From Alphaproteobacteria bacterium (lineage in GTDB: Bacteria; Pseudomonadota; Alphaproteobacteria; Rs-D84): a stretch of DNA of 64,000 nucleotides. This document shows, in pieces, positions 1 through 64,000 of this stretch. The position numbers were made by a program, and so were the translations under genes. Where the stretch lies: positions 89,687 through 153,686 of the forward strand of contig WRCC01000002.1 of assembly GCA_009784235.1 (NCBI GenBank), in the 5' to 3' direction. Positions within the stretch are counted from its first letter, which is position 1; every line of letters begins with the position of its first letter. The notes beneath the pieces were generated by a model. It was not told where the DNA came from and did no database searches. It was given only the letters and a program-made list of their open reading frames with translations.

Positions 1-1
1 T

Positions 2-544
2 TTGCGCTTCTTTTATTTTATTGGTTTCTGCATAAATTTGGCCACGAATAAATGCACGCCAAGAATCATTGCCGCGCAAAGAATCAATAAATTTCAGCGC
101 GGCGGGCGCATTTCCCGTTGCGACCGCTGACCAAATCCGCACGGGCGCGATTAATTGTGAATCATTGTTTTTGAATTTATTATAAAGCGTTTTCCAATCG
201 TCTTTTTGCACCAGATAAGCGGCATAGGCAACCTGGGCGGCCAGACCGGGTTCATTTGCCAAAATGCCGGCTGAATCATCAATTTGGCCGGCAACAAATT
301 TTGCAATCGCGCGACTATTTCGTACAGATGGAATATCAACATTTTGCAGTCGGTCGGCAAACCGTGCGACCGCATTAAAATCATCCACATGCATTGCGTG
401 TTGTGCCGCCAAGAAATTACCGAAATCAGTATCCGGAAATGCCGCACGTGCGGGCATGGCGGAATCATGCGCAACACGTATGCCCAGCGATACAGCTAAT
501 GCCGCCGCGGCCACGAACGACACAATCATACCTGTGCGTTGCAT
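2..544 (-). CDS. Hypothetical secreted protein, N-terminal 181 aa in window; gene continues past position 1
   Basis: Hand translation of the minus frame. ATG at 542-544 gives MQRTGMIVSFVAAAALAVSLG..., a signal-peptide-like N-terminus. No stop was found down to position 2. The frame is absent from the ORF track because it has no in-window stop. The rest is Ala-rich and TPR-like. Confidence 0.4.
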   Translation of the reverse strand, partial: MQRTGMIVSFVAAAALAVSLGIRVAHDSAMPARAAFPDTDFGNFLAAQHAMHVDDFNAVARFADRLQNVDIPSVRNSRAIAKFVAGQIDDSAGILANEPGLAAQVAYAAYLVQKDDWKTLYNKFKNNDSQLIAPVRIWSAVATGNAPAALKFIDSLRGNDSWRAFIRGQIYAETNKIKEAQ

Positions 545-594
545 TGTTTTTATTTCTGGATGTTTTTTTGCAGATGTTTTCATCATATGTTATA

Positions 595-1167
595 ATGATG
601 CAAATGGACATAGAAGTCAAATTTTCAATATATGAAAAAATGCTGCGCGAATGGAATTCGCGGATGAACTTGGTCGCGCCCAGTACTTTGGCCGATGTGC
701 GCATACGCCATATCGATGATTCACTGCAATTGGCGGAATATATTCCAATGAATACGCACGTTATAGATTTGGGCAGTGGCGCTGGATTCCCAGCGGTTGT
801 TTTAGCGATACTTGGGTATAATGTTACATGCATTGAATCAATTTCAAAAAAATGTGCGTTTTTAAATGCGCTGAAATCCGAATTGAATTTGCCGAATTTA
901 ACAATCATAAACGACCGTATTGAAAATTTTGTAAAAACAATGCGCTGCGGCAAATCTGTGGTGTTCACGGCACGCGCATTCGCATCTTTGGAAAAGATTT
1001 TTGATATGACGGGACGCGTCGGCGCACCATACGCTTTGTTAAAAGGTGAAAATATTGACGCCGAAATTACAACTGCGCGCGAAAAATATAAATTTGAAGA
1101 TAGGTTACATCCATCAAAAACTGGACCTGGTTTTATATTTTTATCTGGTCCGGTCAAATTAATATAG
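595..1167 (+). CDS. rsmG: 16S rRNA (guanine527-N7)-methyltransferase RsmG (GidB)
   Basis: HIDDSLQLAEY...IDLGSGAGFPAVVLAI motif region. The ATG at 595 (or 598/604) lies downstream of a TATAAT. The longer ORF from 394 overlaps the divergent gene and is unlikely. Confidence 0.85.
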   Translation: MMQMDIEVKFSIYEKMLREWNSRMNLVAPSTLADVRIRHIDDSLQLAEYIPMNTHVIDLGSGAGFPAVVLAILGYNVTCIESISKKCAFLNALKSELNLPNLTIINDRIENFVKTMRCGKSVVFTARAFASLEKIFDMTGRVGAPYALLKGENIDAEITTAREKYKFEDRLHPSKTGPGFIFLSGPVKLI

Positions 1168-1256
1168 TTTCGCTCGATGCTTCACATCTGCGCGTATCCT
1201 CATGGTTGCTCGAATTTCGCTGTGCTCGTTCTTGCATACTCGGATTCCGGCCGAAT
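1168..1256. repeat. Dispersed ~80 bp repeat R-F, copy 1 (rsmG-parA intergenic)
   Basis: Same as copy 2. 14-mer CTGCGCGTATCCTC is identical. Ends in the T-arm-like CTCGGATTC. Confidence 0.7.
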
Positions 1257-1441
1257 CGCACATTTTTATATGTCATTTTGCCGGCCTTTTTGATGTTTTT
1301 TATCGATTCGGCCGGTAATTTTGAACAACATTATTTTTCATACGAACTTTTTGGTAACTAATTGATTTTCCGCATTTTATAAAAATCTCTTGACCGAATC
1401 GGTCAATAGCGCCATTATTTCATATGAACAAAGGAAGACAA

Positions 1442-2206
1442 ATGGCGAAAATTATTGCATTTGCGAATCAGAAAGGCGGCGTTGGAAAAACCACAACGGC
1501 GATAAATATTGGCGCATCTTTGGCCGCAACAAACAATCGTGTTTTGTTGATTGACCTGGACCCCCAAGGCAATGCCGGTACGGGATTGGGCTTTGTTCGC
1601 AACGCGCATACGCAATCGGTCTACCCGGTGATAATGGGGCGCGAATCGGCTGCAAATAATATACTTTCGACGGCGGTCAAAGGCATGCATATTATGCCGG
1701 CATCAATGCAGTTATCAGGGGCCGAGGTCGAATTGTTAGATGCCGATAACCGCGAATATCGTCTGCGCGATGCCTTGGTGCCGATTGCCAGCCATTATGA
1801 CTATATTTTGCTGGATTGTCCGCCTGCCCTGGGTTTTTTGACTATAAATGCGCTGTGTGCGGCAAAATGGTTGGTTGTGCCATTGCAGTGCGAATTCTTT
1901 GCGCTGGAAGGATTACAGCAATTAATCAACAGCACGCAAAAAATCCGTGAAAAATGGAATCCGGAATTGGAATTACTGGGCGTATTATTAACCATGTACG
2001 ACCGGCGGAATAACCTGTCGCGCGCAATCGAGGACGACGTGCGCACCGCATTCGGCGACAAAGTGTTTAAAACCGTAGTGCCACGGAACGTAAGGGTCAG
2101 CGAGGCACCATCACATGGCCAGCCCGCCCTGTTCTATGATTTTAATTCACCCGGCGCCCAGGCGTATCTGCGGATTGCAACGGAATTAATAGGAGCATCA
2201 TCATGA
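1442..2206 (+). CDS. parA: Chromosome partitioning ATPase ParA/Soj
   Basis: MAKIIAFANQKGGVGKTTTAINIGASLA P-loop. AAGGAAG ribosome-binding site before the ATG at 1442. Positioned between rsmG and parB. Confidence 0.9.
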   Translation: MAKIIAFANQKGGVGKTTTAINIGASLAATNNRVLLIDLDPQGNAGTGLGFVRNAHTQSVYPVIMGRESAANNILSTAVKGMHIMPASMQLSGAEVELLDADNREYRLRDALVPIASHYDYILLDCPPALGFLTINALCAAKWLVVPLQCEFFALEGLQQLINSTQKIREKWNPELELLGVLLTMYDRRNNLSRAIEDDVRTAFGDKVFKTVVPRNVRVSEAPSHGQPALFYDFNSPGAQAYLRIATELIGASS

Positions 2207-3072
2207 GTAAATTTGGACTTGGCAAGGGTTTGGCAGATTTAAAGGCGGAAATGGGTGCACCGGTGGAATTGGGCGTTTTGGCCGGGGGTGAACGCGTTGT
2301 TGTTAAACAAATCTCAATTTCGCAGATTATTCCAAATCCGGACCAGCCGCGTAAAACATTCGCACCGGCCGAATTAAATGATTTGGCGGCATCAATCAAA
2401 GAAAAAGGCGTGTTACAGCCTATTTTGCTGCGCATGGGTAAAAATGGCCAATATGAAATTGTTGCGGGCGAACGGCGTTGGCGCGCATCACAAATCGCCG
2501 GCCTTTCTGACATTCCGGCATTGGTTAAAACTCTGTCGGATTCGAATACGATGGAAATCGCGCTGATTGAAAATGTCCAGCGCGAAAACCTGAACCCGAT
2601 GGAAGAATCGGCCGCGTATGTAAATTTAATTTCGGCCTGTGCGTACCAGATTTCCGACGTTTCACGCATTATTGGCAAATCGGAAAGCTATGTCCGGAAT
2701 ATCATGCGTCTGGACGCCCTGCCTGAATCTGTAAAAGAACTGGTCCGGTCGGGCGAACTGTCATCATCACATGCGCGTGCGATTTTGGTGGCTGAAAACC
2801 CGGCCGAATTAGCAAAAAAGATTCTGGATGCCAAGATATCCGTAAGCGATACTGAAAAAATGGTAAAAAACGTCGCGCGTTCGTCAAGTTCCCGGTCTTT
2901 TCGACCAAATTTGGTCTCGGACAAAGAAATTTGTCAATATCAGAAACAAATTGGCAAAGCAATCGGCGCACCGGTCAAATTCAAAATGCGCAAAGGTGGG
3001 GCAGGGGACATAATCATCCGATTCGAAACCAAAATCCAAATGGATAAATTAATTGAAAAATTATCTAAGTAA
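2203..3072 (+). CDS. parB: Chromosome partitioning protein ParB/Spo0J
   Basis: ParB box IVAGERRWRASQIAG. ATGA overlap with parA. Confidence 0.9.
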   Translation: MSKFGLGKGLADLKAEMGAPVELGVLAGGERVVVKQISISQIIPNPDQPRKTFAPAELNDLAASIKEKGVLQPILLRMGKNGQYEIVAGERRWRASQIAGLSDIPALVKTLSDSNTMEIALIENVQRENLNPMEESAAYVNLISACAYQISDVSRIIGKSESYVRNIMRLDALPESVKELVRSGELSSSHARAILVAENPAELAKKILDAKISVSDTEKMVKNVARSSSSRSFRPNLVSDKEICQYQKQIGKAIGAPVKFKMRKGGAGDIIIRFETKIQMDKLIEKLSK

Positions 3073-3095
3073 TCAAAACTAAAAAGGAGTAAAAT

Positions 3096-3440
3096 ATGAG
3101 AAAAATACTACTGTCTACTGTCTGCTGTCTACTGCTTGCCGCGTGCGGTGGGATATCTGCGGGCAAGGGTTCAGAAAATCTGGTTAAATTTAATAACGAA
3201 CCGACAGAATGCAGATTTTTGCATCGCATAGATGTTGATGTGTCGGCTTATAATGCCGAAGATGCGAATCAGTTCCTGCGTAATCGTATCGCGGCGCAAC
3301 CGGTTCACGGCAATGCATACTGGATTGTGTCAGAGCGTACCCGCCGGAACGAAGGCGCAGTATTTGGTCCAAAGAATACGTTCTATTTCACCGCGAATGT
3401 TTATGACTGCCCAAGTTCGGTCTTATATGGCAGGAAATAA
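3096..3440 (+). CDS. Small lipoprotein, paralogue 1
   Basis: MRKILLSTVCCLLLAACGG lipobox. Paralogous to the ORF at 3622..4014. The signal-peptide hydrophobic region is encoded by a CTACTGT heptamer array at 3108..3136. Confidence 0.6.
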   Translation: MRKILLSTVCCLLLAACGGISAGKGSENLVKFNNEPTECRFLHRIDVDVSAYNAEDANQFLRNRIAAQPVHGNAYWIVSERTRRNEGAVFGPKNTFYFTANVYDCPSSVLYGRK

Positions 3441-3445
3441 AATAA

Positions 3446-3566
3446 GTTCCCCTCCTTTGGAGGGGTGTTTTTTACGCGCAGCGTAAAAAATGGGGTGGTT
3501 TACCAAACTATCGGATGCACCGTAAACCACCCCGGCCTGCGGCCACCCCTCCAAAGGAGGGGAACT
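3446..3566. repeat. Palindromic element family P-A (full copy, nested hairpin)
   Basis: GTTCCCCTCCTTTGGAGGGGTG at 3446-3467 pairs with CCACCCCTCCAAAGGAGGGGAAC at 3544-3566. An inner GGGTGGTTTAC / GTAAACCACCC pair sits inside. A related partial copy lies inside mnmG at 35471..35514. Confidence 0.8.
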
Positions 3567-3621
3567 TTGACTTGTTGGAATCATAAAAACATGGTAAAAT
3601 ACAGCCAATAGAGGATTAATT

Positions 3622-4014
3622 ATGAAAAAGATTTTAATGCTGTTGGCCGCAGCTGCCATCGCTGGTTGTGCGAATACCGTCGCGCCGACGAATGCGTCGC
3701 ATGGGCTGGTGAAATTGACGGGGGAGCCGATAAATTGCCAATTCTTGTACAGATTGGAAAACGAAGTTTCGGTTTACGGCGTTGATGATGCGGAACAGCA
3801 CTTGCGCAATAAAATCGCCGACCAAGTTCGCGGCGGCAATGCTTATTGGGTCGTATCAACACGCACCCGCCCGAATGAATGGGTGGTCTTTGGCCCCGAA
3901 CGCGCATTTGTCCAAGTCGCGAATGTTTATTCATGCCCGGATACACGAAATATCCAAACGCGCCAGCCGATGCAAGTGGTACAAGAATGTCCCCGCGACA
4001 TCGCATGTTATTAA
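3622..4014 (+). CDS. Small lipoprotein, paralogue 2
   Basis: MKKILMLLAAAAIAGCANT lipobox. Paralogous to the first lipoprotein (shared NCQFLYRLENEVSVYGVDDAEQHLRNKIA...GNAYWVVSTRTRPNE). Confidence 0.6.
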   Translation: MKKILMLLAAAAIAGCANTVAPTNASHGLVKLTGEPINCQFLYRLENEVSVYGVDDAEQHLRNKIADQVRGGNAYWVVSTRTRPNEWVVFGPERAFVQVANVYSCPDTRNIQTRQPMQVVQECPRDIACY

Positions 4015-4036
4015 AAACCGCCGTTCGGCGGTTTTT
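4013..4036. terminator. Bidirectional rho-independent terminator
   Basis: AAAAACCGCCGTTCGGCGGTTTTT hairpin flanked by A and T runs, between convergent lipoprotein 2 and infC. Confidence 0.7.
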
Positions 4037-4619
4037 ATTTCGTTGGGGCGATAATAATCGACTTTGTTCGCTCGTCCGGTTTGGATTTTGTTTCCAAAAT
4101 GCCTTTGTCGCCGATGATTGAAATTATACGGTCGAACAAAACCGGCACGGTATCACGGCCGCGCGCCAAGACTTTTTTACTGCCCTTTGTCATAACTGAA
4201 ATTTTAACCTTGTCGCCGTCGGCCAAAAATTCAAAAACCTTTTTCATCTTGATATTCATATCGTTTTCTTCGATAAATGGTTTTATCCAGACTTCTTTCA
4301 GTTCATTGGTTTTTTGGTTTTTGCGCTGTTCGGCGGCTTTTTTCTTTTGGTCATATTTGAATTTGCCGAAATCCATAATTTTTACAATCGGTGGCACATT
4401 GGTCGCATTAATTTCGACCAGGTCCATGTCAGCATCCATTGCAATCTGCAAAGCCGCCGGTGTCGGCATAATGCCCAGATTGGCGCCGGCGGCATCAATC
4501 ACTTGGACGCTTTTGGCGAAAATTTTATTGTTTATACGCGGGCCCATGTCCCGGCGGTTATCACGGTTGAATGGCGGTTTAATGTTAAGCTCCTTTGATT
4601 GCTTTGCCTGTATTTTCAA
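4035..4619 (-). CDS. infC: Translation initiation factor IF-3
   Basis: IF-3 signature: VQVIDAAGANLGIMPTPAALQIAMDADMDLVEINATNVPPIVKIMDFGKFKY. The true start may be internal, since infC classically uses AUU/AUA. Confidence 0.8.
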   Translation of the reverse strand: MKIQAKQSKELNIKPPFNRDNRRDMGPRINNKIFAKSVQVIDAAGANLGIMPTPAALQIAMDADMDLVEINATNVPPIVKIMDFGKFKYDQKKKAAEQRKNQKTNELKEVWIKPFIEENDMNIKMKKVFEFLADGDKVKISVMTKGSKKVLARGRDTVPVLFDRIISIIGDKGILETKSKPDERTKSIIIAPTK

Positions 4620-4625
4620 CTATTT

Positions 4626-5435
4626 TTATGCATTTTGCAACAATTTTTGCAAATTTTGCAACGCATCCCAAACATCGCGCTTGGAATCGGGTTTCAGCAG
4701 CATATAGTTCGGGTGCCAGATTGGGATAGTTCGAAATTCGAAATTCGAAATTCGAGATTCGAAAACTTTCCCATGGTCGGTGGGCAGTTTGGCGCTGGCG
4801 ATTTCTGTTGCGGCCAATGTCCCAAGGGTTAAAATTTTTTTTGCGTCGACCAATTCAATCGCGCGATTAACGAACGGTCGGCATAAATCCAATTCTTCGC
4901 GCGATGGCGTGCGTCCGCCTGGTGTTCGCCAGAATAACAATGGAATAATCGTGACCATATTGCGCTTGATTCCAATAGAGGATAACATTTTATCCAATAA
5001 TTCGCCCGCCGCACCCGTCATAATTTTTCCGGCCGCATCGTCGTCAGAAGAGGGCAGGTCGGTGATAATGGTGATTGGTGGTTGGTGCTGGTGGCTGGTG
5101 GTTGAAAATTGTGGTGGTACGAAATTAGCAAATGATGATAATGGATGGTTGTAATTTTTAATTGCGGCGCACAGTGATTCAAAATCCGCGCATGCGGATG
5201 CAGCTGCGTCCGCGGCGTCCAGCGCAGCATTGGTTGGTGTAACGGGAATAGGGGCAACCACAAAATCGCCTGGCGATTTTGTGGAGAGTTTAGAGTTGAA
5301 AGTTGAGATTTGAGAGTCATTGCTGCCTTTATCTAAACTCTTAGCCCTTAACTCTAAACTCTCCGGCGAGGCCGGCTCATCCAACTCCCACTTGATTCCG
5401 GCCAGTGCCAAATCCAACAAAGAATATTTTCCCAT
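4626..5435 (-). CDS. Uracil-DNA glycosylase family 4 (phage-polymerase-associated type) with N-terminal extension
   Basis: GxAGELLDKML...VTIIPLLFWRTPGGRTPSREELDLCRPFVNRAIEL...IWHPNYML motifs. ~120 aa low-complexity N-terminal extension. Contains TTCGAAA heptamer array H2. Confidence 0.7.
   Translation of the reverse strand: MGKYSLLDLALAGIKWELDEPASPESLELRAKSLDKGSNDSQISTFNSKLSTKSPGDFVVAPIPVTPTNAALDAADAAASACADFESLCAAIKNYNHPLSSFANFVPPQFSTTSHQHQPPITIITDLPSSDDDAAGKIMTGAAGELLDKMLSSIGIKRNMVTIIPLLFWRTPGGRTPSREELDLCRPFVNRAIELVDAKKILTLGTLAATEIASAKLPTDHGKVFESRISNFEFRTIPIWHPNYMLLKPDSKRDVWDALQNLQKLLQNA
4730..4764. repeat. Heptamer tandem array H2 (TTCGAAA x5) inside the UDG coding sequence
   Basis: ttcgaaa ttcgaaa ttcgaaa ttcgaga ttcgaaa. 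Translated in frame as FESRISNFEFRT. The reverse-complement array lies in mrcA at 53821..53855. Confidence 0.85.
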
Positions 5436-5510
5436 TATAGTTTTCCTTGCAATTTCAATAAATTTGAGTTAGAATAACGGGCGAGACACAAAAATACAAG
5501 GGAGTATTTC

Positions 5511-5930
5511 ATGAAAATTAGAAATTATGCAATGATGCTTTGCGCGGCCGGTCTTTTGGCAGCGTGCGGCGGTTCCAGCAAGGTCACAGAAATCGACCCG
5601 GCGACAAACCCAATGGTTTTCTTTGCGTTCGATAAATCAGACATAACCGAAGAAGCACGTCACAACCTGCTTGGCCAAGCGTTGTACATGAAGAACAATC
5701 CAAGCACGGAAATCATGATTGCCGGTAATGCTGACGAACGTGGCACGGTTGAATATAACTTGGCACTGGGCGCACGTCGCGCGAACGCCGCGAAAAACGT
5801 GATTGTTCGCGATGGTGTCGATGCAAACCGTATCCAAACGATTTCTTATGGTAAAGAACGCCCATTCAAATTGGGCACAGGCGAAGAAGTCTGGAAATGG
5901 AATCGTAACGCCACAACCACGAAAAAATAA
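5511..5930 (+). CDS. pal: Peptidoglycan-associated lipoprotein Pal (OmpA family)
   Basis: Lipobox LLAACGG. VFFAFDKSDI...NADERGTVEYNLALGARRANA OmpA-like motif. Confidence 0.85.
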   Translation: MKIRNYAMMLCAAGLLAACGGSSKVTEIDPATNPMVFFAFDKSDITEEARHNLLGQALYMKNNPSTEIMIAGNADERGTVEYNLALGARRANAAKNVIVRDGVDANRIQTISYGKERPFKLGTGEEVWKWNRNATTTKK

Positions 5931-5956
5931 AAAATGCCCCGTTCGGGGCGTTTTTC
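5931..5956 (+). terminator. Rho-independent terminator after pal
   Basis: GCCCCGTTCGGGGC hairpin followed by TTTTTCTT. Confidence 0.65.
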
Positions 5957-5962
5957 TTGTGT

Positions 5963-6015
5963 ATAGGGGCGCATACTTGCGCCCTTTTGTTTTGGGCGCG
6001 AATACGCGCCCCTAC
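5963..6015. repeat. Palindromic element family P-C (intergenic copy, double hairpin)
   Basis: ATAGGGGCGCATACTTGCGCCC ttttgtttt GGGCGCGAATACGCGCCCCTAC. Two internal hairpins plus an outer TAGGGG/CCCCTA pairing. Copies also lie in metG (7493..7538) and mnmG (34925..34990). Confidence 0.8.
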
Positions 6016-6060
6016 AATTTTTATTGCAACGTAATAAAATCCTGTTATAATCCCCGGCAC

Positions 6061-6137
6061 GGACGCGTAGCTCAGTTGGTTAGAGTATCTCCTTGACATG
6101 GAGGGGGTCGGAAGTTCGAGTCTTCTCGCGTCCACCA
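6061..6137 (+). tRNA. tRNA-Val (anticodon GAC)
   Basis: Cloverleaf folded by hand. Acceptor stem GGACGCG/CGCGTCC. Anticodon loop TTGACAT. T-loop TTCGAGT. 3' CCA encoded. Confidence 0.85.
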
Positions 6138-6199
6138 CAATTTGGGATGAAAGATGAATGTTTCATCTTTCGCCCTTTTATTTTTTTACGGGTGAAATT

Positions 6200-7957
6200 A
6201 TGGCCAAAAAATACCTTATATCTTCTGCATTACCTTATGTGAACAATATTCCACATATCGGGAATTTTGTGGGCAGTGTTTTGCCCGCCGATGTATATGC
6301 GCGGTTTATGCGCGCGCGTCATGGTGCGGAAAATGTCTTGTTTGTATGCGGCGCGGACGCGCACGGCACGCCGATTATTGTCAGCGCGAAAAAAGAGAGT
6401 ATGTCGGTCGAAGCATTAGTTGAAAAATACCACGCGATGCATTCCAAGATTTTTAATGATTTCAAAGTTTCTTTTGATGGTGGATATGGTTCGACACATA
6501 CGGAATTGCAGACAAAATTGGTTCATGATTTATTTACTGCGCTGGATAAAAATGGATTTGTCGAAGAAAAGACTACAATTCAGCCATTTTCAATCGATGA
6601 TAATATGTTTTTGGCTGACCGCCAGATAGAAGGTACTTGCCCGAAATGCGGCGACCCGCGTGCACGCGGCGACCAGTGTGATAAATGTGGCGAACTGCTG
6701 GACCCGGCGGATTTGATAAATCCATGTGTTGCGGATACAGGCAGCAAAAACATCGAAATGCGGGAAACAAAAAATCTTTTTTACCGTGCAGATTTGGTCA
6801 AAGATGACGTGAAAAAATGGGTTTTGGATACGGCCGAAAAAAATAAATGGTCACCGTCCGCGATTTCCGCCACGAAAAAGTATTTAACCGAAGATGTGCC
6901 AAATCCGTCGATTACACGCGATTTGCCATGGGGAATTCCGGTGAATAAACCCGGATATGAAAATAAAGTATTTTATGTCTGGTTTGATGCGCCATGGGGC
7001 TATATCTCGATTTCACAAGCAGCGCGACCAATCGCGCCGGAGCAAGGCGAAGGCGGAGAATCGCGCCGTAGCGATAGTGTAGGCGGATGGGCGGATTGGT
7101 GGCATGGCGGTGATAATTGCCATTATGCGCAATTTATGGGCAAAGATAATATAAAGTTTCATTCGCTGTTTTTCCCGGGGCAAGAGATTGCATGGCGGGA
7201 CGGAAATTGGAAAAAAGTCGATTTGTTAAAAGGACTTAATTTCCTGAATTTCGAAGGCGCGAAGATTTCAAAGTCCGCGGGTCACGGAATATTTTTGGAC
7301 GCGGCATTGGTGGATGCGCCGTCGGATGCATGGCGTTATGCTTTGATGGCAAGCGCGCCCGAAAGCGATGATACAGATTTCACAATCCAGCGATTTGCGG
7401 ATATCGTGAACAAAGACCTGAACGGGATGCTGGGCAATTTTGTGTCGCGTGCAACGAAATTGAGCGAGAAAAATTTTGGGAATACAGTTCCCGTAGGGGC
7501 GCATAGTTGCGCCCCAGGGCGCGAATACGCGCCCCTACGGGAATTGGAACAATCAATCAATTTCCGTCTGGCTGAATTAACTGATGCGTTGGAATCTTGC
7601 GAATTTCGTAAATCCGTGAACGCTTTGCGCGAATTATGGGCCGTCGGAAATGAATTTATGGCGAAAATGGAACCGTGGTCTATGGTCAAAAACGGCGATA
7701 TAGATGGTGCGGCGGCGGTTCTGAATGAATGTTTCCAATTGATAGATTTATATGCACGCGTATCTGCGCCGTTCATACCGGATGCAGCGACAAAAATGCA
7801 AAATATATTCGGCACTAAACGCGATTTGTCATGGCCGATTGAATACGAGCGCCGTGTTGAATCCGGCGAATTGTTCACCATTCCGGAAAACCTTTTTGAA
7901 AGAATCGACACCGATAAGGTCGAAAGCATGACCGCGAAATATGTTAAAAAATCATAA
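6200..7957 (+). CDS. metG: Methionyl-tRNA synthetase
   Basis: ISSALPYVNNIPHIGNFVGSVLPADVYARF class-I HIGH region. Zn-binding CPKCG...CDKCG knuckle. Carries an in-frame P-C palindromic insertion at 7493..7538 encoding VGAHSCAPGREYAPLR. Confidence 0.9.
   Translation: MAKKYLISSALPYVNNIPHIGNFVGSVLPADVYARFMRARHGAENVLFVCGADAHGTPIIVSAKKESMSVEALVEKYHAMHSKIFNDFKVSFDGGYGSTHTELQTKLVHDLFTALDKNGFVEEKTTIQPFSIDDNMFLADRQIEGTCPKCGDPRARGDQCDKCGELLDPADLINPCVADTGSKNIEMRETKNLFYRADLVKDDVKKWVLDTAEKNKWSPSAISATKKYLTEDVPNPSITRDLPWGIPVNKPGYENKVFYVWFDAPWGYISISQAARPIAPEQGEGGESRRSDSVGGWADWWHGGDNCHYAQFMGKDNIKFHSLFFPGQEIAWRDGNWKKVDLLKGLNFLNFEGAKISKSAGHGIFLDAALVDAPSDAWRYALMASAPESDDTDFTIQRFADIVNKDLNGMLGNFVSRATKLSEKNFGNTVPVGAHSCAPGREYAPLRELEQSINFRLAELTDALESCEFRKSVNALRELWAVGNEFMAKMEPWSMVKNGDIDGAAAVLNECFQLIDLYARVSAPFIPDAATKMQNIFGTKRDLSWPIEYERRVESGELFTIPENLFERIDTDKVESMTAKYVKKS
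7493..7538. repeat. P-C palindromic element inserted in-frame in metG
   Basis: GTAGGGGCGCATAGTTGCGCCCCAGGGCGCGAATACGCGCCCCTAC with extended flanks ttccc.../...gggaa. Near-identical to the intergenic copy at 5963..6015. Confidence 0.8.
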
Positions 7958-8492
7958 ATCAGAAATCATAAATCAGAAATTAGTTTTAATGTCATGTTGT
8001 GCGCCATGCAGCGCCGGTGCGATTGAGCAATTAAAAGGGCAGGGTGCAGATTTTTGCATCTTGTTTTACAACCCCAATATTTTCCCCGATACCGAATATC
8101 AAAAACGCCTTGCGGAACAAATAAAATTATGCGAATTGCTGGGCGTAAAATATCATGTCGGGGATTACAATCATGACGAATGGTTAAATTGCGTGCGCAG
8201 CATGGAAAATGAACCAGAACGGGGGTTGCGTTGCAGCGAATGTTTCAAAATGCGAATCAAATGGGGCGCGGATTGGGCACGTGCAAATGGATATGATGCA
8301 ATTGCGACCGTATTCGGCGTGTCGAAACATAAAGACCAAGCGCAAGTTGATGCCGCGGCACTTGCCGCTATTTGCGATTTAGAATATATCCCAATCAATA
8401 ACCAACCACCGCTACCCGCCACCAGTCACCAGAAGTTCTATCGCCAAAATTATTGCGGCTGTGAATACTCGATGAAAAAAAACGTGGGATAA
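7941..8492 (+). CDS. queH: Epoxyqueuosine reductase QueH (DUF208)
   Basis: LVLMSCCAPCSAG N-terminal motif. YRQNYCGCEYS at the C-terminus. Start uncertain: 7941 overlaps metG, or 7989. Confidence 0.65.
   Translation: MLKNHKSEIINQKLVLMSCCAPCSAGAIEQLKGQGADFCILFYNPNIFPDTEYQKRLAEQIKLCELLGVKYHVGDYNHDEWLNCVRSMENEPERGLRCSECFKMRIKWGADWARANGYDAIATVFGVSKHKDQAQVDAAALAAICDLEYIPINNQPPLPATSHQKFYRQNYCGCEYSMKKNVG
7949..7983. repeat. Heptamer tandem array H1 (AAATCAK x5) at the metG-queH junction
   Basis: aaatcat aaatcag aaatcat aaatcag aaattag. Contains the metG TAA stop at 7955-7957. Lies within the putative 5' end of the next ORF. Confidence 0.85.
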
Positions 8493-8504
8493 TTCCCACC
8501 GTTT

Positions 8505-8789
8505 TTATTTAACCATTCCGAATCTGGCGCCCTTGAAAAATTCGCTGATTACCCCGTTTGTCATGTATCTGCTCATGCTGGATACTTTGCCAGCGTCTCT
8601 CTTTTGAATTTCTGTTATCTTGCGATAGAATTTGGCGTCGTTGCCGGTTGCTATCCATAAATTCAGGCAACTTCCAATATTATTGCCTTCGTTGCATTTG
8701 GGACCCTGGCATATGGATTCTTGGCGCAGGCACAGGCTGATGGGCGCGCGCAGATTTTGATTCGCTTCTTTTTTCATGTTTTGCATCCT
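8505..8789 (-). CDS. Hypothetical small Cys-containing protein
   Basis: ORF containing MQNMKK...CLRQESICQGPKCNEGNNIGSC. No recognisable family. Start chosen at an internal Met. Confidence 0.25.
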   Translation of the reverse strand, partial: RMQNMKKEANQNLRAPISLCLRQESICQGPKCNEGNNIGSCLNLWIATGNDAKFYRKITEIQKRDAGKVSSMSRYMTNGVISEFFKGARFGMVK

Positions 8790-8909
8790 TTGTTTTAATT
8801 GCGGGAACGCATCATAATACAATATTATTCGTTTTGTCAATCGGCCGATTAATGATTGATAATCGTATCGCGTTGGGCTATAATCGGGACACAAAAAAAG
8901 GAGTCTGCT

Positions 8910-9824
8910 ATGTCATCCATTTTTATATTCCCCGGCCAAGGGTCGCAAACCGTCGGCATGGGCAAAGAGTTGTTCGATAATCATACTGCCGCGCGCGCGG
9001 TATTTGATGAAGTCGATGATGCGTTAAACCAAAAATTATCCAAAATCATTTTCGAAGGTCCGATGGAAGAATTAACCATGACGGCCAATGTCCAGCCGGC
9101 GATTTTCACGGTATCTGCCGCAATGCTAGCCGTATACGCCCATGAAAACATGGACAAAGGCATCATCGAACCAAAATACGTCGCGGGACATTCTTTGGGC
9201 GAATATTCCGCACTTTATTATGCAGGCGCAATGACACTTGCCGACACGGCAAAACTTTTACGTCTGCGTGGCGATTCTATGCAGCGGGCGGTGCCGGTTG
9301 GAACCGGCGCAATGGCCGTTGTAATGGGGCTGTCTATCGATGTGTTGGCCGCAGTATGCAAAGACGCTGAATCACAAATTCCGGGCGTATGCGATATTGC
9401 AAACGACAACGCGCCGGGCCAGATTGTTATATCGGGCAGTAATACGACGATACTTCGTGCAATGGAATTGGCCAAGGACGCGGGTGCCAAGCGTGCGATG
9501 TTATTACCATTGTCTGTGCCGCCGCATTCGCGCCTGATGGCGCCGGTGGCGGATGATATGCGCGAAGCATTATCAAAGATTGATATGAAATCGCCGTCAG
9601 TTCCGTTGATTTCAAATAAAACGTGCGCGCCGATGACAGATGTTAATGAAATCAAAGAAGCATTGGTTTATCAGATTACACATGGTGTGCGCTGGCGCGA
9701 AACTGTATTGGCGTTGCCGGCATTGGGCATCACAGAAACCGTTGAAATCGGCCCGGGCAGTATTTTGACTGGCCTGACCGACCGTATAGTGCCGGAAATG
9801 ACAGCAAGGAAATTGGAGATATAA
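8910..9824 (+). CDS. fabD: Malonyl-CoA:ACP transacylase
   Basis: FIFPGQGSQTVGMGKELFD and GHSLGEYSALY active-site Ser motif. AGGAG ribosome-binding site before the ATG at 8910. Confidence 0.9.
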   Translation: MSSIFIFPGQGSQTVGMGKELFDNHTAARAVFDEVDDALNQKLSKIIFEGPMEELTMTANVQPAIFTVSAAMLAVYAHENMDKGIIEPKYVAGHSLGEYSALYYAGAMTLADTAKLLRLRGDSMQRAVPVGTGAMAVVMGLSIDVLAAVCKDAESQIPGVCDIANDNAPGQIVISGSNTTILRAMELAKDAGAKRAMLLPLSVPPHSRLMAPVADDMREALSKIDMKSPSVPLISNKTCAPMTDVNEIKEALVYQITHGVRWRETVLALPALGITETVEIGPGSILTGLTDRIVPEMTARKLEI

Positions 9825-9825
9825 A

Positions 9826-10548
9826 ATGATATTAAAAGACAAAGTTGCATTGGTTACCGGTGCGACCGGCGGAATTGGTGAATCGATTGCAAAATCTTTT
9901 CGTGATATGGGCGCGACGGTTGTTATTACCGGACGCAATGTTGCGAAACTGAACGAGCTTGGGACCGGATTTATTGCAATTCCGGCAGACTTGGGCGTTC
10001 CGGGCGAAGCAGAACGCCTGATAAAGGAAACAGTCGAACGTGCCGGTAAAATCGATATCCTGGTTAACAATGCTGGCCTTACCCGCGATACATTGATGAT
10101 GCGAATGACGGACGAACAATTCGACGAGGTCATGGACGTTAATGTCCGCGCCACATTCCAATTATGCCGCGCAGCGATTACACCGATGATGCGCGCGCGT
10201 ACCGGTCGCATAATAAATATCACATCCATCGTCGGACATATTGGCCAAGCAGGCCAGGTTAATTATGCGGCGTCCAAGGGCGCGATTACCGCGATGACAA
10301 AATCGATTGCGGCCGAAGTCGCATCGCGCGGAATAACCGCGAATTGTATCGCGCCGGGATTTATCAAAACCGCGATGACAGATGTATTGCCGGATGAATT
10401 AAAAGACGCGTATATGAAACAAATTCCAGCGGGTCGTTTTGGTGAACCAGACGATATCGCGAATGCGTGCTTATTCTTGGCATCCGATATGTCGTCTTAT
10501 ATCACTGGTCAGACGCTGCACGTAAATGGCGGATTGGGGCGATTCTAA
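9826..10548 (+). CDS. fabG: 3-oxoacyl-ACP reductase
   Basis: LKDKVALVTGATGGIGESIA Rossmann motif. SDR catalytic YxxxK (NYAASKGAI). Confidence 0.9.
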   Translation: MILKDKVALVTGATGGIGESIAKSFRDMGATVVITGRNVAKLNELGTGFIAIPADLGVPGEAERLIKETVERAGKIDILVNNAGLTRDTLMMRMTDEQFDEVMDVNVRATFQLCRAAITPMMRARTGRIINITSIVGHIGQAGQVNYAASKGAITAMTKSIAAEVASRGITANCIAPGFIKTAMTDVLPDELKDAYMKQIPAGRFGEPDDIANACLFLASDMSSYITGQTLHVNGGLGRF

Positions 10549-10620
10549 GTAGGAAGTTTGAAGGTTGAAGTAGGAAGATTATTAATAATTTCTTCAAGCC
10601 TCAACCTTACTACTTCAAAC
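10547..10620. repeat. Long imperfect inverted repeat with AAGTTTG-like motifs, likely a terminator after fabG
   Basis: GTAGGAAGTTTGAAGGTTGAAGTAGGAAGA...TCTTCAAGCCTCAACCTTACTACTTCAAACTTT. The motif matches heptamer family H4. Confidence 0.5.
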
Positions 10621-10626
10621 TTTATT

Positions 10627-10842
10627 ATGTCAAAAATACTCTTATCTTTAATCGAGTTCTATCAAATTTGTATATCGCCCATATTCGGCGGGCGGATGGC
10701 ATGTCGTTTCACGCCGACTTGCAGCGAATATGCGAAGGCTGCAATTGAAAAACATGGTTCGTTAAAGGGTACAAAAATGGCCGCCAGCCGCATTTGCCGA
10801 TGCCGTCCCGGTGGTGGGTTTGGGTACGACCCAGTTGAATAA
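10627..10842 (+). CDS. yidD: Membrane protein insertion efficiency factor YidD
   Basis: LIEFYQICISPIFGGRMACRFTPTCSEYAKAAIEKHG...RICRCRPGGGFGYDPV (PF01809 pattern). Confidence 0.7.
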   Translation: MSKILLSLIEFYQICISPIFGGRMACRFTPTCSEYAKAAIEKHGSLKGTKMAASRICRCRPGGGFGYDPVE

Positions 10843-10905
10843 TTTTTTGACTTGGATGCAATTTTTGCTACCATAAACGTCAGAGAGAAACTCAAAAGGA
10901 ATTTT

Positions 10906-11361
10906 ATGTCAGCCAAGACAATCGAAAAAATGTCCAAAATGATGGACAAAATGGGATTGACCGAATTAAAAACAGAAAGCAGTTTTTTATTCGGCGTATT
11001 CCGCAAAGAAATCCACCTGTCAAAGCAGCAAAATATAATAGCCGCCGCCGCGCCACAACAATTTACCGCGAATGCCGCATCTGCTGCGCCGCTTGCCGCA
11101 ACGAATGATGCGCCTGTTGCACCTGCTGCAAATGCACTTCGTTCACCAATGGTTGGTGTTGCGTACCTGTCGCCTGAACCCGGTGCATTGCCGTTTATTG
11201 AAATCGGTAAAAAAGTCAAAGCAGGTGATACGCTGGTACTGATTGAAGCCATGAAAACATTTAATCCGGTCAAGGCCGACAAGGATGGCACCATCAAAGA
11301 AATCTTGATTAAAGATGGTCAAGCGGTCGAATTCGATACGCCATTGGTTGTCGTTGGATAA
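10906..11361 (+). CDS. accB: Biotin carboxyl carrier protein of acetyl-CoA carboxylase
   Basis: C-terminal biotinyl domain LIEAMKTFNPVKADKDGTIKEILIKDGQAVEFDTPLVVV. Ala/Pro linker. Confidence 0.85.
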   Translation: MSAKTIEKMSKMMDKMGLTELKTESSFLFGVFRKEIHLSKQQNIIAAAAPQQFTANAASAAPLAATNDAPVAPAANALRSPMVGVAYLSPEPGALPFIEIGKKVKAGDTLVLIEAMKTFNPVKADKDGTIKEILIKDGQAVEFDTPLVVVG

Positions 11362-11364
11362 GCC

Positions 11365-12720
11365 ATGCCACAAATTAGAAAAATCTTGATTGCAAATCGT
11401 GGTGAAATCGCATTGCGTATTATACGCGCGTGTCGTGATATGGGCATACGTTCCGTTGCGGTATATTCCACGATTGATAAAAATTCCGCGCACGTTCATC
11501 TGGCCGATGAATCTGTATGTATTGGGCCTGCGTCGGCCCGTGAATCTTACTTGAATGAATCTGCGATACTGACCGCGGCATTATTGACCAATGCGGACGC
11601 AATTCATCCGGGATATGGATTTTTATCGGAACGCGCCGGGTTTGTCGATAAAGTTGAACAACACGGTATTATCTGGATTGGGCCGACGTCGAAATTAATC
11701 GCCAAAATGGGCGATAAGGTTGAAGCAAAAAAGACCGCAATCAAATGCGGATTGCCTGTGGTTCCGGGGTCGGATGGTTCGGTTGATAATTTGTCGGACG
11801 CATTGGAATGGGCGAATAAAATCGGGTATCCGGTTATGCTGAAAGCGGCGGCCGGTGGCGGCGGCAAAGGCATGCGTCCAGTATTTGCAGAATCGGAAAT
11901 GGCCGAAGCATTCCAGATGACGCGGGCCGAAGCAAAAAACGGATTCGGCGATGATACCTTGTACATGGAAAAATTGCTGACGCATCCGCGGCATATTGAA
12001 TTCCAAGTCTTGGCCGACCAACATGGCAATGTCGTGATATTCGGCGAACGCGATTGTTCTTTGCAGCGTAAAAATCAAAAAGTTATGGAAGAATGCCCGG
12101 CCGCTGCACTGACCCAAAAACAGCGCGACGATATGATTGAAACGTGCAAGAAAGCCGTCAAGAAAATGAAATATACAAATGCTGGCACGTTGGAATTCAT
12201 GTTTGAAGACGGGAAATTTTATTTCTTGGAAATGAATACGCGTCTGCAAGTGGAACATCCAGCGACTGAAATGGTATACGGTGTCGATTTAGTGCGCGAA
12301 CAGATTCGCGTCGCATCCGGTGAAGAATTGGGATACACCCAATCAAATGTTATTCCAAACGGTCATGCGATTGAATTTCGTATTAATGCCGAAGACCCGG
12401 AAACTTTCGTTCCAAATCCCGGCACGATTACACAATACTCTGTTCCCGGCGGCCTGGGCATACGCGTTGATTCGGCGTGTTACCCCGGATATAAAATTCC
12501 ACCGACATACGATTCTTTGATTGCGAAACTGATTGTCTGGGCGCCAAATCGTCCGGCATGCATCATGCGTGCCCAACGTGCATTGGACGAATTTGTAATT
12601 GACGGTGTGAAAACCACGATTCCATTGCAACAAAGATTGTTGGGCAACAAAGACGTCCGGAATTTAAATATCGATAATACTTGGTTGGAAAAGTTTTTGG
12701 CTGCCAGTAAAAATGATTAA
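11365..12720 (+). CDS. accC: Biotin carboxylase
   Basis: MPQIRKILIANRGEIALRIIRAC...GYPVMLKAAAGGGGKGMR ATP-grasp. Confidence 0.9.
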   Translation: MPQIRKILIANRGEIALRIIRACRDMGIRSVAVYSTIDKNSAHVHLADESVCIGPASARESYLNESAILTAALLTNADAIHPGYGFLSERAGFVDKVEQHGIIWIGPTSKLIAKMGDKVEAKKTAIKCGLPVVPGSDGSVDNLSDALEWANKIGYPVMLKAAAGGGGKGMRPVFAESEMAEAFQMTRAEAKNGFGDDTLYMEKLLTHPRHIEFQVLADQHGNVVIFGERDCSLQRKNQKVMEECPAAALTQKQRDDMIETCKKAVKKMKYTNAGTLEFMFEDGKFYFLEMNTRLQVEHPATEMVYGVDLVREQIRVASGEELGYTQSNVIPNGHAIEFRINAEDPETFVPNPGTITQYSVPGGLGIRVDSACYPGYKIPPTYDSLIAKLIVWAPNRPACIMRAQRALDEFVIDGVKTTIPLQQRLLGNKDVRNLNIDNTWLEKFLAASKND

Positions 12721-12750
12721 AAATGCCGCAAATGCGGCGTTTTTATTTTT
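12721..12750. terminator. Bidirectional terminator between accC and sspB
   Basis: GCCGCAAATGCGGC hairpin followed by a T run. Confidence 0.6.
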
Positions 12751-13204
12751 TATTCTTCTTGAAATCTTCCAGGCTGACAATTCTTTTTTCATCCGCTGTG
12801 GGTGATTTATCGCCGACCAGGGGTAATTCCAAATCATTTCCTGCACGTTGAGTCTTGGGATGAAATTGCATCATAAAATCGGTCGATGGGTCCTTGAACT
12901 CCATCAGTGAATCGTATGGAATTCGGATATAAAACGGCCGACCATCGAATGTCAGTGTTACGCCGAATTCATTTTCCGCAACGTTCAGGTTCGAAAAAGA
13001 ATGCTGCAAAACAATCGTCATCATTTCTGGATATCGCATCCGCAAAAAATCAGGAATAACAACGCCTGCGTCGCGCGTGCGGAACGTGATATAAAAATGC
13101 GTCCCATCGCCCAGGCCGTTGATTTGCGCATATCGCAGCGCATCGCGCACTACATTCATCAATGCGCCGTCCAGTAATTGTTTGTAATCAAGCTTTGGTG
13201 CCAT
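12743..13204 (-). CDS. sspB: ClpXP adaptor SspB (alphaproteobacterial type)
   Basis: LDGALMNVVRDAL...HFYITFRT...YPEMMTIVLQHSF...FGVTLTFDGRP...FKDPSTDF matches the SspB family pattern. Confidence 0.65.
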   Translation of the reverse strand: MAPKLDYKQLLDGALMNVVRDALRYAQINGLGDGTHFYITFRTRDAGVVIPDFLRMRYPEMMTIVLQHSFSNLNVAENEFGVTLTFDGRPFYIRIPYDSLMEFKDPSTDFMMQFHPKTQRAGNDLELPLVGDKSPTADEKRIVSLEDFKKNKK

Positions 13205-13210
13205 AATTCA

Positions 13211-14257
13211 TTATTGCTGAATCGTACCGGCGGTGCAACCAATAAATATAGCATTCGGTACACCGATAAAAGATTCTGGTTCAATGCCAGTCATCCACAC
13301 TTGGGCATCTGCTTTGCCCAGTTCCATAAACAAGTGCGTGCGCGCATTTTTATCCAGATGCGCGGCAACTTCGTCCAGTAATATTATGGGTGATTTGCCG
13401 GTTTTGGCACGAATTAACTTCGCATGTGCGATTGATAGTGCCAGCAAGGCGGATTTCTGCTGGCCTGTTGATGTCATTGCCACAGGCATATCCAGCGCAG
13501 CATTAAACATACCGAAATCAGTTCGATGTGCACCATCGATATTCATTTTATCCGCGACCAGAAACCGATTCGCCGCCAAATATTCCGCGTATTCGCGTTC
13601 TGTGTTCGCAGACATATTTTGTTCCAGCCAACCAGAAATCGATATCGCGTAATTTTCCAAGAAATAATTAATTTCGCCCGCGTATGTCACGCGCGCGGCG
13701 GCGATGGCGGTTGCTGCACTTGCAATTTGTGCATCCAGTCCGGCAATCCAATTATTATCTGCGCGGCTTTTCAGCGCAAATGTTCGTTCGGATAATAATT
13801 TGGAAAGTCGTGCAGTGCGCCCAGAATGCGCCGGGTCAAACCCGGCCACCAATCGGTCAAAGAAAGCCCGCCGGTCGGACGCAGTTTCAACAAACAGTCG
13901 GTCTTCGCGCGGTGTAATCCAGATTATACGCAAATGCCGCGCCAAATCTGATAATGGCACTGCATCGCCGTCAATCATTACACGCCGCCGCGCATCGCCA
14001 TTTGTCCACGACACGGATATATTTGTTTCATTATCCAATTCCGCAACAACACCAAAATCATTTGCACCGATTTGAACCAGTTCCGCTGGGGCGCCACCAC
14101 GCAGTGTTCCGGATGCGGACATAATGCTGACTGCTTCCAGAATACTGGTCTTGCCGCTGCCGTTCGGGCCAGTGACAACAATATTCTTTGCGTCCGATGT
14201 TTTTATCCGGCTGGCCGAATGATTACGAAAATTGGAAAATGTCAGGACAGAAATCAT
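13211..14257 (-). CDS. recF: DNA replication and repair protein RecF
   Basis: MISVLTFSNFRNH start. VVTGPNGSGKTSILEAVS Walker A. ABC/SMC-like C-terminal region. Confidence 0.85.
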   Translation of the reverse strand: MISVLTFSNFRNHSASRIKTSDAKNIVVTGPNGSGKTSILEAVSIMSASGTLRGGAPAELVQIGANDFGVVAELDNETNISVSWTNGDARRRVMIDGDAVPLSDLARHLRIIWITPREDRLFVETASDRRAFFDRLVAGFDPAHSGRTARLSKLLSERTFALKSRADNNWIAGLDAQIASAATAIAAARVTYAGEINYFLENYAISISGWLEQNMSANTEREYAEYLAANRFLVADKMNIDGAHRTDFGMFNAALDMPVAMTSTGQQKSALLALSIAHAKLIRAKTGKSPIILLDEVAAHLDKNARTHLFMELGKADAQVWMTGIEPESFIGVPNAIFIGCTAGTIQQ

Positions 14258-14269
14258 AATAAAAAACAG

Positions 14270-14343
14270 TGGAGGCCTGGGTCGGAATCGAACCGGCATA
14301 GACGGATTTGCAATCCGCTGCATAACCACTCTGCCACCAGGCC
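14270..14343 (-). tRNA. tRNA-Cys (anticodon GCA)
   Basis: GGCCTGG...TTGCAAA anticodon loop. Discriminator U + CCA. Near-identical to E. coli tRNA-Cys through the anticodon and T arms. Confidence 0.85.
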
Positions 14344-14442
14344 ACCGTTGGCATAACATAGGGCATTAAACCCTACTTTTCAACTTAAAAATTTCTGGAA
14401 ATTCGTTTTTTATGATATAATATTCAAGCCGAGAGAATTTTC

Positions 14443-15777
14443 ATGAAAAAGACAATAATATTATCACTTGCCGTTTGTTTGTTGCCGGCTTTTGCGGCGC
14501 ACGCCAAAAAAAATGACTGCAACACGCGTAAAAATCCGCCATCCGGCGAAGTTACGTTGCAGCAAGTCATCGAACTGGGCCTGTGCCGAAATCCGAATAC
14601 TGCGGCGGCTTATCTGTCTGCGGAATCTGCGCGTCTGTCCAAAAACGCCGCCTATGCGCCGTATTTACCATCTGTAAATGCGTCGGTTGATGGAACAAAA
14701 CGATTACGCAACAAAGAGTGGTCCGATTGGCAATCTGGCGCGTCTTTGTCTGCATCATGGTTATTGTTTGATTTTGGAAAACGTCTGGCTGATTTAAACG
14801 CGATGGCGGCCATGTGGCGTGCGACCGGATTTGATTACAGTAATACGGTGCAAAATTTCGTGTATGAAATGGTTGCGGCTTATTATGGAATGCTAGGCGC
14901 AGATGCAGAAGTTCGCGTTGCAGAATATCTGGTCGATGTTGCGCGTGGCGCCAGGGATACAGCATCGAAAAAACACAGTGCCGGTTCGGTCGCGCGGGCG
15001 GACGTGTTGCGGGCGGACACAACGCTGGCATTACGTGAATTGGAATTACAGCGTGCAAATGGAAATCGCGAAATTGCAAAGGGTCGCTTGCTGTATTTAT
15101 TGTCATTTACCCAAGACCAAGAATTAAAAATTGCCGATATGCCGGCGCAATTCGGGTCACAAAATGAATCCAAGGCAATCGAAGATTTAATCGAACGCGC
15201 GCGCCGGCAACGCCCGGATTTATTATCCGCGGGCGAAAGCAAAAATGCTGCGTGGCATCGGCGAAATTCTGCGTTCTTGCGCAATTTGCCGTCTATTTCC
15301 GCATCCGGCACATTATATTACGATTTCAATAATAATTATGACGATTTTGGCGCCGGACCAAATGACCGCATGGGTGCGTCGATTGGTTTGCGTGCATCAA
15401 TGCCGATATTTGCCGGATTCGCGAATGCTTATAATTTACGTGCATCCCAAGCAAATTATGAACGCAGCGATGAACAAATGCGCGCGCGCGATGATAATGT
15501 TCAGATGGACGTCTGGACTGCATTTCAAAATTACCAAACTGCACAGAAAGTATTGGTTCAATCCGAAGCATTGCTGAAATCCGCCACTGAATCAGAACGT
15601 GTTGTTGCTGGGATGTACCGCGTTGGACGTGCGACCATGTTAGATTGGCAAACCCAGCAAGCAGATTTGGCATCTGCCCAGCGTCAAAATATTACGGCAA
15701 AATATGATTTGTTTGTACGGCGTGCGGCATTGGCATTGGCCGCCGGCGAATTGACCGAAGCATTAGAGAGTGAATAA
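14443..15777 (+). CDS. TolC-family outer membrane efflux protein
   Basis: Signal peptide. Two OEP-repeat halves. LQQVIELGLCRNPNTAAAYLSAESAR... pattern. Confidence 0.75.
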   Translation: MKKTIILSLAVCLLPAFAAHAKKNDCNTRKNPPSGEVTLQQVIELGLCRNPNTAAAYLSAESARLSKNAAYAPYLPSVNASVDGTKRLRNKEWSDWQSGASLSASWLLFDFGKRLADLNAMAAMWRATGFDYSNTVQNFVYEMVAAYYGMLGADAEVRVAEYLVDVARGARDTASKKHSAGSVARADVLRADTTLALRELELQRANGNREIAKGRLLYLLSFTQDQELKIADMPAQFGSQNESKAIEDLIERARRQRPDLLSAGESKNAAWHRRNSAFLRNLPSISASGTLYYDFNNNYDDFGAGPNDRMGASIGLRASMPIFAGFANAYNLRASQANYERSDEQMRARDDNVQMDVWTAFQNYQTAQKVLVQSEALLKSATESERVVAGMYRVGRATMLDWQTQQADLASAQRQNITAKYDLFVRRAALALAAGELTEALESE

Positions 15778-15778
15778 A

Positions 15779-17077
15779 ATGAAGAAAGAAAAAAACATAC
15801 CAGAGCCAAAAATATCAAAATTGTCCGTTGTAATGGACAAAGTTCGTCCGGCCATGGCATGGGTTTGGCGAAAAAAATGGTGGGCCGCTGGCGTGATTGT
15901 TATCTTGATTGGTGCGGCTTATATCTTGACGCCCAGCAATCGAGGCGCGCCACAATTTGCAACCACGCCGGTAACACGTGGGACTTTGCGCCAAGTTGTC
16001 ACCGCAACCGGCGAAATCCGCCCAGTGAATACAATTAGAGTGGGCAGCCAGGTGTCCGGAATTATTGAAGATATATTTGTCGATTTTAATGACGTTGTTA
16101 AAAAGGGCGACGTATTGCTCAAAATCGACCCGTCTGTATTACAGGCGCGTGTTGATGAAACCCGCGCGGCACTGGAATCAGCCGAAGCAACAATGCGCAA
16201 AGCGCGCAGCGATTTCAACCGCAGCCGCACCTTGTTCGCCGAAGGATTCATTGCAAAATCCGAATTGGAAAATGACGAAACAAATTTTAAAACATCCGAA
16301 CAACGCGTGAACCAAGCGCGTTCGCAATTCGACCAGGCCAATGTCAACTTGGGATATGCCACGATTATATCGCCTGTTGATGGTACGGTTATTTCACGCA
16401 AGGTTGACCGTGGACAAACAGTTGCGGCCAGTTTCCAAGCACCAGATTTATTCGAAATCGCCGAAGATTTACGATTAATGCAGATTCAGACAGCGGTTTC
16501 TGAAGCAGACATCGGCATGATAAAAGACAAACAGAAAGTAACATTTACGGTTGATGCGTATCCGAATCAGACTTTCGATGGATACGTGCAACAGATTCGA
16601 CTGTCGCCCACAACGACGCAAAATGTGGTTGTTTATACGGTTATTATCGAAGTCGATAACAGCGACCTGCGCCTGATGCCGGGTATGACTGCATTTGTGA
16701 CGATATTAATCGAAGAACGCGATGATGTATGGAAAGCGGCAAATTCCGCGTTCCTGGTGCGTGATTTAAAGGCATTGTCCGATGACCCGCGTGTGCAATC
16801 GGGTGAAATGACCGGCCGTAACACGTTGTTAATCGAACGTGACAAACCACGCGCGCGTCGCGATGGCACTGGCGACAATTTCGACCTGGTCCTGGTGCCG
16901 TTTAGGCGCGGCCTGACGACGGCCACAGAAACAGAAATAGTTCCGTTAGATGGGGCAGAATTGCACAAAGGCGACCGTGTTGTAACCGGCCGCACCGGCG
17001 TTACAGTTCGTCCGAATGTTCAGATGGGTCCGGGTGGTGGCGGTCAGAACAGGCCAGGCGGCGGAATGGGAAGATAA
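15779..17077 (+). CDS. HlyD/MacA-family periplasmic adaptor subunit
   Basis: N-terminal TM. Coiled-coil and lipoyl/beta-barrel domains (VDGTVISRKVDRGQTV...). Gly-rich C-terminal tail. Overlaps the tolC-like stop. Confidence 0.75.
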   Translation: MKKEKNIPEPKISKLSVVMDKVRPAMAWVWRKKWWAAGVIVILIGAAYILTPSNRGAPQFATTPVTRGTLRQVVTATGEIRPVNTIRVGSQVSGIIEDIFVDFNDVVKKGDVLLKIDPSVLQARVDETRAALESAEATMRKARSDFNRSRTLFAEGFIAKSELENDETNFKTSEQRVNQARSQFDQANVNLGYATIISPVDGTVISRKVDRGQTVAASFQAPDLFEIAEDLRLMQIQTAVSEADIGMIKDKQKVTFTVDAYPNQTFDGYVQQIRLSPTTTQNVVVYTVIIEVDNSDLRLMPGMTAFVTILIEERDDVWKAANSAFLVRDLKALSDDPRVQSGEMTGRNTLLIERDKPRARRDGTGDNFDLVLVPFRRGLTTATETEIVPLDGAELHKGDRVVTGRTGVTVRPNVQMGPGGGGQNRPGGGMGR

Positions 17078-17104
17078 AAAATGCGCCACCCGGCGCATTT
17101 TTTA
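17076..17104. terminator. Bidirectional terminator
   Basis: AAAAAATGCGCCACCCGGCGCATTTTTT. Confidence 0.7.
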
Positions 17105-17824
17105 TTAGATTGCCTTTACCACCCGACAAAATACAATTCCATAAACTGCTTTCGCGCCGGATTTTTTCAGCGTGCGACGCAATTCTGAAAAAGTCGCGCC
17201 GGTTGTCATAACATCATCAACCAATAAAATCGTTTTGCCGCGGATGTTGCCCGGTCGCGAAACTGTAAATACACCGCGAATGTTGTCGACGCGCGCACGA
17301 TAATTTTTATGTCCCATATCGGGTCGATGTTTTCGGCGGACAGATGCAGTATCAATCGGCGCATGCAAATGCCGCGCAATTGGTCGGGCCAGCAATGCTG
17401 CTTGGTTATATCCGCGTTTAAATAATCGGCGCCAAGACAATGGCACTGGCATAATTACGTCAATTTCTGTATCCAATTCGCGAAGTGATGCAATCATCGC
17501 ACGCGACATCAAATCACGATATTTAAGTGCAGACGCGTGTTTAAACGGCAGCATAACATTTTTCGATGCATCATCATAAATGCATGCCGCCCGCATCCAA
17601 TCCAATTCATTCTTGTCTGCGGCGCATATCGGGCACATCGGCCGCGACCCCAAATCCAAATTTGCTGGAAACGGATATCCGCAGATACAGCATTTCGGGT
17701 CAGAAATCCAATCAAAATTCGCCCAACACGATGCACACAGCATGCCATTTGTCGATACTGATGCGCTGCACACTGGACATGCGGGCGGAAATATAAAATC
17801 TAAGATTTTGGAAAATACTACCAA
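17105..17824 (-). CDS. comF: ComF-family phosphoribosyltransferase-like protein
   Basis: N-terminal Cys4 zinc ribbon (CPVCSAS...CASCW...CCICGYPF). C-terminal PRTase motif ILLVDDVMTTGATF. Confidence 0.7.
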   Translation of the reverse strand: MVVFSKILDFIFPPACPVCSASVSTNGMLCASCWANFDWISDPKCCICGYPFPANLDLGSRPMCPICAADKNELDWMRAACIYDDASKNVMLPFKHASALKYRDLMSRAMIASLRELDTEIDVIMPVPLSWRRLFKRGYNQAALLARPIARHLHAPIDTASVRRKHRPDMGHKNYRARVDNIRGVFTVSRPGNIRGKTILLVDDVMTTGATFSELRRTLKKSGAKAVYGIVFCRVVKAI

Positions 17825-19260
17825 CTCATACTGCGATAAGTTTTGCTGGAAATCGTATCGCCGAATATATCGCGTTGGGCATCAACCAATGTTTGATGCA
17901 AATCGCTGGAAATCACGCGCAAGACAAACGAATCATCGGCGCGGTCGGACAGTACCGGGATTATGCGACTGTCTGAAACGCCTGTATCGCGCAAGACTTG
18001 TTCAATGATGGCCAGGCGGCGTGCAGCCAATTTTCGTCCGTCATAACTGCGCGTGGCGCGTTCGGGAATGGATACTTGGATTGCACGTTTTGGATTTGCA
18101 ACAACAATCCCGGCATATTCGGAAAGCAGGTTGAAATTATCACGCGACAATGCCGAATCGTTTCCGCGGAATCCAATTTTTATTTCCAGTGGTCGTATGC
18201 CACCCGCTTCGGACAAATCGCGACGTGAATCAAATCCAGCCATTTGGATACTTAAATCGCTGGCCACATCAAATGGGTCATCGATGCGATACGTTGATAA
18301 ATGTTTGTTTTCAGAAATATAAGTTTTCTGGAATGCGCGTTTCAGCTGCATCGGCGACATTTGTGTCAACGGAACGTCTTCGCTGTGCGCATTGCGCGCG
18401 ACGCGCGTATCGGCGGCGCGAACAGCAACTGGTTCGTCGAAATAGTCGTCCGCGGGCACAACAACGCGGCGTACAAATACATCATCGTTGTTTGTTGCGC
18501 GTGCTTGGGGTTGCTGCGTTGCAACGCGTTGCGTGGGAACAAACCGATTTTCAATTGTGGATGCTTGGCGAACTGCGACACGTGGCGTTGGTTCTTCGAA
18601 TTCAATCACGCGCGCAGGCATCGGTTGTGCAACGCGTTCTGGGACAGGCGCAGGTGCGGGCGCAGCAGCGCGCAGCGGCACAGATGCAATTCCAGCGCCA
18701 CGGCTACCCGCGAATAATTCAGCATCATTGTTGCGACGTGCATTTTGCTGCATCCGGACGATTTGTGTATCCAGCGATTCTTCGGGCAATATAAAGTCAT
18801 CGCGCAACATTGCGAATTCATGTGATTCTGGCATGCGAAGCGGCGTGGGTGCGGCAACATTTGATGCGCGTGCGATTGTTGGTATCGCCGGTTCACTGGA
18901 CCGGGCCCAAATATTTCCATTTGGTCGGTTGGGCATCAAGATATCGCCGATCGCGGCCGGACGTGCGGCAACCTTTGGTGCCGAAGCAGCACGTTGTTCA
19001 GAAACAGGGGTTGGTTTCGCAATGGCAATCGGTTGCGCGGGTGCGGTTGCAACAGGTGCTTCGCCAAACAGCGCACGTGCGGAAACGGCATTTCCACTGT
19101 TCACAACTGGCAGACGGGCGTTCGCAAAAGCGCCGCCGAAACACGCGGAAATCAGCGCAAATATCGATATAGCGCGGGATGTATTACGCAAATTGACCCT
19201 TCCTTTGCCATAATGATAGAACAAATGGCAGAAGGCGGGCAAGGGAAAAGTGATGGTCAA
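17818..19260 (-). CDS. Pro/Ala-rich envelope protein with degenerate OmpA-like C-terminal domain
   Basis: Signal-like segment AISIFALISACFGGAFANA. Long low-complexity P/A/V/R-rich middle. C-terminal LEIKIGFRGNDSALSRDNFNLLSEYAGIV...RLAIIEQVL resembles a peptidoglycan-binding OmpA/MotB domain. Markedly GC-rich relative to the surroundings. Confidence 0.35.
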   Translation of the reverse strand: MTITFPLPAFCHLFYHYGKGRVNLRNTSRAISIFALISACFGGAFANARLPVVNSGNAVSARALFGEAPVATAPAQPIAIAKPTPVSEQRAASAPKVAARPAAIGDILMPNRPNGNIWARSSEPAIPTIARASNVAAPTPLRMPESHEFAMLRDDFILPEESLDTQIVRMQQNARRNNDAELFAGSRGAGIASVPLRAAAPAPAPVPERVAQPMPARVIEFEEPTPRVAVRQASTIENRFVPTQRVATQQPQARATNNDDVFVRRVVVPADDYFDEPVAVRAADTRVARNAHSEDVPLTQMSPMQLKRAFQKTYISENKHLSTYRIDDPFDVASDLSIQMAGFDSRRDLSEAGGIRPLEIKIGFRGNDSALSRDNFNLLSEYAGIVVANPKRAIQVSIPERATRSYDGRKLAARRLAIIEQVLRDTGVSDSRIIPVLSDRADDSFVLRVISSDLHQTLVDAQRDIFGDTISSKTYRSMSW

Positions 19261-21311
19261 ATAATCAAAAATTTGCGAGCGACTTTTTTAATACCCTTGT
19301 CCTTGAATGCAACAGTAACGATATCATCACCGGCGATATCAGCAATAACGACGCCAGTGCCCAGGTCTTCATGTCCGACCAATTGTCCAACCATTGTTGC
19401 TGGTCGTGATGCACGTGGTTTTATGATTTGTCGCGCGGCTGGCTCGTAATTTATTCGATGTGGCTCTTCCTTGAATTCTGGGTCAATTTCGCCGATGAAT
19501 TGCGATGGTATATTGTTTTGAAATTTGCCAAACACCATGCGTGATGTGGCGCGCGATATTGTGCAATGTTTTCGCGCACGTGTTATCGCAACGTATGCCA
19601 GACGTCGTTCTTCTTCGATATTTCCATCGTCAATTGCCATTTGGTTTGGAAATATCCCTTGTTCCCATGCGGGCAAGAAAACAGTATCGAATTCCAAGCC
19701 CTTGGCCGCGTGCATTGTCATAATTGATACGGCGTCCGCGGAATTATTTTGCTGGTCATCGTCGGTCATCATCAGTGCGGCATGTTCCAGAAATTCGTGC
19801 AAAGAATCATATTTGGCAATAACACCGGTGATTAATTCATTGATGTTTTGCAATCGGTCCGGCGCGTCCAGTTCCTTGGATTCGCGCCAAATATTCATGT
19901 ATTTCGAATTTTCCAATAATTGCGTTGCGGACGTTGCCGTGGGCATTCCGTTCCAATCGAAATCAAATGCAGATAAAAATTCGTCTGCGGCATTGCGCTG
20001 TTTGCCTGGCAATTTTGCATCGCGCAAGGCATCCATTAAATTTTTTCCAGTTGCGCGCAGGGCACCGATTGCTTTGTCGCCAAAGCCACGCCGCGGCTTT
20101 GAAATAATCCGCAAGAAAGATAAATCATCAAATGGATATACCAATAGACGAATATATGCAATCGCGTCGCGGATTTCCATTCGGTCATAGAATTTTGTTG
20201 CGCCAACCAATCGATATGGAATATGGCGCGCGGCCAATGCTTCTTCGATTTTTCGCGACAATGAACCCGCGCGAATAAGTATTGCGGTATTTTTGTAATT
20301 ATCTGGATTAATTGCGCTGGCGATTTCGCGTGATTCCGATAAATCCGAATCATACACGCGAATTTTTATTTTATCGCCTGCATTGGTGGATGGTGCGGGC
20401 CGTAAATCTTTGCCCAATCGGCCGCGATTATGCCGGATTAATGAATTCGCTGCGGCCAGTATATTGCCGGTCGAACGATAATTCGTCTCCAACCGGATAA
20501 TTTCTGCGCCCGGATATTCGGACGTAAAATTCAAAATATTTTTTATTTCTGCGCCGCGCCAAGAATAAATTGATTGGTCATCATCGCCGACGCAGCATAT
20601 ATTTCCATGTCCGCCCGCCAACATGCGGATTAATTGATATTGCGCGGCATTAGTATCTTGATATTCATCGACCATTACATATTTAAATTGATGTTGATAT
20701 TTTTCCAGGATTTCTGGATGTTGGGCGAATAATTCCAAAGTCTTTAAAATCAAATCGCCGAAGTCAACAGCGCCCAGCCGTGCCAGTTCGGCATTATATG
20801 CATCATAGATTTTTTTAATGTGCGCCGATGGATTGTGGCCAAGCCCTTTGTCTTTTATCGCGGAAATTTTATCAACCCAATCGGCCGGCGGATAATTTTT
20901 TATATCCAGGTTCAGATTGGTGATGACCGTTTTCAAAACTGCTTTCTGTTCATCTTCACCGAAAATCAAAAAATCATTGCGCAATCCGGCGGCCGCGGAA
21001 TTGTAACGCAGTATCCGCAAAGCAATTGAATGAAATGTTCCGGCAACGGTTGGCGGAACTTCAATACCGCGCGAACGAAGCCGTTCTTTCATTTCATTCG
21101 CGGCTTTATTTGTGAATGTTACAGCCAATACTTCCCACGGTTTTGCCAAGGCATTGTTTATTATGTATGCCGCGCGTTCAATCAAAACAGTTGTTTTTCC
21201 TGTCCCCGCGCCAGACAAGACCAAAACCGCGCCGTCGGTTGTTTGCACAGCGCGCGTTTGTTCATCATTCAATTTTCCTGGCAATATATTCACAGTGTTG
21301 TTATGATACAC
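19257..21311 (-). CDS. uvrD: ATP-dependent DNA helicase UvrD/PcrA
   Basis: LNDEQTRAV...VLVLSGAGTGKTTVL Walker A. UvrD helicase motifs throughout. Confidence 0.9.
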   Translation of the reverse strand: MYHNNTVNILPGKLNDEQTRAVQTTDGAVLVLSGAGTGKTTVLIERAAYIINNALAKPWEVLAVTFTNKAANEMKERLRSRGIEVPPTVAGTFHSIALRILRYNSAAAGLRNDFLIFGEDEQKAVLKTVITNLNLDIKNYPPADWVDKISAIKDKGLGHNPSAHIKKIYDAYNAELARLGAVDFGDLILKTLELFAQHPEILEKYQHQFKYVMVDEYQDTNAAQYQLIRMLAGGHGNICCVGDDDQSIYSWRGAEIKNILNFTSEYPGAEIIRLETNYRSTGNILAAANSLIRHNRGRLGKDLRPAPSTNAGDKIKIRVYDSDLSESREIASAINPDNYKNTAILIRAGSLSRKIEEALAARHIPYRLVGATKFYDRMEIRDAIAYIRLLVYPFDDLSFLRIISKPRRGFGDKAIGALRATGKNLMDALRDAKLPGKQRNAADEFLSAFDFDWNGMPTATSATQLLENSKYMNIWRESKELDAPDRLQNINELITGVIAKYDSLHEFLEHAALMMTDDDQQNNSADAVSIMTMHAAKGLEFDTVFLPAWEQGIFPNQMAIDDGNIEEERRLAYVAITRARKHCTISRATSRMVFGKFQNNIPSQFIGEIDPEFKEEPHRINYEPAARQIIKPRASRPATMVGQLVGHEDLGTGVVIADIAGDDIVTVAFKDKGIKKVARKFLII

Positions 21312-21325
21312 AAAATGGATTGGAA

Positions 21326-22021
21326 ATGAACAGAATAATTTGCTTTGACACTGAAACCACTGGATTTAATTATTCGGGCGGCGACCGTGTAATTGAAATT
21401 GGCGCGGTTGAAATTCTGGACGGAAAAATCACTGGCAATAATTTTCATGCATATATTAACCCCGAAGGCAAAATGATTCCGCCCGATGCCTATATGGTGC
21501 ATAAATTGTCGAATGAATTCCTGGGTGACAAGCCAACAATGCGCGAAACCGCACCAAAATTATTGGATTTTATCGGCGAATCGATGGTTGTTGCGCATAA
21601 TGGATTTGATTTTGACTTTCCTTTTATTAATCATGAATTGTCCAAATTAGGGTTACCGACAATTCCGCGAAATCGGCAAGACGATACGATTGTAATCGCG
21701 CGAAACCGCGTGTTTGGGCCCAAAGAATTTTCGCTGGACGCATTGGCCAAATGGTTTGGAATATCGACCGCCGCACGTGCCGAAGCCCATGGTGCATTAA
21801 TCGATGCAGAAATTTTGGCGCGACTTTATTTAGAGCTGGCCACTGTCGCACCATCTGAATCAATTGAAGACATAATTGAAAAACATGCGGCGGCATGCGC
21901 CATGCATCCAAAAATCGGTGCTGATTTTCCGCGGCGTAATTTCATACCGACGGATACGGAACTGGAAGTGCACGATGATTTTGTAAAGAATAATATTAAA
22001 GATTCAATTTGGTTAAATTAA
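21326..22021 (+). CDS. dnaQ: DNA polymerase III epsilon subunit (3'-5' exonuclease)
   Basis: Exo I motif IICFDTETTGFN. Exo II VVAHNGFDFDFPFI. Exo III HGALIDAEILARLY. Confidence 0.85.
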   Translation: MNRIICFDTETTGFNYSGGDRVIEIGAVEILDGKITGNNFHAYINPEGKMIPPDAYMVHKLSNEFLGDKPTMRETAPKLLDFIGESMVVAHNGFDFDFPFINHELSKLGLPTIPRNRQDDTIVIARNRVFGPKEFSLDALAKWFGISTAARAEAHGALIDAEILARLYLELATVAPSESIEDIIEKHAAACAMHPKIGADFPRRNFIPTDTELEVHDDFVKNNIKDSIWLN

Positions 22022-22026
22022 AACTC

Positions 22027-22070
22027 AGTTGTCATTGCTTCGCGTTCGCTCGCAATGACAACTCTTTTTA
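22027..22070. repeat. Palindromic element family P-D (short copy), also a dnaQ terminator
   Basis: AGTTGTCATTGCTTCGCGTTCGCTCGCAATGACAACT followed by a T run. Shares the TGTCATTGC...GCAATGACA arms with 40243..40393 and 48353..48445. Confidence 0.7.
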
Positions 22071-22090
22071 TGACGAGGATAATATCAGAT

Positions 22091-22112
22091 AAAACGCCCC
22101 GAAGGGCGTTTT
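22091..22112. terminator. Terminator downstream of rpmA
   Basis: AAAACGCCCCGAAGGGCGTTTT. Confidence 0.7.
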
Positions 22113-22117
22113 ATTTC

Positions 22118-22372
22118 TTATTCTGCGGTGACGTGGACCGTTTTACGATTACCCATGCTGCGCTTGAATGCGACCATGCCATCGATTTTAGAGAAAATCG
22201 TGTGGTCTTTACCAATGCCGCAATTTGCACCCGGATGGATTTTTGTTCCGCGTTGACGGACAATGATATTCCCAGCGATGACCCGTTGGCCGCCGCCTTT
22301 TTTAACGCCAAGACGGCGTCCGGCCGAATCGCGTCCGTTGGTTGTTGAACCGCCACCCTTCTTTGTTGCCAT
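22118..22372 (-). CDS. rpmA: 50S ribosomal protein L27
   Basis: [24 protein letters not shown]...[16 protein letters not shown]. Confidence 0.92.
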
Positions 22373-22375
22373 GAC

Positions 22376-22675
22376 TTACCCCTTTATTTCCGTAATTTTA
22401 ACGACCGTCAATTGCTGGCGGTGACCTTTGGTCCGTCTGTAATTATGACGGCGTTTTTTCTTGAATACAATGATTTTGTCGGCGCGTGTCTGTTCGACGA
22501 TTTCGGCCAATACTTTGGCGCCCGTAACCGTCGGATTGCCGATTTTATCGCCAACCATCAAGACATGGTCGAATTCAACCTTGCCTTCACCTTTGATTTT
22601 TTCCAGTTTCAAAATATCGCCAGCCTTGGCCCGATATTGTTTTCCACCGGATTGAAATATTGCATAATCTGCCAT
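22376..22675 (-). CDS. rplU: 50S ribosomal protein L21
   Basis: MADYAIFQSGGKQYRAKAGDILKLEKI... Confidence 0.92.
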   Translation of the reverse strand: MADYAIFQSGGKQYRAKAGDILKLEKIKGEGKVEFDHVLMVGDKIGNPTVTGAKVLAEIVEQTRADKIIVFKKKRRHNYRRTKGHRQQLTVVKITEIKG

Positions 22676-22805
22676 GTTTTACCCCTGTTTGTAAAAAACT
22701 TTATGCAATAATGGCATTTTTCAACCAAAAGTCAAGAAAAATTACAACTGATTCACAATATTGTTTTATTTGCAATATGGATTCCTGCGTTTTATACTTG
22801 CCCGG

Positions 22806-23885
22806 ATGGGAATTCTTAACAAATATTTCACAAAACAATTGGCGGCGTTTTTTATAATGCTGATGCTGGTATTGGCGGGATTGGCTTGGATGATGCAGAT
22901 TTTGACCATGCTGAAATTCTTGGTCCAATACGGTATTGATTTATGGGGATTTCTGGGCCTGACCATTTTAATGATTCCGTTCATCATATCCATCATTATG
23001 CCGTTTGTAATATTTATTGCGGTTTTGTTTATTTATAACAAGTTTATCGCAGACCGTGAAATTACCACAATGGCGGCCAGTGGCATATCGCCATTTCGTA
23101 TTGCAATGCCGGCAATCAAGTTGGCCGCGGTTATGACCGCAATACATTTGGCGCTGAATATTTGGATTGTGCCGGCGACCCAAGTAAAGTTTTATGATAC
23201 CCAATGGGAAATGCGATATGGATTGGCGCACTTGAAATTACAAGAAGCCACGTTCACACAAATGGCACCGGGTTTGGTTGTATTTGTTGAAAATGTTGCC
23301 GGACATGATTTGTCGAATTTAATGCTTTATGATAATCGTGGCGCGCGCGGCCAGATGGTTATTACGGCCGAAAAAGGCAAATTGGTGAATACTATCCGCG
23401 GTCTTTCGATTGTGATGAGTGGCGGCAGTATTCAGTACAGAGATGATAATTTCACCGTCGGAACATTTGATACATTTGATATGGATATGAATATGGCCGA
23501 CCGCGGCCAGAACAATGCGTTCCGCGTGCGTCGGGTATCAACCGGTGATTTAATCAGTTTGGCCGCGCACCCAAAAGGTTTATCGCCGCGCGAATTAAAA
23601 TCGATTATGGCCGAAGTTACGGCACGGTTCTTGGGTCCATTGATGAACATAATTTTGGTGCTTATTTGTATGGTTTTCATGTTAAAAACGTCACTGCTGC
23701 GCCGGGCCAGTTTTAATATGGCTGCACCGATGGCCGTGGGTGCAATGGCGGTGGCACAAACCGGATTTATGGCGATGTCGGATGCCGTTTTGGCGGTGCC
23801 GCATATATTAACACTGGGGGCCGCACAGATTATTGCAATCATAATGCTGTTTTACATATTGAAAAGTGACAGATTCCAATCATGA
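22806..23885 (+). CDS. LPS export ABC permease LptF/LptG family
   Basis: YjgP/YjgQ-type six-TM permease (KYFTKQLAAFFIMLMLVLAGLAWMMQ...). ATGA overlap with lptD. Confidence 0.75.
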   Translation: MGILNKYFTKQLAAFFIMLMLVLAGLAWMMQILTMLKFLVQYGIDLWGFLGLTILMIPFIISIIMPFVIFIAVLFIYNKFIADREITTMAASGISPFRIAMPAIKLAAVMTAIHLALNIWIVPATQVKFYDTQWEMRYGLAHLKLQEATFTQMAPGLVVFVENVAGHDLSNLMLYDNRGARGQMVITAEKGKLVNTIRGLSIVMSGGSIQYRDDNFTVGTFDTFDMDMNMADRGQNNAFRVRRVSTGDLISLAAHPKGLSPRELKSIMAEVTARFLGPLMNIILVLICMVFMLKTSLLRRASFNMAAPMAVGAMAVAQTGFMAMSDAVLAVPHILTLGAAQIIAIIMLFYILKSDRFQS

Positions 23886-25912
23886 AAAAATTAATCTATG
23901 CCTTATGCATTACGCCTTATGCCTTGGCTGCGCAAGCAGGCCTTATCGATATGAATGTGCCCAAAACAATTGTTGCAGAAAAAGTCGAATATGACGTACG
24001 TACACGGTCGGTTCAAACAAAGGGCGATACAACTGTATCAAATGAAACGGGCCAGCGTATGACATTGCGTGACGCATATATGGATGAAACCGGATTGCGC
24101 GCTGGCGGCGGAAATTTGGATTTAATACTGGGCTATCGCACGCGTGTGACGGCGCGGACTTTGCACAAAGATGCGCATATCACGACCGCCGAAGATGCGA
24201 CATATACCGCGTGTTATGCATGTGATGTCGATGTTAATGCCTGGGAAATATCCGCATCAGAATTCCGGCATGATAACGAGGCGCATTTGATGCATTTTGA
24301 TAATCCAGTATTTTGGGCGTATGGATTGCCGATATTTTGGGCGCCGTATTTGTCATATCCAGACCCGACGATTAAGCGCAAAAGTGGCTTGCTGATGCCG
24401 TATATGAACACAACAAATCAAATGGGAACCCAGTTTAATTTTCCGCTGTATTTGGCATTTTCGGATTATCATGACGCAACGTTGACGTCATCTTATCTGA
24501 CGGCTGAAAATCCATTATTTCAATTGGAACATCGATTGAATTATGACCGGTCGTCGTTCCGTACAACCGGGTCTTTTACCAAGAACAGGGAAGGGGACGA
24601 GCGATGGCATATATTCAACAAAGACCTGATTGAAATGGGCGACAATGTTCGCGCAAATGTTTTTGTTGAACGTACATCGGATAAATTATACCTGCAAAAA
24701 TATGGATTTTATGATTCGCGGCCGTATTTGGATTCCGGTGCGCGTGTCGAAGTATTTGGCGAATCCGCGTACGTTGTGGCCGACGCACACATATTCCAAG
24801 AACTTCGTTCAACGCCGTACAGCAATGTTTCAAATCCGTCCGGCGATATTTTGCCGAATATTCGCGGAACATTGCAATCAGACCCATTTTGGATGGATAC
24901 TTATTTTACATTAACCGGCGATATTATTGGAATCAGCAATATGGATAACAATGCCGCGGCACAGCGTATGCTGGGTATTGCGCGGGTCACATCGCCATGG
25001 ACGATATGGCTTGGTCAAAAATTAACATTGTCCGCGTCTGTTCGATATGACGTTTATCATTTTATGAATACAGATATGTTGGATGGTACGACAGACTTTA
25101 CGGGCGTGCGTGCACGGTTTTTGCCATCTGGTTATGCCGATTGGTCGTGGCCGTTTATGAAATCTGGCGATGATTGGATTCATGTCGTGGAACCACGTGT
25201 GCGTGTTACGGTAAAAAATACACTCGATTCGCCGGCGTTTGCGAATATCGATTCGTCGGGTTCGTTATTATCCGATGCAACTTTGTTTGCGGATAATCGT
25301 TTGTCCGGTTATGACTTGTGGGAAAACGGCAGCTATATAGATTACGGTATGGGATGGACGGCTTATTCAAATGATGCGATAACGCTGTCTGCGTTCGCCG
25401 GCCAATCGTATGATTTCGCACCGCCAATTGATTTGGACCCGAATTCCGGATTCCATGATGGCGCATCTGATTATGTTGGACGGTTGTCAGCGGATTATCG
25501 CGGATTGCTTTCTGTAAATAACCGGTTCCGATTCGCACAACGAGATTTGACATTGCGTCACCTTGAATCAGTCGGTAAAATCGGTGGACGCAATTATGTC
25601 GAAGTTGGGTACATCCGCGCGACACAATTATTGGACGCGGTTACAATTGATAAAGTTAATAACGAAATTGTCGGCGGGTTCGGCATTGGATTTACCGAAC
25701 GGTTGTCATTACAGGCACGCACGATATACAACGTGACCGATAATCGTATTCAACAGCAAAGTGCCAGCTTGTATTACGACCATCCGTGTTATATAGTCCA
25801 GCTGGGCTATTCCAAAGACGGCGCGGTTCGGTATAATGTTGATGGTTCAAACTATGTTGGCCGTACGACATTCCATCTGCGGTTTGCTTTGAAGATTACA
25901 GAAACTAAATAG
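23882..25912 (+). CDS. lptD: LPS assembly outer-membrane protein LptD
   Basis: Signal peptide. OstA N-terminal domain. Large beta-barrel C-terminal domain (OstA_C-like). Gene order lptF-lptD-surA. Confidence 0.8.
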   Translation: MKKLIYALCITPYALAAQAGLIDMNVPKTIVAEKVEYDVRTRSVQTKGDTTVSNETGQRMTLRDAYMDETGLRAGGGNLDLILGYRTRVTARTLHKDAHITTAEDATYTACYACDVDVNAWEISASEFRHDNEAHLMHFDNPVFWAYGLPIFWAPYLSYPDPTIKRKSGLLMPYMNTTNQMGTQFNFPLYLAFSDYHDATLTSSYLTAENPLFQLEHRLNYDRSSFRTTGSFTKNREGDERWHIFNKDLIEMGDNVRANVFVERTSDKLYLQKYGFYDSRPYLDSGARVEVFGESAYVVADAHIFQELRSTPYSNVSNPSGDILPNIRGTLQSDPFWMDTYFTLTGDIIGISNMDNNAAAQRMLGIARVTSPWTIWLGQKLTLSASVRYDVYHFMNTDMLDGTTDFTGVRARFLPSGYADWSWPFMKSGDDWIHVVEPRVRVTVKNTLDSPAFANIDSSGSLLSDATLFADNRLSGYDLWENGSYIDYGMGWTAYSNDAITLSAFAGQSYDFAPPIDLDPNSGFHDGASDYVGRLSADYRGLLSVNNRFRFAQRDLTLRHLESVGKIGGRNYVEVGYIRATQLLDAVTIDKVNNEIVGGFGIGFTERLSLQARTIYNVTDNRIQQQSASLYYDHPCYIVQLGYSKDGAVRYNVDGSNYVGRTTFHLRFALKITETK

Positions 25913-25921
25913 GAAACGGGC

Positions 25922-26755
25922 ATGAAGAAATTATTGTGGACTTTTTACTTTTTACTTTTTGCTGTGCCTGCAAATGCAGGTACAGTTGTTGCATCCATAA
26001 ACGGTACGCCGATTACGGATACGGATGTGACCGCGCGCACGCGACTGATGTCTTTCCAAGGGCAATCCGGAACGGATAATCGCCGCCGCGCGCTATCGAA
26101 TATTATCGATGACCATATTAAATTGGCATACGCGGAAAGCATGCGCATTGTCCCAGCGGACAGCGATGTAAAAACTGAATTCGAAGGCATTCAGCGCAGC
26201 GGGTTTGACGCATCAAAATTGACGGCCAGTGATACTGCAATGCTGACCACCGCTGTGCGTGCTAATATCGCGTGGCAAATGGTAATTGGTCGCACAATTA
26301 TGCCAACCATTGATGTTACCGATGAAGACATTGCGACCGAACGCCGTGAATTGGCCCGTGAACGCGGATTGCCGATTGAAATGACATTTATTCGCCTGGT
26401 TGATATACCAACGGATGTTGCATCGCGTCTGACGCGCCCATCATCTTGTGACGGCGCGATGGATATGGCGCGTGATTTGGGTGGCTGGCCACAGCGTATG
26501 ACTGTGCTGCAATACGAATTGTCTGCGGATGTGCGCACCGTTTTGGTTGATTTGGCGCCGATGACTTGGTCGCGCCGGATTGATGGCAATGTATTCTTGG
26601 TATGCAGCACAAAAAGAACCAAAGAATGGGGACAATTGGACGACATTATAAAACAAAACGCGATGTTTCGCCGTGCATCATTCCAAGCAGACCAGCAATT
26701 AAAACAATTGCGCCGCCGCGCAGTAATAGTAATCACTGATGACAGATATAAATAA
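25922..26755 (+). CDS. SurA N-terminal-domain chaperone-like protein (no obvious PPIase domain)
   Basis: Signal peptide. SurA_N-like region (INGTPITDTDV...). Short at 277 aa. Position downstream of lptD. Confidence 0.55.
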   Translation: MKKLLWTFYFLLFAVPANAGTVVASINGTPITDTDVTARTRLMSFQGQSGTDNRRRALSNIIDDHIKLAYAESMRIVPADSDVKTEFEGIQRSGFDASKLTASDTAMLTTAVRANIAWQMVIGRTIMPTIDVTDEDIATERRELARERGLPIEMTFIRLVDIPTDVASRLTRPSSCDGAMDMARDLGGWPQRMTVLQYELSADVRTVLVDLAPMTWSRRIDGNVFLVCSTKRTKEWGQLDDIIKQNAMFRRASFQADQQLKQLRRRAVIVITDDRYK

Positions 26756-27800
26756 ACCAATTTTATTCAATATGTCGGCGGGCGAACTGGAACAGTTTGT
26801 TGTCGGATTGGCCCAGCCTAAATTCCGCGCAAAACAAATCGCGGAATGGCTGGGCCGTGGTGCACCGGATTTTTCAGTTATGAAAAATCTGCCGGAAAAT
26901 TTGCGAAAAGATTTGGATGCAGCCGCGCGTACAATGCCCGTCGAAATTGTTAAAAAACTGGAATCATCAGACGGCGCGACAACAAAGTTTTTATTAAAAC
27001 TGAATGATAATGAACAAATTGAAACTGTTCTGATGCGGACGACGTATGGTAACAGCGTATGTGTATCGTCCCAGGCCGGATGTGCAATGGGGTGCAAATT
27101 CTGTGCATCAACATTGCTGGGCCTGCGTCGAAATTTAACAATGAATGAAATGATTGCCCAGGTTTTGGTTGCACAATGGGTGTTGCGTACAAATCACGAC
27201 ATTAAACCAAACGGCGACGCAAATAATAACGATGTATCGCATATTGTCGTTATGGGTACAGGCGAACCATTGCAGAATATGGAAAATCTGAAAGGGTTTT
27301 TGGAATACGCGAATTCAAAACTGGGTATTTCTTGGCGGCGGATGACAATATCAACATGTGGCATTGTGCCAGGTATCAATGAATTGACACAGTGGGGTCG
27401 GCCGGTAAACCTGGCTATTTCATTGCACGCACCAAATGATGAATTGCGCACCAAATTAATGCCAATTAATAACAAATATAAAATTAGTGATGTTATGGAT
27501 GCGGCATACGCACACGCAGACAAAACCGGTCGCCAATTGATGATTGAATATATATTATTGGCCAGCGTAAATGATTCCCAAGAAATCGCCGAAGAATTGT
27601 CCGCTCTGCTGGCTGGAAAGAATGTTATGGTGAATATAATTCCATGGAATGCGGTAACCGAACGCGAATTCAGCGCACCGTCGGGCAATGCAGTTCACCG
27701 GTTCCAAGATATTTTAATCAAAAATAAAATTCACACGCGGATTCGCCGTGAACGTGGTGCTGATATCGGTTCGGCTTGCGGCCAGTTGCGTATTAAATAA
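26739..27800 (+). CDS. rlmN: 23S rRNA m2A2503 / tRNA m2A37 methyltransferase RlmN (radical SAM)
   Basis: CVSSQAGCAMGCKFCAS radical-SAM cluster motif. RlmN-specific flanks. Confidence 0.85.
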   Translation: MTDINKPILFNMSAGELEQFVVGLAQPKFRAKQIAEWLGRGAPDFSVMKNLPENLRKDLDAAARTMPVEIVKKLESSDGATTKFLLKLNDNEQIETVLMRTTYGNSVCVSSQAGCAMGCKFCASTLLGLRRNLTMNEMIAQVLVAQWVLRTNHDIKPNGDANNNDVSHIVVMGTGEPLQNMENLKGFLEYANSKLGISWRRMTISTCGIVPGINELTQWGRPVNLAISLHAPNDELRTKLMPINNKYKISDVMDAAYAHADKTGRQLMIEYILLASVNDSQEIAEELSALLAGKNVMVNIIPWNAVTEREFSAPSGNAVHRFQDILIKNKIHTRIRRERGADIGSACGQLRIK

Positions 27801-28646
27801 TTATTTATAAACCATCAATCGATAAGTTTTGCCAATATGGAATAAAATACGTCTGAAAAATCCACCACGATGGCGCAGATGTAACGGTGCACGCTTTAAT
27901 ATGGTCAAATCTAAATCGGGATAGCCTAATTCAACCAAATGTTTGCGCAATTGTTCGCCCGTATATGTTTTTCCGCGTTTCCACATCCGGTTCGAAACAT
28001 TTTTACCGTTGATTATTTGTAATCCGCCGCCGCCGGGTAACAATATCATCGGATGTTCATATCGTACGCGAGTATGAATTTCACGCACCCCCAATGTTAA
28101 AATATTCCGATAATCATTTTTGGTCGTCACGTAAGCCAGACCCATCGAATTCGCAATAAAATCAAACGGTGTTGTCATATATTTATCCGGACCGATTCGT
28201 TGGGCAACAGTGATTTTTGGTATACTGATTGCAAAACCGGCGAATTCCGGCCGCAAAAACCGGCGCAAATTCGCAACGAAATCAACCGGCAGTGCGTCAT
28301 CATTATCAATCCGGAAATTTATTGTGACGCCATTTTCGAACGTGACATCGTTCGGCGACGGCCGCGCATATTTTTCATCACCATCTTTTATCCATACATT
28401 ATGCAAAAATGGGAATTCGCGCGCCAAATCGTTCATAATGTCTTTGAAGTTCTGTGGCGCATCATCGGAATGATATAAAAATACATTAAAGTCTTTATCT
28501 GTTTGCGCCAAGAATGATTTCAAAGTAATTTCACGGAACAGTTTCAACCGATAATTCATAAAATCAGGCGCGAATATATTCTGGCGGTCCGCGAACGGAT
28601 GCTTCATTGAATATTGAATAACGCAATTGATTGTGGTTTTTGTCAT
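27801..28646 (-). CDS. Glycosyltransferase-like protein (GT2-like, putative rhamnosyltransferase family)
   Basis: NFRIDNDDALPVDF DXD-like motif. Overall GT-A-like pattern. Family assignment from memory only. Confidence 0.3.
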   Translation of the reverse strand: MTKTTINCVIQYSMKHPFADRQNIFAPDFMNYRLKLFREITLKSFLAQTDKDFNVFLYHSDDAPQNFKDIMNDLAREFPFLHNVWIKDGDEKYARPSPNDVTFENGVTINFRIDNDDALPVDFVANLRRFLRPEFAGFAISIPKITVAQRIGPDKYMTTPFDFIANSMGLAYVTTKNDYRNILTLGVREIHTRVRYEHPMILLPGGGGLQIINGKNVSNRMWKRGKTYTGEQLRKHLVELGYPDLDLTILKRAPLHLRHRGGFFRRILFHIGKTYRLMVYK

Positions 28647-28741
28647 GGCGCGATTATAAATGATTGTTCGACAAAAATCAAACACGCATTGCGGTCTTTT
28701 ATCCTATGGCGCACCCGTTTTTATCAGGTTAAAATCGCGGC

Positions 28742-28939
28742 ATGACATTCAAAGAATTTATTGAAATTATTGCCGCTTTGCTTACCATATTTATATCCTT
28801 GATTGCGTTATATGGAATTTTCATCGCGCACAAACGCGGATTTTTCAAAGCGTTTCGGAATATATCTGAATCTTATCATGACATCATTGAACATATAAAA
28901 ATCGATGGTAAAAAGAAAAAACCAAAGAACAATGCTTAA
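28742..28939 (+). CDS. Small predicted membrane protein
   Basis: Single hydrophobic helix IIAALLTIFISLIALYGIFIA followed by a Lys-rich tail. No family recognised. Confidence 0.2.
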   Translation: MTFKEFIEIIAALLTIFISLIALYGIFIAHKRGFFKAFRNISESYHDIIEHIKIDGKKKKPKNNA

Positions 28940-29017
28940 ATTCCCAGGCATTCTATCCTGACGAAAACTCCTTTGAATTAAGATAAAATGAAAATCGGAA
29001 ACACAAAGGAGAAAATC

Positions 29018-29560
29018 ATGAAGAAGCTTTCCATTCTGGTATCCGTTTTGGCCGTTACCGCGGTCCTGGGCGGATGTTCATCCAGTAACGAGCCAAAAAC
29101 CGGCGAATTCGTTCAAACGCACCAACGCGATAATATTACAGAGGTCAGCGCACGTATAGTCCAAGTACGCGGCGAACAAACAACACGCCTGGGCGAAGTT
29201 CGTTTCCGTGAACGTGAAAGCGGATTGCAAATGCTGGCCGATTTGAATAACCTGCGTGCGAATACCGAATATCGTTTTGTCGTGTATAACTTGGTCGATT
29301 GCACTGTTCCAGGCGCCGTGAAAAAAGATGAAAAGTGTCCGGATAACAAAAAGACCGCCGCCAAGAAAGACTGTGAAAAAGAACGTTCCGATATTCGCTT
29401 GCCCGCATTCCATGCCGATGCGAATGGCCGTGCGAACATATCGTTCTTGGCGAATGGTGTGACCGCGGCTGAGCTGAACAATACCAAAATCGGCCTGACC
29501 CGTGGTGGCGTCAAAGTCGGTCATGGTATGTTGACAGAGCGTAATTGGCTGGGCCTGTAA
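29018..29560 (+). CDS. Lipoprotein, possibly Cu/Zn-SOD-like fold without metal ligands
   Basis: Lipobox VLGGCSS. AAGGAG ribosome-binding site. Weak SodC-like spacing of conserved Gly/Asp. No His ligands. Confidence 0.4.
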   Translation: MKKLSILVSVLAVTAVLGGCSSSNEPKTGEFVQTHQRDNITEVSARIVQVRGEQTTRLGEVRFRERESGLQMLADLNNLRANTEYRFVVYNLVDCTVPGAVKKDEKCPDNKKTAAKKDCEKERSDIRLPAFHADANGRANISFLANGVTAAELNNTKIGLTRGGVKVGHGMLTERNWLGL

Positions 29561-29575
29561 AGACACAATGTTATA

Positions 29576-29605
29576 AAAACACGGAACGATTGTTCCGTGT
29601 TTTTA
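29576..29605 (+). terminator. Rho-independent terminator
   Basis: AAAAACACGGAACGATTGTTCCGTGTTTTT. Confidence 0.75.
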
Positions 29606-29643
29606 TTTATGGATTTTTATTTTATGGTTGATATTATTTATTC

Positions 29644-30159
29644 ATGAAAATATCAAATTCCATTGAAATGATAAACAGCGATGTGTGTTTCCAGACGGGT
29701 GATTGCCGCCGGTTTCGCTTGCGCGCGGCTGCAATCATTATCGAAGACGGATGTGTTCTGTTCGCCGGAAACGATTCGGAAAAGTACTATTATTCCATCG
29801 GCGGCGCGATAGAATTGGGCGAAACTGCGGAATCCGCAGTCCTGCGCGAAGTGTTGGAAGAAACTGGCGTTCCGTACGAAATCGACCGTCTGGCATTTAT
29901 ACAAGAAAACTTTTTCCGGCGTGATGACGGAATGTTGAATGGGTTGGCGTGTCATGAAATTACTTTTTATTTCCTGATGAAGCCGTGTGGAACGCGGGAA
30001 TTAAACAGCAACAGCAAGACGCTGAATGATACGATTCCAGAGCACATGTACTGGCTGCCTATTGATAAAATGTCCGAATACGAAGCATATCCGAAATTTT
30101 TCCGGGAAAAATTAAAAGATTTAAAACCATACGTCGAACACATCGTAACGATACAATAA
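29644..30159 (+). CDS. NUDIX hydrolase
   Basis: Nudix box GGAIELGETAESAVLREVLEETGV. Confidence 0.7.
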   Translation: MKISNSIEMINSDVCFQTGDCRRFRLRAAAIIIEDGCVLFAGNDSEKYYYSIGGAIELGETAESAVLREVLEETGVPYEIDRLAFIQENFFRRDDGMLNGLACHEITFYFLMKPCGTRELNSNSKTLNDTIPEHMYWLPIDKMSEYEAYPKFFREKLKDLKPYVEHIVTIQ

Positions 30160-30160
30160 A

Positions 30161-30182
30161 AAAACCGCCATCCGGCGGTTTG
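30161..30182 (+). terminator. Terminator after the NUDIX gene
   Basis: AAAAACCGCCATCCGGCGGTTT. Confidence 0.7.
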
Positions 30183-30263
30183 AATTTTGGTGGAAGATAT
30201 TACACGAAGTTCGAACTTCCACGCCCTTTGATTTCGTCAGCTTAGTAAAACAAATCAAATCCT

Positions 30264-30923
30264 TCAAGGAGAAACATAATTGTAAAACCCGCGCCCCTTA
30301 GGAATGTGTTTTAATATTTCGTTTAAATATTCATATCTTGTTTTTGCAAATTTAAATAGTTCATCTAAAGAAATCCAAAAAAACTTACTATCTATGTTAT
30401 TAGACAAGTCTATTTTAGAAAGGATTACAGAAAAATCACCACCGAACCCCATGTTACCTGACCAGCTAGCACAATACGATTCTTTCCTACTACCAATTTT
30501 TAAATTGACCGGATGGGCTGAAAAAATTGCTCTAATTTCTTTAAAGTAAGCATTGTCATCTTCTACATGTATCAACTTATTGAGAAATATGCTATTGTCA
30601 CCTTTAAAAGGTACAGTATCTTTATTAATAAAAACTCTATGTAATTGAGTTATGCTTTCTAAAAGAATATCAATACTTGATATAAGTAATATCATTTTTC
30701 TACTGTTATCCAATCCGCCCGTTGGTTTGAAATTCTTTTTATCACAATCAATCCCACCCACGGCGACAGTAATCCAGTCCATAACCGAACAAATTACACT
30801 CCAATGGGCTTTCCCTTCAACACACCCATATTTTCCAATCATAGCAGTTGGATTCTCATTTATCCTATTACGAAAATTATCAATAAGACTTGTATTTAGA
30901 GAGCTGCACATTTTTTTATCCAT
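30264..30923 (-). CDS. Hypothetical protein in AT-rich islet next to tRNA-Val(UAC)
   Basis: 219 aa with no recognisable motif. Local GC clearly lower than flanks. Palindrome GTTGTCCACTATAGTGGACAAC sits ~55 bp upstream. Confidence 0.4.
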   Translation of the reverse strand: MDKKMCSSLNTSLIDNFRNRINENPTAMIGKYGCVEGKAHWSVICSVMDWITVAVGGIDCDKKNFKPTGGLDNSRKMILLISSIDILLESITQLHRVFINKDTVPFKGDNSIFLNKLIHVEDDNAYFKEIRAIFSAHPVNLKIGSRKESYCASWSGNMGFGGDFSVILSKIDLSNNIDSKFFWISLDELFKFAKTRYEYLNEILKHIPKGRGFYNYVSP

Positions 30924-30977
30924 TTAAACTCTTTTTTATTCTCATAACGATATAAGTATATATTTTCCAAAAATCAA

Positions 30978-30999
30978 GTTGTCCACTATAGTGGACAAC
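30978..30999. promoter_or_regulatory. Perfect 22 bp palindrome P-E upstream of the islet gene (candidate operator)
   Basis: GTTGTCCACTATAGTGGACAAC. Near-copy AAGTTGTCTGCTATAGTAGACAACTT at 40327..40352 sits inside a MITE-like element. Confidence 0.4.
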
Positions 31000-31146
31000 G
31001 GATTCTAATCGTCAGAAAGGCTTCAAAATCCAAGGGCTGGTTCGAACTGGGGCGAAAAACAGCCTTTTTTAATAATTGTGAGTTCGAGCCGGGCGAAAGC
31101 CAGGGCAGCAATGAAAAACCGCACGAAAATCGTGCGGCAGTGTAAT

Positions 31147-31222
31147 ATGGTGGATGCTGAGGGACTCGAACCCCCGACCTACTGGATGTAAACCAGACGC
31201 TCTACCAACTGAGCTAAGCATC
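31147..31222 (-). tRNA. tRNA-Val (anticodon UAC)
   Basis: GGATGCT acceptor. Anticodon loop TTTACAT. T-loop TTCGAGT. CCA encoded. One T-T mismatch at pair 27-43. Confidence 0.8.
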
Positions 31223-31379
31223 CATAACTTTTCCATATACTATCAAGTACAGAGAAAAAATCAATAATAATGGTGTGGATACTGCGTATTGCGAAATTTT
31301 TGCGATGGGAGTGTATATGAAATACATGACCGGAGCAAAAATGAGCAAACGCAAAGTAGGCGCGCCATTATTATTGATT

Positions 31380-31679
31380 TTATTCAGGCATTGGCATGCC
31401 GGCGGTCGCATCCCCCATCACTTTATCGATAAGCGCGTCCGCTTTGGATTTCGCATCGTTAAATGCGGCCGAAATCATTGCCGTAACCGTTTCTAAATCT
31501 TCCGTCATTAAATCCGGATTGATGGTCAGTTTAACCAAATCGTACTTGCCTGTCAATTCAACAATCACCATCCCGTTGCCGGCGATGCCTTTGACCGTCG
31601 ATTGGCCCAAGCTTTCTTGCGCGGCGGCAACCTTGCCCTGCAATTGTTTCGCTTGCTCCATTAATGCTTTCATGTCCAT
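31380..31679 (-). CDS. ybaB: Nucleoid-associated protein YbaB/EbfC
   Basis: MDMKALMEQAKQLQGKVAAAQESL...GNGMVIVELTGKYDLVKLTINPDL. Confidence 0.85.
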   Translation of the reverse strand: MDMKALMEQAKQLQGKVAAAQESLGQSTVKGIAGNGMVIVELTGKYDLVKLTINPDLMTEDLETVTAMISAAFNDAKSKADALIDKVMGDATAGMPMPE

Positions 31680-31752
31680 GTGATGCTCCCTTGAAATCTA
31701 CGAGGTCCTGCAAAATTCTGCATTCGCAGAATTTATGCGGGATGACACTCTT

Positions 31753-33924
31753 TTATTTCTTCTTTTCTTCGCCGGTTTTCTGGTCAATTCCAACCATGCT
31801 GAAACGCGTTTTTCCGCGTTTATCAACGCCCAGATATTTCACGAATACCTTGTCGCCTTCTTTCAATTTAGCATCTTCGATTTTAGCCAATCTTTCGCCG
31901 GTGATTTCAGAAATATGAACCAAAGATTCAAATGTTCCGTTCATGATTTTCACGAAAATTCCGAAATCTTTCATACCGGATATGACGCCTTCGTAAATCA
32001 TGCCGACTTCTGGTTCTGCAACGATGGCTTTGATTTTTTCGACTGCCAAATCTTTGTCCGCAATGTCTGTGTACATGATTTTCACAGTACCATCATCCGA
32101 CAAATCAATGGTGGTATTGGTTTCAGCGGTCAATGCTTTGATAACTGAACCACCTTTACCAATTACTTCGCGGATTTTGTCCGGATGGATTTTCATGAGG
32201 TATGCCTGTGGTGCGTGTTCAGACAATTCTTTGCGTGGTGCTTTGATTGTCTTGTTCATGACACCCAGGATGTGCATGCGGCCTTCTTTTGCTTGGGCCA
32301 ATGCTTTTTCCATGATTTCGAATGTAATCGATGTGATTTTAATATCCATCTGCAACGAAGTGATACCTTTGTCTGTACCGGCAACCTTGAAATCCATGTC
32401 GCCCAAGTGGTCTTCGTCGCCCATAATATCAGACAAGACTTCGTATTCGTTGCCTTCCTTGATAAGGCCCATCGCGATACCCGCAACCGGACGCATCATC
32501 GGAACGCCACCGTCCATCAGCGCCAATGTTGCGCCACAGACCGTCGCCATCGAAGACGAACCATTAGATTCCAGAACATCCGACACGATGCGAATTGTAT
32601 AATCAAAATCAGACTTTGCCGGCAACATCGGTGATACCGCGCGCCATGCCAGGTTTCCATGACCCAATTCGCGGCGTTTCGGCGCACCAATGCGGCCGGT
32701 TTCGCCAACCGAAAACGGCGGGAAATTATAGTTCAAGATAAATGGCTGTTCCGATTTGCCGTCCATCAAATCCAATGGCAATGCATCCGACGCACCGCCC
32801 AGGGTCACTGTGACCAGGGCTTGCGTTTCGCCGCGTGTGAACAGCGCGGAACCGTGCGTGCGCGGCAATACGCCGACTTCGCATTCAATTGCGCGAACAG
32901 TTTTGGAATCACGGCCGTCGATACGTGGCTTTTTATCCAATATCGCGCGACGCATGATGCGCGCGGTAATCGATTCGCAGATTTCGTTCGAATATGCTTT
33001 CAACAAATTTTTATCGCCATCTGGGAATACGGTTAATGCTTTTTCTAATGCTTTGGCTTTCACAGCATCCAGCGCAGAATAACGGTCTTGTTTAATGGCA
33101 ATAGACAATCCAGCGGCAATTTCGTCCGCAAATTGTTCTAATTCAGATGTCAGCGCGACGTATTCCGGTGCGCGTTCGCGGACCGCCCATTTTTCTTTGC
33201 CGACTTTGGATGCAAGCTCGTTAATTGCGGCAATTACCGGCTGAATCGCGTCGAAACCGAATTTGACAGCTTCCAATGTAACTTTTTCATCCAATTCGCC
33301 GATTTCAGATTCAACCATCAAAACGCCGTCTTTGGTTCCGGCAACGACCAAGTCCATTTCCAAATCGCCAATTGTTTTGACGGCTGGATTCAAGATAAAT
33401 TTGCCATCTGCATATCCAACGCGTGCGGCACCAATCGGGCCCAAGAACGGAACACCGGAAATCGCCAATGCGGCAGATGATGCAATCATTGCGATAATGT
33501 CGGGTGAATGCTTTTTATCGTATGAAAAACAAGTCGCGACAATCTGTGTGTCATTCGTGAATGTTTCCGGGAACAGCGGACGTATCGGTCGGTCAATCAT
33601 GCGCGCAGTTAAAACTTCGTGCAATGCGGATTTGCCTTCGCGGCGGTCGCGTGAACCCGGGATTTTGCCGGCCGCAGAAAATTTTTCGACATAATCAACG
33701 GTCAGCGGGAACCAGTCTTGGCCTTCGACAACATTTTTCGATGACACAACAGTCGCCAAGACCATGGTTTCGCCGATTGTCGCCATAACAGAACCGGTGG
33801 CTTGCTTTGCAAAGCGGCCAGTTTCCAGCGTTAATTTTTCGCCGCCAAAGTCCAATGACACGGAAACGGGATTGTTCAAAGCGTTTTTATTGGCCGCCTT
33901 GTCGCCAAAAAGTCCAAATAACAT
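31753..33924 (-). CDS. pnp: Polynucleotide phosphorylase
   Basis: Two RNase PH domains, KH and S1 at the C-terminus (GKGGSVIKALTAETNTTIDL...). No rpsO upstream. Confidence 0.9.
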   Translation of the reverse strand: MLFGLFGDKAANKNALNNPVSVSLDFGGEKLTLETGRFAKQATGSVMATIGETMVLATVVSSKNVVEGQDWFPLTVDYVEKFSAAGKIPGSRDRREGKSALHEVLTARMIDRPIRPLFPETFTNDTQIVATCFSYDKKHSPDIIAMIASSAALAISGVPFLGPIGAARVGYADGKFILNPAVKTIGDLEMDLVVAGTKDGVLMVESEIGELDEKVTLEAVKFGFDAIQPVIAAINELASKVGKEKWAVRERAPEYVALTSELEQFADEIAAGLSIAIKQDRYSALDAVKAKALEKALTVFPDGDKNLLKAYSNEICESITARIMRRAILDKKPRIDGRDSKTVRAIECEVGVLPRTHGSALFTRGETQALVTVTLGGASDALPLDLMDGKSEQPFILNYNFPPFSVGETGRIGAPKRRELGHGNLAWRAVSPMLPAKSDFDYTIRIVSDVLESNGSSSMATVCGATLALMDGGVPMMRPVAGIAMGLIKEGNEYEVLSDIMGDEDHLGDMDFKVAGTDKGITSLQMDIKITSITFEIMEKALAQAKEGRMHILGVMNKTIKAPRKELSEHAPQAYLMKIHPDKIREVIGKGGSVIKALTAETNTTIDLSDDGTVKIMYTDIADKDLAVEKIKAIVAEPEVGMIYEGVISGMKDFGIFVKIMNGTFESLVHISEITGERLAKIEDAKLKEGDKVFVKYLGVDKRGKTRFSMVGIDQKTGEEKKK

Positions 33925-34086
33925 TTGGTTTTCTCCATATAAAAGTTAATTTTATGCAGAGAAAAATCATTCAATTCTGCGCGAATATTTTGCGCACAAC
34001 AGAATAATCTTTATCCCTGCGAACGCTATTATAGACATTTGAAATCGGATTATCAAGCACAGATGGAAAATTTAATTTTTAACTTT

Positions 34087-34112
34087 TCATTTTTGATTTT
34101 TCATTTATGATA
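34087..34112. repeat. Heptamer array H1 (reverse orientation, ATTTNTG x4) just upstream of rnpA
   Basis: atttttg atttttc atttatg at... Confidence 0.6.
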
Positions 34113-34117
34113 CGTGT

Positions 34118-34465
34118 GTGAGAAACACGATAAAACAACATAAAGACTTCCTGATACCGGACGATGCGCCGCGCTTTGTCACGGATTTTTTTATCGTAAA
34201 ATCGCGCCCGACAAAATGGCCGAATGACGCACGATATGGTTTGACGGCGACAAAAAGAACATTCAAATTGGCGCATGACCGCAATCGTGCAAAGCGTCTG
34301 GTTCGTGCATGGCTGCGCGAATGCGAATCTTTGATGTCGCCGGAAATGGATTATGTTTTTATTATGCGTGCACCGATTCTGGTCGCGAAAAAACCCGATG
34401 GTATCGCGCAAATTACGCGCGCACTGAAAAGGCTAGCCATTATTGGTGCGCCGAACCCGGCGTAA
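34118..34465 (+). CDS. rnpA: RNase P protein component
   Basis: KRTFKLAHDRNRAKRLVRAWLRE core motif. GTG start at 34118. Not preceded by rpmH. The 3' end overlaps the mnmG 3' end convergently by ~33 bp. Confidence 0.75.
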   Translation: MRNTIKQHKDFLIPDDAPRFVTDFFIVKSRPTKWPNDARYGLTATKRTFKLAHDRNRAKRLVRAWLRECESLMSPEMDYVFIMRAPILVAKKPDGIAQITRALKRLAIIGAPNPA

Positions 34466-36280
34466 AATATTTATAATGCCCGCGGGCGTTATGCCTGGAA
34501 TACGTGATAATGCGGCGATTGTTTCCGGACGCGCGGCCGATAATTTTTCTTTCAGTTCATTGGTCAATCCGGACATTGCAGCATAATCAAAACCCATCGG
34601 AATTTTAATATCTTTATCGCGGTTATATCGTTCAATTTCACGTTGCGCCCGCGCAATATATCCAGCGTAAAATCTATCATTTTGATTTATGATTTCGGCC
34701 TTTTCAGCGATATTTTTTTCATAATGTTCGCCTGTAATCAATCCGGCTGCAACCGCCATTGGTCCCAGGCGCGTGATTGCATTATCCGCGCGCAGGCTCA
34801 ATCGGTATTCCGCGCGGGATGTGAACATTCGATAAGGTTCATCTACGCCCAGCGTCGTAATATCATCGATTAGTACACCGATATATGAATTGGTTCGGTC
34901 GATTTGTAGGGGTGCGCACCCACCCATTGAAATCGCAGATTTCAATGGGACCCGGGATTCGCGCCCCAGGGCGCAAGTATGCGCCCCTACAAAAGCCGCG
35001 GCGTTCGCACCCGCGACGATACCTTGGGCTGCGGCTTCTTCGTACCCCGATGTACCATTAATTTGCCCAGCGAAAAATAATCCCGGAATGTCTTTGGATT
35101 CCAATGTTGACTTTAACACACGCGCATCAATCGCATCGTATTCGATTGCATATCCATATCGTTCGATACGGGCGTTTTCCAGGCTTGGAACACTGCGAAT
35201 AAATTTATCTTGGACTGCCGCGGACATACTGGTCGATAAACCATTTGGATAAATTAATTTGCCATTTGCTGTCTCTGGCTCCAAAAATATTTGGTGTGAA
35301 CTGTGTTCTGGGAATCGCATAACTTTGTCTTCCAAGGATGGGCAATACCGCGGCCCGGTACCAACAATTTCACCGTTATACATCGGCGCGTCGGTAATAG
35401 TATCGCGAATAATTTGGTGCGTTTCAGATGTAGTGCGGGTGATATAGCAATTGGTCGGTCCAAAGTTTGGGTAAACCACCCCGCCCTTTGGGCATCCCTC
35501 CAAAGGGGGGGAACTAAACCACGGATGATTCGTATCCCCTGGCTGTGCCTCGCACACCGAAAAGTCAATACTGTCCGCATAAATACGCGCGGGTGTTCCG
35601 GTTTTCAGACGTAATAATTTGAATCCGGCGCGTTCAAGCGTCGCGGAAATATTTTTATCGGCCGTCTGATATGTGCCGTCGTCTTGCAATCGGCCAGATT
35701 CGATTTTTTCGCATCCGCGATGGACCAAACCCCGCAAAAAAGTCCCGGTCGTAATAACAATTGCCGTCGCACGATATTTTCCGTTTATGATTTTGTTTTC
35801 GATATCCAAAGTTTCGACGGATTCATAAATTATTTCGGGATAGACTATATCTCCCCCTCCTTGAGGGGGGCCGTCTGCGAAGCAGATCGGGGGGAGCTCC
35901 CCCTCGTCGCCCTTTGGGCGACACTCCCCCTCAAGGAGGGGGAGATATAGTCCGAGCAGATTTTTCACTGCATCCCGATACTTATCCCGATCGATTTGTG
36001 CGCGTAATGCCTGGGTCGCGGGGCCGTGCGAAGCATTTAAAACACGGAAATGAATACCGGCCATATCGGCGGCACGCGGCATTATTCCGCCCAAGGCGCC
36101 CAATTCCGCAACCAATTGCGATTTTCCAGGCCCACCAATCGATGGATTGCAAGACAGCGCGCCCAAATCATCCGGCGATTTGGTCAAAAGCAGGGTGGCC
36201 GCACCCATACGTGCTGCTGCCGCGGCTGCTTCGACCCCGGCATGTCCGCCGCCAATAACAATTACATCAAATTCTTTCAT
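34433..36280 (-). CDS. mnmG: tRNA uridine-5-carboxymethylaminomethyl synthesis enzyme MnmG (GidA)
   Basis: MKEFDVIVIGGGHAGVEAAAAAARMG FAD motif. GPRYCPSLEDKVMRF. Carries three in-frame palindromic-element insertions (P-C, P-A partial, P-B). Confidence 0.9.
   Translation of the reverse strand: MKEFDVIVIGGGHAGVEAAAAAARMGAATLLLTKSPDDLGALSCNPSIGGPGKSQLVAELGALGGIMPRAADMAGIHFRVLNASHGPATQALRAQIDRDKYRDAVKNLLGLYLPLLEGECRPKGDEGELPPICFADGPPQGGGDIVYPEIIYESVETLDIENKIINGKYRATAIVITTGTFLRGLVHRGCEKIESGRLQDDGTYQTADKNISATLERAGFKLLRLKTGTPARIYADSIDFSVCEAQPGDTNHPWFSSPPLEGCPKGGVVYPNFGPTNCYITRTTSETHQIIRDTITDAPMYNGEIVGTGPRYCPSLEDKVMRFPEHSSHQIFLEPETANGKLIYPNGLSTSMSAAVQDKFIRSVPSLENARIERYGYAIEYDAIDARVLKSTLESKDIPGLFFAGQINGTSGYEEAAAQGIVAGANAAAFVGAHTCALGRESRVPLKSAISMGGCAPLQIDRTNSYIGVLIDDITTLGVDEPYRMFTSRAEYRLSLRADNAITRLGPMAVAAGLITGEHYEKNIAEKAEIINQNDRFYAGYIARAQREIERYNRDKDIKIPMGFDYAAMSGLTNELKEKLSAARPETIAALSRIPGITPAGIINILRRVRRTNNG
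34925..34990. repeat. P-C palindromic element (variant) inserted in-frame in mnmG
   Basis: CCCATTGAAATCGCAGATTTCAATGGG + GCGCCCCAGGGCGCAAGTATGCGCCCCTAC. Encodes VGAHTCALGRESRVPLKSAISMGGCAP, compared with VGAHSCAPGREYAPLR in metG. Confidence 0.75.
35471..35514. repeat. P-A palindromic element (partial) inserted in-frame in mnmG
   Basis: GTAAACCACCCCGCCCTTTGGGCATCCCTCCAAAGGGGGGGAAC. Encodes SSPPLEGCPKGGVVY in the FS...CYIT loop. Confidence 0.75.
35846..35950. repeat. P-B palindromic element (105 bp) inserted in-frame in mnmG
   Basis: TATATCTCCCCCTCCTTGAGGGGG...CGTCGCCCTTTGGGCGAC...CCCCCTCAAGGAGGGGGAGATATA. Encodes ~35 extra residues (LPLLEGECRPKGDEGELPPICFADGPPQGGGDI). Confidence 0.8.
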
Positions 36281-36443
36281 GGGGGTAAATATATAATAAA
36301 AAAACTGGAAATCCATAAAAACTTGTACTATAATTGGCGCTATGTACAACAAGAACATAATTATTAGAGGATAACTGGCAGACGCGCTTTGCAGTTATTC
36401 CTGTGGGCGCATCGGCGTCCATTTTTTTATCAAAGGCATCAAA

Positions 36444-39400
36444 ATGAAATACCCAGAAACAAAACCAAAGGCAAATTTTCCGGAAATGGAACACCAGATT
36501 TTAAAATTCTGGCGTGACCATGATATTTTCCACAAATCTTTGGATGCAACGGCGAACGGCGCGCCGTTCACTTTCTATGATGGTCCGCCATTTGGAAATG
36601 GGTTGCCGCATTGGGGGCATTTGGGTGTTTCGGCCGTCAAAGACATGGTTCATCGTTATCAAACAATGCGCGGTCGTCACGTGGAACGCGAATTGGGTTG
36701 GGATTGTCATGGGTTGCCGGCGGAAAATTCAGTTGAAAAAGCACAAAATCGCAAATCCAAGGATATCGTTGAATCCGATGGCATGGCGGCGTTCTGTGAG
36801 ATGTGTCGCGTTGATGTGCAAACGTACGTCAAAGAATGGGAACGCTTTATTGAACGCATGGGTCGTTGGGTGGATATTGGTGATGATTTGGGATACCGCA
36901 CAATGGATAAAAATTATATGGAATCCATGCTGTGGACCATCAAGGAATTGCGTAACAAAGGTTTGCTGTACAAAGATTATCGCGTGAATCCGTTCGATTG
37001 GGTAAATGGCACGGTGCTGAGCAATTCCGAAGCATCCAGCGATTACCGAGAAGTGATTGATGACGCGATAACAGTCTGGTTTGAATTGATGGATGGTCGT
37101 CGCATTTTGGCATGGACAACAACGCCGTGGACTTTGCCGGGAAATTCAGCATTGGCTGTAAATCCGAAATTAACGTATGCCGTGATGCGCGATAGCGATG
37201 GTGCGGAATATATCATCGCAGAATCACGTTTGGGGAATTACGAAAAACAATTGGCGAATGCCGAACGTGTCGGCACGGTTATGGGCGCGGATTTGGTTGG
37301 TTTAAAATATAAACCGCTGTTTGATTATTATAACGATGCAAAATTGCATAACATTATCGCGGGCGGATTTGTGTCGGACGATTCGGGTACCGGTATCGTT
37401 CATATCGCGCCGGCGTTCGGTGAAGACGATTTCTGGGCGCTGAAAGACAATGACCCAGAATTTCCAGTAATTGTTAATGTTGATAATTATGGAAATTTTG
37501 ATGCGACTGTGCGTGATTTTTCGGGTGAAAATATTTTTGCCGCAAATCCAAAAATTATTGCTAACTTGAAAGAACGCGGGCACCTGGTTAAAAAAGAACA
37601 ATACAAGCACGCATATCCGTATGGCGACCGCAGTAAAGAAAAATTAATCTATCGCGCGACGGAATCCTGGTACATCAATGTTCCGAAAATTAAAGACAAA
37701 TTATTAATAAATAATGAATTGGTTACATGGACATCGGCCGGCGAACGTTTCCGCGCTTGGATTGAAAACGCGCGGCCTTGGTCGATTTCGCGCAATCGTT
37801 TCTGGGGCGTGCCATTGCCAATTTGGGCGCGCGGCGATGAATATAAAATATTTGGTTCAATCGCTGAATTGCAGGAATTTTTTGGCGTTGAAATTCACGA
37901 CCTGCATCGGCCGACGATGGATGCTTTGACCAAAGACGGCTGGACGCGTATTCCAGATGTTCTGGATTGCTGGGTCGAGTCCGGTTCAATGCCGTGGGCG
38001 TCGCTGCATTATCCGTTTGACCCATCATCGCACAGTGATTTCGATGCTGAATTACCAAAAAACTTTCCGGCAGATTATATTATCGAAGGCCAAGACCAAA
38101 CCCGTGGATGGTTTTATTCGCTGATGGTCCTTGCGACCGCATTGTTCGATAAACCCGCGTTCATAACCGTGTCTGCGAACGGCATGGTTGTTGATGAACA
38201 CAAGAAAAAGTTTTCAAAATCCGTTGGCAATTATGTAAACCCAGAACAACAGATTGAACAGTTCGGCGCGGATGCGATTCGCTTGTTTATACTGGGTTCC
38301 AATTTTATGAAAGCCGAACCAGTTCCAATGGATAAAGAAGGCAAAGTGTTTGGTGAGCCAACAAAAAATATCCTGGTGCCGCTGTGGAATGCTTATCATT
38401 TCTTTACGCTTTACGCCAACGCCGGCGCGGTAACCGCGCAGGAGACAGTAGACAGTAGACAGTCAGAAAATGTTCTGGATAAATACATATTGGCCGAACT
38501 TAACGACTTGACTGGCGTGGTGCGTGGTGCGCTGGATGAATATAAACCGGACGCTGCGCTGCGCGGCATGACGTCGTTCTTGGAAATCTTAAATAATTGG
38601 TATATCCGTCGTTCGCGGGAGCGTTTCTGGAACGAAGAACAATCCGCGTTCGACACACTGCATTTCGTGTTGGTCAAATTCACAAAATTACTGGCACCAT
38701 TTGCACCATTTGTAAGTGACCATATTTTCAGAAACTTAACGGACCCGGAAAATAAAAAAATGGATACTTCCGTGCATCTTGAAAAATTCCCGGAAAATGA
38801 ATCACATGCATTTGACAGCAAGGAATCATTCATTCTGGATACAATGCGATATATTCAGCAAATTGTTTCAGTTGGAAAACAGCTGCGTGAAAAACATGCA
38901 CTAAGAAACAGGTTGCCGTTAAATAATATTTCAATTTATGGCACATCGATAAATCTTGGCGATTATGCACTGGATATAATCAAAGGCGAATTGAATGTAA
39001 AAAATGCTGAAAATAAAACTACTGGTCTGGAAAACGTTGCTGATTCGTTTGTATATCTTATCACGCCGAAAATCGGTGCGCGGTTGGGTGCAGGCTTAAA
39101 AGAAATCATGACTGCATCAAAACAGCCAGGATTTGACCCGGTGGCACATGGATTGTTGCCCGATGAATACGAAATGCGCCTGACCGTAAAACCCGGAATC
39201 ACCGGGGCGGCGCTGCCGGATAATACCGCGGTGGTTGTTTTGGATACAAATGTGACACCGGAATTATTGGCGACAGGATTGGCCAACGATGCACTTCGTT
39301 TTATCCAAGATACGCGCAAAGCAATGGACTTGGATGTTTCCGACCGGATAACTTTGACCGTGTCGGGCGATATGGAATTGTTGACCGCGCTGGATACACA

Positions 39401-39515
39401 CAAAGTACGCATCATGGCGGACGCCTTGATTACCGATATGCACCGCGGCACGGCGGATGAATTCCACACAGAAATCGAAGGTCATAAATTTGGAATAAAG
39501 ATTACGAAAGTATGA
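36444..39515 (+). CDS. ileS: Isoleucyl-tRNA synthetase (type 2, eukaryote-like)
   Basis: PFTFYDGPPFGNGLPHWGHLG HIGH region. KMSKS as KFSKSVGNY. 1023 aa. GACAGTA heptamer array at 38444..38464 in frame. Confidence 0.9.
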   Translation: MKYPETKPKANFPEMEHQILKFWRDHDIFHKSLDATANGAPFTFYDGPPFGNGLPHWGHLGVSAVKDMVHRYQTMRGRHVERELGWDCHGLPAENSVEKAQNRKSKDIVESDGMAAFCEMCRVDVQTYVKEWERFIERMGRWVDIGDDLGYRTMDKNYMESMLWTIKELRNKGLLYKDYRVNPFDWVNGTVLSNSEASSDYREVIDDAITVWFELMDGRRILAWTTTPWTLPGNSALAVNPKLTYAVMRDSDGAEYIIAESRLGNYEKQLANAERVGTVMGADLVGLKYKPLFDYYNDAKLHNIIAGGFVSDDSGTGIVHIAPAFGEDDFWALKDNDPEFPVIVNVDNYGNFDATVRDFSGENIFAANPKIIANLKERGHLVKKEQYKHAYPYGDRSKEKLIYRATESWYINVPKIKDKLLINNELVTWTSAGERFRAWIENARPWSISRNRFWGVPLPIWARGDEYKIFGSIAELQEFFGVEIHDLHRPTMDALTKDGWTRIPDVLDCWVESGSMPWASLHYPFDPSSHSDFDAELPKNFPADYIIEGQDQTRGWFYSLMVLATALFDKPAFITVSANGMVVDEHKKKFSKSVGNYVNPEQQIEQFGADAIRLFILGSNFMKAEPVPMDKEGKVFGEPTKNILVPLWNAYHFFTLYANAGAVTAQETVDSRQSENVLDKYILAELNDLTGVVRGALDEYKPDAALRGMTSFLEILNNWYIRRSRERFWNEEQSAFDTLHFVLVKFTKLLAPFAPFVSDHIFRNLTDPENKKMDTSVHLEKFPENESHAFDSKESFILDTMRYIQQIVSVGKQLREKHALRNRLPLNNISIYGTSINLGDYALDIIKGELNVKNAENKTTGLENVADSFVYLITPKIGARLGAGLKEIMTASKQPGFDPVAHGLLPDEYEMRLTVKPGITGAALPDNTAVVVLDTNVTPELLATGLANDALRFIQDTRKAMDLDVSDRITLTVSGDMELLTALDTHKVRIMADALITDMHRGTADEFHTEIEGHKFGIKITKV
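38444..38464. repeat. Heptamer array H3 (GACAGTA x3) in-frame in ileS
   Basis: gacagta gacagta gacagtc. Encodes ETVDSRQS. Confidence 0.8.
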
Positions 39516-40240
39516 AGTTAACACCAAATATTTACTTCACCAAAGTTCCGCCGGCGCTGGATATGTCTATCCGGTCGGAATTGTATTATACCAACGAATT
39601 TACCTTCGCGGTGGCGGTGATTTTGTCGGCGCAAGCCACCGATAAAAAAGTCAACGAAGTCACGCCGGCGTTATTCGAAATTGCCGACACACCGGAAAAA
39701 ATGTTTGCGCTGGGCATCGACGGCCTACGCGAACATATCAAAGTAATTTCGTTTTTTAATAACAAAGCGAAAAATATTATTGGGTCGAGCAAGATGCTTG
39801 TCTCCCCCTCCTTGAGGGGGAGTGTCGCCCAAAGGGCGACGAGGGGGAGCTCCCCCCAGTCGGCTATGCCGACAGCCCCCCTCAAAAAGGGGGGCACAGG
39901 AGAATGGTTCTTCCCTACCAAATACCACAACCGCGATGAATTGTTGAAACTGCCGGGCATTGGCCAAAAGACTGCAAATGTTATTATGAATGTTTTATGG
40001 GGTGCGCCGCTGATTGGCGTTGATACTCATGTTTATCGTAACGCGCATCGATATGGGTGGGTTGCGGAATCCGATAATACGCCGGAAAAAGTCGAAGTGA
40101 AATTATTACAAATTATTCCAAAGAAATATCACGGAATTGTGAATCACGTTATGGTCTTGCACGGGCGGTATATTTGCAAAGCGCTGCGTCCGTTGTGTGA
40201 CCAATGTCCCGTTGCGAAATATTGCCCTGTCCGGAAGTAA
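39512..40240 (+). CDS. nth: Endonuclease III (Nth) with in-frame P-B insertion
   Basis: HhH-GPD motifs LPGIGQKTANVIMNV. Fe-S cluster C-x6-C-x2-C-x5-C (CKALRPLCDQCPVAKYC). ~32 aa insertion before the HhH. Confidence 0.85.
   Translation: MKLTPNIYFTKVPPALDMSIRSELYYTNEFTFAVAVILSAQATDKKVNEVTPALFEIADTPEKMFALGIDGLREHIKVISFFNNKAKNIIGSSKMLVSPSLRGSVAQRATRGSSPQSAMPTAPLKKGGTGEWFFPTKYHNRDELLKLPGIGQKTANVIMNVLWGAPLIGVDTHVYRNAHRYGWVAESDNTPEKVEVKLLQIIPKKYHGIVNHVMVLHGRYICKALRPLCDQCPVAKYCPVRK
39801..39896. repeat. P-B palindromic element (96 bp) inserted in-frame in nth
   Basis: TCTCCCCCTCCTTGAGGGGGAGTGTCGCCCAAAGGGCGACGAGGGGGAGCTCCCC... The first 57 bp are identical to the reverse complement of the mnmG copy. 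Confidence 0.8.
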
Positions 40241-40242
40241 AA

Positions 40243-40393
40243 CTGTCATTGCGAGGAACATAGTGACGAAGCAATCCAATAAATAATATACTTGTTCATT
40301 ATAATGGACATCACATCTATGTTTTAAAGTTGTCTGCTATAGTAGACAACTTTTTAAATTACTGGATTGCTTCGCATGCGCTCGCAATGACAG
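40243..40393. mobile_element. MITE-like element (family P-D)
   Basis: ~35 bp terminal inverted repeats CTGTCATTGCGAGGAACATAGTGACGAAGCAATCCA / TGGATTGCTTCGCATGCGCTCGCAATGACAG flank an AT-rich 85 bp core. The core contains palindrome AAGTTGTCTGCTATAGTAGACAACTT. No coding capacity. Confidence 0.6.
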
Positions 40394-40396
40394 CTA

Positions 40397-41626
40397 TTAT
40401 TCATATCTCAGCGAATCAATCGGATTCAACCGCGCGGCTTTCAGTGCCGGAAACACACCCGATGCAATACCAACGACCACGGCGACGATTACGGATAGTA
40501 TTACCGCATATATACTTATCGGTGCGGTATAATTCAATAACATTGGCACGAATATTTTTGATAATACAATGCCCAGTACCATGCCGAACATACTGCCCAT
40601 AAATGAAATCAAAACCGATTCGGACAAGAATTGAACAATTATGTGTTTTTCTTTGGCGCCGATGGCTTTCCTGATTCCGATTTCGCGTGTGCGTTCTGCG
40701 ACCGACACCAGCATCATATTCATAATCCCAATTGACCCAACCAACAGCGATACTGACGCAATCGACACCAACAACATCCGCATAAATCCGGCGATGGTGT
40801 TCATTGTTTCCATAACCTGGCGCATGTCCATAATCTGAAAATCATCTGGTTCATCATCACGCAATCTGTGACGTTCGCGCAGTATCGTCGTAATCTGTTC
40901 AGTTACCAAATGATTGTCCGCGTCCGGAAATAATCGCAGCATAATCATTTGGACCGCGTCCGGAAAACGTCCACCCCATATACGTTTGGTCAGCGTGGTC
41001 AGCGGGATAATAAGCATATCATCTTGGGAACCCATCATAGAATCGCCGCGTTCGCGCAGCATGCCAATAATAACAAACGGTACGTTGTTAACACGTACGG
41101 TTTGTCCGACTGGATTTTCCGGCAAATCAAGTTCGGCGGCAGTCTTTGGCCCGATTACAGCAAACGTTGATGCATTGCGAAGCGCGCTTTGGTCGAAAAA
41201 AGTACCGTATTCCATTTCAACATTTTGCACTGTTGCCCAATCTGGATGTGTTCCGATAACCTGGGTTGTCCAGTTGCGGTTACCGAACACGGCCTGGGTT
41301 GAAATTTGACGCACTGGTGCGACCGCGTTAACATCAGGCAAACGGCCCAGCACGGCCGCAGATTGCACGGTAAGGGTTTGACGCATGCCGGTGCGAATGC
41401 CACCGGTTTGCGCCGCGCCTGCGCGAACGATAATTGTATTAGTGCCCAGCGAAGAAAACTGGTCATCGATTTGTTTCTGAACCGTTTCGCCAAGTGTCAC
41501 CATGACCACAACGGCCATAACACCAATAATAATGCCCAGAATTGTTAATATGGAACGAACTTTGTTGCCGGAAATCGACAACCATGATTCTTTGAGTATA
41601 TCGTTGAATGTCATTGCTCTCTCCAT
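40397..41626 (-). CDS. ABC transporter permease (MacB/FtsX family, standalone permease)
   Basis: N-terminal TM. Large periplasmic domain. Three C-terminal TMs (FtsX). The start codon lies inside an H1 heptamer array. Confidence 0.75.
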   Translation of the reverse strand: MERAMTFNDILKESWLSISGNKVRSILTILGIIIGVMAVVVMVTLGETVQKQIDDQFSSLGTNTIIVRAGAAQTGGIRTGMRQTLTVQSAAVLGRLPDVNAVAPVRQISTQAVFGNRNWTTQVIGTHPDWATVQNVEMEYGTFFDQSALRNASTFAVIGPKTAAELDLPENPVGQTVRVNNVPFVIIGMLRERGDSMMGSQDDMLIIPLTTLTKRIWGGRFPDAVQMIMLRLFPDADNHLVTEQITTILRERHRLRDDEPDDFQIMDMRQVMETMNTIAGFMRMLLVSIASVSLLVGSIGIMNMMLVSVAERTREIGIRKAIGAKEKHIIVQFLSESVLISFMGSMFGMVLGIVLSKIFVPMLLNYTAPISIYAVILSVIVAVVVGIASGVFPALKAARLNPIDSLRYE

Positions 41627-41708
41627 TTATGATTTCTGATTTATGATTTATGGTTGCATAGGCTGATACAGCGTCAAACCAAATCATAAATCAGAAATCA
41701 GAAATCTT
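41625..41708. repeat. Inverted pair of H1 heptamer arrays at a same-strand gene junction
   Basis: atttatg atttctg atttatg atttatg (41625-41652), 27 bp near-palindromic spacer, then aaatcat aaatcag aaatcag aaatctt (41681-41708). Contains the permease ATG and the thioesterase stop. Confidence 0.85.
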
Positions 41709-42428
41709 CTCCCACTCACAAATCATCACTGCATTTATTTCTTCATTTGATTTTATAATATGCCGACTGGTTGCGCCATCTAATTTTGATTCGACTGTAA
41801 CCGCAGGCACACCGGCCGGGATTTCTTTTTTGAAATTTATGGAAAGGCCGCGTAATTTATGTGCATTGCGGAATTCAAAGCCCAGCGCTTCGGTCGCCCA
41901 GACGGCATAAACCGCGTTATTAATATGCTGATTCAAATCGATATCATCAAAACGTAGCAGTGCGGCCATTGAAACATCTGCATCAAAATCTGGAAATTTA
42001 TCAAATGTCCGGTCCAATGCGCGTTCGGAAATTATGCCCCATCCGGACATAATATCGTCCAGGCGCAACGGCCGCCGTGCCGCCGCATCGATAAGAATCC
42101 ATTGCGATGTGGCGCGTACCAATTCGCGGCCCGTGGCGACATCCGTAATACGAAAATCGCGTATTGCGCGCACCGCGTCACGTCCCGATGGCCATGTGGA
42201 TATTTCGATTTCTTGGCCTTCGCCCGGCATTTCATTTATTTCAATCAGGTAATGCGTAACAACCCATGCGCAATTTTTATCCATGCAATATGTGCGTCCG
42301 CGGTCTAAATCTTCGGCATGAGTATCTGCGACTGCTTGCAATTCATTCATCAGCATAATCGGCCGCAGCAGTCCATGCCGGTCCATCTGATAAGTTTTTG
42401 GTTTGCGAATTTCAATATGCTTGTGCAT
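41691..42428 (-). CDS. Acyl-ACP thioesterase (double hotdog)
   Basis: PF01643-like pattern (DIDLNQHINNAVYAVWATE). TAATG overlap with the valS stop. Confidence 0.65.
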   Translation of the reverse strand: MHKHIEIRKPKTYQMDRHGLLRPIMLMNELQAVADTHAEDLDRGRTYCMDKNCAWVVTHYLIEINEMPGEGQEIEISTWPSGRDAVRAIRDFRITDVATGRELVRATSQWILIDAAARRPLRLDDIMSGWGIISERALDRTFDKFPDFDADVSMAALLRFDDIDLNQHINNAVYAVWATEALGFEFRNAHKLRGLSINFKKEIPAGVPAVTVESKLDGATSRHIIKSNEEINAVMICEWEKISDF

Positions 42429-44833
42429 TATTGCGCCTTTACAATTATTTCGACTTTGTCGGATTGCGCGCGGTCGATTTCCAGCGCGTCGCTGCGCGTG
42501 CCGGAACATATAACGCCATGCAGCATGGCCGGAACATCGAAATTCACAATGACTTTGTCCAATTTCGCGCCGTTGCCGATTTTACGGTCCGTGCGCAGAC
42601 CGCGAACGGATTTTATTATATCCATTGCGATTTCCATTTGCGATACGTCTGTATTCCTGTCGGCATGGATGGCCGGATATTCGGTTATGTGCAATGTTTG
42701 CGATGATTCAAATTGTTTGTAAATTTTTTGCCACAGCTCTTCGGTAACAAACGGCACGAACGGCGCGTACAGTCCGATGATTGCACGTAATACTTCGAAC
42801 AGCGTCCATTGTGCGGATAGTTTCGAATCGGTGCCGTATTTTTCCGCCGACCAGAATCGGTCCTTGATATATTCCAAATATTGGTCGCAGAATACGCCGA
42901 AAAAGAATCCGTCGATTTCTTCGCGCGCATTGAAAGTATCATATTTATCCATATGCTTGCGCACTTCGCCAATCGTTTTATTTAATTCAGACAATATCCA
43001 TCGGTCTTCGATAAATCGTTCCGATATCGGCATTGTGTCCGCAGATGCTGGTTCGAAGTCATCCAAATTGCCAAGTGTATATTTCGATGCATTCCAAAGT
43101 TTGGTAATTAATTTTGTGCCGCGTTTAACTTCGTCTTCGGAATAGCGAATGTCTGTACCAGTTGGTGCGGTGGATATCCAATAGCGCAACGCATCCGCAC
43201 CGTATTTTTCAACCGCGTCCAATGGGTCGATGCCGTTACCGATTGTTTTTGACATTTTGCGGCCTAATTTATCGCGGACTATGCCATGGATATTGACCGT
43301 TTTGAATGGCATTTTGCCCGTGGCATACATACCCATCATTGCCATGCGCGCAACCCAGAAAAATATTATATCAACGCCAGTATTCAGATAATCGTTCGGA
43401 TAATATTTTGCCATTTCCGGTGTATTATCCGGCCAATCCATTAATGAAAATGGCAACAGGGCAGATGAAAACCAAGTATCCAAAACGGCCATATCCCGCG
43501 TTAATTTTTTTCCGCCAGATTGTGCGATTGCATCGTCTTCAGTTGAAGCAACATATACATTGCCATCGTTGTCATACCATGCCGGGATTTGATGGCCCCA
43601 CCAAAGCTGGCGCGAAATGGACCATTCATGAATATCCTTCATCCATGCCATAAATAAATTATAACGATGTTCCGGTAAGAATTTTGTATCGCCGCGCATG
43701 GTGGCCGCGATGACTGGTTCGGCCAATTTTTTTGCATCAACAAACCATTCTTCGCGCAGCATGTATTCGATAACGCAATTGCCGCGCTGGGAATAGGGCA
43801 CCGGAATTGTCTTGTCTTCGATTTTTGTAATCAGCCCGGCCGCATCCAAATCGGCGATAACCGCATCGCGTGCTTTATACCTGTCCAAACCGCGATATTT
43901 TTCCAGGACTGCCGGCACATCCAGCATTTTTGCATCGTTCGTTAAAATGCATAATGGTTCCAGATTGTGGCGCTTGGATACTTCCCAGTCGTCCATATCA
44001 TGTGCGGGCGTAATTTTAACGGCGCCGGTGCCTTTGTCCGGGTCGGCGTGTTCGTCCGCGATAATCGGGATTTCAATTGTGGTCAGCGGGATGACAGCGG
44101 TTTTACCAATCAGGTGTTTTAATTTTTCATTTTCCGGATGGATTGCGATTGCCTGGTCGCCGAACATCGTTTCGGGCCGCGTGGTTGCGATTTCGACAAA
44201 TCCGCCATCCTTTACCGGATATTTGAAATAGTAAAATTTACCCTTTTCTTCGCGCGATTCAACTTCCAAATCAGACACGGTCGTCATCTGTTTTGGGCAC
44301 CAATTGACCAGACGTTTTGCGCGGTAAATAATTCCTTCGCCATACATTTTTACGAATAATGTTATAACGGCGCGTGATAATCCATCATCCATTGTGAATC
44401 GCATCCGCGACCAAGCGGGTGTTATGCCCAGTGTATGAAACTGATGCACAATCTGGCCGCCTTTGTCATTTTTCCATGCCCATGCATGTTCCAATAATTC
44501 ATCTTTGGACAATGTTCGCGGATTAATTCCGCGTTTGGATAAATCACGTTCGACCAATAATTGCGTTGCGATGGATGCATGGTCTGTGCTGGGCTGCCAC
44601 AACACATCAAACCCGCACATGCGTTTGTATCGTGCGATGAAATCTGTCTGGGCGTTTTCAAGTGCATGCCCCATGTGCAAATTGCCCGTAACATTCGGTG
44701 GCGGCATAATTGTGCAGAATGCCGGTTTGCCCGAATTTACATCATTTTCCCAGAATTTGTTTTCATCCCAGAATTTTTGGATTTTTGTTTCTAATTCGCG
44801 CGCGGCGATATTGCTGCCAAGTTCTATGTGCAT
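42428..44833 (-). CDS. valS: Valyl-tRNA synthetase (short, archaeal-type)
   Basis: PPPNVTGNLHMGHALE HIGH region. KMSKTIGN KMSKS. 801 aa, lacking the long C-terminal coiled coil. Confidence 0.88.
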   Translation of the reverse strand: MHIELGSNIAARELETKIQKFWDENKFWENDVNSGKPAFCTIMPPPNVTGNLHMGHALENAQTDFIARYKRMCGFDVLWQPSTDHASIATQLLVERDLSKRGINPRTLSKDELLEHAWAWKNDKGGQIVHQFHTLGITPAWSRMRFTMDDGLSRAVITLFVKMYGEGIIYRAKRLVNWCPKQMTTVSDLEVESREEKGKFYYFKYPVKDGGFVEIATTRPETMFGDQAIAIHPENEKLKHLIGKTAVIPLTTIEIPIIADEHADPDKGTGAVKITPAHDMDDWEVSKRHNLEPLCILTNDAKMLDVPAVLEKYRGLDRYKARDAVIADLDAAGLITKIEDKTIPVPYSQRGNCVIEYMLREEWFVDAKKLAEPVIAATMRGDTKFLPEHRYNLFMAWMKDIHEWSISRQLWWGHQIPAWYDNDGNVYVASTEDDAIAQSGGKKLTRDMAVLDTWFSSALLPFSLMDWPDNTPEMAKYYPNDYLNTGVDIIFFWVARMAMMGMYATGKMPFKTVNIHGIVRDKLGRKMSKTIGNGIDPLDAVEKYGADALRYWISTAPTGTDIRYSEDEVKRGTKLITKLWNASKYTLGNLDDFEPASADTMPISERFIEDRWILSELNKTIGEVRKHMDKYDTFNAREEIDGFFFGVFCDQYLEYIKDRFWSAEKYGTDSKLSAQWTLFEVLRAIIGLYAPFVPFVTEELWQKIYKQFESSQTLHITEYPAIHADRNTDVSQMEIAMDIIKSVRGLRTDRKIGNGAKLDKVIVNFDVPAMLHGVICSGTRSDALEIDRAQSDKVEIIVKAQ

Positions 44834-44936
44834 TTTATTACCTTTTGCTTTCGATTTTACTATTTATGGTTTGTGAAATCAAATAAAAGTGCTGTCCTTT
44901 GGACAGCACTGCGAAACGCGTAAATACACGTTTCGC

Positions 44937-45449
44937 TTACCAACGAACTACTTCCCATGCCGATACGTCCAGATTGCGCAGGTCGGCGGGCAAATCAGAT
45001 GTTGGTACCGCATGCCATACTTGCGTGCGTCCGAATGGTCCGATTTGACCGCGAACGTTCAAGCGCGTATCATCATTTTCATCAATCCAAAGCCGTGCGC
45101 GGTATATACTGCCACTCTTTGGGTCCATAATCCGGCCGTCGCGCCATTCATTTCGGCGTGCATCCCAAGACATGTCCCAAATTATATCCAGTCCGTCATA
45201 GAACGGCTTGCCCGCCAGTTTTTCCGCAACGCGAATCGGTTTTGATATTGTTTCAGCGATGGTTTTACCATCTTCTTCGAACAGCGCAACAATACGGCCG
45301 CACAATTCATTTCCGCATTCGTAAATGCGCACGATGGTTTTTGCTTTGTTGGTTGTGTCATCAACGGTCTTGAAAAAGCCGAATACAGACGCGTCGGCTG
45401 CGCTGACAGTCAATAGTCCAAAGCCCAAAACCCATAGTAATTTTTTCAT
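44937..45449 (-). CDS. DUF2147-family periplasmic protein
   Basis: Signal peptide. GRIVALFEEDG...DGLDIIWDMSW...WRDGRIMDPKSGSIYRARLW...LNVRGQIGPFGRTQVW pattern. Confidence 0.6.
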   Translation of the reverse strand: MKKLLWVLGFGLLTVSAADASVFGFFKTVDDTTNKAKTIVRIYECGNELCGRIVALFEEDGKTIAETISKPIRVAEKLAGKPFYDGLDIIWDMSWDARRNEWRDGRIMDPKSGSIYRARLWIDENDDTRLNVRGQIGPFGRTQVWHAVPTSDLPADLRNLDVSAWEVVRW

Positions 45450-45581
45450 AATATTTTCCTTTCTCGTTTTATATTGGACGATGAAAATTTTAGCATATAA
45501 AAAACAAAAAGCGCAAAGGAATAAATGCATCGTAACTGCTATTATTTTGCGCGTTCTGATTTTTATGGTATAATATTATCT

Positions 45582-46301
45582 ATGACCAAGCAGCCGCCAA
45601 TAATTTCATTTAAAAAAATAAACAAAGATTTTCCGCTGGAAATCGGCGGGATTCAGCGTGTCTTATATGATTTGTCGTTTGATATAAAGGCCGGGGAATT
45701 TGTATCAATCATGGGGCCGTCGGGTTCCGGAAAATCGACATGTATGAATATAATCGGCGTACTGGATGTACCGACCAACGGCACATACGAACTATATGGC
45801 CACGACGTATCCAAAATGACCACAGATGAACAAGCAACTGCGCGTAACGAATACATTGGTTTTGTGTTTCAAAGTTTTAATTTGCTGGCCAAACGTACCG
45901 TGTTGGACAATATCATGTTGCCGCTGATGTACCGCGGATTGCCCATGTCCGAACGTGTGGGCCGTGCGCGCGAAATGCTGCGTCGCGTGGGACTTGAAAA
46001 GTTTGAATCCTATTTGCCCACCCAATTATCCGGCGGGATGAAGCAACGTGTTGCAATTGCCCGTGCATTGGCTGGTGACCCGAAATTAATCTTGGCGGAC
46101 GAACCGACCGGTGCCCTTGATTCCAAAATGGGGCATGAAATTCTGCAATTATTTAAAAAATTAAATAAAGAACTGGGCATAACCGTTGTAACAATCACCC
46201 ATGAATTTGATATTGCGAAATACTCGCAAAGACTGATTCACATACGCGACGGCCGGATAAATTATGACGGCGTGGTACCGAAAGATAATCGGAAGTTATA
46301 A
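45582..46301 (+). CDS. ABC transporter ATP-binding protein (MacB/LolD-like)
   Basis: Walker A GPSGSGKST. LSGGMKQRVAIARAL signature. Walker B LILADEPTGALD. Confidence 0.8.
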   Translation: MTKQPPIISFKKINKDFPLEIGGIQRVLYDLSFDIKAGEFVSIMGPSGSGKSTCMNIIGVLDVPTNGTYELYGHDVSKMTTDEQATARNEYIGFVFQSFNLLAKRTVLDNIMLPLMYRGLPMSERVGRAREMLRRVGLEKFESYLPTQLSGGMKQRVAIARALAGDPKLILADEPTGALDSKMGHEILQLFKKLNKELGITVVTITHEFDIAKYSQRLIHIRDGRINYDGVVPKDNRKL

Positions 46302-46326
46302 AAATGCCGCATTCGCGGCGTTTTTG
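46301..46326. terminator. Bidirectional terminator
   Basis: AAAATGCCGCATTCGCGGCGTTTTTG. Confidence 0.7.
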
Positions 46327-47031
46327 TTATTGGCCTTTGATACGTGTTCGAAATATTTGATTGCCAATTTTTTGAATCTGTAATTTATCTTCGATACTTC
46401 CCAATTTTTCATGCTCTGCATTTATATCGATTTGTCCAGGGGCAGATATGCATAAATTATATAAATACGCCATCAATCTATCCGGATAAAAGATTTCATC
46501 ATTGGAAGAAATCAGCGAATAATCCGGATTCAGACCAACGCGCCAAAAATCCGATAAGTCACAGGTATTCATTTGCCGAACGGCCAAATCATTTGGCATA
46601 TTTGCACGAGCATTTGCGATATCATAATTATTTTTCGGCGGCTGGAAATGAAAAATTTTACACTCATATTCCATTTCATTAATCTTTACCCAATCCATCA
46701 TCTGCTTGATATATTTGGGTTCTATGACATCATACACCAGATGTTTGCCTGGATTTTGTGCAAATTCCGATTCAGGCACACCGTACAGCCATTTTGGCAT
46801 GCCGCATTTCCAAATATGTTCATTAACAAACAAGGTGGTTGCGCGCGGTGTGTTATAAAAATCTGCTTCGTCCACGAAATAGTATTCGCGACCATCTTTT
46901 TCGCCATCGCGCATTGGGCGTGTGGTCATGGATTTTAATTTATAGAAAACATCCGGCATGACATGTTCGCAGAACCATCCCTTGCCAGAACCAGACAGGC
47001 CGGACAGAAAAACAAGGTGGGGCTTTTGCAT
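46327..47031 (-). CDS. Divergent guanylate-kinase-like P-loop kinase
   Basis: P-loop LSGLSGSGKG. Gmk-like substrate motif KSMTTRPMRDGEKDGREYYFV. AT-rich gene with a ~50 aa C-terminal extension. Confidence 0.5.
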   Translation of the reverse strand: MQKPHLVFLSGLSGSGKGWFCEHVMPDVFYKLKSMTTRPMRDGEKDGREYYFVDEADFYNTPRATTLFVNEHIWKCGMPKWLYGVPESEFAQNPGKHLVYDVIEPKYIKQMMDWVKINEMEYECKIFHFQPPKNNYDIANARANMPNDLAVRQMNTCDLSDFWRVGLNPDYSLISSNDEIFYPDRLMAYLYNLCISAPGQIDINAEHEKLGSIEDKLQIQKIGNQIFRTRIKGQ

Positions 47032-47116
47032 ATTGTGCGCCTTTTTGTTCCATCTCTCTCGGCGACAATATTAATATTAAGTGCACAAAAAAGCAAATTA
47101 TATAATTAATGATGAA

Positions 47117-47137
47117 AGAAAAACCCGCCGAAGCGGG
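47117..47137 (-). terminator. Terminator after rpmH
   Basis: AACCCGCTTCGGCGGGTTTTT on the minus strand. Confidence 0.7.
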
Positions 47138-47144
47138 TTGAAGT

Positions 47145-47297
47145 TTATCGTGCGGCAGACACGGCGACGCGCTTGCGTCCCGCGGCGCGGCGGCGATTCA
47201 ATACATCGCGGCCAGATTTGGTCGCCATTTTCGCGCGGAATCCGTGCGTTTTTACGCGGCGGCAATTCGACGGTTGATAAGTTCTTTTCGTTGACAT
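47145..47297 (-). CDS. rpmH: 50S ribosomal protein L34
   Basis: Hand translation gives [50 protein letters not shown] (50 aa). Absent from the ORF track because it is below the size cutoff. Confidence 0.88.
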
Positions 47298-47371
47298 GAT
47301 ATGTACCTTTATTTAACTTGCCCGCGCATTTAATCATGGATTTCATCGGAAAGCAAATATTTATTGATTTC

Positions 47372-47390
47372 TGGTTGGGGTGCCTGGATT
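47372..47390. repeat. Direct repeat of the tRNA-Gln 3' end (att-like remnant)
   Basis: TGGTTGGGGTGCCTGGATT is identical to the plus-strand image of tRNA-Gln positions 56-74 at 47533-47551, ~140 bp away. Confidence 0.65.
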
Positions 47391-47465
47391 TGCTCGCCCT
47401 TTGGGCTGCGCGTATCCTCGTATTTATTCGAACTGCGCTTTGCTTGTTCTCATATACTCGGATTC
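47390..47465. repeat. Dispersed ~80 bp repeat R-F, copy 2
   Basis: Shares ...GCTCG...CTGCGCGTATCCTC...TTCGAA...CGCT.TGCT.GTTCT.CATA.CTCGGATTC with 1168..1256. Confidence 0.7.
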
Positions 47466-47532
47466 GAACAGCTGGTTCTCATCTCATACCCCCTGCAACC
47501 AAATTAAAACCCGCAAAAGGCGCGTTTGAATT

Positions 47533-47606
47533 TGGTTGGGGTGCCTGGATTCGAACCAAGATAAACGGAACCAAAATCCGTTGTCCTACCATTAGACGAC
47601 ACCCCA
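47533..47606 (-). tRNA. tRNA-Gln (anticodon UUG)
   Basis: UGGGGUG acceptor. Anticodon loop TTTTGGT. T-loop TTCGAAT. CCA encoded. Closely resembles E. coli tRNA-Gln. Confidence 0.88.
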
Positions 47607-47726
47607 AAAGCCAGCCAATTATATACATGTCGAATAAAAAATCAAGAAATATAAACACAATATAGTTTTTTAACTGGATTTTTTGGTGGCGCCAGATATA
47701 ATCGTCGAAGTCCAAAGGGTATTAAA

Positions 47727-48347
47727 TTGAAAAAGATTATTTTGGCAATTGCCATGTCATTTTTTGTGTTTTCATCGGCCATTGCAGATGATGCGTCCGT
47801 ATTCAACCCAATGTTTGGCGGTAATCGGCATCAGATTCACGTCATGCTGGGCCAAGGGTTTGATTCCGGCGAATTGATTTTATTTAAAAATGCTAATCGG
47901 CCGACGCCTTATTATATGTTGGCGCTGACATATTCCCAGCCGAATACTTTTTTCCGTTTGCCGGGACGCCAATCGATAAACCTGATTAAAACCCAAGGCA
48001 CCGGGTCACGTCGTGCCGGTGATTATGATGGCCGATGCCTGCATGGCTGGCCATGCGAATGGTATAAATATAATTCCGAAATCGCGATGCTGTCCCAGGA
48101 TGTTGTGCTGTGGTCGCCATTTGCTGGTAAATTATATTTCGGCACGGGCGCAGGATTGGGCGTCCAAGGCCGATACAACGACCGCCTGAACACTAAATTC
48201 TTAATCGGATTTCGGATGTTTGCCGGGTATAGGATGACCGAACGCTGGAACACAGAAATTATTATGCAGCATTTTTCCAACGGTGATACCGGTACGAATA
48301 ATTATGTATATGATTTTTATGGAATTGGGGTTTCTTATAGTTTTTAA
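47727..48347 (+). CDS. Lipid A 3-O-deacylase PagL-like outer-membrane protein
   Basis: Signal peptide. Small beta-barrel. C-terminal HFSNGDTGTNN...GIGVSYSF with conserved His-x-Ser as in PagL. Confidence 0.5.
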   Translation: MKKIILAIAMSFFVFSSAIADDASVFNPMFGGNRHQIHVMLGQGFDSGELILFKNANRPTPYYMLALTYSQPNTFFRLPGRQSINLIKTQGTGSRRAGDYDGRCLHGWPCEWYKYNSEIAMLSQDVVLWSPFAGKLYFGTGAGLGVQGRYNDRLNTKFLIGFRMFAGYRMTERWNTEIIMQHFSNGDTGTNNYVYDFYGIGVSYSF

Positions 48348-48352
48348 GAATT

Positions 48353-48445
48353 ACTATTCACTGGATTGCTTCGCGTACGCTCGCAATGACAAAAATAGTG
48401 TTGTCATTGCGAGGAGTGAAACGACGAAGCAATCCAGTGAATAGT
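48353..48445. repeat. P-D palindromic element (arms abutted)
   Basis: ACTATTCACTGGATTGCTTCGCGTACGCTCGCAATGACA...TGTCATTGCGAGGAGTGAAACGACGAAGCAATCCAGTGAATAGT. Same arms as the MITE-like element at 40243..40393 but with no core. Confidence 0.7.
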
Positions 48446-48472
48446 AAAAAACCGCCGATTGGCGGTTTTTAT
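48446..48472. terminator. Bidirectional terminator
   Basis: AAAAAACCGCCGATTGGCGGTTTTT. Confidence 0.7.
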
Positions 48473-49185
48473 TATATTGTCATCCCGTTGGTGACATAAA
48501 GAGTTCCATCGTCCGACCAGATTTTGCCACCCGATTCGTTTACAATCAATTCCCCGGCGGCCAATTCGGCATAATCCAATGGTTCGGACACAAATGCATC
48601 GAATTTTCCAGATGCAACCCATGCCAAATCCAGGGCGGGGCAGCCAGTAACACGAAAGTTTGAAGTTTGAAGTTTGAAGTTTGAAGTTTGGGAGTTCAAC
48701 CCAACCATCAAATCACGAGTTTCAACTTTTTCTTTGGATACATGAATTCTGGTTGAATGGAATGCATTGAAAATAAATGCACCATGCCCCAGTTCCGCAT
48801 AATACAAGCGGTCTTCAATCGGTGCATAAATCAGTGCGATTTTGGTTTCATCGTTTTGGCGCAGCGCCAACGATATCGCAAAATGTGGATTTCCGCGCAC
48901 GAAATTCGCAGCACCGGACAATGACAAAACAAATTCCGAAATCCCGCCGCCATCACGCGATACGTTCGGTGTCAAAATGCCGGCAGTCGGCCGCACCAGC
49001 GACAAATCGGATAGAATCATTTCTTCGATTCGCGTTTGTGCTTTATTTACAAAATCGGTCGCGGATTTTAATGATTGTTGCAGATTTTCAACTTCGGAAA
49101 AATCACGACGCAAACCAGTCGCAGTCCGCTGCAACGCAGCGAACATCTGGTTTAATTCCGAAGAGCCCTTGATTACATTTTCCAT
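48472..49185 (-). CDS. suhB: Inositol monophosphatase (SuhB) homologue lacking catalytic acidic residues
   Basis: IMPase fold motifs AAGELIVNESGG and DLAWVASGKFDAF retained. Metal-binding EE and DPxDGT replaced (PNVSRDGGGISE; LSLSGAANF). AAGTTTG heptamer array at 48656..48683 in frame. Confidence 0.65.
   Translation of the reverse strand: MENVIKGSSELNQMFAALQRTATGLRRDFSEVENLQQSLKSATDFVNKAQTRIEEMILSDLSLVRPTAGILTPNVSRDGGGISEFVLSLSGAANFVRGNPHFAISLALRQNDETKIALIYAPIEDRLYYAELGHGAFIFNAFHSTRIHVSKEKVETRDLMVGLNSQTSNFKLQTSNFRVTGCPALDLAWVASGKFDAFVSEPLDYAELAAGELIVNESGGKIWSDDGTLYVTNGMTI
48656..48683. repeat. Heptamer array H4 (AAGTTTG x4) in-frame in suhB
   Basis: aagtttg aagtttg aagtttg aagtttg, then degenerate ggagttc. 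Encodes the duplicated peptide QTSNFKLQTSNFR. Confidence 0.85.
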
Positions 49186-49395
49186 TTAGAATTTGAAATC
49201 GCCAAATTTCTTTTTGAATTCTGCGGCGCGTTGGCCTTTATCAACCGTTTGACGTTGACCCGTCCATGCAGAATGGTTCAAGTTATCAATAGACAAGACT
49301 TGGTTTTTCTTGACCGCGGAATACATTTTTACAGTTTTGCCGTCTGTCATTGTGACGTCAATTTCGTGATATTCCGGATGAATGTTCTTTTTCAT
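49186..49395 (-). CDS. rpmE: 50S ribosomal protein L31 (non-zinc type B)
   Basis: MKKNIHPEYHEIDVTMTDGKTVKMYSAV...FTGQRQTVDKGQRAAEFKKKFG. Confidence 0.8.
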   Translation of the reverse strand: MKKNIHPEYHEIDVTMTDGKTVKMYSAVKKNQVLSIDNLNHSAWTGQRQTVDKGQRAAEFKKKFGDFKF

Positions 49396-49725
49396 GATGT
49401 TACCTTTTATTAAAACAAGGGCGATTATACATGGAATTTGTTGGAAATCAATCGTTATTTGGATTTTCCCATCAATTTGGACCATATGTCGTTTATCCAT
49501 GACCAAAGGACCCACAGTAAAAATACATTGGCGATGCTGGCGGTCATTTTAAATCCTTTTTATTATGCGCCCGCAGCATAAGATTGATTAGTATGTTTGT
49601 CAAGATATTTGTCGGAAAAAATCGATTAAAAATATTGCATTTTTTATGGTTTTATTCTTGACCGCATCCGGCGGATTTGCTATATTTTCTGGGCAAAAAC
49701 AATATAAATAAAAAGGAAGATTTTT

Positions 49726-52425
49726 ATGTCCGAAATTAATCAGGTAACAGTTCCGCAAAGCGCCATTGAACACGAAATGCAGACGTCTTTCTTGGATTAC
49801 GCGATGAGTGTTATCGTCGGCCGCGCATTGCCAGACGTGCGCGACGGGTGCAAGCCAGTACACCGCAGAATAATGTATGTTATGGATGACGTTGCACGCG
49901 CTGGTGCCAAGCATGTTAAATCCGCGCGTATCGTCGGTGAAGTTATGGGTAAATATCACCCACATGGCGACAGCGCGATTTACGAATCAATGGTTCGCAT
50001 GGCCCAAGATTTTTCGATGGGTGAATTATTGGTCGATGGTCAGGGTAACTTTGGTTCTATGGACGGCGACAATGCCGCCGCGATGCGCTATACCGAAGCA
50101 CGCCTTACCAAATTGGCCGCACAATTAATGGACGACATGGATAAAGATACTGTTGACTGGATGCCCAGCTTTGACGGCAGTCTGGAAGAACCACGCGTAT
50201 TGCCTGCAAAATTTCCAAATTTCTTGGTCAATGGCGGTCAAGGAATCGCCGTCGGTATGGCGACGAATGTGCCGCCTTATAACCTGGGCGAAGTATGTGA
50301 TTCCGTTTTGGCCGTTTTGGACAATAAATCAATCACGGATGAATCATTGTTTCAAATAATTCCGGGTCCGGATTTCCCAACTGGTGGCATTATGATGGGT
50401 CGCGCTGGCGCATACAAAGCGCATATCGGTGGCCGTGGTTCGGTGATTGTTCGCGCAAAAACGCACTTTGAAGATTTGCGTGACCGTGTCCAGATTATCA
50501 TCGACGAAATTCCATACCAAGTGAACAAAGCGCAATTGATTATAAAAATTGCTGAATTGGTCAAAGACAAGCGAATCGAAGGCATTTCCGAAATCCGCGA
50601 CGAATCATCCAAAGAAGGCGTGCGCGTCGTTATCGAATTGAAACGCGATGCGATTGCGGACGTTGTATTGAATCACTTGTTCCAATATACGCAATTACAG
50701 AATTCTTTTCCGGTTAATATGATGGCGTTGAACCGCGGTCGGCCGATGTTGTTTAATGTGCGCGCTGTTATCGATGCGTTTATTGAATTCAGAATCGAAG
50801 TTATTCGCCGTCGTACAATATTTGAATTAAACAAGGCGCGCAATCGCGCACATACTTTACTGGGCCTGTCCGTTGCCGTTGGAAATTTGGATGAAATTAT
50901 CGCGCTTATCAAAGGTTCTGAAAACCCAGAAACCGCACGCAACGCCCTGGTCGGGCGCGGATGGAAAGCGTCTGATATCGAATCATATATTCAATTAATC
51001 GACGACCCAAATACAGAATACAAAGACGGCATGTTCCATATGTCCGAAGACCAGGCAAAGGCAATTCTGGAATTGCAATTGCATCGTTTGACCGGATTGG
51101 AACGTGAAAAAATCCATAATGATTTGGTGGAGTTGGGCGGTGTTATCAAAGGACTGTTGGAAATTTTAGGCAGCCACGAAAAAATCGTCGAAATTATCCG
51201 TACCGAAACCACGACGATACGCGATTCGTTCGCGCAACCGCGCCGCACGCAAATAAGCGACGCCGAAATCGATATCGATATGGAAGATTTAATTGCGCGC
51301 GAAGATATGGTGGTTACTGTGACCAGTACGGGCTATATCAAACGCGTTGCGCTGGATACTTACCGTGCGCAAAAACGCGGCGGCAAGGGTCGCAATGCAA
51401 TGACGACCAAAGAAGACGATTATGTCACGAATGTGTTCGTTGCGAATACGCATACCGCGCTGATGTTCTTTTCCAGCCGCGGAATTTGTTATCGTCTGAA
51501 GACTTATAAGTTACCGGAAGCAGCCGCAAATGCCAAAGGTCGCCCGCTGATTAACTTGCTGCCGTTGGCCGCGGGTGAAACGATTACGACCATATTGCCG
51601 GTGCCGGAAAATACAGAAAATTCATACATGATGTTTGCAACATCGATGGGCACGATTCGTCGTAATGATTTCAGTGACTTTGAATCAATTCGCGCGAATG
51701 GAAAAATCGCAATGAAACTGGAAGAGGGCGAAAGCCTTGTATCCGTCGCGCTGTGCGATGAATCGATGGATGTGTTTATGTCCACATATCGTGGCCGATG
51801 CATACGTTTCCCAGTATCGGAAATTAGAGTATTCCAATCGCGCAATTCAACCGGCGTGCGTGCGATTAAACTTTCCAAAGACGATGGGATTATCGGCATG
51901 GCGATGTTGGCCGGCGGTACGGAAGACCCGGCAACCCGCGCCGCATACATAAAACAATCGCGCGCGGCGCGCCGCGCCGCAACCGGTATCGAAGAAGAAG
52001 CCGGGGATGCGGATGCGGAAGACAACGCAGCCGAATCAGTTGTCTTGGACGATGCAAAAATGGCATCAATGGCTGCGGCGGAACAATTCATTTTGACCAT
52101 TTCTGAAAACGGATTTGGTAAACGCACATCGTCTTATGAATATCGCACAACGCATCGCGGCGGAATGGGATTTGCGAATATCAAGCTCGGCGGGAAAAAT
52201 ACCGCCGTGGCTGGTTCGTTCCCAATCGACGATACGCATGATATTATGATGGTAACGGATGGTGGTAAAATTATCCGCACGCCCGCATCCGACGTTCGCA
52301 TCGCGGGCCGCGCAACTGCTGGCGTAACATTATTCCGTACCGCATCGGACGAAAAAGTCATCAGCGCCGCGACGATTGAGAAAGAGGAAGAGGGCGATGA
52401 AACATCAGAGCAGGTCGCAGAATAA
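49726..52425 (+). CDS. gyrA: DNA gyrase subunit A
   Basis: QRDR-region motif [28 protein letters not shown]. Active-site Tyr region ARYTEARL. Six-bladed C-terminal domain plus acidic tail. Confidence 0.9.
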
Positions 52426-52427
52426 AA

Positions 52428-52862
52428 ATGAACGAACCGTTTGTATCAATTAATGAATTATCGAAACGTCTGGGCGTGCCGGCGCATACTTTGCGCTATT
52501 GGGAAAAGGCATTCGGGGGTGCGGTGCGTCCGACCACCGGCGCGGGTGGCCGGCGTTATTACCGCGACGAAGATGTGCAAAAAATCACGATGATTCAGGA
52601 TTTATTGTATAACCAGAAATACACAATTGCCGGTGTGAAGAAATTGTTGAATGATGGTGTCATCCCGCAGAGCCGCAAAGCGGCGAGTGCGGGACCTGGT
52701 CAAAACCAGGCGGTAGAAAATATTTTCGACGGCAAACATTTAGATGCGACCAAGTGCAACAAGGTCCCGCACAATTTTGTGTCACAAAATTTGCGGGATG
52801 ACACACAAATCAACGCTGCGCTTGATTTACTGCGACTCGCACGGGCGGAAATTTCAGAATAA
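52428..52862 (+). CDS. MerR-family transcriptional regulator
   Basis: HTH INELSKRLGVPAHTLRYWEKAFG. Confidence 0.6.
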   Translation: MNEPFVSINELSKRLGVPAHTLRYWEKAFGGAVRPTTGAGGRRYYRDEDVQKITMIQDLLYNQKYTIAGVKKLLNDGVIPQSRKAASAGPGQNQAVENIFDGKHLDATKCNKVPHNFVSQNLRDDTQINAALDLLRLARAEISE

Positions 52863-52897
52863 AAACAAAGGGCGCAAATATGCGCCCTTTGTTTTTA
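52861..52897. terminator. Bidirectional terminator
   Basis: AACAAAGGGCGCAAATATGCGCCCTTTGTT flanked by A and T runs. Confidence 0.7.
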
Positions 52898-53206
52898 TTC
52901 TGTTACACATTCGATTGTTTCAGAATCATCAATAATCAAAATCCAATCTTTGCCTTTGTTCCAGGCGACGATTGCAACGCCTTCGAACGTGCCGGCATAT
53001 CGCACGCCAGATGCACTTTCCGTTTTAATTAATGTGATTCCTTGCATATCGACGGTGGCGACAATTTTATCTTTGAATATTTTTGCCGCAATATCAAAAT
53101 CGCCACATTTCATTTTTACGGTTTCCGCTGGTTGTTCAGTGCACGCAGCCAACAAGCCCATAGCAAAAAGTCCACAGACCATAGTAAATAGTAATTGTTT
53201 TCTCAT
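52895..53206 (-). CDS. MliC-family lipoprotein (lysozyme-inhibitor-like)
   Basis: Lipobox LLAACTE. Conserved SASGVRY and WNKGKDW..C motifs of the MliC family. Confidence 0.5.
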   Translation of the reverse strand: MRKQLLFTMVCGLFAMGLLAACTEQPAETVKMKCGDFDIAAKIFKDKIVATVDMQGITLIKTESASGVRYAGTFEGVAIVAWNKGKDWILIIDDSETIECVTE

Positions 53207-53279
53207 GCCTTTCTCCTTTATATAGGAAAATAAATCAAATATGTGGCATGCGCAATAGGAATAAAAATACTATAAGTTT

Positions 53280-55382
53280 TTAAAATATTCCACCAACAAC
53301 CGCGTTATCAATTGGCATACCATCGGCATCAATGATTCCGGTGCGAACGGGTTCGTTCGGGCGCTGGCCGCTTTTGAATGCTTCCATAATAATTGTGCCG
53401 TCTGGGTCTTGGGATGCGGCGACGCCGCTCGCACGATTAACACGTATTAAATCAATTCCATCCGGCACGGAAAACGGCCGATTTGCTTCGCCTGCCAATG
53501 CCGCCGTCATAAAGTCACCAAATACGCGTGCGGCCATATATGAACCTGCGCCGCCGCCCATTGGTTTTGGTGTGTCGTATCCCATCCAGACACCAGCGAC
53601 CAAGTCTTTGGAAAATCCGACGAACCATACGTCTTTGACTTCATTTGTTGTGCCTGTTTTACCGGCGATTGTTTGGCCCGGGACGCGTGCTTGTCGGCCG
53701 GTTCCCATTTCCACCGCGCCTTGTAATATCGATACGATTTGATACAAGGACTGTGGGTCGGACAGCGGTTCGCCTGCTTCGCGTCGCGCTGGTGGATTCA
53801 AGGTTTCTGACCAATCAATATTCGAATTTCGAATTTCGAATTTCGAATTTCGGTTATCGATAACACGTCCATGGCGGTCCTGGACATAGTCAACCAGTTT
53901 CGGTCGATTGGTATGCCCGCCATTAACAAACGCAGCAAAGCCCAGCGTCAGGCGCGACAAAGTCGTTTCGCCAGAGCCAAGTGCCAATGATAAATTCATA
54001 TGCCGCATATCTTCATCATATACGCCAAACCGCTGCGCGGAACGAATTGCATTGCGTACACCGATGGATTCAACCAATCGCACAGTCGGCACGTTGCGTG
54101 ATGTTTCCAAAGAATATCGCAGCGGGATAAGTCCCATAAATTTCCGGTCGTAATTTTCCGGTTTCCACAGCGTGTTGTCTTCACGCCATCCGACAATCGG
54201 CGCATCCAACAGCAATGTTTGCGGCGTATATTTATTTGTTTCCAGCGCGGCCAGATATACAAACGGTTTGATGGTTGAACCAACCTGGCGATTTGCTTGC
54301 GTTGCGCGGTTAAACGAACTTTCTGCAAAAGAATATCCACCGGACATGGCCAATACGCGCCCGGTGTGTGGATTCATTACAATTATCGCGCCTTGCAACC
54401 GTTCCGTACGGCCGCGGTTATACGCATCCAGCGCGGTTTTAAGCGCATTCGCCGCTGCACGTTGATATTCCGGAACGATAGTGGTTTTTATGTATAACCC
54501 TTCGTTATATAATTTTTCACGGCCCAATGTATGCAGTAATTCGCGACGAACTTCTTCGGCGAAATATTGAAAATCGTCTGTCATCTGCGCCATAAATCCG
54601 CTGTTGATGTTTAATTCTTCGGCTTGGGCCATCAGCATTTCATCGCGCGAAATAAATCCTTCTTCCATCATGCGGCGCAGCACGTAATCGCGGCGGAATA
54701 CCGCGCGCGAACGGTCATTTGGTGCTTTTGGCAATGATGCCAGGAATGCAGCTTCGGACAGTGTCAATTCACCGACGGGCTTGTTAAAATACATCAAAGA
54801 CGCCGAACCAACGCCGTACGAACGTGCGCCCAAGAATATCTGGTTCAGATACAGTGTCATTATATGTTGTTTTGAAAAAGAGCGTTCCAGGCGCAGCGCC
54901 AGGATGGCTTCCTTTATCTTGCGTGATAATTTGCGTTCAGACGTTAAAAAGAAATTCTTTGCAACTTGCTGTGTAATCGTGGATGCACCGGTAAATCGTG
55001 CGCCCAAACCCAATGCATGCCGTGCATTATTCAATGTCGCGCGCGTAATGCCGAATATATCAATGCCTGGATGACGCCAGAAGTTTTTATCTTCGGCTGC
55101 GATAAATGCATTAATCAGCATTGGTGGCATATCTTCGAAATCGATAAATACGCGACGTTCTTCGGCATATTCAATCAATAATGAACCATCCGCCGCATAC
55201 AGGCGCGTTGCAACCGGCGGCGCGTATGTCGCCAATTGCCGGTAATCCGGCAAATCATTGCCGTATCGCATAACCAATAATGCAGTCGCGGCAATACCGA
55301 TAACAACCGCCCAAAACAGGCCCAGCATTATCCATTTGGCAAATTTGCGTAATTTTTGAAAAAAGGAAGTTGATGATTTCAC
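53280..55382 (-). CDS. mrcA: Penicillin-binding protein 1A (bifunctional transglycosylase/transpeptidase)
   Basis: GT51 motifs (RFTGASTITQQVAKNFFL; RKIKEAIL). Transpeptidase STIKPF and KTGTTN. Probable GTG start at 55382. H2 heptamer array at 53821..53855 in frame. Confidence 0.85.
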   Translation of the reverse strand: MKSSTSFFQKLRKFAKWIMLGLFWAVVIGIAATALLVMRYGNDLPDYRQLATYAPPVATRLYAADGSLLIEYAEERRVFIDFEDMPPMLINAFIAAEDKNFWRHPGIDIFGITRATLNNARHALGLGARFTGASTITQQVAKNFFLTSERKLSRKIKEAILALRLERSFSKQHIMTLYLNQIFLGARSYGVGSASLMYFNKPVGELTLSEAAFLASLPKAPNDRSRAVFRRDYVLRRMMEEGFISRDEMLMAQAEELNINSGFMAQMTDDFQYFAEEVRRELLHTLGREKLYNEGLYIKTTIVPEYQRAAANALKTALDAYNRGRTERLQGAIIVMNPHTGRVLAMSGGYSFAESSFNRATQANRQVGSTIKPFVYLAALETNKYTPQTLLLDAPIVGWREDNTLWKPENYDRKFMGLIPLRYSLETSRNVPTVRLVESIGVRNAIRSAQRFGVYDEDMRHMNLSLALGSGETTLSRLTLGFAAFVNGGHTNRPKLVDYVQDRHGRVIDNRNSKFEIRNSNIDWSETLNPPARREAGEPLSDPQSLYQIVSILQGAVEMGTGRQARVPGQTIAGKTGTTNEVKDVWFVGFSKDLVAGVWMGYDTPKPMGGGAGSYMAARVFGDFMTAALAGEANRPFSVPDGIDLIRVNRASGVAASQDPDGTIIMEAFKSGQRPNEPVRTGIIDADGMPIDNAVVGGIF
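53821..53855. repeat. Heptamer array H2 (TTCGAAT x5, reverse complement of the UDG copy) in-frame in mrcA
   Basis: ttcgaat ttcgaat ttcgaat ttcgaat ttcggtt. Encodes NRNSKFEIRNSNID. Confidence 0.85.
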
Positions 55383-55422
55383 GAACGCGATTATACACCG
55401 CTTAATCAGAAAATCAAGAATC

Positions 55423-57729
55423 TTATGACGTTGGTGTCGTGTGGCATGTTCCGTTGTCTGTACGCGCGGTATGTCCGGGCATACATCTGATACCAATCAT
55501 TGGACATCCGATGTTGCCGACTGGCGGGGTCCCGTCAACCACAGCGCCGGGCATCGGTGATGTGCATGTTGGGTCCAGATTGGCATTCGGCGGCGGCAGA
55601 ACACAACGGCCGTTCAAGAATCCATATCCAATATTGCACAGACATTTTTCATTCACAAAAACGCGATTCAATAATGCGGCGGCCAGCGGCGGTGTGGTCA
55701 CGTTTGGATTGGTTAATATTGAACCAGCCGATGGTACGGGCGTCCAATTGGCCGTATTAATATATTCCGAATTCGGGTCGGTGCACAGCATGGATTGATA
55801 GAACAAGCTGGATATGTTTTCGATACATGTTTCTTGCTGGGCCGTTGATGATGATATTACGTTGTTTGTGGTCGTGGTTGGGCAAGATGCGTTATCCGCA
55901 GAAAACACGGCATAAGCACACGTCAATGCCACATTACGGCACGCGCCGCGCATAACGTTATGTATGCTGGTGACAGACGCCGCGGATGACCATGCGTTGA
56001 CCTGGCTGACCTGTTGGCTGTAACAATGCGCGATGTCTTGCATACAAGTCGTTGCGAACCTGGAAATTGCGCGTTCTTGGCCGGCCTTTATATTAACCAT
56101 CGCGCGTTGAATATAATTAACAACGATATCGTTATGCGGATTGTATTTACCGCCAGCAGAGTATGAAAATTGGCGGCATTTATCCAATACCACGCGGCAC
56201 ATGCCGGATGTTGGTGATTCGCCCATGCCGATTTTGCTTTGCAAGAATCGCACGATTTCAAATCCATTGGTTGCCGTGGATAATGATATCCCAGTTGGGC
56301 AAGTGCCAGCCGCATTATTACCGGCAATTATTTCGCCGACCTTGCTGTTATCAAAGCACATCATTGTGCGGCGGATGTTATTTATATTTTGGCCCAATAC
56401 AATTTCGCCATTTTCGTCGATAAAGCGCTTCGATGGGTCCAGGCATTTGATATAATCATTTCCGCAAACCATATCGTCGGACATACATTGTTCCAGCGCG
56501 CCCAGGCAACCCTTGGCATCAAATTGATTCTGATTTTGCAGAACGGCCAGACGGGCTTTCTGTAACATTTGCGTCGCTGCGCGAACGTTGTTGCGCAGCG
56601 TGTCGTTCATACGTCCCAATCCTTGTTCAAACGCGATACAATCTTTATCAATTTCCATGTCATATCGTGCGGTGATTGCTTGGGCATTGACGCCTTGGGC
56701 GGTACAGGTATTCAGAACGTTACGGCAACGTGCTTTGGCCGCATTATGTAATTGTGTTCCACGCATATTGGAAAAAGAACCGCCGCCGCCAAACATTTCC
56801 AGCGAAAACATTTCTTCCAGACTGTCCGTATTTGTGAAATCCAAATCCAGATCCATCAGCGCGTTACCGGTGTTGGCTTCGTTCACAAATGTTTCCGGGC
56901 TGCGAATTAATTTTTCAATGGATTCCAGCATCTGGCGATTTTCGGTCGTATCCGTTTGGCCGGCCAGTGCCAATTCGGCTTCGGTTGCCGTCATAATCGC
57001 GCGGATTTCATCGGCGGACAATCCGACATAGCGAATGCGTTGGGCAACATCATTTAATTGGTTATTCGCATCGCGCACGGCACGTTCCGAACGTGTGTAA
57101 GTGTTAAGGCGCGCCGAACATGAACAGCGTTTCTGGTTCGCATCAATAACATTGCAGAATTGGTCCATGCAATCCATGTATTGCTGGCGGCATGCCTCGG
57201 TCAGGGCGTTCAGCGCGCCCAGTCGTTCGGTTGTTTCCGCAACAGATGCAGATGTTGGGCGTGCAGCGGCGCTGCGCGCGACGCGTTCGGTATTATTTAT
57301 ATTTGAACCGGTCATTGCACCGGCGGTGCCAGGAATGGTTGCGCGGCCGCCAACTTCGGCAACAGATGGGCGAAGCGTGACACCAGCGCGGCGCACGGCG
57401 GCGGATTCATTCGCGATACCTTTTTCATTTTCATTGAATGCCGCTCGCATCTCTTCGCGTTCCATTGCAGTTTGTTGCGCGCCAACGGTTGCGCGCGATA
57501 CGCCCGCACGTGCAGGCATGGGTTCAGATGCACCGCGTACAATTGATGAAGATGCCGCGCCGCGTTGGATAATTGCGGGCTGGACCGCGGCCGCTGTTTG
57601 TGCCGCCGCAACAGATGCAACCGCTGCGCGTCCGGGAACAACAGGCGCGGCTTCATCGGCGTGCAAAACCGGGGCTGATACAATCAACCCCAGTATTGTT
57701 GTTCCAATGATACGGTTCAGTGTTTTCAT
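55423..57729 (-). CDS. Cysteine-rich secreted repeat protein A (768 aa), paralogue of the upstream gene
   Basis: Signal peptide MKTLNRIIGTTILGLIVSAPVLHA. Ala-rich linker. Recurrent CRNVLNTC / CRVVLDKC / CRNVALTC motifs. Shared YMDCMDQFC...RCSC block with protein B. C-terminal EGF-like CLCNIGYGFLNGRC. Confidence 0.6.
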   Translation of the reverse strand: MKTLNRIIGTTILGLIVSAPVLHADEAAPVVPGRAAVASVAAAQTAAAVQPAIIQRGAASSSIVRGASEPMPARAGVSRATVGAQQTAMEREEMRAAFNENEKGIANESAAVRRAGVTLRPSVAEVGGRATIPGTAGAMTGSNINNTERVARSAAARPTSASVAETTERLGALNALTEACRQQYMDCMDQFCNVIDANQKRCSCSARLNTYTRSERAVRDANNQLNDVAQRIRYVGLSADEIRAIMTATEAELALAGQTDTTENRQMLESIEKLIRSPETFVNEANTGNALMDLDLDFTNTDSLEEMFSLEMFGGGGSFSNMRGTQLHNAAKARCRNVLNTCTAQGVNAQAITARYDMEIDKDCIAFEQGLGRMNDTLRNNVRAATQMLQKARLAVLQNQNQFDAKGCLGALEQCMSDDMVCGNDYIKCLDPSKRFIDENGEIVLGQNINNIRRTMMCFDNSKVGEIIAGNNAAGTCPTGISLSTATNGFEIVRFLQSKIGMGESPTSGMCRVVLDKCRQFSYSAGGKYNPHNDIVVNYIQRAMVNIKAGQERAISRFATTCMQDIAHCYSQQVSQVNAWSSAASVTSIHNVMRGACRNVALTCAYAVFSADNASCPTTTTNNVISSSTAQQETCIENISSLFYQSMLCTDPNSEYINTANWTPVPSAGSILTNPNVTTPPLAAALLNRVFVNEKCLCNIGYGFLNGRCVLPPPNANLDPTCTSPMPGAVVDGTPPVGNIGCPMIGIRCMPGHTARTDNGTCHTTPTS

Positions 57730-59768
57730 TACGGATTAATTACGCCCCAATCAGTGCCGAATGTGCGAATACTGTGGTCTGTGCCGATTGCTTGGCTGAT
57801 ACAGAATTCGCGCAGTTTCGCAGAATCCATATTCGCTCCGTACGACGGTGCAAAGCCTGCGATATTGCCCGCGCCCGTAACACCGGACAATATTTCTTGC
57901 AGTGTCACAACGTTGCGGCAAGTGTTCGTATTCCGTTCTTGGATGTTGTTACAGCTGGTGCTGTCTTGCACATCGATAACTTTGCGGAACTGTGCGGCTG
58001 ACGGGTTACATATCATCGGTTGATAACATGCCGGCGCGTTCATCATCTGGACGCAATATGTACGGATACGTGACGGTGTCCACGGTGTTGTCGTGTTACG
58101 CGTTGCTTCGAATTGTGTGCCGTAACATTCGTATATCTGGCTGATACATTCGCTGAAATTCGACATGGCAGAATTTGCTTCGGACAATATTGCGGCTTCG
58201 TCCGCTTGGGCGAATTCCAGACGCTTTGATTGCAGCAATTGTGTCGCAGCGATTTTCTGGTATTGGACGTTTTGTACCTGGCGGCGTAATTCTTCACCAT
58301 ATACGTCACAGTCCGCATTCGCATCCAGCGCATATTTTTGCAATATCGAACGACGTGCATCTGCAATCGGTCGGCGCAGCGCAGCATACGGGTCACCCGA
58401 AGTACCAGTATATCCATAGCATGCCGCAGATGTGCCCGCAGTACCCGTTCCGCCCGGCGTGACAAAATCAATGTCGTTATTATTCACTTGGATAATTGTA
58501 TTATAATTAAATGGACATTGGTTTTGGCCGGCGGGGCATCTTGTGCCTGCGCCGCCTGGGTTACCGCATGTTTCATAAATTCCGTTGAAACACGCATCCA
58601 GAACGCGGTTACAGACATTGTTATGCGCATATTGGAACAAGCTGTAACCCCAAGTATTTGCAAGAACATCGGTTGTAACTTGGCTGCCGAATATATTTCC
58701 GGTTCCGCCGCTGATTTGATTCAGTATGTCGGTTACGCTGGCCATGCTGCCCAACAAGGCATTGTCATTATTCAGCGTAATTGTATCAATGTTTTGAATC
58801 TGATTGGCGTATTGGGCCAATGCGGTCTGGATGCTGGATTCAGAACCGGAAAGTCCGCGCCACCAATTTGCACCAAGGCCGAAATTGGCTTCGGAACAAT
58901 ACTGTGGCGGTACGGTCAAGCTGCATTGCGTGGTGCCGCCGAAATACATGTGGTTTTCGCACCATGCGGTCATCTCGGCCGCGTTTCCGCGACGTTGGAC
59001 ATCATTCCAAGATGCACAGTTCATAACTTTTTCCGCATCGGTTAATGTGAACGCCGCGGTAATCTGGCGGCCGCCCGATGCGATAAACAGCGTTAATTCG
59101 CCAGAAACGCGCAACAAATCTTCGCGTGCAGATTGCAGTTGTGCTTCGACCTCGTTGAATGCGCGAACACGGCCGGCACATGCACAGCGGCGTTGACCTG
59201 GGTTACGTGCAGTACAAATTTCATCCATACATGCATAATATGAATTCAAACAATTTGCATAAGCATCTGCGGAAATAAGGCCAGTTGTTGGGTCGATAAC
59301 ATTCGTGACCGTGCCGGTATAAAGGCGATTGAACAAGTTGCCCGTGGCCGATGATTGACCGCGAATTGGCGTGCCGGACAGACTGATACGGCTTTGCATA
59401 TTTGGGGTTGTCGCAGTGCGTGCAACAACAGTACGTGCTTGATTGCCGCCGCGCGGTTGAACGGCGCGATTATTGTCAGCGCCGGCACGTGTTGTGACTG
59501 CACGACTGGGCGATTGGCCGGTTTGCTGCGTTGTGACTGGTACGGCGGCGCCTGCGCGTTGACCGGTTGCCTGTTGAACAGGAGCGGTCGGACCGGTGCG
59601 TCCGGTACGTGCGGCTTGCTGCGCTGGGCCGCCGCGCGGACTGGCAGTGGTGAAAACAGGTGCCGTTTGCGGAATTGGTTGGCCGTAAATCATACCGATT
59701 TCAGCCGTCGCAGCAAATGCGAACAATGAAAAACAGCCAGCGACCAGCAAATATTTTGTCATTCTCAT
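57729..59768 (-). CDS. Cysteine-rich secreted repeat protein B (679 aa)
   Basis: Signal peptide MRMTKYLLVAGCFSLFAFAATA. Gln/Thr/Arg-rich low-complexity linker. YYACMDEICTARNPGQRRCAC block. CNRVLDAC and CRNVVTL motifs. TAATG coupling to gene A. Confidence 0.6.
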   Translation of the reverse strand: MRMTKYLLVAGCFSLFAFAATAEIGMIYGQPIPQTAPVFTTASPRGGPAQQAARTGRTGPTAPVQQATGQRAGAAVPVTTQQTGQSPSRAVTTRAGADNNRAVQPRGGNQARTVVARTATTPNMQSRISLSGTPIRGQSSATGNLFNRLYTGTVTNVIDPTTGLISADAYANCLNSYYACMDEICTARNPGQRRCACAGRVRAFNEVEAQLQSAREDLLRVSGELTLFIASGGRQITAAFTLTDAEKVMNCASWNDVQRRGNAAEMTAWCENHMYFGGTTQCSLTVPPQYCSEANFGLGANWWRGLSGSESSIQTALAQYANQIQNIDTITLNNDNALLGSMASVTDILNQISGGTGNIFGSQVTTDVLANTWGYSLFQYAHNNVCNRVLDACFNGIYETCGNPGGAGTRCPAGQNQCPFNYNTIIQVNNNDIDFVTPGGTGTAGTSAACYGYTGTSGDPYAALRRPIADARRSILQKYALDANADCDVYGEELRRQVQNVQYQKIAATQLLQSKRLEFAQADEAAILSEANSAMSNFSECISQIYECYGTQFEATRNTTTPWTPSRIRTYCVQMMNAPACYQPMICNPSAAQFRKVIDVQDSTSCNNIQERNTNTCRNVVTLQEILSGVTGAGNIAGFAPSYGANMDSAKLREFCISQAIGTDHSIRTFGTDWGVINP

Positions 59769-59822
59769 GAAAAATCCCTTTCCTTTGATTAATTAATTAT
59801 ATCATGAAAGGGGTATAAATCC

Positions 59823-59857
59823 AAATCAGAAATCACAAACCCAAAATCATAAATCTA
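59823..59857. repeat. Heptamer array H1 at the rluD 3' end
   Basis: aaatcag aaatcac aaaccca aaatcat aaatcta. Contains the rluD TGA stop. Confidence 0.7.
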
Positions 59858-60842
59858 GGATTTCTTTCAGTTCCAGCATATCGTCGGGCAGCTTTGATTT
59901 AAATTTCATTTTTTCACCGGTAATCGGGTGCGATAATTCCAGTAATTCTGCATGCAGCATCTGCATATTATGCGTTTTTATGAATTCCAATAATTCTGGG
60001 TTTTTGACACTGCCGAACCTGGTGCTGCCGCGGCCGTATGTCGGGTCGCACAATACCGGAAATCCGTGCGCGGACAAATGCACGCGAATCTGATGCGTAC
60101 GCCCTGTGCCCAGCGTGCACCGGAATTCAGAAACACCGTTTCGCGACCAAGCATTTAAAACAACGACCGATGTGTGTGCTTCCTTGCCGCCGACCTTGAC
60201 CATTGTCATTTTTTGGCGGTTGTGTGTGCTGCGCCCGATATTGCCTGAAATATCCGCGGATTCCCAATTCGGAACGCCCCAAACAAATGCAACATATTTC
60301 CGCACCAAATCATGCGCGGCGAATGTTTTTACCAATTCGCGATACGCCGCGTCGGTTTTTGCCAAGATGACAACGCCGGATGTACCCTTGTCCAACCTGT
60401 GCACAACGCCTGGACGTGTATCGCCGCCAATATCGGCCAATGTGGTATGCGTTAAAACAGCGTGAACCAAAGTATCTGTTTCATTGCCTGCACCTGGATA
60501 CATTGCAATCCCGCGTGGTTTGTTCACGACGATGATGTCATTGTCTTCGAATAAAATTTCCAGGTCGGTATTCGGTAGACAGTAGTCAGTAGACAGTAGA
60601 GATTTATCTTGTTTTACAGGAATCGCAACCGAAAATTCATCACCGGGTTTTATTTTTTCCGACAATTTTACTGTTAACTGTCTACTGTCTACTGTCGGCT
60701 TTTTTATTTCAAATTTCTGAATTTCTGTGCGGGAAAAATCCGGCATTTGTACGGCAAGAAATTTATCCAGTCGCATTCCGGTATCATCTTCGGTAACGAT
60801 AAAATTTCTTATTTCGGCGGCCATTGTGTTATCTTGTTCCAA
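59847..60842 (-). CDS. rluD: 23S rRNA pseudouridine synthase RluD (RluA family with S4 domain)
   Basis: S4 domain (MRLDKFLA). Catalytic HRLDKGTSGVVILAKT. Two inverted GACAGTA heptamer arrays inside the coding sequence (60575..60602, 60668..60695). Confidence 0.8.
   Translation of the reverse strand: MEQDNTMAAEIRNFIVTEDDTGMRLDKFLAVQMPDFSRTEIQKFEIKKPTVDSRQLTVKLSEKIKPGDEFSVAIPVKQDKSLLSTDYCLPNTDLEILFEDNDIIVVNKPRGIAMYPGAGNETDTLVHAVLTHTTLADIGGDTRPGVVHRLDKGTSGVVILAKTDAAYRELVKTFAAHDLVRKYVAFVWGVPNWESADISGNIGRSTHNRQKMTMVKVGGKEAHTSVVVLNAWSRNGVSEFRCTLGTGRTHQIRVHLSAHGFPVLCDPTYGRGSTRFGSVKNPELLEFIKTHNMQMLHAELLELSHPITGEKMKFKSKLPDDMLELKEILDL
60575..60695. repeat. Inverted pair of H3 heptamer arrays inside rluD
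   Basis: gtagaca gtagtca gtagaca gtagaga (60575-60602) and ttactgt taactgt ctactgt ctactgt (60668-60695), ~65 bp apart. Encode KSLLSTDYCLP and PTVDSRQLTVK. Confidence 0.8.
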
Positions 60843-61309
60843 TCATCACCATGTTCGCAATTTTCCAGACGAACAATCAATCTGCCGGACATTTGTTCAA
60901 CATCGCAAGTCATTATTCCGCGTGTACGTGCTTGGGTTGCACGACTGTCTGCTTCGCGCCATGCCAATACCAATTGTGTCGGTGGCAGCAGACATGTGAC
61001 ACTCATCCGTGCATCGCGGTTTTCGAAAAATCTTTCCGTTGGGCCGACCCAAATACGGACATTTTCGGTCTGGCCATAACATGGAAATCCGTCCAAGTAA
61101 TATATTTCTGTACCAATGCTGCTGGTGCGTCGTTCCGACCCAAACCAAATATCATATGGCGCCAGACGTAATCCGGTGACGGCTTCCCAATCTGAACTGG
61201 TCGAAAATATAGACGCAATTGGACCGCAAACGGGCGGCGGCGGTGTCGCGGCATTTGCCACAGCAAAAAGTAAAAAGTAAAAGGTAAAAAGTAAATAAGT
61301 TTTCTTCAT
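60809..61309 (-). CDS. Hypothetical secreted protein
   Basis: Signal peptide MKKTYLLFTFYFLLFAVANA. Its hydrophobic region is encoded by an AAAAAGT heptamer array (61265..61299). Confidence 0.4.
   Translation of the reverse strand: MKKTYLLFTFYFLLFAVANAATPPPPVCGPIASIFSTSSDWEAVTGLRLAPYDIWFGSERRTSSIGTEIYYLDGFPCYGQTENVRIWVGPTERFFENRDARMSVTCLLPPTQLVLAWREADSRATQARTRGIMTCDVEQMSGRLIVRLENCEHGDDWNKITQWPPK
61265..61299. repeat. Heptamer array H5 (AAAAAGT x5) encoding a signal-peptide hydrophobic region
   Basis: aaaaagt aaaaagt aaaaggt aaaaagt aaataag. Confidence 0.8.
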
Positions 61310-61328
61310 CTTAAATCCTTCACAAACA

Positions 61329-61829
61329 CTAATCTGCGAAAACCACATTTGCGCGGCGGACGCTTTGCGATTTTATTTGGACTTCTTGTTTGAAATTTGC
61401 ATGTTCACCTGCGTCCAGCAACGGTGCCGGCGGCATAATTTTAATTGTTTCAATCACATCGCCGGAATCGTTTTTTAATTCCAATGCCATATCCGGAATG
61501 CCATAAATCTTGTCCGTGATATTTCGCACCGTACCCGTAACCATAAATCCATGGGCGTTGTCCTTGGATTCGGTTGGTATTATTTGAACAGATTCGATAA
61601 TCAATGGGTCCGGTGATTTTCGTGGCCTTGGCGATTTAATTGTTATAACGATTGCGAATACCAGTGTGGCCAACAATGCACATATACTGGCAAAAATCAG
61701 CAAGAAATTATTTTTGGCGCGCACGGGCGCCCATTCGTTTCCACATGCCGCGCATGCAACGCGCGTGGGCACGCCCGTAACCGAATATTCTGTTTTACAA
61801 AAAGGACAGGATGTCTTCATAGGTCGCAC
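61329..61829 (-). CDS. MJ0042-type zinc-ribbon / DUF3426 membrane protein
   Basis: CPFCKTEY...CAACGNEW zinc ribbon. TM helix. C-terminal DUF3426-like domain ending VVFAD. Confidence 0.55.
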   Translation of the reverse strand: MRPMKTSCPFCKTEYSVTGVPTRVACAACGNEWAPVRAKNNFLLIFASICALLATLVFAIVITIKSPRPRKSPDPLIIESVQIIPTESKDNAHGFMVTGTVRNITDKIYGIPDMALELKNDSGDVIETIKIMPPAPLLDAGEHANFKQEVQIKSQSVRRANVVFAD

Positions 61830-61840
61830 TCTACTATAAA

Positions 61841-63142
61841 TTAATCTAAATTCAATAAATGATATTTTGCGGTGACGCGGGTTTTAATTTCAGCAATTGC
61901 CCGTGCATAATCTGCGACCGTGGCATTGGTGTTGTTTGCAATTTGTGACATTGTTCGTTCTGTATCTGTACGCAGTGTGCCAGATTCACGGCGCACGGCG
62001 GCACGCATCATAATACCCAGGTTCGGAATGGACATATCGGATAATTCTGCGGTTTGCGCCGCCGCGTCCCAATAAAATGAATTGTTATTCGGGTCTGAAA
62101 TTTTACCGGTAACGGACAGATATGGCGTGACAGAGCCGGTAAAACCAACGAACGCAAGGCCCGCCGAAATACGTCCGCCGGTCATATCAAGATTACGGTT
62201 TATGTTCAGTGTTGCAGGCGCGCCGTCCGACCGAACAGATGCGCCATGCACATATAAATCACCGGTCCACAGTTCATTCGCGGTGACATTGTTGAACCTG
62301 GACATACCGCTGACCGTCATTCTGTTTGTTTCCAGAACACGCGAATCCGAAGATATCGCACCGTTCACATTCGCATCGGTTATCGTGAACCGACCATCCA
62401 ATGTTGGACTGTTTTCAATTACCGCGCGACTGGCCGACAAAGAATGTGTGTTCAGGAATTCGGAAAACTTTGCAACTTCGCTGAATATACTGCGCGCGCC
62501 GGTGATGGCATGCCCGCCCAGCGATATGTCGGATAACATCGTTGCATCGGACGCGGAATCAGATGGCAGGCGCCGCAAAAATTCCGTACCAAATCCAGAC
62601 GTCCGCGTAACATCCAATATTGCGTTATCGGCAAACCGCGCGTTCCAGATTGTGGCAGATGTTTCCCATGTCCCATATATACTGTGCAATTTTCCGCCGG
62701 CCGCATATCCGCCACCGGTTATTTCTGCAATTTCGCGTGTTCGCATTGGCGTCATTTCGCCGGTTTCCATAATCACGATTCCTTGCATAAATGCGCGTCC
62801 GGCGCGGTCGGCGGTTTTAATAACACGTAACTGATATTGTTCCGGACGGTTTATGTCTGTTGGGGTCAGGCCGTATGGTTCCAGGTCAGCAATATTCACA
62901 CGAAACACGCGTCGCCCGATTGTTGTTCCGAATTCTTTTTTTCGCGCATCAATATATTTTTCAAGCGCAGTGCGAACCATCGCCATATCACGCCCAGCGC
63001 GAATATTTTCAGCGCGCGCAACGCGTGCAGATTCTTGGCGCGACAAAAATGGCAACATTGCGGCGGCCAATGCCATGGCCAGCAATAATTCAATCATCAT
63101 GCGGCCAGATTGCTGTCGAAAATTTAATTTATTCTTCTTCAT
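61841..63142 (-). CDS. Large prepilin-type (class III signal) protein, putative minor pilin or pilus-associated adhesin
   Basis: MKKNKLNFRQQSG|RMMIELLLAMALAAAML: short basic leader, Gly at -1, Glu at +5, hydrophobic helix. ~400 aa Ser/Thr/Gly-rich C-terminal domain. Confidence 0.45.
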   Translation of the reverse strand: MKKNKLNFRQQSGRMMIELLLAMALAAAMLPFLSRQESARVARAENIRAGRDMAMVRTALEKYIDARKKEFGTTIGRRVFRVNIADLEPYGLTPTDINRPEQYQLRVIKTADRAGRAFMQGIVIMETGEMTPMRTREIAEITGGGYAAGGKLHSIYGTWETSATIWNARFADNAILDVTRTSGFGTEFLRRLPSDSASDATMLSDISLGGHAITGARSIFSEVAKFSEFLNTHSLSASRAVIENSPTLDGRFTITDANVNGAISSDSRVLETNRMTVSGMSRFNNVTANELWTGDLYVHGASVRSDGAPATLNINRNLDMTGGRISAGLAFVGFTGSVTPYLSVTGKISDPNNNSFYWDAAAQTAELSDMSIPNLGIMMRAAVRRESGTLRTDTERTMSQIANNTNATVADYARAIAEIKTRVTAKYHLLNLD

Positions 63143-64000
63143 GTTCACCGTTGGATTGTGTGCCTGCGCCGCGCGTTTCTTTCCATCCTTTGTTTAAAAT
63201 TTTTGCAAATTCGGCCACTGGGACATTTGAAAATTCTGGAATATTTTGGGCGGCGCCCGCACTGCGCAGGACCAATGAATTAAATCGCGGCGCCGGTGAT
63301 GTTGGAAACGACCATTGGCCCAGTCTCAGCGGCACGCCGCCGAATGTTAATTCGCTGGACACTGATACGCCGAATCCATCACCGAATCTTAAATTGGTTG
63401 CAGATAAATATGGAACAGATACAGAATAAGCCGATATTTCGGCAAAACCGGACAGCGACCCGGAATATGCCGCGCGAAAATGCAAATTGCGCCCAACATG
63501 CAATGCGTCTGTGATTGTTGCGCGGTCGGCGATTATCTGACCTTGGGCGGGCCAGCTTTGCGTGCCGCCAGTGCCGCGGAATTCATTCGCAGAAATACTG
63601 CGAAATCCGGTTATATCGCCGGATACGCGCAGATTTTGAATTGTTGCGTCTGTTGGATTCATTACGGTGCCGCTTTGAAAAATTGCATCGTCAAATGTGG
63701 CAGATTCCGAATTTACAAACCAAGCGGATACGTGTTTTGAATCCAGCATTCCGGCGCGTGCATCATCAACATTGCGCAATGAACGGCGGCCCATTAACAA
63801 ATCGCGTTCCATCGTGTTTAAAATTGTATCTTCGCCGGTGCGAATGCGGTGCAAGAAAACCGTCGAATCATCCGGTGATAAGTGCACAGATACGCGAAAT
63901 ACCAAATCGTTTTCGTGGAATGTCTCGGATTCAATTGACCAGCCGCCGCCAGCGGAAAACGCCAGGCCATTGCTGTCCGCGATTGCGGCATCAACGCCCA
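63129..64000 (-). CDS. Ser/Thr/Gly-rich protein, C-terminal part; frame open to the window end
   Basis: Hand translation shows no stop upstream to position 64000. Composition resembles the C-terminal domain of the prepilin-type protein. 20 bp overlap with the downstream gene. Confidence 0.4.
   Translation of the reverse strand, partial: GVDAAIADSNGLAFSAGGGWSIESETFHENDLVFRVSVHLSPDDSTVFLHRIRTGEDTILNTMERDLLMGRRSLRNVDDARAGMLDSKHVSAWFVNSESATFDDAIFQSGTVMNPTDATIQNLRVSGDITGFRSISANEFRGTGGTQSWPAQGQIIADRATITDALHVGRNLHFRAAYSGSLSGFAEISAYSVSVPYLSATNLRFGDGFGVSVSSELTFGGVPLRLGQWSFPTSPAPRFNSLVLRSAGAAQNIPEFSNVPVAEFAKILNKGWKETRGAGTQSNGEHEEE

Follow-up and report, generated by a model that had tools for sequence, protein, structure and literature searches.

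Palindromic repeats lying in frame in essential genes, the Rickettsia palindromic elements (RPEs), have been known since 2000, and as far as we are aware neither an enzyme partner nor an explanation of how they move has been put forward. RPEs are described as palindromic elements of ~100-150 bp, present in many copies in both coding and non-coding DNA, and in frame where they are coding (Ogata et al. 2000, 2002, summarised in PMC10969869 and PMC1166351). The element analysed here, P-B, was found in a 64-kb stretch of DNA (the window) and resembles RPEs in being short (96-110 nt), palindromic and hairpin-forming, in belonging to an alphaproteobacterium, and in having many copies in coding and non-coding DNA, of which the coding ones are in frame, leave a housekeeping host intact and apparently occupy a tolerant loop, in the case of P-B one predicted to be disordered. 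It differs in its host, an uncultured lineage of ~46% GC and not Rickettsia, and in its GC-rich make-up of five separate mini-hairpins, the middle one being an invariant palindrome. Moreover, descriptions of RPE families mention a conserved encoded peptide, whereas P-B has none because its frames vary, and a DUF559 ORF is physically embedded in a P-B-type array.

Other known systems share part of this picture. Like MITEs of the Correia/NEMIS, ERIC, BOX and RUP types (PMC10969869), P-B is small, ORF-less and multi-copy, has terminal inverted repeats, and possesses a longer ORF-bearing relative with shared ends (at loci L018 and L019). However, this relative encodes a PD-(D/E)xK nuclease domain of ~110 aa instead of a DDE, serine or HUH transposase, no consistent target-site duplication was seen for P-B, and its internal structure, not its ends alone, is kept by covariation. 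REP/BIME elements and their IS200/IS605-like RAYTs offer a likeness in their arrays of GC-rich imperfect palindromes, in the compensatory upkeep of hairpins and in the small enzyme gene flanked by repeats, but REPs are extragenic and linked to an HUH tyrosine transposase, whereas P-B is intragenic in the window and its linked gene is DUF559. The GC clusters and double-hairpin elements of fungal and yeast mitochondria are mobile GC-rich hairpins, sometimes in frame and sometimes near endonuclease ORFs. They resemble P-B in that small, GC-rich hairpin units stand in a genome of lower GC but are organellar and of other sequences, and we know of no report linking them to DUF559. Finally, Vsr-like nucleases are an established homing-endonuclease family, and loss of endonuclease ORFs after insertion is frequent (PMC2677866; PMC3239194; bioRxiv 10.1101/2022.08.31.505936). 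The Vsr-like (EDxHD) homing endonucleases (for example I-Bth0305I) and free-standing phage endonuclease cassettes are comparable to the present case in that a nuclease of the Vsr/DUF559 clade sits on an invasive cassette in conserved genes, and in that the ORF frequently disappears and leaves a residual cassette behind. The known cases spare the host gene with the help of a group I intron, an intein, gene splitting or ribosomal bypass. Here, by contrast, ORF and hairpin flanks simply follow the frame of QueA or RuvX, and what is left as the residual cassette is a hairpin array present in many copies.

The window contains two copies of P-B at the places given in the preliminary description, which had noted that both have the same orientation relative to their host genes; that orientation is sense. 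The copy in mnmG (35843..35952, minus strand) consists of a 96-nt core (35850-35945) with TATA on each side and GAC/GTC flanks, and is bounded by a perfect 27-nt terminal inverted repeat, the left arm of which (35843..35869) contains the hairpin CCCCCTC-CTT-GAGGGGG and is 100% complementary to the right arm (35926..35952). The copy in nth (39801..39896, plus strand) measures 96 nt, or 32 codons, the length originally given for it; the 105 bp first assigned to the mnmG copy adds to a core of the same 96 nt the TATA of both sides and one base. In a repeat search of the window the two copies are reverse complements over 93 nt (35853-35945 against 39801-39893) at 90% identity, the ~57 identical bp noticed earlier being the first 57 nt, which are free of mismatches, of this longer homology. 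The motif CCCCCTCNNNGAGGGGG occurs four times in the window against 0.03 expected. P-B has a GC content of 65-72% compared with ~46% for the host lineage, and a GC-island scan of the window did not distinguish the elements from normal GC-rich coding stretches. The predicted folds of the mnmG and nth copies have energies of -91.3 kcal/mol (z -10.7) and -72.5 kcal/mol (z -6.5), and their covariance-model scores are 101 and 119 bits, respectively. A search of the window against Rfam at gathering thresholds returned four tRNAs only, with no intron family and no match for P-B, and blastn of P-B against plasmids gave no match.

According to the fold predictions, P-B is not the single long palindrome with terminal inverted repeats that it had been taken for, but an ordered row of five small GC-rich hairpins, H1 to H5, with pairing ends. 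In the nth copy these are located at 39802-39822 (H1), 39824-39840 (H2), 39843-39856 (H3), 39859-39873 (H4) and 39876-39894 (H5). H3 is a central perfect palindrome, GGGGGAGCTCCCCC, with GAGCT at its centre, and is invariant, whereas H2 and H4 are variable stems; H1 is complementary to H5 in every copy. The 12-mer CGCCCTTTGGGC is indeed found again, at 35482 and 47395, as had been pointed out, and corresponds to the H2 stem-loop of the two window copies only. Since H2 differs in every other member of the family, the 12-mer is not a family signature, and it is a weak argument for the common ancestry with P-A and the repeat R-F at which it had been taken to hint, given that it represents a variable hairpin module. 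When 11 full copies at 10 distinct loci were aligned, 98.6% of the cells of predicted pairs were kept, compared with 91.0% in shuffles (0/500) and 54-64% with slid partners. Double changes occur at seven pairs (26 cells) and are compensatory at four of the five H2 pairs, and a few G-U pairs are found on the sense strand. The translation frame of P-B is not the same in mnmG as in nth, varies among the other copies as well, and switches inside a copy where H2 or H4 differs in length. Because the reading frames differ in this way, it is the DNA structure and not a peptide that is conserved; a conserved protein module was rejected as a candidate on the same ground, the copies being read in different frames. 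Most copies end in 5'-TG...CA-3' without direct repeats, TATA borders the mnmG copy alone, at either end, and neither a clear target-site duplication around P-B copies nor an empty site similar enough to map an insertion exactly was found.

Both host ORFs are uninterrupted despite the insertions and match their respective protein models, in agreement with the in-frame insertion claimed at the outset. The mnmG gene (34433..36280, minus strand) encodes 615 aa from the MKEFDV start and is matched by TIGR00136 in three stretches (E 1.7e-188). Besides P-B it carries two further short GC-rich inserts, and its alignment with the MnmG of a relative (L008) displays three lineage-specific inserts. P-B adds about 33 residues to MnmG, between positions equivalent to E. 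coli MnmG residues 132 and 144. The nth gene, coding for endonuclease III (39512..40240, plus strand; 242 aa), is matched by TIGR01083 in two stretches (E 1.1e-56), and the helix-hairpin-helix (LPGIGQKTANV), the VDTHV motif and the C-terminal four-cysteine cluster are all preserved. That the Nth insert lies directly before the helix-hairpin-helix was correctly recognised; in the alignment to the PDB structure, 42 residues stand in place of residues 99-107 of E. coli EndoIII. An AlphaFold2 model of Nth with its insert gives a pLDDT below 50 at residues 100-130, so that the insert is predicted to be a disordered loop; the model is moderate (mean pLDDT 67, from a 20-sequence alignment) and was for this reason used for the disorder of the insert only. 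As four of the six frames of P-B are free of stop codons, the element can be carried in MnmG and Nth, where it is presumably translated as a disordered loop of ~32 residues. Close homologues of MnmG and of Nth are without the insert. The alternative of mobility or vertical inheritance, which had been posed in the preliminary description, is answered in part: by comparison with the L008 relative, whose MnmG (70% amino-acid identity) is without P-B, the mnmG insertion is lineage-specific, the nth insertion is found at the same site and with identical junctions in two relatives (L008 and L009), and related genomes have further copies, within other genes as well as between genes.

The covariance model gives 101-119 bits to each of eleven full copies, which are spread over 10 distinct loci. 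Diverged and half copies exist in addition, and these counts are small because the scans of sequence collections required exact patterns. In-frame copies are found in mnmG, nth, tatD, gatB, queA, tgt and gatA, and six of these seven host-gene insertions are in sense orientation, while intergenic copies are present at L010, L011 and L013. The relatives harboring P-B include 'Rickettsiales bacterium' MAGs, the others being metagenome contigs. The pattern TCGCCCNNNGGGCGANNAGGGGGAGCTCCCC gave no match in the genome and metagenome collections, H2 being variable and the source contigs being absent from these collections, whereas a pattern combining H3 and H5 succeeded in finding copies there. At the peptide level, HMMER searches of 1.84 billion representatives and a 12-peptide profile search for in-frame copies both returned a 78-aa ORF at L016 as the sole match, these searches being uninformative given that the query is short and of low complexity and that representatives at 50% identity hide inserts. 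P-B copies group by genome rather than by locus: the nth and mnmG copies of the window are 88% identical, as are the nth copy of L008 and the L013 copy from the same MAG, but the nth copies of the window and of L008 share only 75% identity. At L011, two half-elements stop exactly at GAGCT, reading ...GAGGGGGAGCT followed by TAA.

DUF559 'endonuclease domain-containing proteins' form a very large and common bacterial family that has yet to be given a function. The family is Vsr-like and belongs to the PD-(D/E)xK superfamily, and we know of no nuclease or transposition activity for it. Vsr and DUF559 have been put in one clade (PMC3424549). In three related contigs the P-B array flanks, or is split by, a ~410-bp ORF encoding the ~110-aa DUF559 domain (PF04480), in frame in queA or ruvX; the domain is carried by these ORF-bearing relatives and not by the window copies, and no DUF559 gene was found by tblastn in the 64-kb window. 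At L019, the sequence up to and including H1, H2 and GAGGGGGAGCT agrees in 39 of 40 nt with the left half of the P-B copy at L016. Next to it lies a 413-nt module with AGCT at its borders that encodes DUF559 (E 7.3e-28), after which come a C-run, H4, H5 and in-frame queA. The junctions of the module fall at the GAGCT centre of H3 (GAGGGGGAGCT joined to TTGCC... on one side and ...AGCT joined to CC on the other), and the same contig also holds an ORF-less P-B in tgt. L018 has an L019-like architecture around DUF559 (E 3.9e-33), in frame in ruvX and with 23-nt terminal inverted repeats (91%), together with two ORF-less copies in gatA, one of which has ATTTTT..TATCGAG strings matching the 3' end of the ORF module. 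At L015, an entire P-B is directly followed by DUF559 (E 1.6e-30) within a single 533-aa QueA ORF. Host, insert and host read as one continuous ORF at the DUF559 loci in QueA and RuvX. No Hint domain is present in these ORFs, for which reason an intein reading of the inserts was discarded.

More distant DUF559 genes have comparable surroundings, one being bracketed by 52-nt inverted repeats at 90% identity (L020) and another accompanied by three complete five-hairpin arrays (L021), while two others (L022, L023) have hairpins on their flanks with only weak left-right complementarity, some of which could be ordinary terminators. GC-hairpin or inverted-repeat flanks were seen at all seven DUF559 loci inspected, of which two (P0243, P0255) had been picked for hairpin-like peptides and L022 and L023 without that bias. 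The ORF lies inside H3 at L018 and L019, past a complete array at L015 and between complete arrays at L021, and given this varying placement the ORF cassette and the array may be separable elements. A literature search found no published link between DUF559 and palindromic repeats. As for other enzymes, Pfam revealed no transposase, integrase or RAYT (Y1) among the 61 ORFs of the window, and the gene tables of related P-B loci list no transposase or Y1 transposase.

Taken together, we consider it probable, though by no means certain, that P-B is an RPE-like, non-coding selfish repeat and, lacking an ORF itself, the partner of a cassette that encodes a DUF559 endonuclease, the nuclease being the presumed agent of its mobilization. 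P-B would be the ORF-less form, or the companion, of a small element encoding a DUF559 nuclease; the nuclease, made from a gene elsewhere in the genome, would break DNA in arrays or target sites or close to them, and repair or recombination would then copy arrays, with or without the ORF, to new sites, copies being homogenized within a genome. Loss of the ORF by recombination of flanking arrays, or by deletion across a G-run/C-run stem, would leave a solo array. In genes, the survivors would be those insertions that are in frame, free of stops and placed in tolerant surface loops. Site-specific cleavage is hinted at only by the nth insertion, which has one and the same position in three lineages, and by breakpoints that recur at GAGCT. 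As to the direction of the relationship, the ORF may have been deleted from the array or may have invaded it. More tentatively, and as a possibility that we would not yet favor, DUF559 proteins may be the nucleases of so far unrecognized, very small selfish elements with GC-rich multi-hairpin ends that insert in frame in essential genes without the help of an intron or intein and decay to P-B-like arrays.

It could also be that P-B is an ordinary RPE-like MITE moved by some transposase. The DUF559 cassettes would then be homing-type parasites in their own right, which land at the GAGCT of the multi-copy central palindrome H3 or near arrays and are irrelevant to P-B mobility. The varying position of the ORF module relative to the array (inside H3, after a complete array or between arrays) would fit such an independence, and the AGCT on both sides of the module at L019 is explained as well by a 4-bp insertion duplication as by a microhomology deletion. 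Termini of the form 5'-TG...CA-3', as in most P-B copies, are found in many transposons, and the swap of one endonuclease for another at one site is documented in phages. Nevertheless, a transposase was found neither in the window nor at the P-B-bearing loci, and target-site duplications were not observed. In addition, the more distant DUF559 genes, which belong to unrelated genomes, each have hairpin inverted repeats of another kind, which is awkward if a single MITE provides the landing pads; and one ORF-less copy at L018 seems to keep the 3' end of the ORF module. On balance we regard this explanation as unlikely, if worth serious consideration.

Less probable still is that P-B copies are immobile, each being a former complete DUF559 element that lost its ORF in situ, with gene conversion accounting for their likeness within a genome. 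The direct arrays flanking the ORF at L021 or the G-run/C-run stems of L018 to L020 would favor precise ORF loss, ORF-end sequence is kept in one mini copy, the grouping of copies by genome is what concerted evolution predicts, and the sense orientation of six of seven host-gene insertions would be expected of descendants of ORF-bearing elements expressed by read-through. However, the GGGGGAGCTCCCCC centre and the 96-nt core length recur at many loci and in many genomes, so that the same precise deletion would have been needed repeatedly, and the mnmG copy, with its perfect 27-nt ends, is 88-90% identical to the older nth copy, for which recent copying of an ORF-less unit is the simpler explanation.

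We see very little chance that the insert is a host-selected module, either a useful peptide loop of MnmG and Nth or an mRNA structure controlling translation or stability. The great stability of the hairpins, the retention of the nth insertion in three lineages and the few G-U pairs on the sense strand could be read in its favor, but copies in different frames share no peptide, unrelated genes and intergenic regions harbor the element too, it is missing from close homologues of MnmG and of Nth, Rfam gives no match and the insert is predicted to be disordered. That the inserts are an assembly or chimera artefact of repeated sequence, a concern raised at the outset for the two copies and natural for a metagenome assembly in which repeats can cause joins, has a negligible probability because the exact Nth protein is found on five contigs from five samples (two assemblers or sources) and the exact MnmG on three contigs, while the flanks of each insert belong to one gene, in frame, and the gene order mnmG-ileS-nth is common to the window and L008.

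Should the reading of DUF559 as the nuclease of a selfish element be true, a first candidate for the enzyme that mobilizes RPE-type, protein-invading repeats would be available, and a role would be suggested for the DUF559 family. Arrays of the P-B family have been seen standing alone, divided by a small nuclease ORF, and placed beside or around that ORF, and these three states make the hypothesis concrete and biochemically testable. Two aspects bear on protein evolution by insertion: compensatory change can maintain a hairpin DNA structure inside translated sequence, and certain protein loops, for example the loop before the helix-hairpin-helix of endonuclease III, are recurrent landing sites of different element families. 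Concerning P-A, another element of the window (3441-3567), an architectural kinship with P-B is plausible since the P-B covariance model matches it at 28 bits (E 1.6e-4).

P-B consists of five small GC hairpins in a row, namely H1 (CTCCCCCTC-CTT-GAGGGGGAG), H2 (GTCGCCC-AAA-GGGCGAC), H3 (GGGGGAGCTCCCCC, a perfect palindrome), H4 (GTCGGC-TAT-GCCGAC) and H5 (CCCCCCTC-AAAAA-GGGGGG). Since H1 and H5 are mutually complementary, two folds are possible, either five hairpins or a long outer stem around three hairpins. The sequences of both window copies read as in the preliminary description; as to length, the core common to both is 96 nt, and the 105 bp ascribed to the mnmG copy includes TATA on each side and one extra base. 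A repeat search of the whole window paired the copies as 93-nt arms (35853-35945 and 39801-39893) with 90% complementarity, and showed that the mnmG copy terminates in perfect 27-nt inverted repeats (35843-35869 and 35926-35952). In pairwise alignment the copies are identical over the first 57 nt, and all mismatches fall in hairpin four and in the final loop. For the end motif CCCCCTCNNNGAGGGGG, four occurrences were counted in the window (0.03 expected), and the predicted folds of the two copies reach -91.3 and -72.5 kcal/mol (z -10.7 and -6.5 against dinucleotide shuffles). These repeat, motif and fold features are far beyond chance. Only these two copies were found in the window by blastn, and P-B has a GC content of 65-72% versus about 46% for the window.

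Each copy lies in sense orientation relative to its own host gene. The mnmG ORF (34433-36280, minus strand) matches TIGR00136 in three stretches (E 1.7e-188), and the nth ORF for endonuclease III (39512-40240, plus strand) matches TIGR01083 in two (E 1.1e-56). The host reading frame of P-B differs between them (LPLLEGECRPKGDEGELPP... in MnmG, SPSLRGSVAQRATRGSSPQ... in Nth), and four of the six P-B frames are without a stop codon. In alignments with the E. coli proteins, MnmG has 44 residues where the E. coli protein has the 11 that separate residues 132 and 144, and Nth residues 99-140 stand in place of EndoIII residues 99-107, directly N-terminal of the helix-hairpin-helix (HhH), where the insert had been placed. 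The translated Nth retains the HhH, VDTHV and the C-terminal four-cysteine cluster; in an AlphaFold2 model of moderate quality (mean pLDDT 67), residues 100-130 have pLDDT below 50 and are flanked by well-predicted helices. Owing to the insert, the TIGR01083 score of Nth is 191.6 bits, short of the curated 211.7, and the equivalog name could therefore be missed in automatic annotation; at NCBI the protein is named 'MAG: endonuclease III [Alphaproteobacteria bacterium]'. Two more short GC-rich inserts are present in mnmG, at 35471-35515 (SSPPLEGCPKGGVVY; 87% identity to the right arm, 3522-3566, of the repeat P-A) and at 34957-34990 (CALGRESRVPLKSAISMGGCAPLQ; matching a palindrome family at 7493-7526).

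Outside the window, two GTDB MAGs and four contigs from metagenomes yielded copies in a search with an H3 plus H5 pattern, and a covariance model built from ten copies then found more. Full copies, including both window copies, score 101-119 bits. They occur in nth of the outside loci L008 and L009, with a junction identical to that in window nth; in frame and in sense in TatD (L014), GatB (L017), QueA (L015) and TGT (L019), hosts confirmed by Pfam; and in intergenic DNA or a small unassigned ORF in L011, L013 and L016. A lower-scoring copy of this last location type, with an extra insert within H2, is in L010 (76.5 bits), and GatA of L018 carries two copies of a diverged subfamily, in frame and antisense. 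Among the 11 best copies, standard pairs fill 98.6% of pair cells versus 91.0% with shuffled partners (none of 500 shuffles was as high as the real pairing) and 54-64% with slid partners. In the same copies, two-sided changes affect seven pairs (26 cells); H2 has compensatory changes in four of five pairs and is 100% paired, and H1, H3 and H5 are almost invariant, in agreement with RNAalifold. All these figures are biased towards structure because the alignment was fitted to the covariance model, but the H2 and H4 stems are legible directly in the sequences, without the model. H2 is frequently GCGAAGC, with the complementary GCTTCGC in H4; as a DNA mini-hairpin, d(GCGAAGC) has unusual stability. 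Variation in stem length makes the frame switch inside some copies. The conserved property of P-B is nucleic-acid structure and not a peptide.

The relatives gave a partial answer on mobility versus vertical inheritance. The gene cluster mnmG-ileS-nth is common to the window and L008, although mnmG is inverted relative to ileS, and the L008 MnmG (70% identity) has none of the three GC-rich inserts of the window MnmG, so the mnmG copy is lineage-specific. In L008 and L009 (about 73% protein identity) the nth copy has precisely the position that it has in the window, which could reflect vertical inheritance or site-specific re-insertion. P-B likeness follows the genome rather than the locus: window nth and mnmG copies are 88% identical, as are the L008 nth copy and that of L013 from the same MAG, and the window and L008 nth copies share only 75% identity. 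This pattern indicates copying or gene conversion inside genomes. In an alignment of Nth homologues from related uncultured alphaproteobacteria, the loop before the HhH holds inserts of 0 to about 47 residues. These belong to two or more unrelated sequence types, one of which, 'PPVEGCPQGGVVY', matches another element family of the window; the loop is a recurrent insertion site, or hot spot.

ORF-bearing relatives of P-B encode a DUF559 (PF04480) domain. In L015, a complete P-B is directly followed by this domain (E 1.6e-30) within the same 533-aa QueA ORF. Its nearest homologues (66-75% identity) likewise lie inside host genes, QueA at a different site (L019) and RuvX (L018), and the domain is read in frame in all three (L015 33-1634, L018 3001-3741, L019 108-755). 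No intein domains were found in these ORFs; the QueA and RuvX proteins would bear an insertion of about 190 residues with a complete DUF559 nuclease domain. The L019 contig begins within the element (...TTGAGGGGGAG TGTCACGCAAAGCGTGAC GAGGGGGAGCT), where 39 of 40 nt agree with the left half of the P-B copy in L016. The ORF follows on a 413-nt module with AGCT at both bounds, then AGCTCC..CCCCCCC, the H4 hairpin and CTCCCCCTCAAGAAGGGGGAG, after which queA resumes in frame; the tgt copy on this contig is an additional, ORF-less one. L018 has the same layout in its own sequence variant (two hairpins, G-run, 412-nt ORF module, C-run, two hairpins), with 23-nt terminal inverted repeats (91%) and a 12-nt G-run/C-run pair. 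One ORF-less L018 gatA copy retains ATTTTT..TATCGAG in its H3 loop, a modest and suggestive match to the 3' end of the ORF module. In L011, two half-elements both end exactly at GAGGGGGAGCT|. Of the more distant DUF559 genes, the one in L020 has inverted repeats of 52 nt (90%), and in L021 the ORF is surrounded by three complete five-hairpin arrays, with an H4 almost identical to that of the window nth copy. The L021 site (1325-2090) lies between gatA and gatB in a 68% GC alphaproteobacterial contig; the array and the first ~50 nt of the ORF are tandemly duplicated upstream of the intact ORF, and the third array is downstream. At L022 and L023, in AT-rich genomes, CTCCTCCCCC-TTGA-GGGGGGAGGA and a G-run lie upstream, a C-run and hairpin downstream, and solo copies nearby. 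Hairpin-type flanks were present at seven of seven DUF559 loci inspected, two of which had been picked for hairpin-like peptides already visible in their proteins.

Our preferred reading makes P-B either an ORF-less version of a DUF559 nuclease cassette or a companion to one. A putative DUF559 nuclease encoded elsewhere in the genome would make breaks, and repair or recombination would copy and homogenise the arrays; flanking arrays may recombine, or a deletion may span the G-run/C-run stem, and either event would leave a solo array. Within coding DNA, selection would spare only in-frame, stop-free insertions in tolerant loops. Since the ORF and array are arranged in three different configurations, the array may instead have been invaded secondarily by the DUF559 ORF. 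The cassette reading has parallels: the PD-(D/E)xK classification places DUF559 together with Vsr and I-Bth0305I, an intron-encoded homing endonuclease (PMC3424549), and free-standing Vsr-like homing endonucleases are known, with ORFs commonly lost after insertion (PMC2677866, PMC3239194). That DUF559 represents a class of hairpin-bounded selfish elements decaying into inserts like Rickettsia palindromic elements (RPEs) is a wider proposal that we hold only tentatively, as rather less probable than its opposite. Our literature search found no paper linking DUF559 to palindromic repeats.

In behaviour P-B matches RPEs, being short, palindromic, multi-copy and in frame in housekeeping genes, but it lacks the conserved encoded peptide described for them, is GC-rich and modular and belongs to another lineage. 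It resembles MITEs, but lacks a consistent target-site duplication, and the ORF partnered with it is no known transposase; REP/RAYT systems, but is intragenic and no RAYT was found; and homing-endonuclease cassettes, but without an intron or intein.

The inserts are not an assembly artefact, since five contigs, each from a different sample (three ENA, two JGI; one contig of 498 kb), encode the identical Nth protein and three contigs the identical 615-aa MnmG. The nearest relatives, isolates Gx481_bin12 and Mcx344_bin51, are MAGs that carry the label 'Rickettsiales bacterium', and the sample and isolate names resemble those of termite-gut projects. The gene content of the window is that of ordinary housekeeping (rsmG, parAB, infC, metG, fabDG, accC, recF, uvrD-like, lptFG/D, pnp, rnpA, ileS, leuS-like, gyrA and others). 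Domain searches of its ORFs, and tblastn for DUF559, found no transposase, integrase, RAYT or DUF559 gene; four large ORFs of 435-768 aa (55423-57729, 57729-59768, 61841-63148, 17818-19260) had no Pfam match at E 1e-6.

Other repeats accompany P-B. P-A (3441-3567), with perfect 24-nt inverted ends (AAGTTCCCCTCCTTTGGAGGGGTG), is intergenic between paralogous small lipoprotein-like ORFs (3096-3440 and 3622-4014); the P-B covariance model matches it at 28 bits (E 1.6e-4), and its minus-strand translation (PPLEGWPQAGVVY...NHP...HPSKGG) resembles Nth-loop inserts of other species (P0011, P0038). A third palindromic family (GTAGGGGCGCATAGTTGCGCCC / GGGCGCGAATACGCGCCCCTAC) is in frame in a metG-like ORF (7485-7546 in 6158-7957), with a further intergenic copy adjoining a tRNA gene (5964-6015). 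Intergenic palindromes of tandem 6-7-mers are a repeat kind distinct from P-B, in a style common to the window (TTCGAAA, CTACTGT and AAATCAT/AAATCAG; 4730-4764 / 53821-53860, 3108-3141 / 60566-60696, and 7949-7988 / 41625-41706 / 59816-59855) and L008 (GGTAATC; 15670-15740 and 19014-19091). The family TGTCATTGCGAGG...CGAAGCAATCC occurs at 22034-22069, 40244-40401 and 48365-48446, including a 44-nt inverted pair right 3' of nth (40267-40374), and similar sequences lie beside the P-B copies in L010 and L011. R-F is a 60-nt direct repeat of 80% identity (1188-1247 and 47406-47465); its copy 2 shares a 12-mer with P-B because the small hairpin GCCCTTTGGGC precedes that copy.

Follow-up and report, generated by a model that had tools for sequence, protein, structure and literature searches.

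Arrays of the heptamer AAATCAK stand at junctions of same-strand genes in the genome of an uncultured termite-gut alphaproteobacterium, which raises the question of whether they act on these genes or are a more general feature of the genome. The first-pass annotation of the 64-kb stretch of DNA analysed here (the window) listed these arrays, referred to as family H1, at four junctions and offered phase variation, translational coupling and terminator-like structures as possible functions.

AAATCAK arrays in the window

The H1 arrays are non-random and recur as a family, as had been proposed. Two-unit matches to AAATCAKAAATCAK (at most one mismatch) occur 11 times in the window compared with 0.29 expected, and none of 100 shuffles reached 11. 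TRF reports period-7 arrays at 7949-7980, 41625-41652, 41681-41706 and 59823-59855, with lengths of 3.7-4.7 units at H1 sites. The window arrays are also longer than chance as head-to-tail repeats of a 5-11-nt unit, the feature by which simple sequence repeats are recognised.

H1 was found at five sites: metG/queH, upstream of rnpA, gidA, thioesterase/permease and rluD (Table 1). Of the four junctions in the original list, 7949-7983, 41625-41708 and 59823-59857 are real, whereas the site upstream of rnpA is only a degenerate, weak relative and the copy in gidA had been missed. The gene identities given at first pass (metG, queH, rnpA, MacB/FtsX permease, acyl-ACP thioesterase and RluD-type synthase) were all matched by Pfam. 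Stop codons were also correctly placed inside the arrays for metG, the thioesterase and rluD. The arrays do not overlap start codons as stated, since the queH ATG at 7941 is 8 nt upstream of the array and the permease starts at 41614, not 41626.

Table 1. Positions of heptamer arrays and of adjoining genes and signals in the window.
Feature	Position	Strand	Details
metG (methionyl-tRNA synthetase)	6158..7957	+	Pfam tRNA-synt_1g, 2.4e-123; stop 7955-7957 in first H1 unit
queH	7941..8492	+	Pfam QueH; 17-nt overlap with metG; array within N-terminal coding sequence
H1 array, 5 units	7949..7983	+	AAATCAT AAATCAG AAATCAT AAATCAG AAATTAG
GAAGTTT-family inverted pair	10553..10622	+	z = -4.85; fills gap from fabG-like stop (10548) to likely yidD-like start
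H1-like degenerate T-rich array	34071..34111	+	TTTAATT TTTAACT TTTCATT TTTGATT TTTCATT TATGAT; TTTNATT type
H1 copy inside gidA/mnmG	34675..34695	-	Translated in frame (EIINQ...)
MacB/FtsX permease	40397-41614	-	ATG at 41614; 405-aa gene call in L012/L014/L015
Permease Shine-Dalgarno	41616..41623	-	GGAGAGAG; downstream of array in sense direction
Inverted pair, left-coordinate arm	41625..41652	-	+ strand reads ATTTATG ATTTCTG ATTTATG ATTTATG
Inverted pair, spacer/loop, 28 nt	41653..41680	.	GTTGCATAGGCTGATACAGCGTCAAACC; stem extended by GGTT/AACC; small inner GCUG/CAGC hairpin
Inverted pair, right-coordinate arm	41681..41708	+	AAATCAT AAATCAG AAATCAG AAATCTT
Acyl-ACP thioesterase	41691..42428	-	245 aa as annotated; Pfam match; P0001 100% identical; stop TGA 41691-41693
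AAGTTTG x5, perfect, inside suhB/IMPase	48656..48690	-	Encodes QTSNFKLQTSNF in place of helix/loop segment
Degenerate H1 array	59823..59857	+	AAATCAG AAATCAC AAACCCA AAATCAT AAATCTA; rluD stop 59847-59849 inside
CAGTAGA/TCTACTG inverted pair in rluD	60575..60696	-	Arms translated: PTVDSRQLTVK ... SLLSTDYCLP; flank conserved S4-domain coding sequence

At three H1 sites out of five there is only a single, unstructured array. The array upstream of rnpA sits in the divergent pnp/rnpA intergenic promoter region and gave no significant fold (z = -1.07). The array at the end of rluD, which on the sense (-) strand consists of MTGATTT-type units, likewise gave none (z = -0.56). Folding also showed no hairpin for the single array at metG/queH.

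The metG/queH array is translated as residues ∼4-14 of QueH (NHKSEIINQKL), while the N-termini of QueH homologues begin MLKN... TRF describes this array as 2.3 copies of a period of 14 with 100% match, and its sequence resembles a 14-nt duplication, accompanied by a compensating 1-nt insertion, of an earlier sequence like AAT-AATGAATCAAAAATT. The 183-aa QueH protein (P0121) is identical across five assemblies and its 90% cluster holds a single member sequence. A change in copy number at 7949-7983 could shift reading frames, as had been suggested: in simulations, gain or loss of one or two units frameshifted queH and truncated QueH to 7-30 aa, while gain of three units kept the frame.

The suggestion that one site is an inverted pair forming a hairpin is supported by the predicted fold of 41625-41708, in which the 25-nt arms are 96% complementary (-36.2 kcal/mol, z = -4.5). 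On the sense (-) strand the right-coordinate arm becomes the 5' arm, (MUGAUUU)n, which holds the thioesterase stop and last codons (...EWEKISDF*), and the left-coordinate arm becomes the 3' arm, (AAAUCAK)n, which stops 1 nt short of the permease Shine-Dalgarno. Only inverted pairs fold, with z-scores of -3.9 to -4.9 compared with -0.6 to -1.1 for single arrays.

A terminator-like role is not supported, as the stem is AU-rich and is followed by AUAAAUGGAGAGAG without a U-tract, and a scan for intrinsic terminators found none at 41600-41720. Canonical terminators with a GC stem and a T-run are present elsewhere in the window and adjoin such pairs in relatives. Rfam gave only sub-threshold, miRNA-precursor-like matches at the hairpin (best 33.8 bits, gathering score 90) and only tRNAs across the whole window. 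A target-site duplication around 41625-41708 was considered and rejected, since the purine-rich flanks consist of conserved EWEK codons on one side and of the permease Shine-Dalgarno on the other.

Other units, other genes and other genomes

A strict tandem-repeat scan of the window with periods of 4-12 gave arrays for period 7 only (8 observed, 0 in 30 shuffles), and with low-threshold TRF this period made up 30 of 72 rows. At least six unit families are found within 64 kb, and besides AAATCAK (5 sites) at least five more recur; recurrent units include CAGTAGA (4 sites) and TTCGAAW, AAGTTTG and AAAAAGT (2 each). The arrays had been regarded as specific for junctions, but arrays of H1 and of the other families also lie in ORFs, in signal peptides and in the 16S rRNA of a related contig. 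Arrays translated in frame were identified in four signal-peptide hydrophobic cores and in SuhB, IleRS, the S4 domain of RluD, PBP1A, UDG, GidA and QueH. In SuhB, and in FabD of the relative L140, the array substitutes for native sequence with length unchanged.

Period-7 arrays are also present in L001, L002, L018 and L140, with units that differ from those of the window, while none were found in more distant rumen and Enterousia relatives. Directly after the orthologous thioesterase stop, L018 (AATTAAG) and L002 (AATTAGC) both have an inverted pair with canonical terminators adjoining. An inverted heptamer pair thus immediately follows this stop in three of the five genomes examined, and L017 and L001 have no element at the junction. 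L140 has CAATTAG arrays in MetG (two), QueH and FabD, all of which read QLAISN(E/G). L002 contains two elements, A and B, with common arms and spacers of 73% identity, and the 16S rRNA of L078 has insertions of 132 nt and 141 nt made of inverted heptamer arrays.

In Parabacteroides merdae, gaps between cistrons are occupied by inverted pairs of AAATCAT, and at one locus the copy number is 7/6/6/4 among strains of ∼99% identity. A metagenome-wide scan for H1 gave at least 120 contigs, drawn from a wide range of habitats and phyla, which are to be read as examples and not as a distribution. The polarity of H1 pairs is (ATGATTT)n-spacer-(AAATCAT)n in 43 cases and opposite in 6, counted with redundancy. 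Inverted pairs occupy 32 co-directional, 7 convergent and 8 divergent gaps, which resembles the usual mix of gene arrangements. A preference for same-strand junctions was rejected on these proportions, the baseline being general background and not a computed value. A cruder ORF-based junction test was uninformative because arrays stop spurious ORFs on both strands.

Two further readings were rejected. In P. merdae groups B and C the elements are 100% identical within flanks of 86-92% identity, but the identity profiles reflect mosaic recombination, since the fully identical blocks are at least 700 bp long. A polarity chosen for stop codons in the entry arm showed as a trend but was not significant (40 of 54 entry arms and 25 of 54 exit arms, discordant 11 vs. 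5), and the pairs are not independent. A spacer conserved across all H1 pairs was not found in general; one 13-nt spacer, ATYRYCGAYGCAT, recurs at unrelated loci.

Origin and possible roles of the arrays

Taken together, it seems probable that the AAATCAK arrays belong, as one family among several, to a population of heptanucleotide tandem repeats that is spread over the genome and tolerated, and that they are not dedicated junction switches. Populations of this kind are known from cyanobacteria (STRR), Beggiatoaceae, Xanthomonas and Geobacter. Such arrays would grow and shrink in 7-nt steps by replication slippage, as indicated indirectly by the queH array and by the P. merdae copy numbers. 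Units and whole array-spacer-array palindromes would also be copied to new loci, with the two arms kept as mirror copies. This step is suggested by units that recur at many loci, by arms in which variant units mirror each other and by the shared arms and spacer of the two L002 elements, and template switching, gene conversion or a trans-acting transposase could carry it out. Selection would keep arrays only where they are harmless, that is in short intercistronic gaps, last codons, signal-peptide hydrophobic cores, protein loops or linkers and rRNA helix tips. On this reading the elements would be neutral.

As 7 and 3 are coprime, three tandem copies of a unit with TAA, TAG or TGA are enough to place a stop in each reading frame. 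The stops seen inside arrays at first pass would follow from this, because any array at a gene end supplies one. An array landing there would automatically carry the stop, and a change in copy number should mostly alter the C-terminal tail; in simulations the change was none to few residues for the thioesterase and up to +24 residues for RluD. At 41625-41708 the inverted arrays would form an AU-rich hairpin of ∼25 bp, in transcript or DNA, between the thioesterase stop and the permease Shine-Dalgarno. This would most likely be a passive intercistronic stem-loop, in principle of sufficient length for RNase III, rather than an intrinsic terminator or a switch. For annotation it would mean that the repeats account for array-borne stops and N-termini (thioesterase, RluD, MetG/QueH) as well as for unusual heptad-like peptides within conserved enzymes, which are then neither errors nor new domains.

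Some observations speak against tolerated repeats. The pairs after the thioesterase stop in three of five genomes and the near-fixed H1 polarity could both be signs that an RNA function is under selection. Slippage alone leaves one unit at many loci, or in different phyla, unexplained, and length-neutral replacements (SuhB, and FabD in L140) are poorly explained by slippage or insertion.

An RNA function would make the inverted pairs selected modules in polycistronic mRNAs, with a stem either opened by ribosomes (translational coupling) or cut by RNase III, uncoupling the stabilities of the cistrons. This would place the upstream stop within the 5' arm and the ribosome-binding region of the downstream gene at the base of the 3' arm. 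Such a layout is seen in the window and in the P. merdae loci; in both, 0-10 nt separate the 3' arm from the Shine-Dalgarno or start. The significance of the predicted hairpin, the fixed polarity with an A-rich, AUG-free arm beside the start, and the pairs that follow the thioesterase gene in three lineages, with a different unit in each, also fit. Heptamer repeats in a 5'-UTR of H. influenzae work via RNA structure and RNase III (PMC12721329). Yet convergent and divergent gaps carry pairs in about usual proportions, and pairs also occur in rluD around conserved coding sequence and in 16S rRNA, where coupling is meaningless. The Shine-Dalgarno in the window falls outside the predicted stem, the single arrays at three of five H1 sites are unstructured, L017 and L001 do without an element at the thioesterase junction, and apparent conservation amid diverged flanks comes down to mosaic identity blocks. 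We consider selected RNA modules rather unlikely. The 41625-41708 hairpin could possibly act in translational coupling or RNA processing; as dedicated coupling modules, one of the roles originally proposed, the arrays are unsupported.

There is a limited chance that palindromes of heptamer arrays, (unit)n-spacer-(reverse-complement unit)n, make up an undescribed class of non-autonomous mobile element of their own, written or copied by a trans-acting enzyme that moves between phyla. If so, AAATCAT pairs in both a termite-gut alphaproteobacterium and P. merdae would be explained, as would overwritten coding sequence (signal-peptide cores, protein loops) and extended rRNA helices, and hairpins at junctions would be the commonest footprint. 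No transposase family was matched by Pfam among 20 window ORFs, a set in which array-flanking genes and ORFs that are small or lack annotation predominate.

It is quite unlikely that the arrays are DNA or RNA sites for a sequence-specific protein, forming a global regulatory or nucleoid-organising network, a role put forward earlier for the paired heptanucleotide sites of G. metallireducens and for TAACTGA in Beggiatoaceae. The same unit is found at many loci and in distant phyla, the pair polarity is fixed, and the reverse unit TTTMTGA resembles by eye the MTYCTGA of Geobacter and the TAACTGA of Beggiatoa, with a CTGA/TGA core (PMC2700814, PMC4679880). But at least six unrelated units are present in 64 kb and relatives use others, and therefore many fast-turnover binding proteins would be needed. 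Arrays are also found in housekeeping ORFs and signal peptides, the flanking genes have no functional theme, and no candidate binding protein was found.

The effect of simulated unit changes on queH speaks for phase variation. As contingency loci, the arrays would switch genes such as queH by slippage-driven gain or loss of units at 7949-7983, or would vary protein termini. Copy numbers do vary in the P. merdae arrays, and heptanucleotide repeats mediate phase variation at the hmw promoters of H. influenzae (PMC8262952, PMC12721329). Against this, the arrays are short (4-5 units) and their neighbours are housekeeping genes (tRNA modification, fatty-acid and transport functions) with no surface or restriction gene among them. 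A copy change would switch only queH, the effect at the thioesterase and rluD being confined to the C-terminal tail. Ten contigs match the window at 99.93-100% identity; they represent at least six samples from termite guts (ENA, JGI, Logan). They do differ by SNPs, yet every covered array is identical, with no indel in any, and QueH itself is invariant as described above. The proposed comparison of copy number across samples could thus be made in part: over the covered arrays of at least six samples there is no consensus-level change in this organism, the contigs being consensus assemblies in which low-frequency copy-number variants are invisible. Phase-variable junctions are accordingly very improbable.

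That the arrays are collapsed, expanded or chimeric products of assembly or binning is scarcely credible: metagenome assembly can garble short tandem repeats, but contigs from at least six samples and three pipelines (ENA/MEGAHIT-style, JGI and Logan) are identical over the covered arrays, the arrays (21-35 bp) are below read length, and long conserved ORFs stay open through the in-frame arrays.

Relation to known repeats

Tandem heptamers at operon junctions had been called an undescribed feature. Over-represented heptanucleotide tandem repeats, including some paired between same-strand genes, are in fact published (PMC4679880, PMC4692102, PMC2700814). Heptamer over-representation and the idea of polymerase slippage go back to Mrazek et al. 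(2007), according to later accounts (PMC4679880, PMC4692102). The heptanucleotide "long simple sequence repeats" of prokaryotes, among them GGGAATC in Xanthomonas and GGGGA(T/C)T in Nostoc, resemble the tolerated arrays proposed here in their tandem 7-nt units, 2-6 or more copies and over-represented period. They are reported to be mostly intergenic, with some inverted pairs, and to vary in length between close strains, and an origin by slippage has been proposed for them (PMC4679880, PMC4692102). The units found here differ in being AT-rich and unable to form G-quadruplexes, and the host is an uncultured termite-gut alphaproteobacterium. Multiple-of-three units are reported to dominate inside genes in the surveys, whereas many heptamer arrays are translated in frame here.

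The cyanobacterial STRR heptamers (Calothrix/Anabaena) likewise form several dispersed families per genome, often between operon genes and capable of forming stem-loops, and the window too holds several dispersed heptamer families. The STRR1-3 units, of heterocystous cyanobacteria, are CCCCAGT, TTGGTCA and CAACAGT. None of these is matched by AAATCAK, CAGTAGA, TTCGAAW or the other units, the phylum differs, and insertions in coding sequence and rRNA are prominent here.

A similar arrangement is found in G. metallireducens, where paired MTYCTGA x5 arrays lie between proB and proA and GGACCGG x4 elements lie inside genes (PMC2700814). The class 3 sites of that genome are ∼5 tandem heptamers as inverted pairs in same-strand junctions, read there as binding sites of a global regulator or IHF/HU without a test (PMC2700814). 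That genome is high-GC, and the likeness to the arrays here is drawn from their arrangement. TAACTGA repeats in marine Beggiatoaceae, some Cyanobacteria and Bacteroidetes are also heptamers with TAA/TGA, in 2-6 copies just before starts or after stops. Their distribution among phyla is patchy, and they have been suggested to act in translation (PMC4679880). The unit differs from H1, and in the BOGUAY genome 169 direct sets contrast with only one indirect repeat, while inverted pairs are frequent here. A forward unit just upstream of starts is not the rule here, where arrays lie directly beside a start only at queH and in P. merdae.

REPINs, which are doublets of inverted REPs moved by RAYT (Y1) transposases (PMC3116915, PMC3337134), share two inverted arms of ∼25 nt with a spacer, a long hairpin, dispersal in intergenic gaps, genome-specific families and copying of whole elements (L002 A and B). 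The pairs found here are dispersed as units in the same way, but their arms are tandem heptamers and not imperfect palindromes, single arrays are unfolded, copies also lie inside genes and ORFs, so that they are not strictly extragenic, and no RAYT was seen among the 20 window ORFs.

This uncultured gut lineage is an unusually dense and tractable case of an excess of 7-nt tandem repeats that has long been noted in bacteria without being explained. It shows coexisting families, turnover of units between relatives, whole-element copying, arrays read in frame as signal peptides and enzyme loops, and 16S rRNA insertions. Since the AAATCAT unit also occurs in the culturable P. merdae with copy-number polymorphism, the questions of why seven and what spreads the repeats become testable.

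Rickettsia palindromic elements (RPE) are also small selfish repeats of an alphaproteobacterium, tolerated in frame in housekeeping protein and RNA genes (PMC1779305, PMC10969869). They differ in being palindromes of ∼100-150 bp of unique sequence and not simple tandem repeats. Separate RPE-like palindromes are also present in the window.

AAATCAK arrays in the window

Two-unit matches to AAATCAK (family H1; K is G or T) occur 11 times in the window, against a chance expectation of 0.29. The first-pass annotation had placed H1 at four same-strand gene junctions, with gene names that were all confirmed by Pfam. H1 is indeed present at metG/queH, thioesterase/permease and rluD, and the stop codons of metG, the thioesterase gene and rluD lie inside the arrays as proposed. 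The sequence upstream of rnpA is a degenerate T-rich TTTNATT array, loosely related to H1 at most. A fifth copy, missing from that list, could be identified inside gidA, where it is translated as EIINQ.

The thioesterase/permease junction holds the inverted pair of 4+4 units described initially (ATTTATG, ATTTCTG, ATTTATG, ATTTATG and AAATCAT, AAATCAG, AAATCAG, AAATCTT), with a spacer of 28 nt. The pair does not overlap the permease start as had been claimed: gene calls place this start at 41614, behind a Shine-Dalgarno sequence (GGAGAGAG) that comes after the array, and the ATG at 41626 was rejected as start.

Assembly artefacts can be excluded. The window is identical to a 498-kb ENA contig, and the same sequence is found in a JGI termite-gut metagenome. 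Independent contigs representing at least six samples (ENA, JGI and Logan assemblies), five over 31691-52428 and five over 1-18492, are 99.93-100% identical to the window with few SNPs, and none has an indel in any array of these regions. The sole indel, in one contig (L016 ~3193, window 41623), removes 1 nt from the permease Shine-Dalgarno sequence adjoining the H1 array (GGAGAGAG to GAGAGAG) and is either genuine variation or an error due to low coverage.

Repeat features in the window and in related contigs
Feature	Position	Location or note	Fold z
H1 array	7949-7983	metG stop/queH; TRF 7949-7980	
TTTNATT array	34071-34111	upstream of rnpA	
H1 array	34675-34695	gidA	
H1 inverted pair	41625-41708	thioesterase/permease; TRF 41625-41652, 41681-41706	-4.5
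H1 array	59823-59857	rluD stop; TRF 59823-59855	
Inverted pair	60575-60696	rluD	-4.4
Inverted pair	10553-10622		-4.85
Inverted pair	5283-5364		-3.85
CAGTAGA family	3108, 38439, 60575, 60669	recurrent	
TTCGAAW family	4730, 53821	recurrent	
AAGTTTG family	10553, 48656	recurrent	
AAAAAGT family	25940, 61265	recurrent	
In-frame arrays	48656-48690; 38402-38531; 53821-53852; 4730-4764; 5069-5104; 60575-60696	suhB, ileS, PBP1A-like, family-4 UDG, rluD	
Signal-peptide arrays	3108-3134; 23897-23925; 25940-25960; 61265-61300	lipoprotein (MRKILLSTVCCLLLAAC), ORF after lptG, SurA-like ORF, 166-aa ORF	
~100-bp palindromes	35843-35952; 39799-39898; 3444-3567	gidA; HhH-GPD glycosylase gene; intergenic	
Third palindrome family	5964-6014; 7485-7546	just upstream of tRNA-Val; metG	
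Fourth inverted-repeat family	40267-40374 (also 40234-40402); 48351-48447	two intergenic regions	
CAATTAG arrays, L140	2104-2136; 2405-2437; 2951-2984; 3507-3538	four within 1.5 kb; periodic TAG mutated	
16S rRNA gene, L078	970-1665	bacterial	

Period-7 bias and translated arrays

A strict scan of periods 4-12 found arrays only at period 7 (8 observed vs 0 in 30 dinucleotide shuffles), and at a low TRF threshold period 7 accounted for 30 of 72 rows. The initial description of the arrays as junction features is incomplete: many heptamer arrays fall within ORFs and are translated in frame. A heptamer array gives one and the same cyclic heptapeptide in all three frames because 7 and 3 are coprime, and if its unit has a stop triplet, no frame stays open for more than three units. 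This accounts for stop codons being owned by the arrays at gene ends, and also for the substitution every third unit in translated arrays, such as the G of AAATCAG in queH or, in L140, a related Rickettsiales MAG, the change of TAG to GAG or GGG.

In suhB, AAGTTTG x5 encodes QTSNFKLQTSNF, and the corresponding segment in homologues is unrelated but similar in length; the native sequence is replaced and the protein is not lengthened. CAGTAGA arrays code for parts of the RluD S4 domain, whose conserved codons are flanked by the inverted pair, and of IleRS, and TTCGAAW arrays are held by the PBP1A-like and family-4 UDG genes. Four signal peptides likewise have an array-encoded hydrophobic core (e.g., MRKI-LLSTVCCLL-LAAC and MKKLLW-TFYFLLF-AVPANA), and the TFYFLLF core, from an ACTTTTT unit, is common to two different proteins. 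From gene order, the ORF after lptG is probably LptD. Array-encoded signal-peptide cores were also seen in the related contigs L002, L017 and L018.

QueH homologues begin with MLKN(N), and metG and queH overlap by 14 nt in three relatives, as ATGTTAAAAAATAA; the queH start is therefore placed at 7941. The array is translated as NHKSEIINQK. Compared with contig L139 (AAT AAT GAA TCA AAA ATT), the window has one extra AAATCATAAATCAG and one compensating A, in total +15 nt, and TRF reports period 14 with 100% match. This comparison is evidence that the array may have grown in place by slippage, with subsequent restoration of the reading frame.

Heptamer arrays in relatives and metagenomes

The nearest species-level genomes are termite-gut 'Alphaproteobacteria/Rickettsiales' MAGs (58-60% thioesterase identity); metagenomic thioesterase homologues are closer (69-75%). 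Period-7 arrays with other units were found in L001, L002, L018 and L140, and none in 20 kb of rumen and Enterousia relatives. Directly 3' of the orthologous thioesterase stop, L018 has (AATTAAG)5 ... (CTTAATT)4 followed by a terminator, and L002 has (AATTAGC)4/(GCTAATT)4 with one terminator on each side; L017 and L001 have no element directly after this stop. A variant unit in one arm of a pair is mirrored in the other. Two L002 elements, oriented in opposite directions, have common arms and spacers with 73% identity, and thus whole array-spacer-array units are copied. The L140 arrays in MetG (two), QueH and FabD all read QLAISN(E/G), and in FabD the array stands in place of native sequence of equal length. 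In the 16S rRNA gene of a termite metagenome contig (L078, JGI20166J26741_11462915), insertions of 132 nt and 141 nt sit at two helix tips (model positions ~82 and ~188). Each of the two consists of heptamer arrays paired in inverted orientation, and more pairs, including an AAATCAG pair, lie upstream of the gene.

Three AAATCAK units were found in at least 120 metagenome contigs from many habitats and of varied G+C content. In many human-gut matches among those listed, (ATGATTT)n, a short spacer and (AAATCAT)n fill the intercistronic gap from stop to start, and this polarity was seen for 43 of 49 H1 pairs among the matches listed, redundancy not removed. Exact protein matches identify L024 and L065 as Parabacteroides merdae, where H1 pairs occupy the gaps acyltransferase-acyltransferase and rsmA-mgtE (L024/L096/L128/L054 and L065/L121, with AATTGAC/GTCAATT pairs nearby). 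At one such locus the start-codon-abutting arm has 7/6/6/4 units in strains with ~99% identical flanks. By gap type, the inverted pairs of all families among the matches listed split into 32 co-directional, 7 convergent and 8 divergent, roughly as gene arrangements are usually distributed. A 13-nt spacer, ATYRYCGAYGCAT, is common to H1 pairs at unrelated loci (L026, L048/L035, L076, L113), which suggests that some array-spacer-array elements form a discrete dispersed sub-family.

According to Mrazek (2007), as cited in PMC4679880 and PMC4692102, heptanucleotides are the most abundant class of long simple repeats in many prokaryotes, and polymerase slippage was proposed as the cause. Examples are cyanobacterial STRR, Xanthomonas GGGAATC, including inverted pairs, and Beggiatoaceae TAACTGA. 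G. metallireducens has eight pairs of MTYCTGA x5, e.g., between proB and proA, and GGACCGG x4 elements inside and between genes (PMC2700814). Our literature search found no report of such arrays for termite-gut Alphaproteobacteria or Parabacteroides.

Folding, origin and other palindromes

The best explanation for the H1 arrays is that they belong to a heptanucleotide repeat population comprising several families. Arrays would change by slippage. A template-switch or transposition-like process would copy them from locus to locus and from one arm of a pair to the other, and they would survive only at harmless places. The period of 7, the same unit across loci and phyla, and the equal-length replacement of coding sequence make the system worth wider study.

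Significant folding is restricted to inverted pairs; the single arrays at metG/queH, upstream of rnpA and at the rluD stop have none (z -0.6 to -1.1). The proposed terminator-like structure at the thioesterase/permease junction is not borne out: the hairpin is AU-rich without a U-tract and was not picked up by the terminator scan, and canonical GC-stem/T-run terminators are present elsewhere in the window. Rfam gave no family at threshold for this hairpin. The hairpin probably acts as a passive stem-loop between the cistrons and is possibly an RNase III substrate; a selected RNA module is a less probable alternative. A protein-binding network of arrays is less likely again, since many units coexist and turn over. 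Phase variation is unlikely. When a gain or loss of one or two units was simulated, QueH was truncated, at most the last few thioesterase residues were altered, and the RluD tail could become up to 24 residues longer.

Separate palindrome families were also observed. The ~100-bp family has arms with ...CTCCCCCTCCTTGAGGGGG..., and its copies 35853-35945 and 39801-39893 are inverted relative to each other and 90% identical. Both in-gene copies leave the ORF intact, which recalls the Rickettsia palindromic elements. A similar palindrome, CCCCTTCCC...GGGAAGGGG, is found in L002. The metG copy of the third family (TAGGGGCGCATA..TGCGCCC / GGGCGCG..CGCCCCTA) lies between the catalytic and anticodon-binding domains; MetG is 599 aa in the window vs 560-567 aa in relatives. 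The fourth family has CGAAGCAATCC... arms.

Follow-up and report, generated by a model that had tools for sequence, protein, structure and literature searches.

Two cysteine-rich exported protein families of gut Alphaproteobacteria (order Rs-D84), possibly forming disulfide-stapled helical rods

The chlamydial envelope proteins OmcB and OmcA resemble the gene pair analysed here, which I call B and A, in several respects: they are Sec-exported and cysteine-rich, their genes are adjacent, their bacterium is host-dependent with a reduced genome, and disulfides are central to their function. However, no sequence or domain match connects the two pairs, the chlamydial proteins form intermolecular cross-links whereas the cysteine parity of A and B points to closed intramolecular pairing, and OmcB is not known to be helical whereas A and B are predicted to be helical bundles. 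The twin-CX9C (CHCH) and twin-CX3C proteins of the mitochondrial intermembrane space, in which cysteines at a fixed helical spacing staple antiparallel helices, offer the best analogy for the way the CX6C motifs of A and B probably work. Nevertheless, the spacing in A and B is six rather than nine or three, their deduced staples are many, they are ten times larger, and they belong to another compartment and kingdom and share no homology with these proteins. The Hcp proteins of Helicobacter (Sel1-like repeats) are likewise secreted, helical and host-associated, with disulfides bridging helix pairs, but A and B match no Sel1 or TPR family in Pfam, lack a regular repeat of 34-36 residues, are much larger and have disordered linkers at the N-terminus. 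Finally, comparison with the elongated helical-bundle surface proteins of parasites (trypanosome VSG, ISG65 and HpHbR) gave scores that are not significant, and those proteins are eukaryotic, GPI-anchored and fast-evolving whereas the cores of A and B are strongly conserved.

Both genes lie on the minus strand of the window, by which I mean the whole 64,000-nucleotide stretch analysed. Gene B (57729..59768) is an open reading frame for an exported cysteine-rich protein of 679 aa, identical (100% match) to the NCBI MAG protein FWE52_02655, and gene A (55423..57729) encodes one of 768 aa, identical to FWE52_02650. The two meet in a TAATG stop/start overlap (57727..57731, minus strand), read as ...CCG TAATG AAA..., in which one base is common to the ATG of A and the TAA of B, so the coordinates and junction given in an earlier, sequence-only reading of this DNA are correct. 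Upstream of B on the same strand stand a Shine-Dalgarno sequence, AGGAAAGGG (59784-59776), and a TATAAT-like hexamer (59801-59796), each recognised by resemblance to consensus alone; the hexamer does not appear in the promoter scan. B and A are genuine genes, putatively co-expressed, for two distantly related extracytoplasmic proteins.

Each protein has more than 1000 homologues (approximately 46-56% identity for A and 47-54% for B), and alignments of both families contain many invariant residues. A relatives are present in 338 GTDB species genomes, the 80 inspected all being gut MAGs of the Enterousia/Rs-D84 type, and every named relative is a gut alphaproteobacterium with a reduced genome ('Ca. 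Enterousia', Rs-D84). Members of this order, across which both proteins appear to be present, have genomes below 1 Mb, no respiration and incomplete glycolysis, and a partner-dependent lifestyle has been proposed for them (PMC12306168). Pfam and NCBIfam searches with A and B came back empty, and no characterised family or solved fold matched either protein in the sequence, domain and structure comparisons made. The suggestions that the pair belongs to no recognised bacterial family and is lineage-specific therefore stand: A and B are two uncharacterised families, encountered in this analysis in no group but order Rs-D84 ("Candidatus Enterousia"), and look confined to that lineage. The same reading's "undescribed system" does not, as these are structural-looking proteins with no signature of an enzymatic or multi-part system; what the pair does represent is a genuine undescribed family, for which I infer a function below.

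The N-termini of A and B resemble Sec signal peptides, with a positive n-region followed by a hydrophobic stretch of 12-17 residues, and neither protein has a second hydrophobic 19-mer. In B the peptide comprises aa 1-22 (59703..59768, minus strand; cleavage between ATA and EI; hydrophobic maximum at aa 7-18) and in A aa 1-24 (57658..57729, minus strand; between LHA and DE; maximum at aa 11-22). Cleavage sites are kept among homologues (AFA before D in the A family, VFA before DP in the B family), which bears out the cleavable signal peptides first proposed. The linkers that follow (A 25-159, B 23-155), described earlier as low-complexity and Ala/Gln/Thr-rich, are indeed rich in Ala, Arg, Thr, Gln and Gly, with a pI of 11-12, no cysteine and predicted disorder. 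That of B (59304..59702, minus strand) has a pI of 12.0, a net charge of +11 and pLDDT below 50; its residues 23-126 share 26% identity with relatives, in which the length ranges from 98 to 154 residues. The variable part of the A linker (aa 25-106; 57412..57657, minus strand; pLDDT mostly below 50) shares 21% identity with relatives, in which it ranges from 78 to 159 residues. It leads into a linear motif (aa 107-143; 57301..57411, minus strand) that lies in the disordered region but is 70% identical to relatives, with the consensus N..RRAG..LRP..AEVGGRA.I.GT...TGSN and invariant R113, R114, G116, R120, P121, A124, V126, G127, G128, R129 and S142. Because AF2 confidence is low here, this motif probably takes up a fold only when bound to a partner.

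Next comes the one part that A and B clearly have in common, a module of about 80 residues with the pattern C-x6-C-x4-C-x9-C-x-C. The B copy (aa 166-256; 59001..59273, minus strand) reads C173-x6-C180-x4-C185-x9-C195-x-C197 plus helices and the A copy (aa 175-256; 56962..57207, minus strand) C180-x6-C187-x4-C192-x9-C202-x-C204, the five cysteines being invariant in both families. The shared block noticed at the outset occurs exactly as quoted and reflects real homology over this span: BLASTP of A against B gives E 2e-9 for it, and hhalign aligns A175-256 with B168-250 (probability 98.5%, E 2.5e-15) and reports nothing beyond the module, where BLASTP finds a weak match (E 1e-4). Thus the term "paralogues" holds for the N-terminal module and the overall layout but not for the remainder. 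A module profile searched against 1.84 billion proteins matched 490 cluster representatives, and every one of the best 145 is A-type, B-type or a short fragment. No additional paralogue was found within the window or among the first 82 loci, which amount to 1.4 Mb of sequence from relatives.

Taken whole, both proteins are cysteine-rich, as stated from the start, with 30 cysteines in A (3.9%) and 25 in B (3.7%) against a mean of approximately 1.3% in other proteins of the window. The B body (aa 261-679; 57732..58988, minus strand; AF2 pLDDT 80-91 over aa 470-660) has long predicted helices, including 462-557, and sixteen more cysteines that 90% or more of members conserve. The A core (aa 323-652; 55774..56763, minus strand; pLDDT 80-93 over most of aa 400-650) is 56% identical to relatives and holds seven CX6C motifs; overall confidence of the AF2 models is moderate (pLDDT 62-66, pTM 0.40-0.45). 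CX6C motifs fall in predicted helices of both proteins and occur more often than expected (9 against 1.4 in A, p<5e-5; 4 against 1.0 in B, p=0.016), so the cysteine spacing is not random. The many copies claimed for the motif C-[RN]-[RNV]-V-...-C come down to three in A (335, 511 and 597, the CR[NV]V..xC copies among its seven core CX6C motifs) and, in B, one complete copy and half of another (386, 617).

The number of cysteines, counted after the signal cleavage site, is even in 198/215 A members (p 1e-40) and 128/128 B members (p 3e-39), although counts span 20 to 64. Non-invariant cysteine columns co-vary (A 481/491, phi 0.80; A 616/635, phi 0.73; B 411/418, phi 0.77), and in the A protein of the window the 481/491 pair is missing while a pair of its own, 458/477, is present. 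Even parity, together with the gain and loss of cysteines two at a time, is strong evidence of complete disulfide pairing and hence of export.

The C-terminal tail of A (aa 653-768; 55426..55773, minus strand) is Pro/Thr-rich, carries small cysteine modules in its translation and is only 18% identical to relatives. Here the EGF-like ending reported before is present as CLCNIGYGFLNGRC (55603-55644, minus strand), with a pattern, C-x-C-x2-G-Y-x6-C, that resembles EGF-like modules and fits the loose EGF pattern, C-x-C-x2-G-[FYW]-x4-8-C; but the tail falls below Pfam and PDB-sequence thresholds and does not match Pfam EGF. Tails of relatives extend 29 to 1037 residues past the conserved motif, and some of them do match Pfam families (Ephrin_rec_like, also GCC2_GCC3, in 3/42; EGF_TEN, NCD3G and TNFR-like), others match Flg_new/InlB B-repeat, and NCBI labels one A-family member an InlB B-repeat protein. 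Domains of these kinds are typically found in extracellular proteins; here they are decorations in the A family and not its conserved body. Identity to relatives is 49-67% in the core and 18-26% in linkers and tails.

The best explanation, which I hold tentatively, is that the pair makes a stalk-and-tip structure of the envelope or surface, built of disulfide-stapled helical rods. A and B would be exported by Sec and lose their signal peptides, leaving a basic, disordered tether of variable length (100-150 residues) whose strongly conserved short end motif probably binds an envelope partner that is itself conserved. The body would be a long alpha-helical bundle in which cysteines seven residues apart staple neighbouring helices and, with essentially all of them paired, make the bundle a stiff rod of about 7-14 nm. 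At its variable C-terminal end, disulfide-knotted small modules that resemble EGF, ephrin-receptor or TNFR domains, joined in certain species by long arrays of InlB B-repeats, would be presented to the cell or surface to which these metabolically dependent bacteria attach. B and A would probably form a hetero-complex held through the shared module, as gene linkage and that module suggest, though the gene overlap is absent in most relatives. Both proteins probably belong to the cell envelope or surface, and the variable tails suggest surface display; a surface or host-interaction role is plausible from the small disulfide modules and the InlB-B-repeat tails of relatives. The core, however, shows strong purifying selection of a kind that typical adhesins do not, which counts against an adhesin-type role. 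Also against this explanation, a motif scan of the window and the first 82 loci showed no Dsb-type oxidase, and the order has no respiratory chain for DsbB reoxidation (PMC12306168). Moreover, no device for crossing the outer membrane or anchoring there was recognised in A or B, whether autotransporter barrel, TPS, T9SS CTD, RTX, conserved lipobox or sortase signal, and the export and disulfide data would suit a periplasmic location just as well.

Such a location underlies another, rather unlikely reading, in which the rods are a periplasmic scaffold linked to peptidoglycan synthesis: basic linkers would tether them to peptidoglycan or membrane, and the rods would serve as spacers or else work with or regulate the class A PBP encoded next door, in a way that loosely recalls LpoA/LpoB or Lpp of other bacteria. 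The pair is flanked, as first described, by rluD and a class A PBP gene, mrcA, and the window has the order B-A-mrcA-mliC on one strand. In relatives mrcA is found no more than 8 kb from A in 14/81 loci, in several orientations, and adjoins B-rplU-rpmA in some metagenome loci, so its proximity is recurrent but not constant, and reduced genomes retain synteny without a functional link. The commonest neighbours are instead rplU-rpmA, an RNase T-like gene and uvrD. A Sec signal with no outer-membrane export signal, a strongly conserved core suited to housekeeping, and rods of 7-14 nm from AF2 helix lengths, comparable to periplasmic dimensions, would all agree with a scaffold. LpoA and LpoB, activators of class A PBPs, also have long disordered linkers; A and B, however, are non-lipoproteins with no similarity to LpoA, LpoB or Lpp, and highly variable modular tails (InlB-B-repeat, EGF, TNFR-like) are unusual for periplasmic scaffolds.

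The chlamydial comparison invites a further reading, that intermolecular disulfides join A and B to each other or to other envelope proteins in a redox-switchable lattice like the OmcA/OmcB/MOMP complex, hardening a transmissive stage of a host-dependent bacterium. In its favour are adjacent genes for exported cysteine-rich proteins, both of which appear to be present across the order, in a bacterium of reduced genome for which an obligate symbiotic or parasitic life has been proposed. I consider it improbable: the even cysteine counts of nearly all members and the helix-periodic CX6C speak for intramolecular staples over free cross-linking thiols, Pfam shows no similarity to chlamydial OMP families, the organism retains peptidoglycan synthesis genes, and the gut lumen is a reducing environment. 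The chance is slimmer still that A and B are secreted alpha-helical toxins or effectors whose bundles rearrange into a target membrane, the variable tails being receptor-binding domains. Least credible of all is that the cysteines bind metals or Fe-S clusters in redox or sensing. Their abundance and regular spacing, the anaerobic habitat and the absence of Dsb genes from that motif scan would suit this. Yet parity and paired gain and loss fit disulfides and not sites of 3-4 ligands, CxxC and CxxCH motifs and Pfam metal-binding domains are absent, no His is conserved alongside Cys, and the signal is of Sec rather than Tat type.

B precedes A on the same strand in 44/82 GTDB loci and about 39/46 metagenome loci, directly or across rplU-rpmA; the usual order is B-rplU-rpmA-A, and a B-A gap of 0-90 nt occurs in about 12 GTDB loci, rplU-rpmA intervening in most others. 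Translational coupling, proposed for the window pair, may be read from its overlap but is no family trait, the overlap being specific to this sublineage. The raised GC noted for the genes is genuine, though small in extent (0.514 and 0.515 against 0.466 +/- 0.027 in other genes), comes mainly from the linkers (0.61) and leaves GC3 ordinary (z<=1). Elsewhere the window encodes LptD, LptF/G, LolCE/D-like, TolC-like and PagL-like genes, in keeping with a diderm envelope. The mrcA gene (53280..55382, minus strand; Pfam Transgly plus Transpeptidase) likely starts at the GTG at 55382, homologue alignments to its ORF beginning mostly at residues 39-48, and therefore does not overlap A; upstream of it the promoter scan found a promoter-like TTGATT-16-TATAAT (55417-55390, minus strand).

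Gene B (57729..59768, minus strand, 679 aa) is followed directly downstream by gene A (55423..57729, minus strand, 768 aa), and at their TAATG junction, as read from the sequence, one base is common to the B stop codon and the A start codon. B is preceded by a TATAAT-like hexamer and a strong ribosome-binding site (AGGAAAGGG, seven bases 5' of the ATG); A has no ribosome-binding site of its own comparable to that of B, which fits coupled translation of the two genes in this genome. The overlap behind the translational coupling proposed in the sequence-only reading is thus present in the window, but B and A are similarly close (0-90 nt apart) in no more than about a dozen GTDB loci. The pair is flanked upstream by an RluD-type pseudouridine synthase gene and downstream by a class A PBP gene (mrcA, 53280-55382, minus strand), after which comes a gene for an MliC-family lipoprotein (lysozyme inhibitor; mliC, 52895-53206, minus strand). 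The longest mrcA ORF, from a TTG at 55496, overlaps A. Because homologue alignments mostly begin at residues 39-48 of this ORF, the annotated frame is probably over-extended and mrcA probably starts at the GTG at 55382, which leaves a 40-nt spacer with a promoter-like site between it and A. The mrcA-mliC pair recurs in many related loci. The remaining window is diderm housekeeping: parAB, several tRNA synthetases, LptD, LptF/G, Lol-like, TolC/HlyD-like and PagL-like proteins, gyrA and others.

A and B are two real, previously undescribed protein families. Taking membership in Pfam-A or NCBIfam as a score at or above the model's curated cut-off, A matched no Pfam family, B gave only sub-threshold hits to RAB3GAP2_C (16.6 bits, cut-off 25) and DIT1_PvcA (11.7, cut-off 26.4), and NCBIfam returned SMC alone (11.4 bits against a cut-off of 729). 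PHROGs and PADLOC had no match for either protein. The A and B family profiles matched nothing among all PDB sequences at E<=1, nor did the A tail by itself match any PDB sequence, and Foldseek with the A and B models found no match at E<=0.001. The initial impression that the pair belongs to no recognised family is thus borne out by HMM, BLASTP and structure searches. A and B also differ from the Sel1-like/Hcp Cys-rich repeat proteins in having no Sel1 or TPR match at E<=1 (Pfam). The literature found on Enterousia and Rs-D84 deals with metabolism only and holds no account of these proteins. Their broad kind, exported disulfide-rich envelope or surface proteins, is already known, and I file A and B as a variant of it; they would nonetheless count as new Pfam-type families, probably with a disulfide-rich helical architecture that is also new.

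The N-terminus of each protein has the features of a typical Sec signal peptide, and neither has a second hydrophobic segment; the n-, h- and c-regions and A-x-A-type cleavage sites are kept across the A and B families. There follows a Cys-free tether of 130-135 residues, basic (pI 11-12), predicted to be disordered, rich in Ala, Arg, Thr, Gln and Gly, and variable in sequence and length among relatives (21-26% identity). In A the tether ends (aa 107-143) in a nearly invariant linear motif, RRAG..LRP..AEVGGRA.I.GT...TGSN, with 70% identity to relatives, and at the equivalent position B carries another conserved stretch of different sequence. The bodies are modelled mostly as long alpha-helices (core pLDDT 80-93), among them A 349-399, A 534-577 and B 462-557. 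Lysine is scarce in both proteins (0-5% in every segment, 0-1% in the linkers) and arginine plentiful (10% in the linkers and the N-terminal module).

The internal RRAG of A was considered as a Tat signal and ruled out, since it lies at residue 113 with no hydrophobic stretch after it. As the mark of a lipoprotein I took a lipobox, [LVI][ASTVI][GAS]C, that closes the signal peptide and is conserved in the family. A has no Cys before residue 180, and the lipobox-like LVAG-C12 of B (residues 8-12, window 59733-59747) falls within the hydrophobic core and is not shared by the family: relatives have LLAGA and FFVC at this position, with V at -1, and LVAG-C occurs in the window genome only. The resemblance is probably coincidental. 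Autotransporter, TPS, T9SS CTD, RTX/T1SS and LPXTG signals were absent from A and B by Pfam or NCBIfam.

A contains 30 Cys, 25 of them conserved in at least 90% of 42 relatives, and B contains 25, of which 21 are conserved. The commonest distance between successive Cys in both is 7, and CX6C is in excess over shuffled sequences in A (9 observed, 1.4 expected, p<5e-5) and in B (4 observed, 1.0 expected, p=0.016). These motifs are located in predicted helices, where residues i and i+7 point to the same side. With a crude signal-peptide cut, the mature Cys count is even in 198 of 215 full-length A members (binomial p 1e-40), in which it ranges from 20 to 48 or more. Counted downstream of a conserved A|DP cleavage-type site, it is even in 128 of 128 B members (p 3e-39; range 22-64); the signal region holds 0-3 Cys, and because the count after the site is always even the lipoprotein reading of B is rejected on this ground also. 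Variable Cys columns are gained or lost jointly (A 481/491, phi 0.80; A 616/635, phi 0.73; B 411/418, phi 0.77), and in window A the 481/491 pair is missing while a private one exists at 458/477. Spacing, parity and joint gain and loss together provide strong statistical evidence that essentially every mature Cys of A and B would be in a disulfide, and such full pairing would itself argue that the proteins are exported and lose their signal peptides. By analogy with twin-CX9C proteins, the CX6C helices may be stapled pairwise. A and B differ from the CHCH/twin-CX9C proteins, which have two CX9C motifs in a helix-turn-helix, in their dominant spacing of 7 and in having no Pfam CHCH match. The two families offer an unusually clean sequence signature of disulfide helix stapling, and a puzzle: how an anaerobe without a respiratory chain forms about 27 disulfides in A and B. 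No Dsb-like CXXC protein turned up when the window and the first 82 loci were scanned for the motif, a test too weak to establish absence.

The tandem Cys-rich pair described in the sequence-only reading is confirmed overall, apart from full-length paralogy and the "many" copies of a C-[RN]-[RNV]-V motif. By BLASTP, A65-255 matches B45-249 (E 2e-9) and a second segment aligns more weakly (E 1e-4); among the window ORFs the A and B family profiles match each other (E 1e-11 and 3.5e-8). Profile-profile comparison, however, yields one confident region of about 80 residues (A175-256 against B168-250, probability 98.5%, E 2.5e-15), so that the paralogy holds for this N-terminal module and not for the whole length. 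The region comprises a C-x6-C-x4-C-x9-C-x-C module and the next helix, and includes the shared block noticed at the outset. The C-[RN]-[RNV]-V motif exists, but in three copies in A and one complete and one half copy in B.

I define a shared-module superfamily by this module, placed about 150-300 residues into the protein and with a conserved helix after it; window A and window B both have this arrangement. Searched against 1.84 billion cluster representatives, the module profile matched 490 proteins at E<=1e-3. Among the 150 of these that were listed, the usual start of the module is 100-320 residues into the protein; a few short or truncated entries have it earlier. The best 145 of the 490 comprise 111 A-type proteins, 25 B-type proteins and 9 short fragments, with no third module-bearing family seen among them. 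Divergent "A-like" proteins of up to 2338 aa were considered as such a family and ruled out, as they have A-type cores with extended tails. A check for further paralogues, raised with the original observation, found none in the 64 kb window and none in the 1.4 Mb of related sequence that the first 82 loci comprise.

NCBI entries 100% identical to A (FWE52_02650) and B (FWE52_02655) come from a termite-gut-style MAG, "Alphaproteobacteria bacterium". Searches with either protein gave more than 1000 homologues, roughly 45-56% identical to it; those that bear a name in these searches are all "hypothetical" and belong to MAGs of Alphaproteobacteria or "Rickettsiales". When one genome per GTDB species was scanned, 338 had A relatives; the 80 best matches among them are gut MAGs (humans, mice, ruminants, birds, termites), many named Candidatus Enterousia, and include complete chromosomes of 0.72 and 0.96 Mb. 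Rs-D84 bacteria and "Ca. Enterousia" are common in human, livestock, rodent, bird and termite guts, have genomes under 1 Mb, no respiration and incomplete glycolysis, and are thought to live off other cells (PMC12306168). A and B appear to be central to this poorly understood gut lineage. The higher GC reported for the pair is present, but it is compositional, arising from the linkers, with normal GC3; since orthologues also recur throughout the inspected loci, a foreign origin is ruled out. Several MAG records titled "uncultured Muribaculaceae" or "Bacteroides fragilis" (L004, L009, L022, L025, L033, L043 and L076) carry A genes, usually with B. Two of them, L022 and L076, have rplU and rpmA between B and A, and the L27 protein shares 86-95% identity with its counterpart in the Rs-D84-type locus L036. 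These records look taxonomically mislabelled.

The C-terminal ends are variable. Core regions are 49-67% identical to relatives against 18% for the tail of A, a Pro/Thr-rich, poorly conserved segment with small Cys modules, including CLCNIGYGFLNGRC, and the last residues ...NGTCHTTPTS. An EGF-like domain has about 40 residues and six Cys (C1-C3, C2-C4, C5-C6) and is recognised by EGF models; window A contains only the C-terminal half of the pattern, CLCNIGYGFLNGRC, and no Pfam EGF model matches the protein. Across the A family the tail extends 29-1037 residues past the last conserved motif, and tails of relatives match Ephrin_rec_like (3 of 42), EGF_TEN (1 of 42), NCD3G and a TNFR-like model. 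A 1714-aa member has Listeria-Bacteroides (Flg_new) repeats, and a 1454-aa member bears the NCBI name [quoted passage not shown]. In the related locus L083 (10001-16020) a divergent 1474-aa A-type protein ends in an array of about 700 residues of Cys-containing repeats (YTVTINC..., YTVQLSC..., YTLQCG...), and behind it comes a separate secreted Cys-rich protein of 464 aa in which similar motifs occur. The genomic context there is different, with rpoBC, plsX and a PLD-like gene. B-family members, too, can bear small C-terminal Cys modules.

Of the 82 loci anchored on A, 44 have B upstream of A on the same strand; so do about 39 of the 46 metagenome loci, each at least 10 kb long, that were anchored on B. 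B-rplU-rpmA-A is the gene order found most often (27 of 46 and 27 of 81 loci): in most Enterousia-type genomes rplU (L21) and rpmA (L27) lie between the two genes on the same strand (L036 6794-7408). Because only about 90 nt separate rpmA from A in these genomes, the arrangement suggests that A may be transcribed there with the ribosomal-protein operon. In the window rplU-rpmA is at 22109-22675 (minus strand), 33 kb from B-A. An RNA element in the gap of about 0.9 kb between B and A in relatives was ruled out; the gap is rplU and rpmA, and Rfam was empty. The mrcA-mliC, gyrA-merR and rluD genes stand beside the pair in varying permutations, and elsewhere its neighbours are an RNase T-like gene and uvrD. 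A functional operon with mrcA or rluD is not supported, since neighbours differ between relatives. Thus, context speaks for linkage of B with A and perhaps for expression alongside ribosomal-protein genes, and lends no support to a dedicated multi-gene system or a firm PBP1A tie.

It is well supported that the genes are real and that their products, carrying the features of Sec-exported, disulfide-bonded extracytoplasmic proteins, would be fully disulfide-bonded and mainly helical, in two lineage-restricted families with one common module. What might such proteins do? Of the lineage-specific surface or host-interaction family first suggested, the lineage restriction, the novelty and the export stand, and the surface role is the part I hold with caution. 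I tentatively favour, at somewhat less than even confidence, an envelope or surface structure of stalk and tip, probably formed by A and B together, with which a partner-dependent bacterium would display variable binding modules. Surface exposure is argued for mainly by the pattern that the body is conserved while the distal domains, modular and of extracellular type, change fast. Such tails fit poorly with the main rival, in which A and B would form a periplasmic scaffold or a PBP-associated spacer. Strong core conservation and the lack of any recognisable outer-membrane export or anchoring signal in A and B speak for it, and I consider it rather unlikely but serious; were it true, the proteins would still be a lineage-specific answer to envelope architecture in a minimal diderm. 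A cross-linked lattice like that of chlamydiae is very unlikely. A and B differ from the chlamydial Cys-rich OMPs OmcB and OmcA in lacking any OMP or DUF11-type repeat match (Pfam) and in their helical predicted structure. That these helical proteins are a toxin is highly improbable, and that their apparently paired cysteines bind metal is scarcely credible.

A bolder form of the stalk-and-tip interpretation is distinctly unlikely: A and B would be the building blocks of a novel surface organelle, a hetero-oligomeric "twin-CX6C" helical stalk of a new fold class, anchored by the basic tether and docking motif, exported by an unrecognised outer-membrane route and attaching to partner cells as the lineage's defining adaptation to dependence. 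Through this stalk the metabolically crippled bacteria would hold on to, and rely on, a partner cell, whether bacterium, protist or host epithelium.

Large, strongly conserved and exported, and together occupying about 4.3 kb of a very small genome, the two proteins are prime candidates for the lineage's envelope or attachment machinery. The B-A pair shows no sign of a new enzymatic or multi-component mechanism.

Upstream of rluD (window 60809-63905, minus strand) are four lineage-specific genes of 179, 166, 435 and 258 aa. The 435-aa protein has a prepilin-like start, ...QQSG|RMMIELLLAMALAAA, with Glu at +5, and the 166-aa protein a weak zinc-ribbon and DUF3426/FxLYD signature; the others have no Pfam or NCBIfam match. 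Together with rluD this five-gene block adjoins A in two related loci (L053 and L082); it may encode an export apparatus resembling a pilus or pseudopilus. A 480-aa protein without a family match is encoded between a ComF-like gene and uvrD (window 17818-19260, minus strand). In Enterousia loci uvrD is flanked by four successive no-Pfam proteins of 433, 480, 401 and 463 aa (L001 15540-20887), present in 45-46 of 81 loci, a further conserved, uncharacterised block of the lineage.
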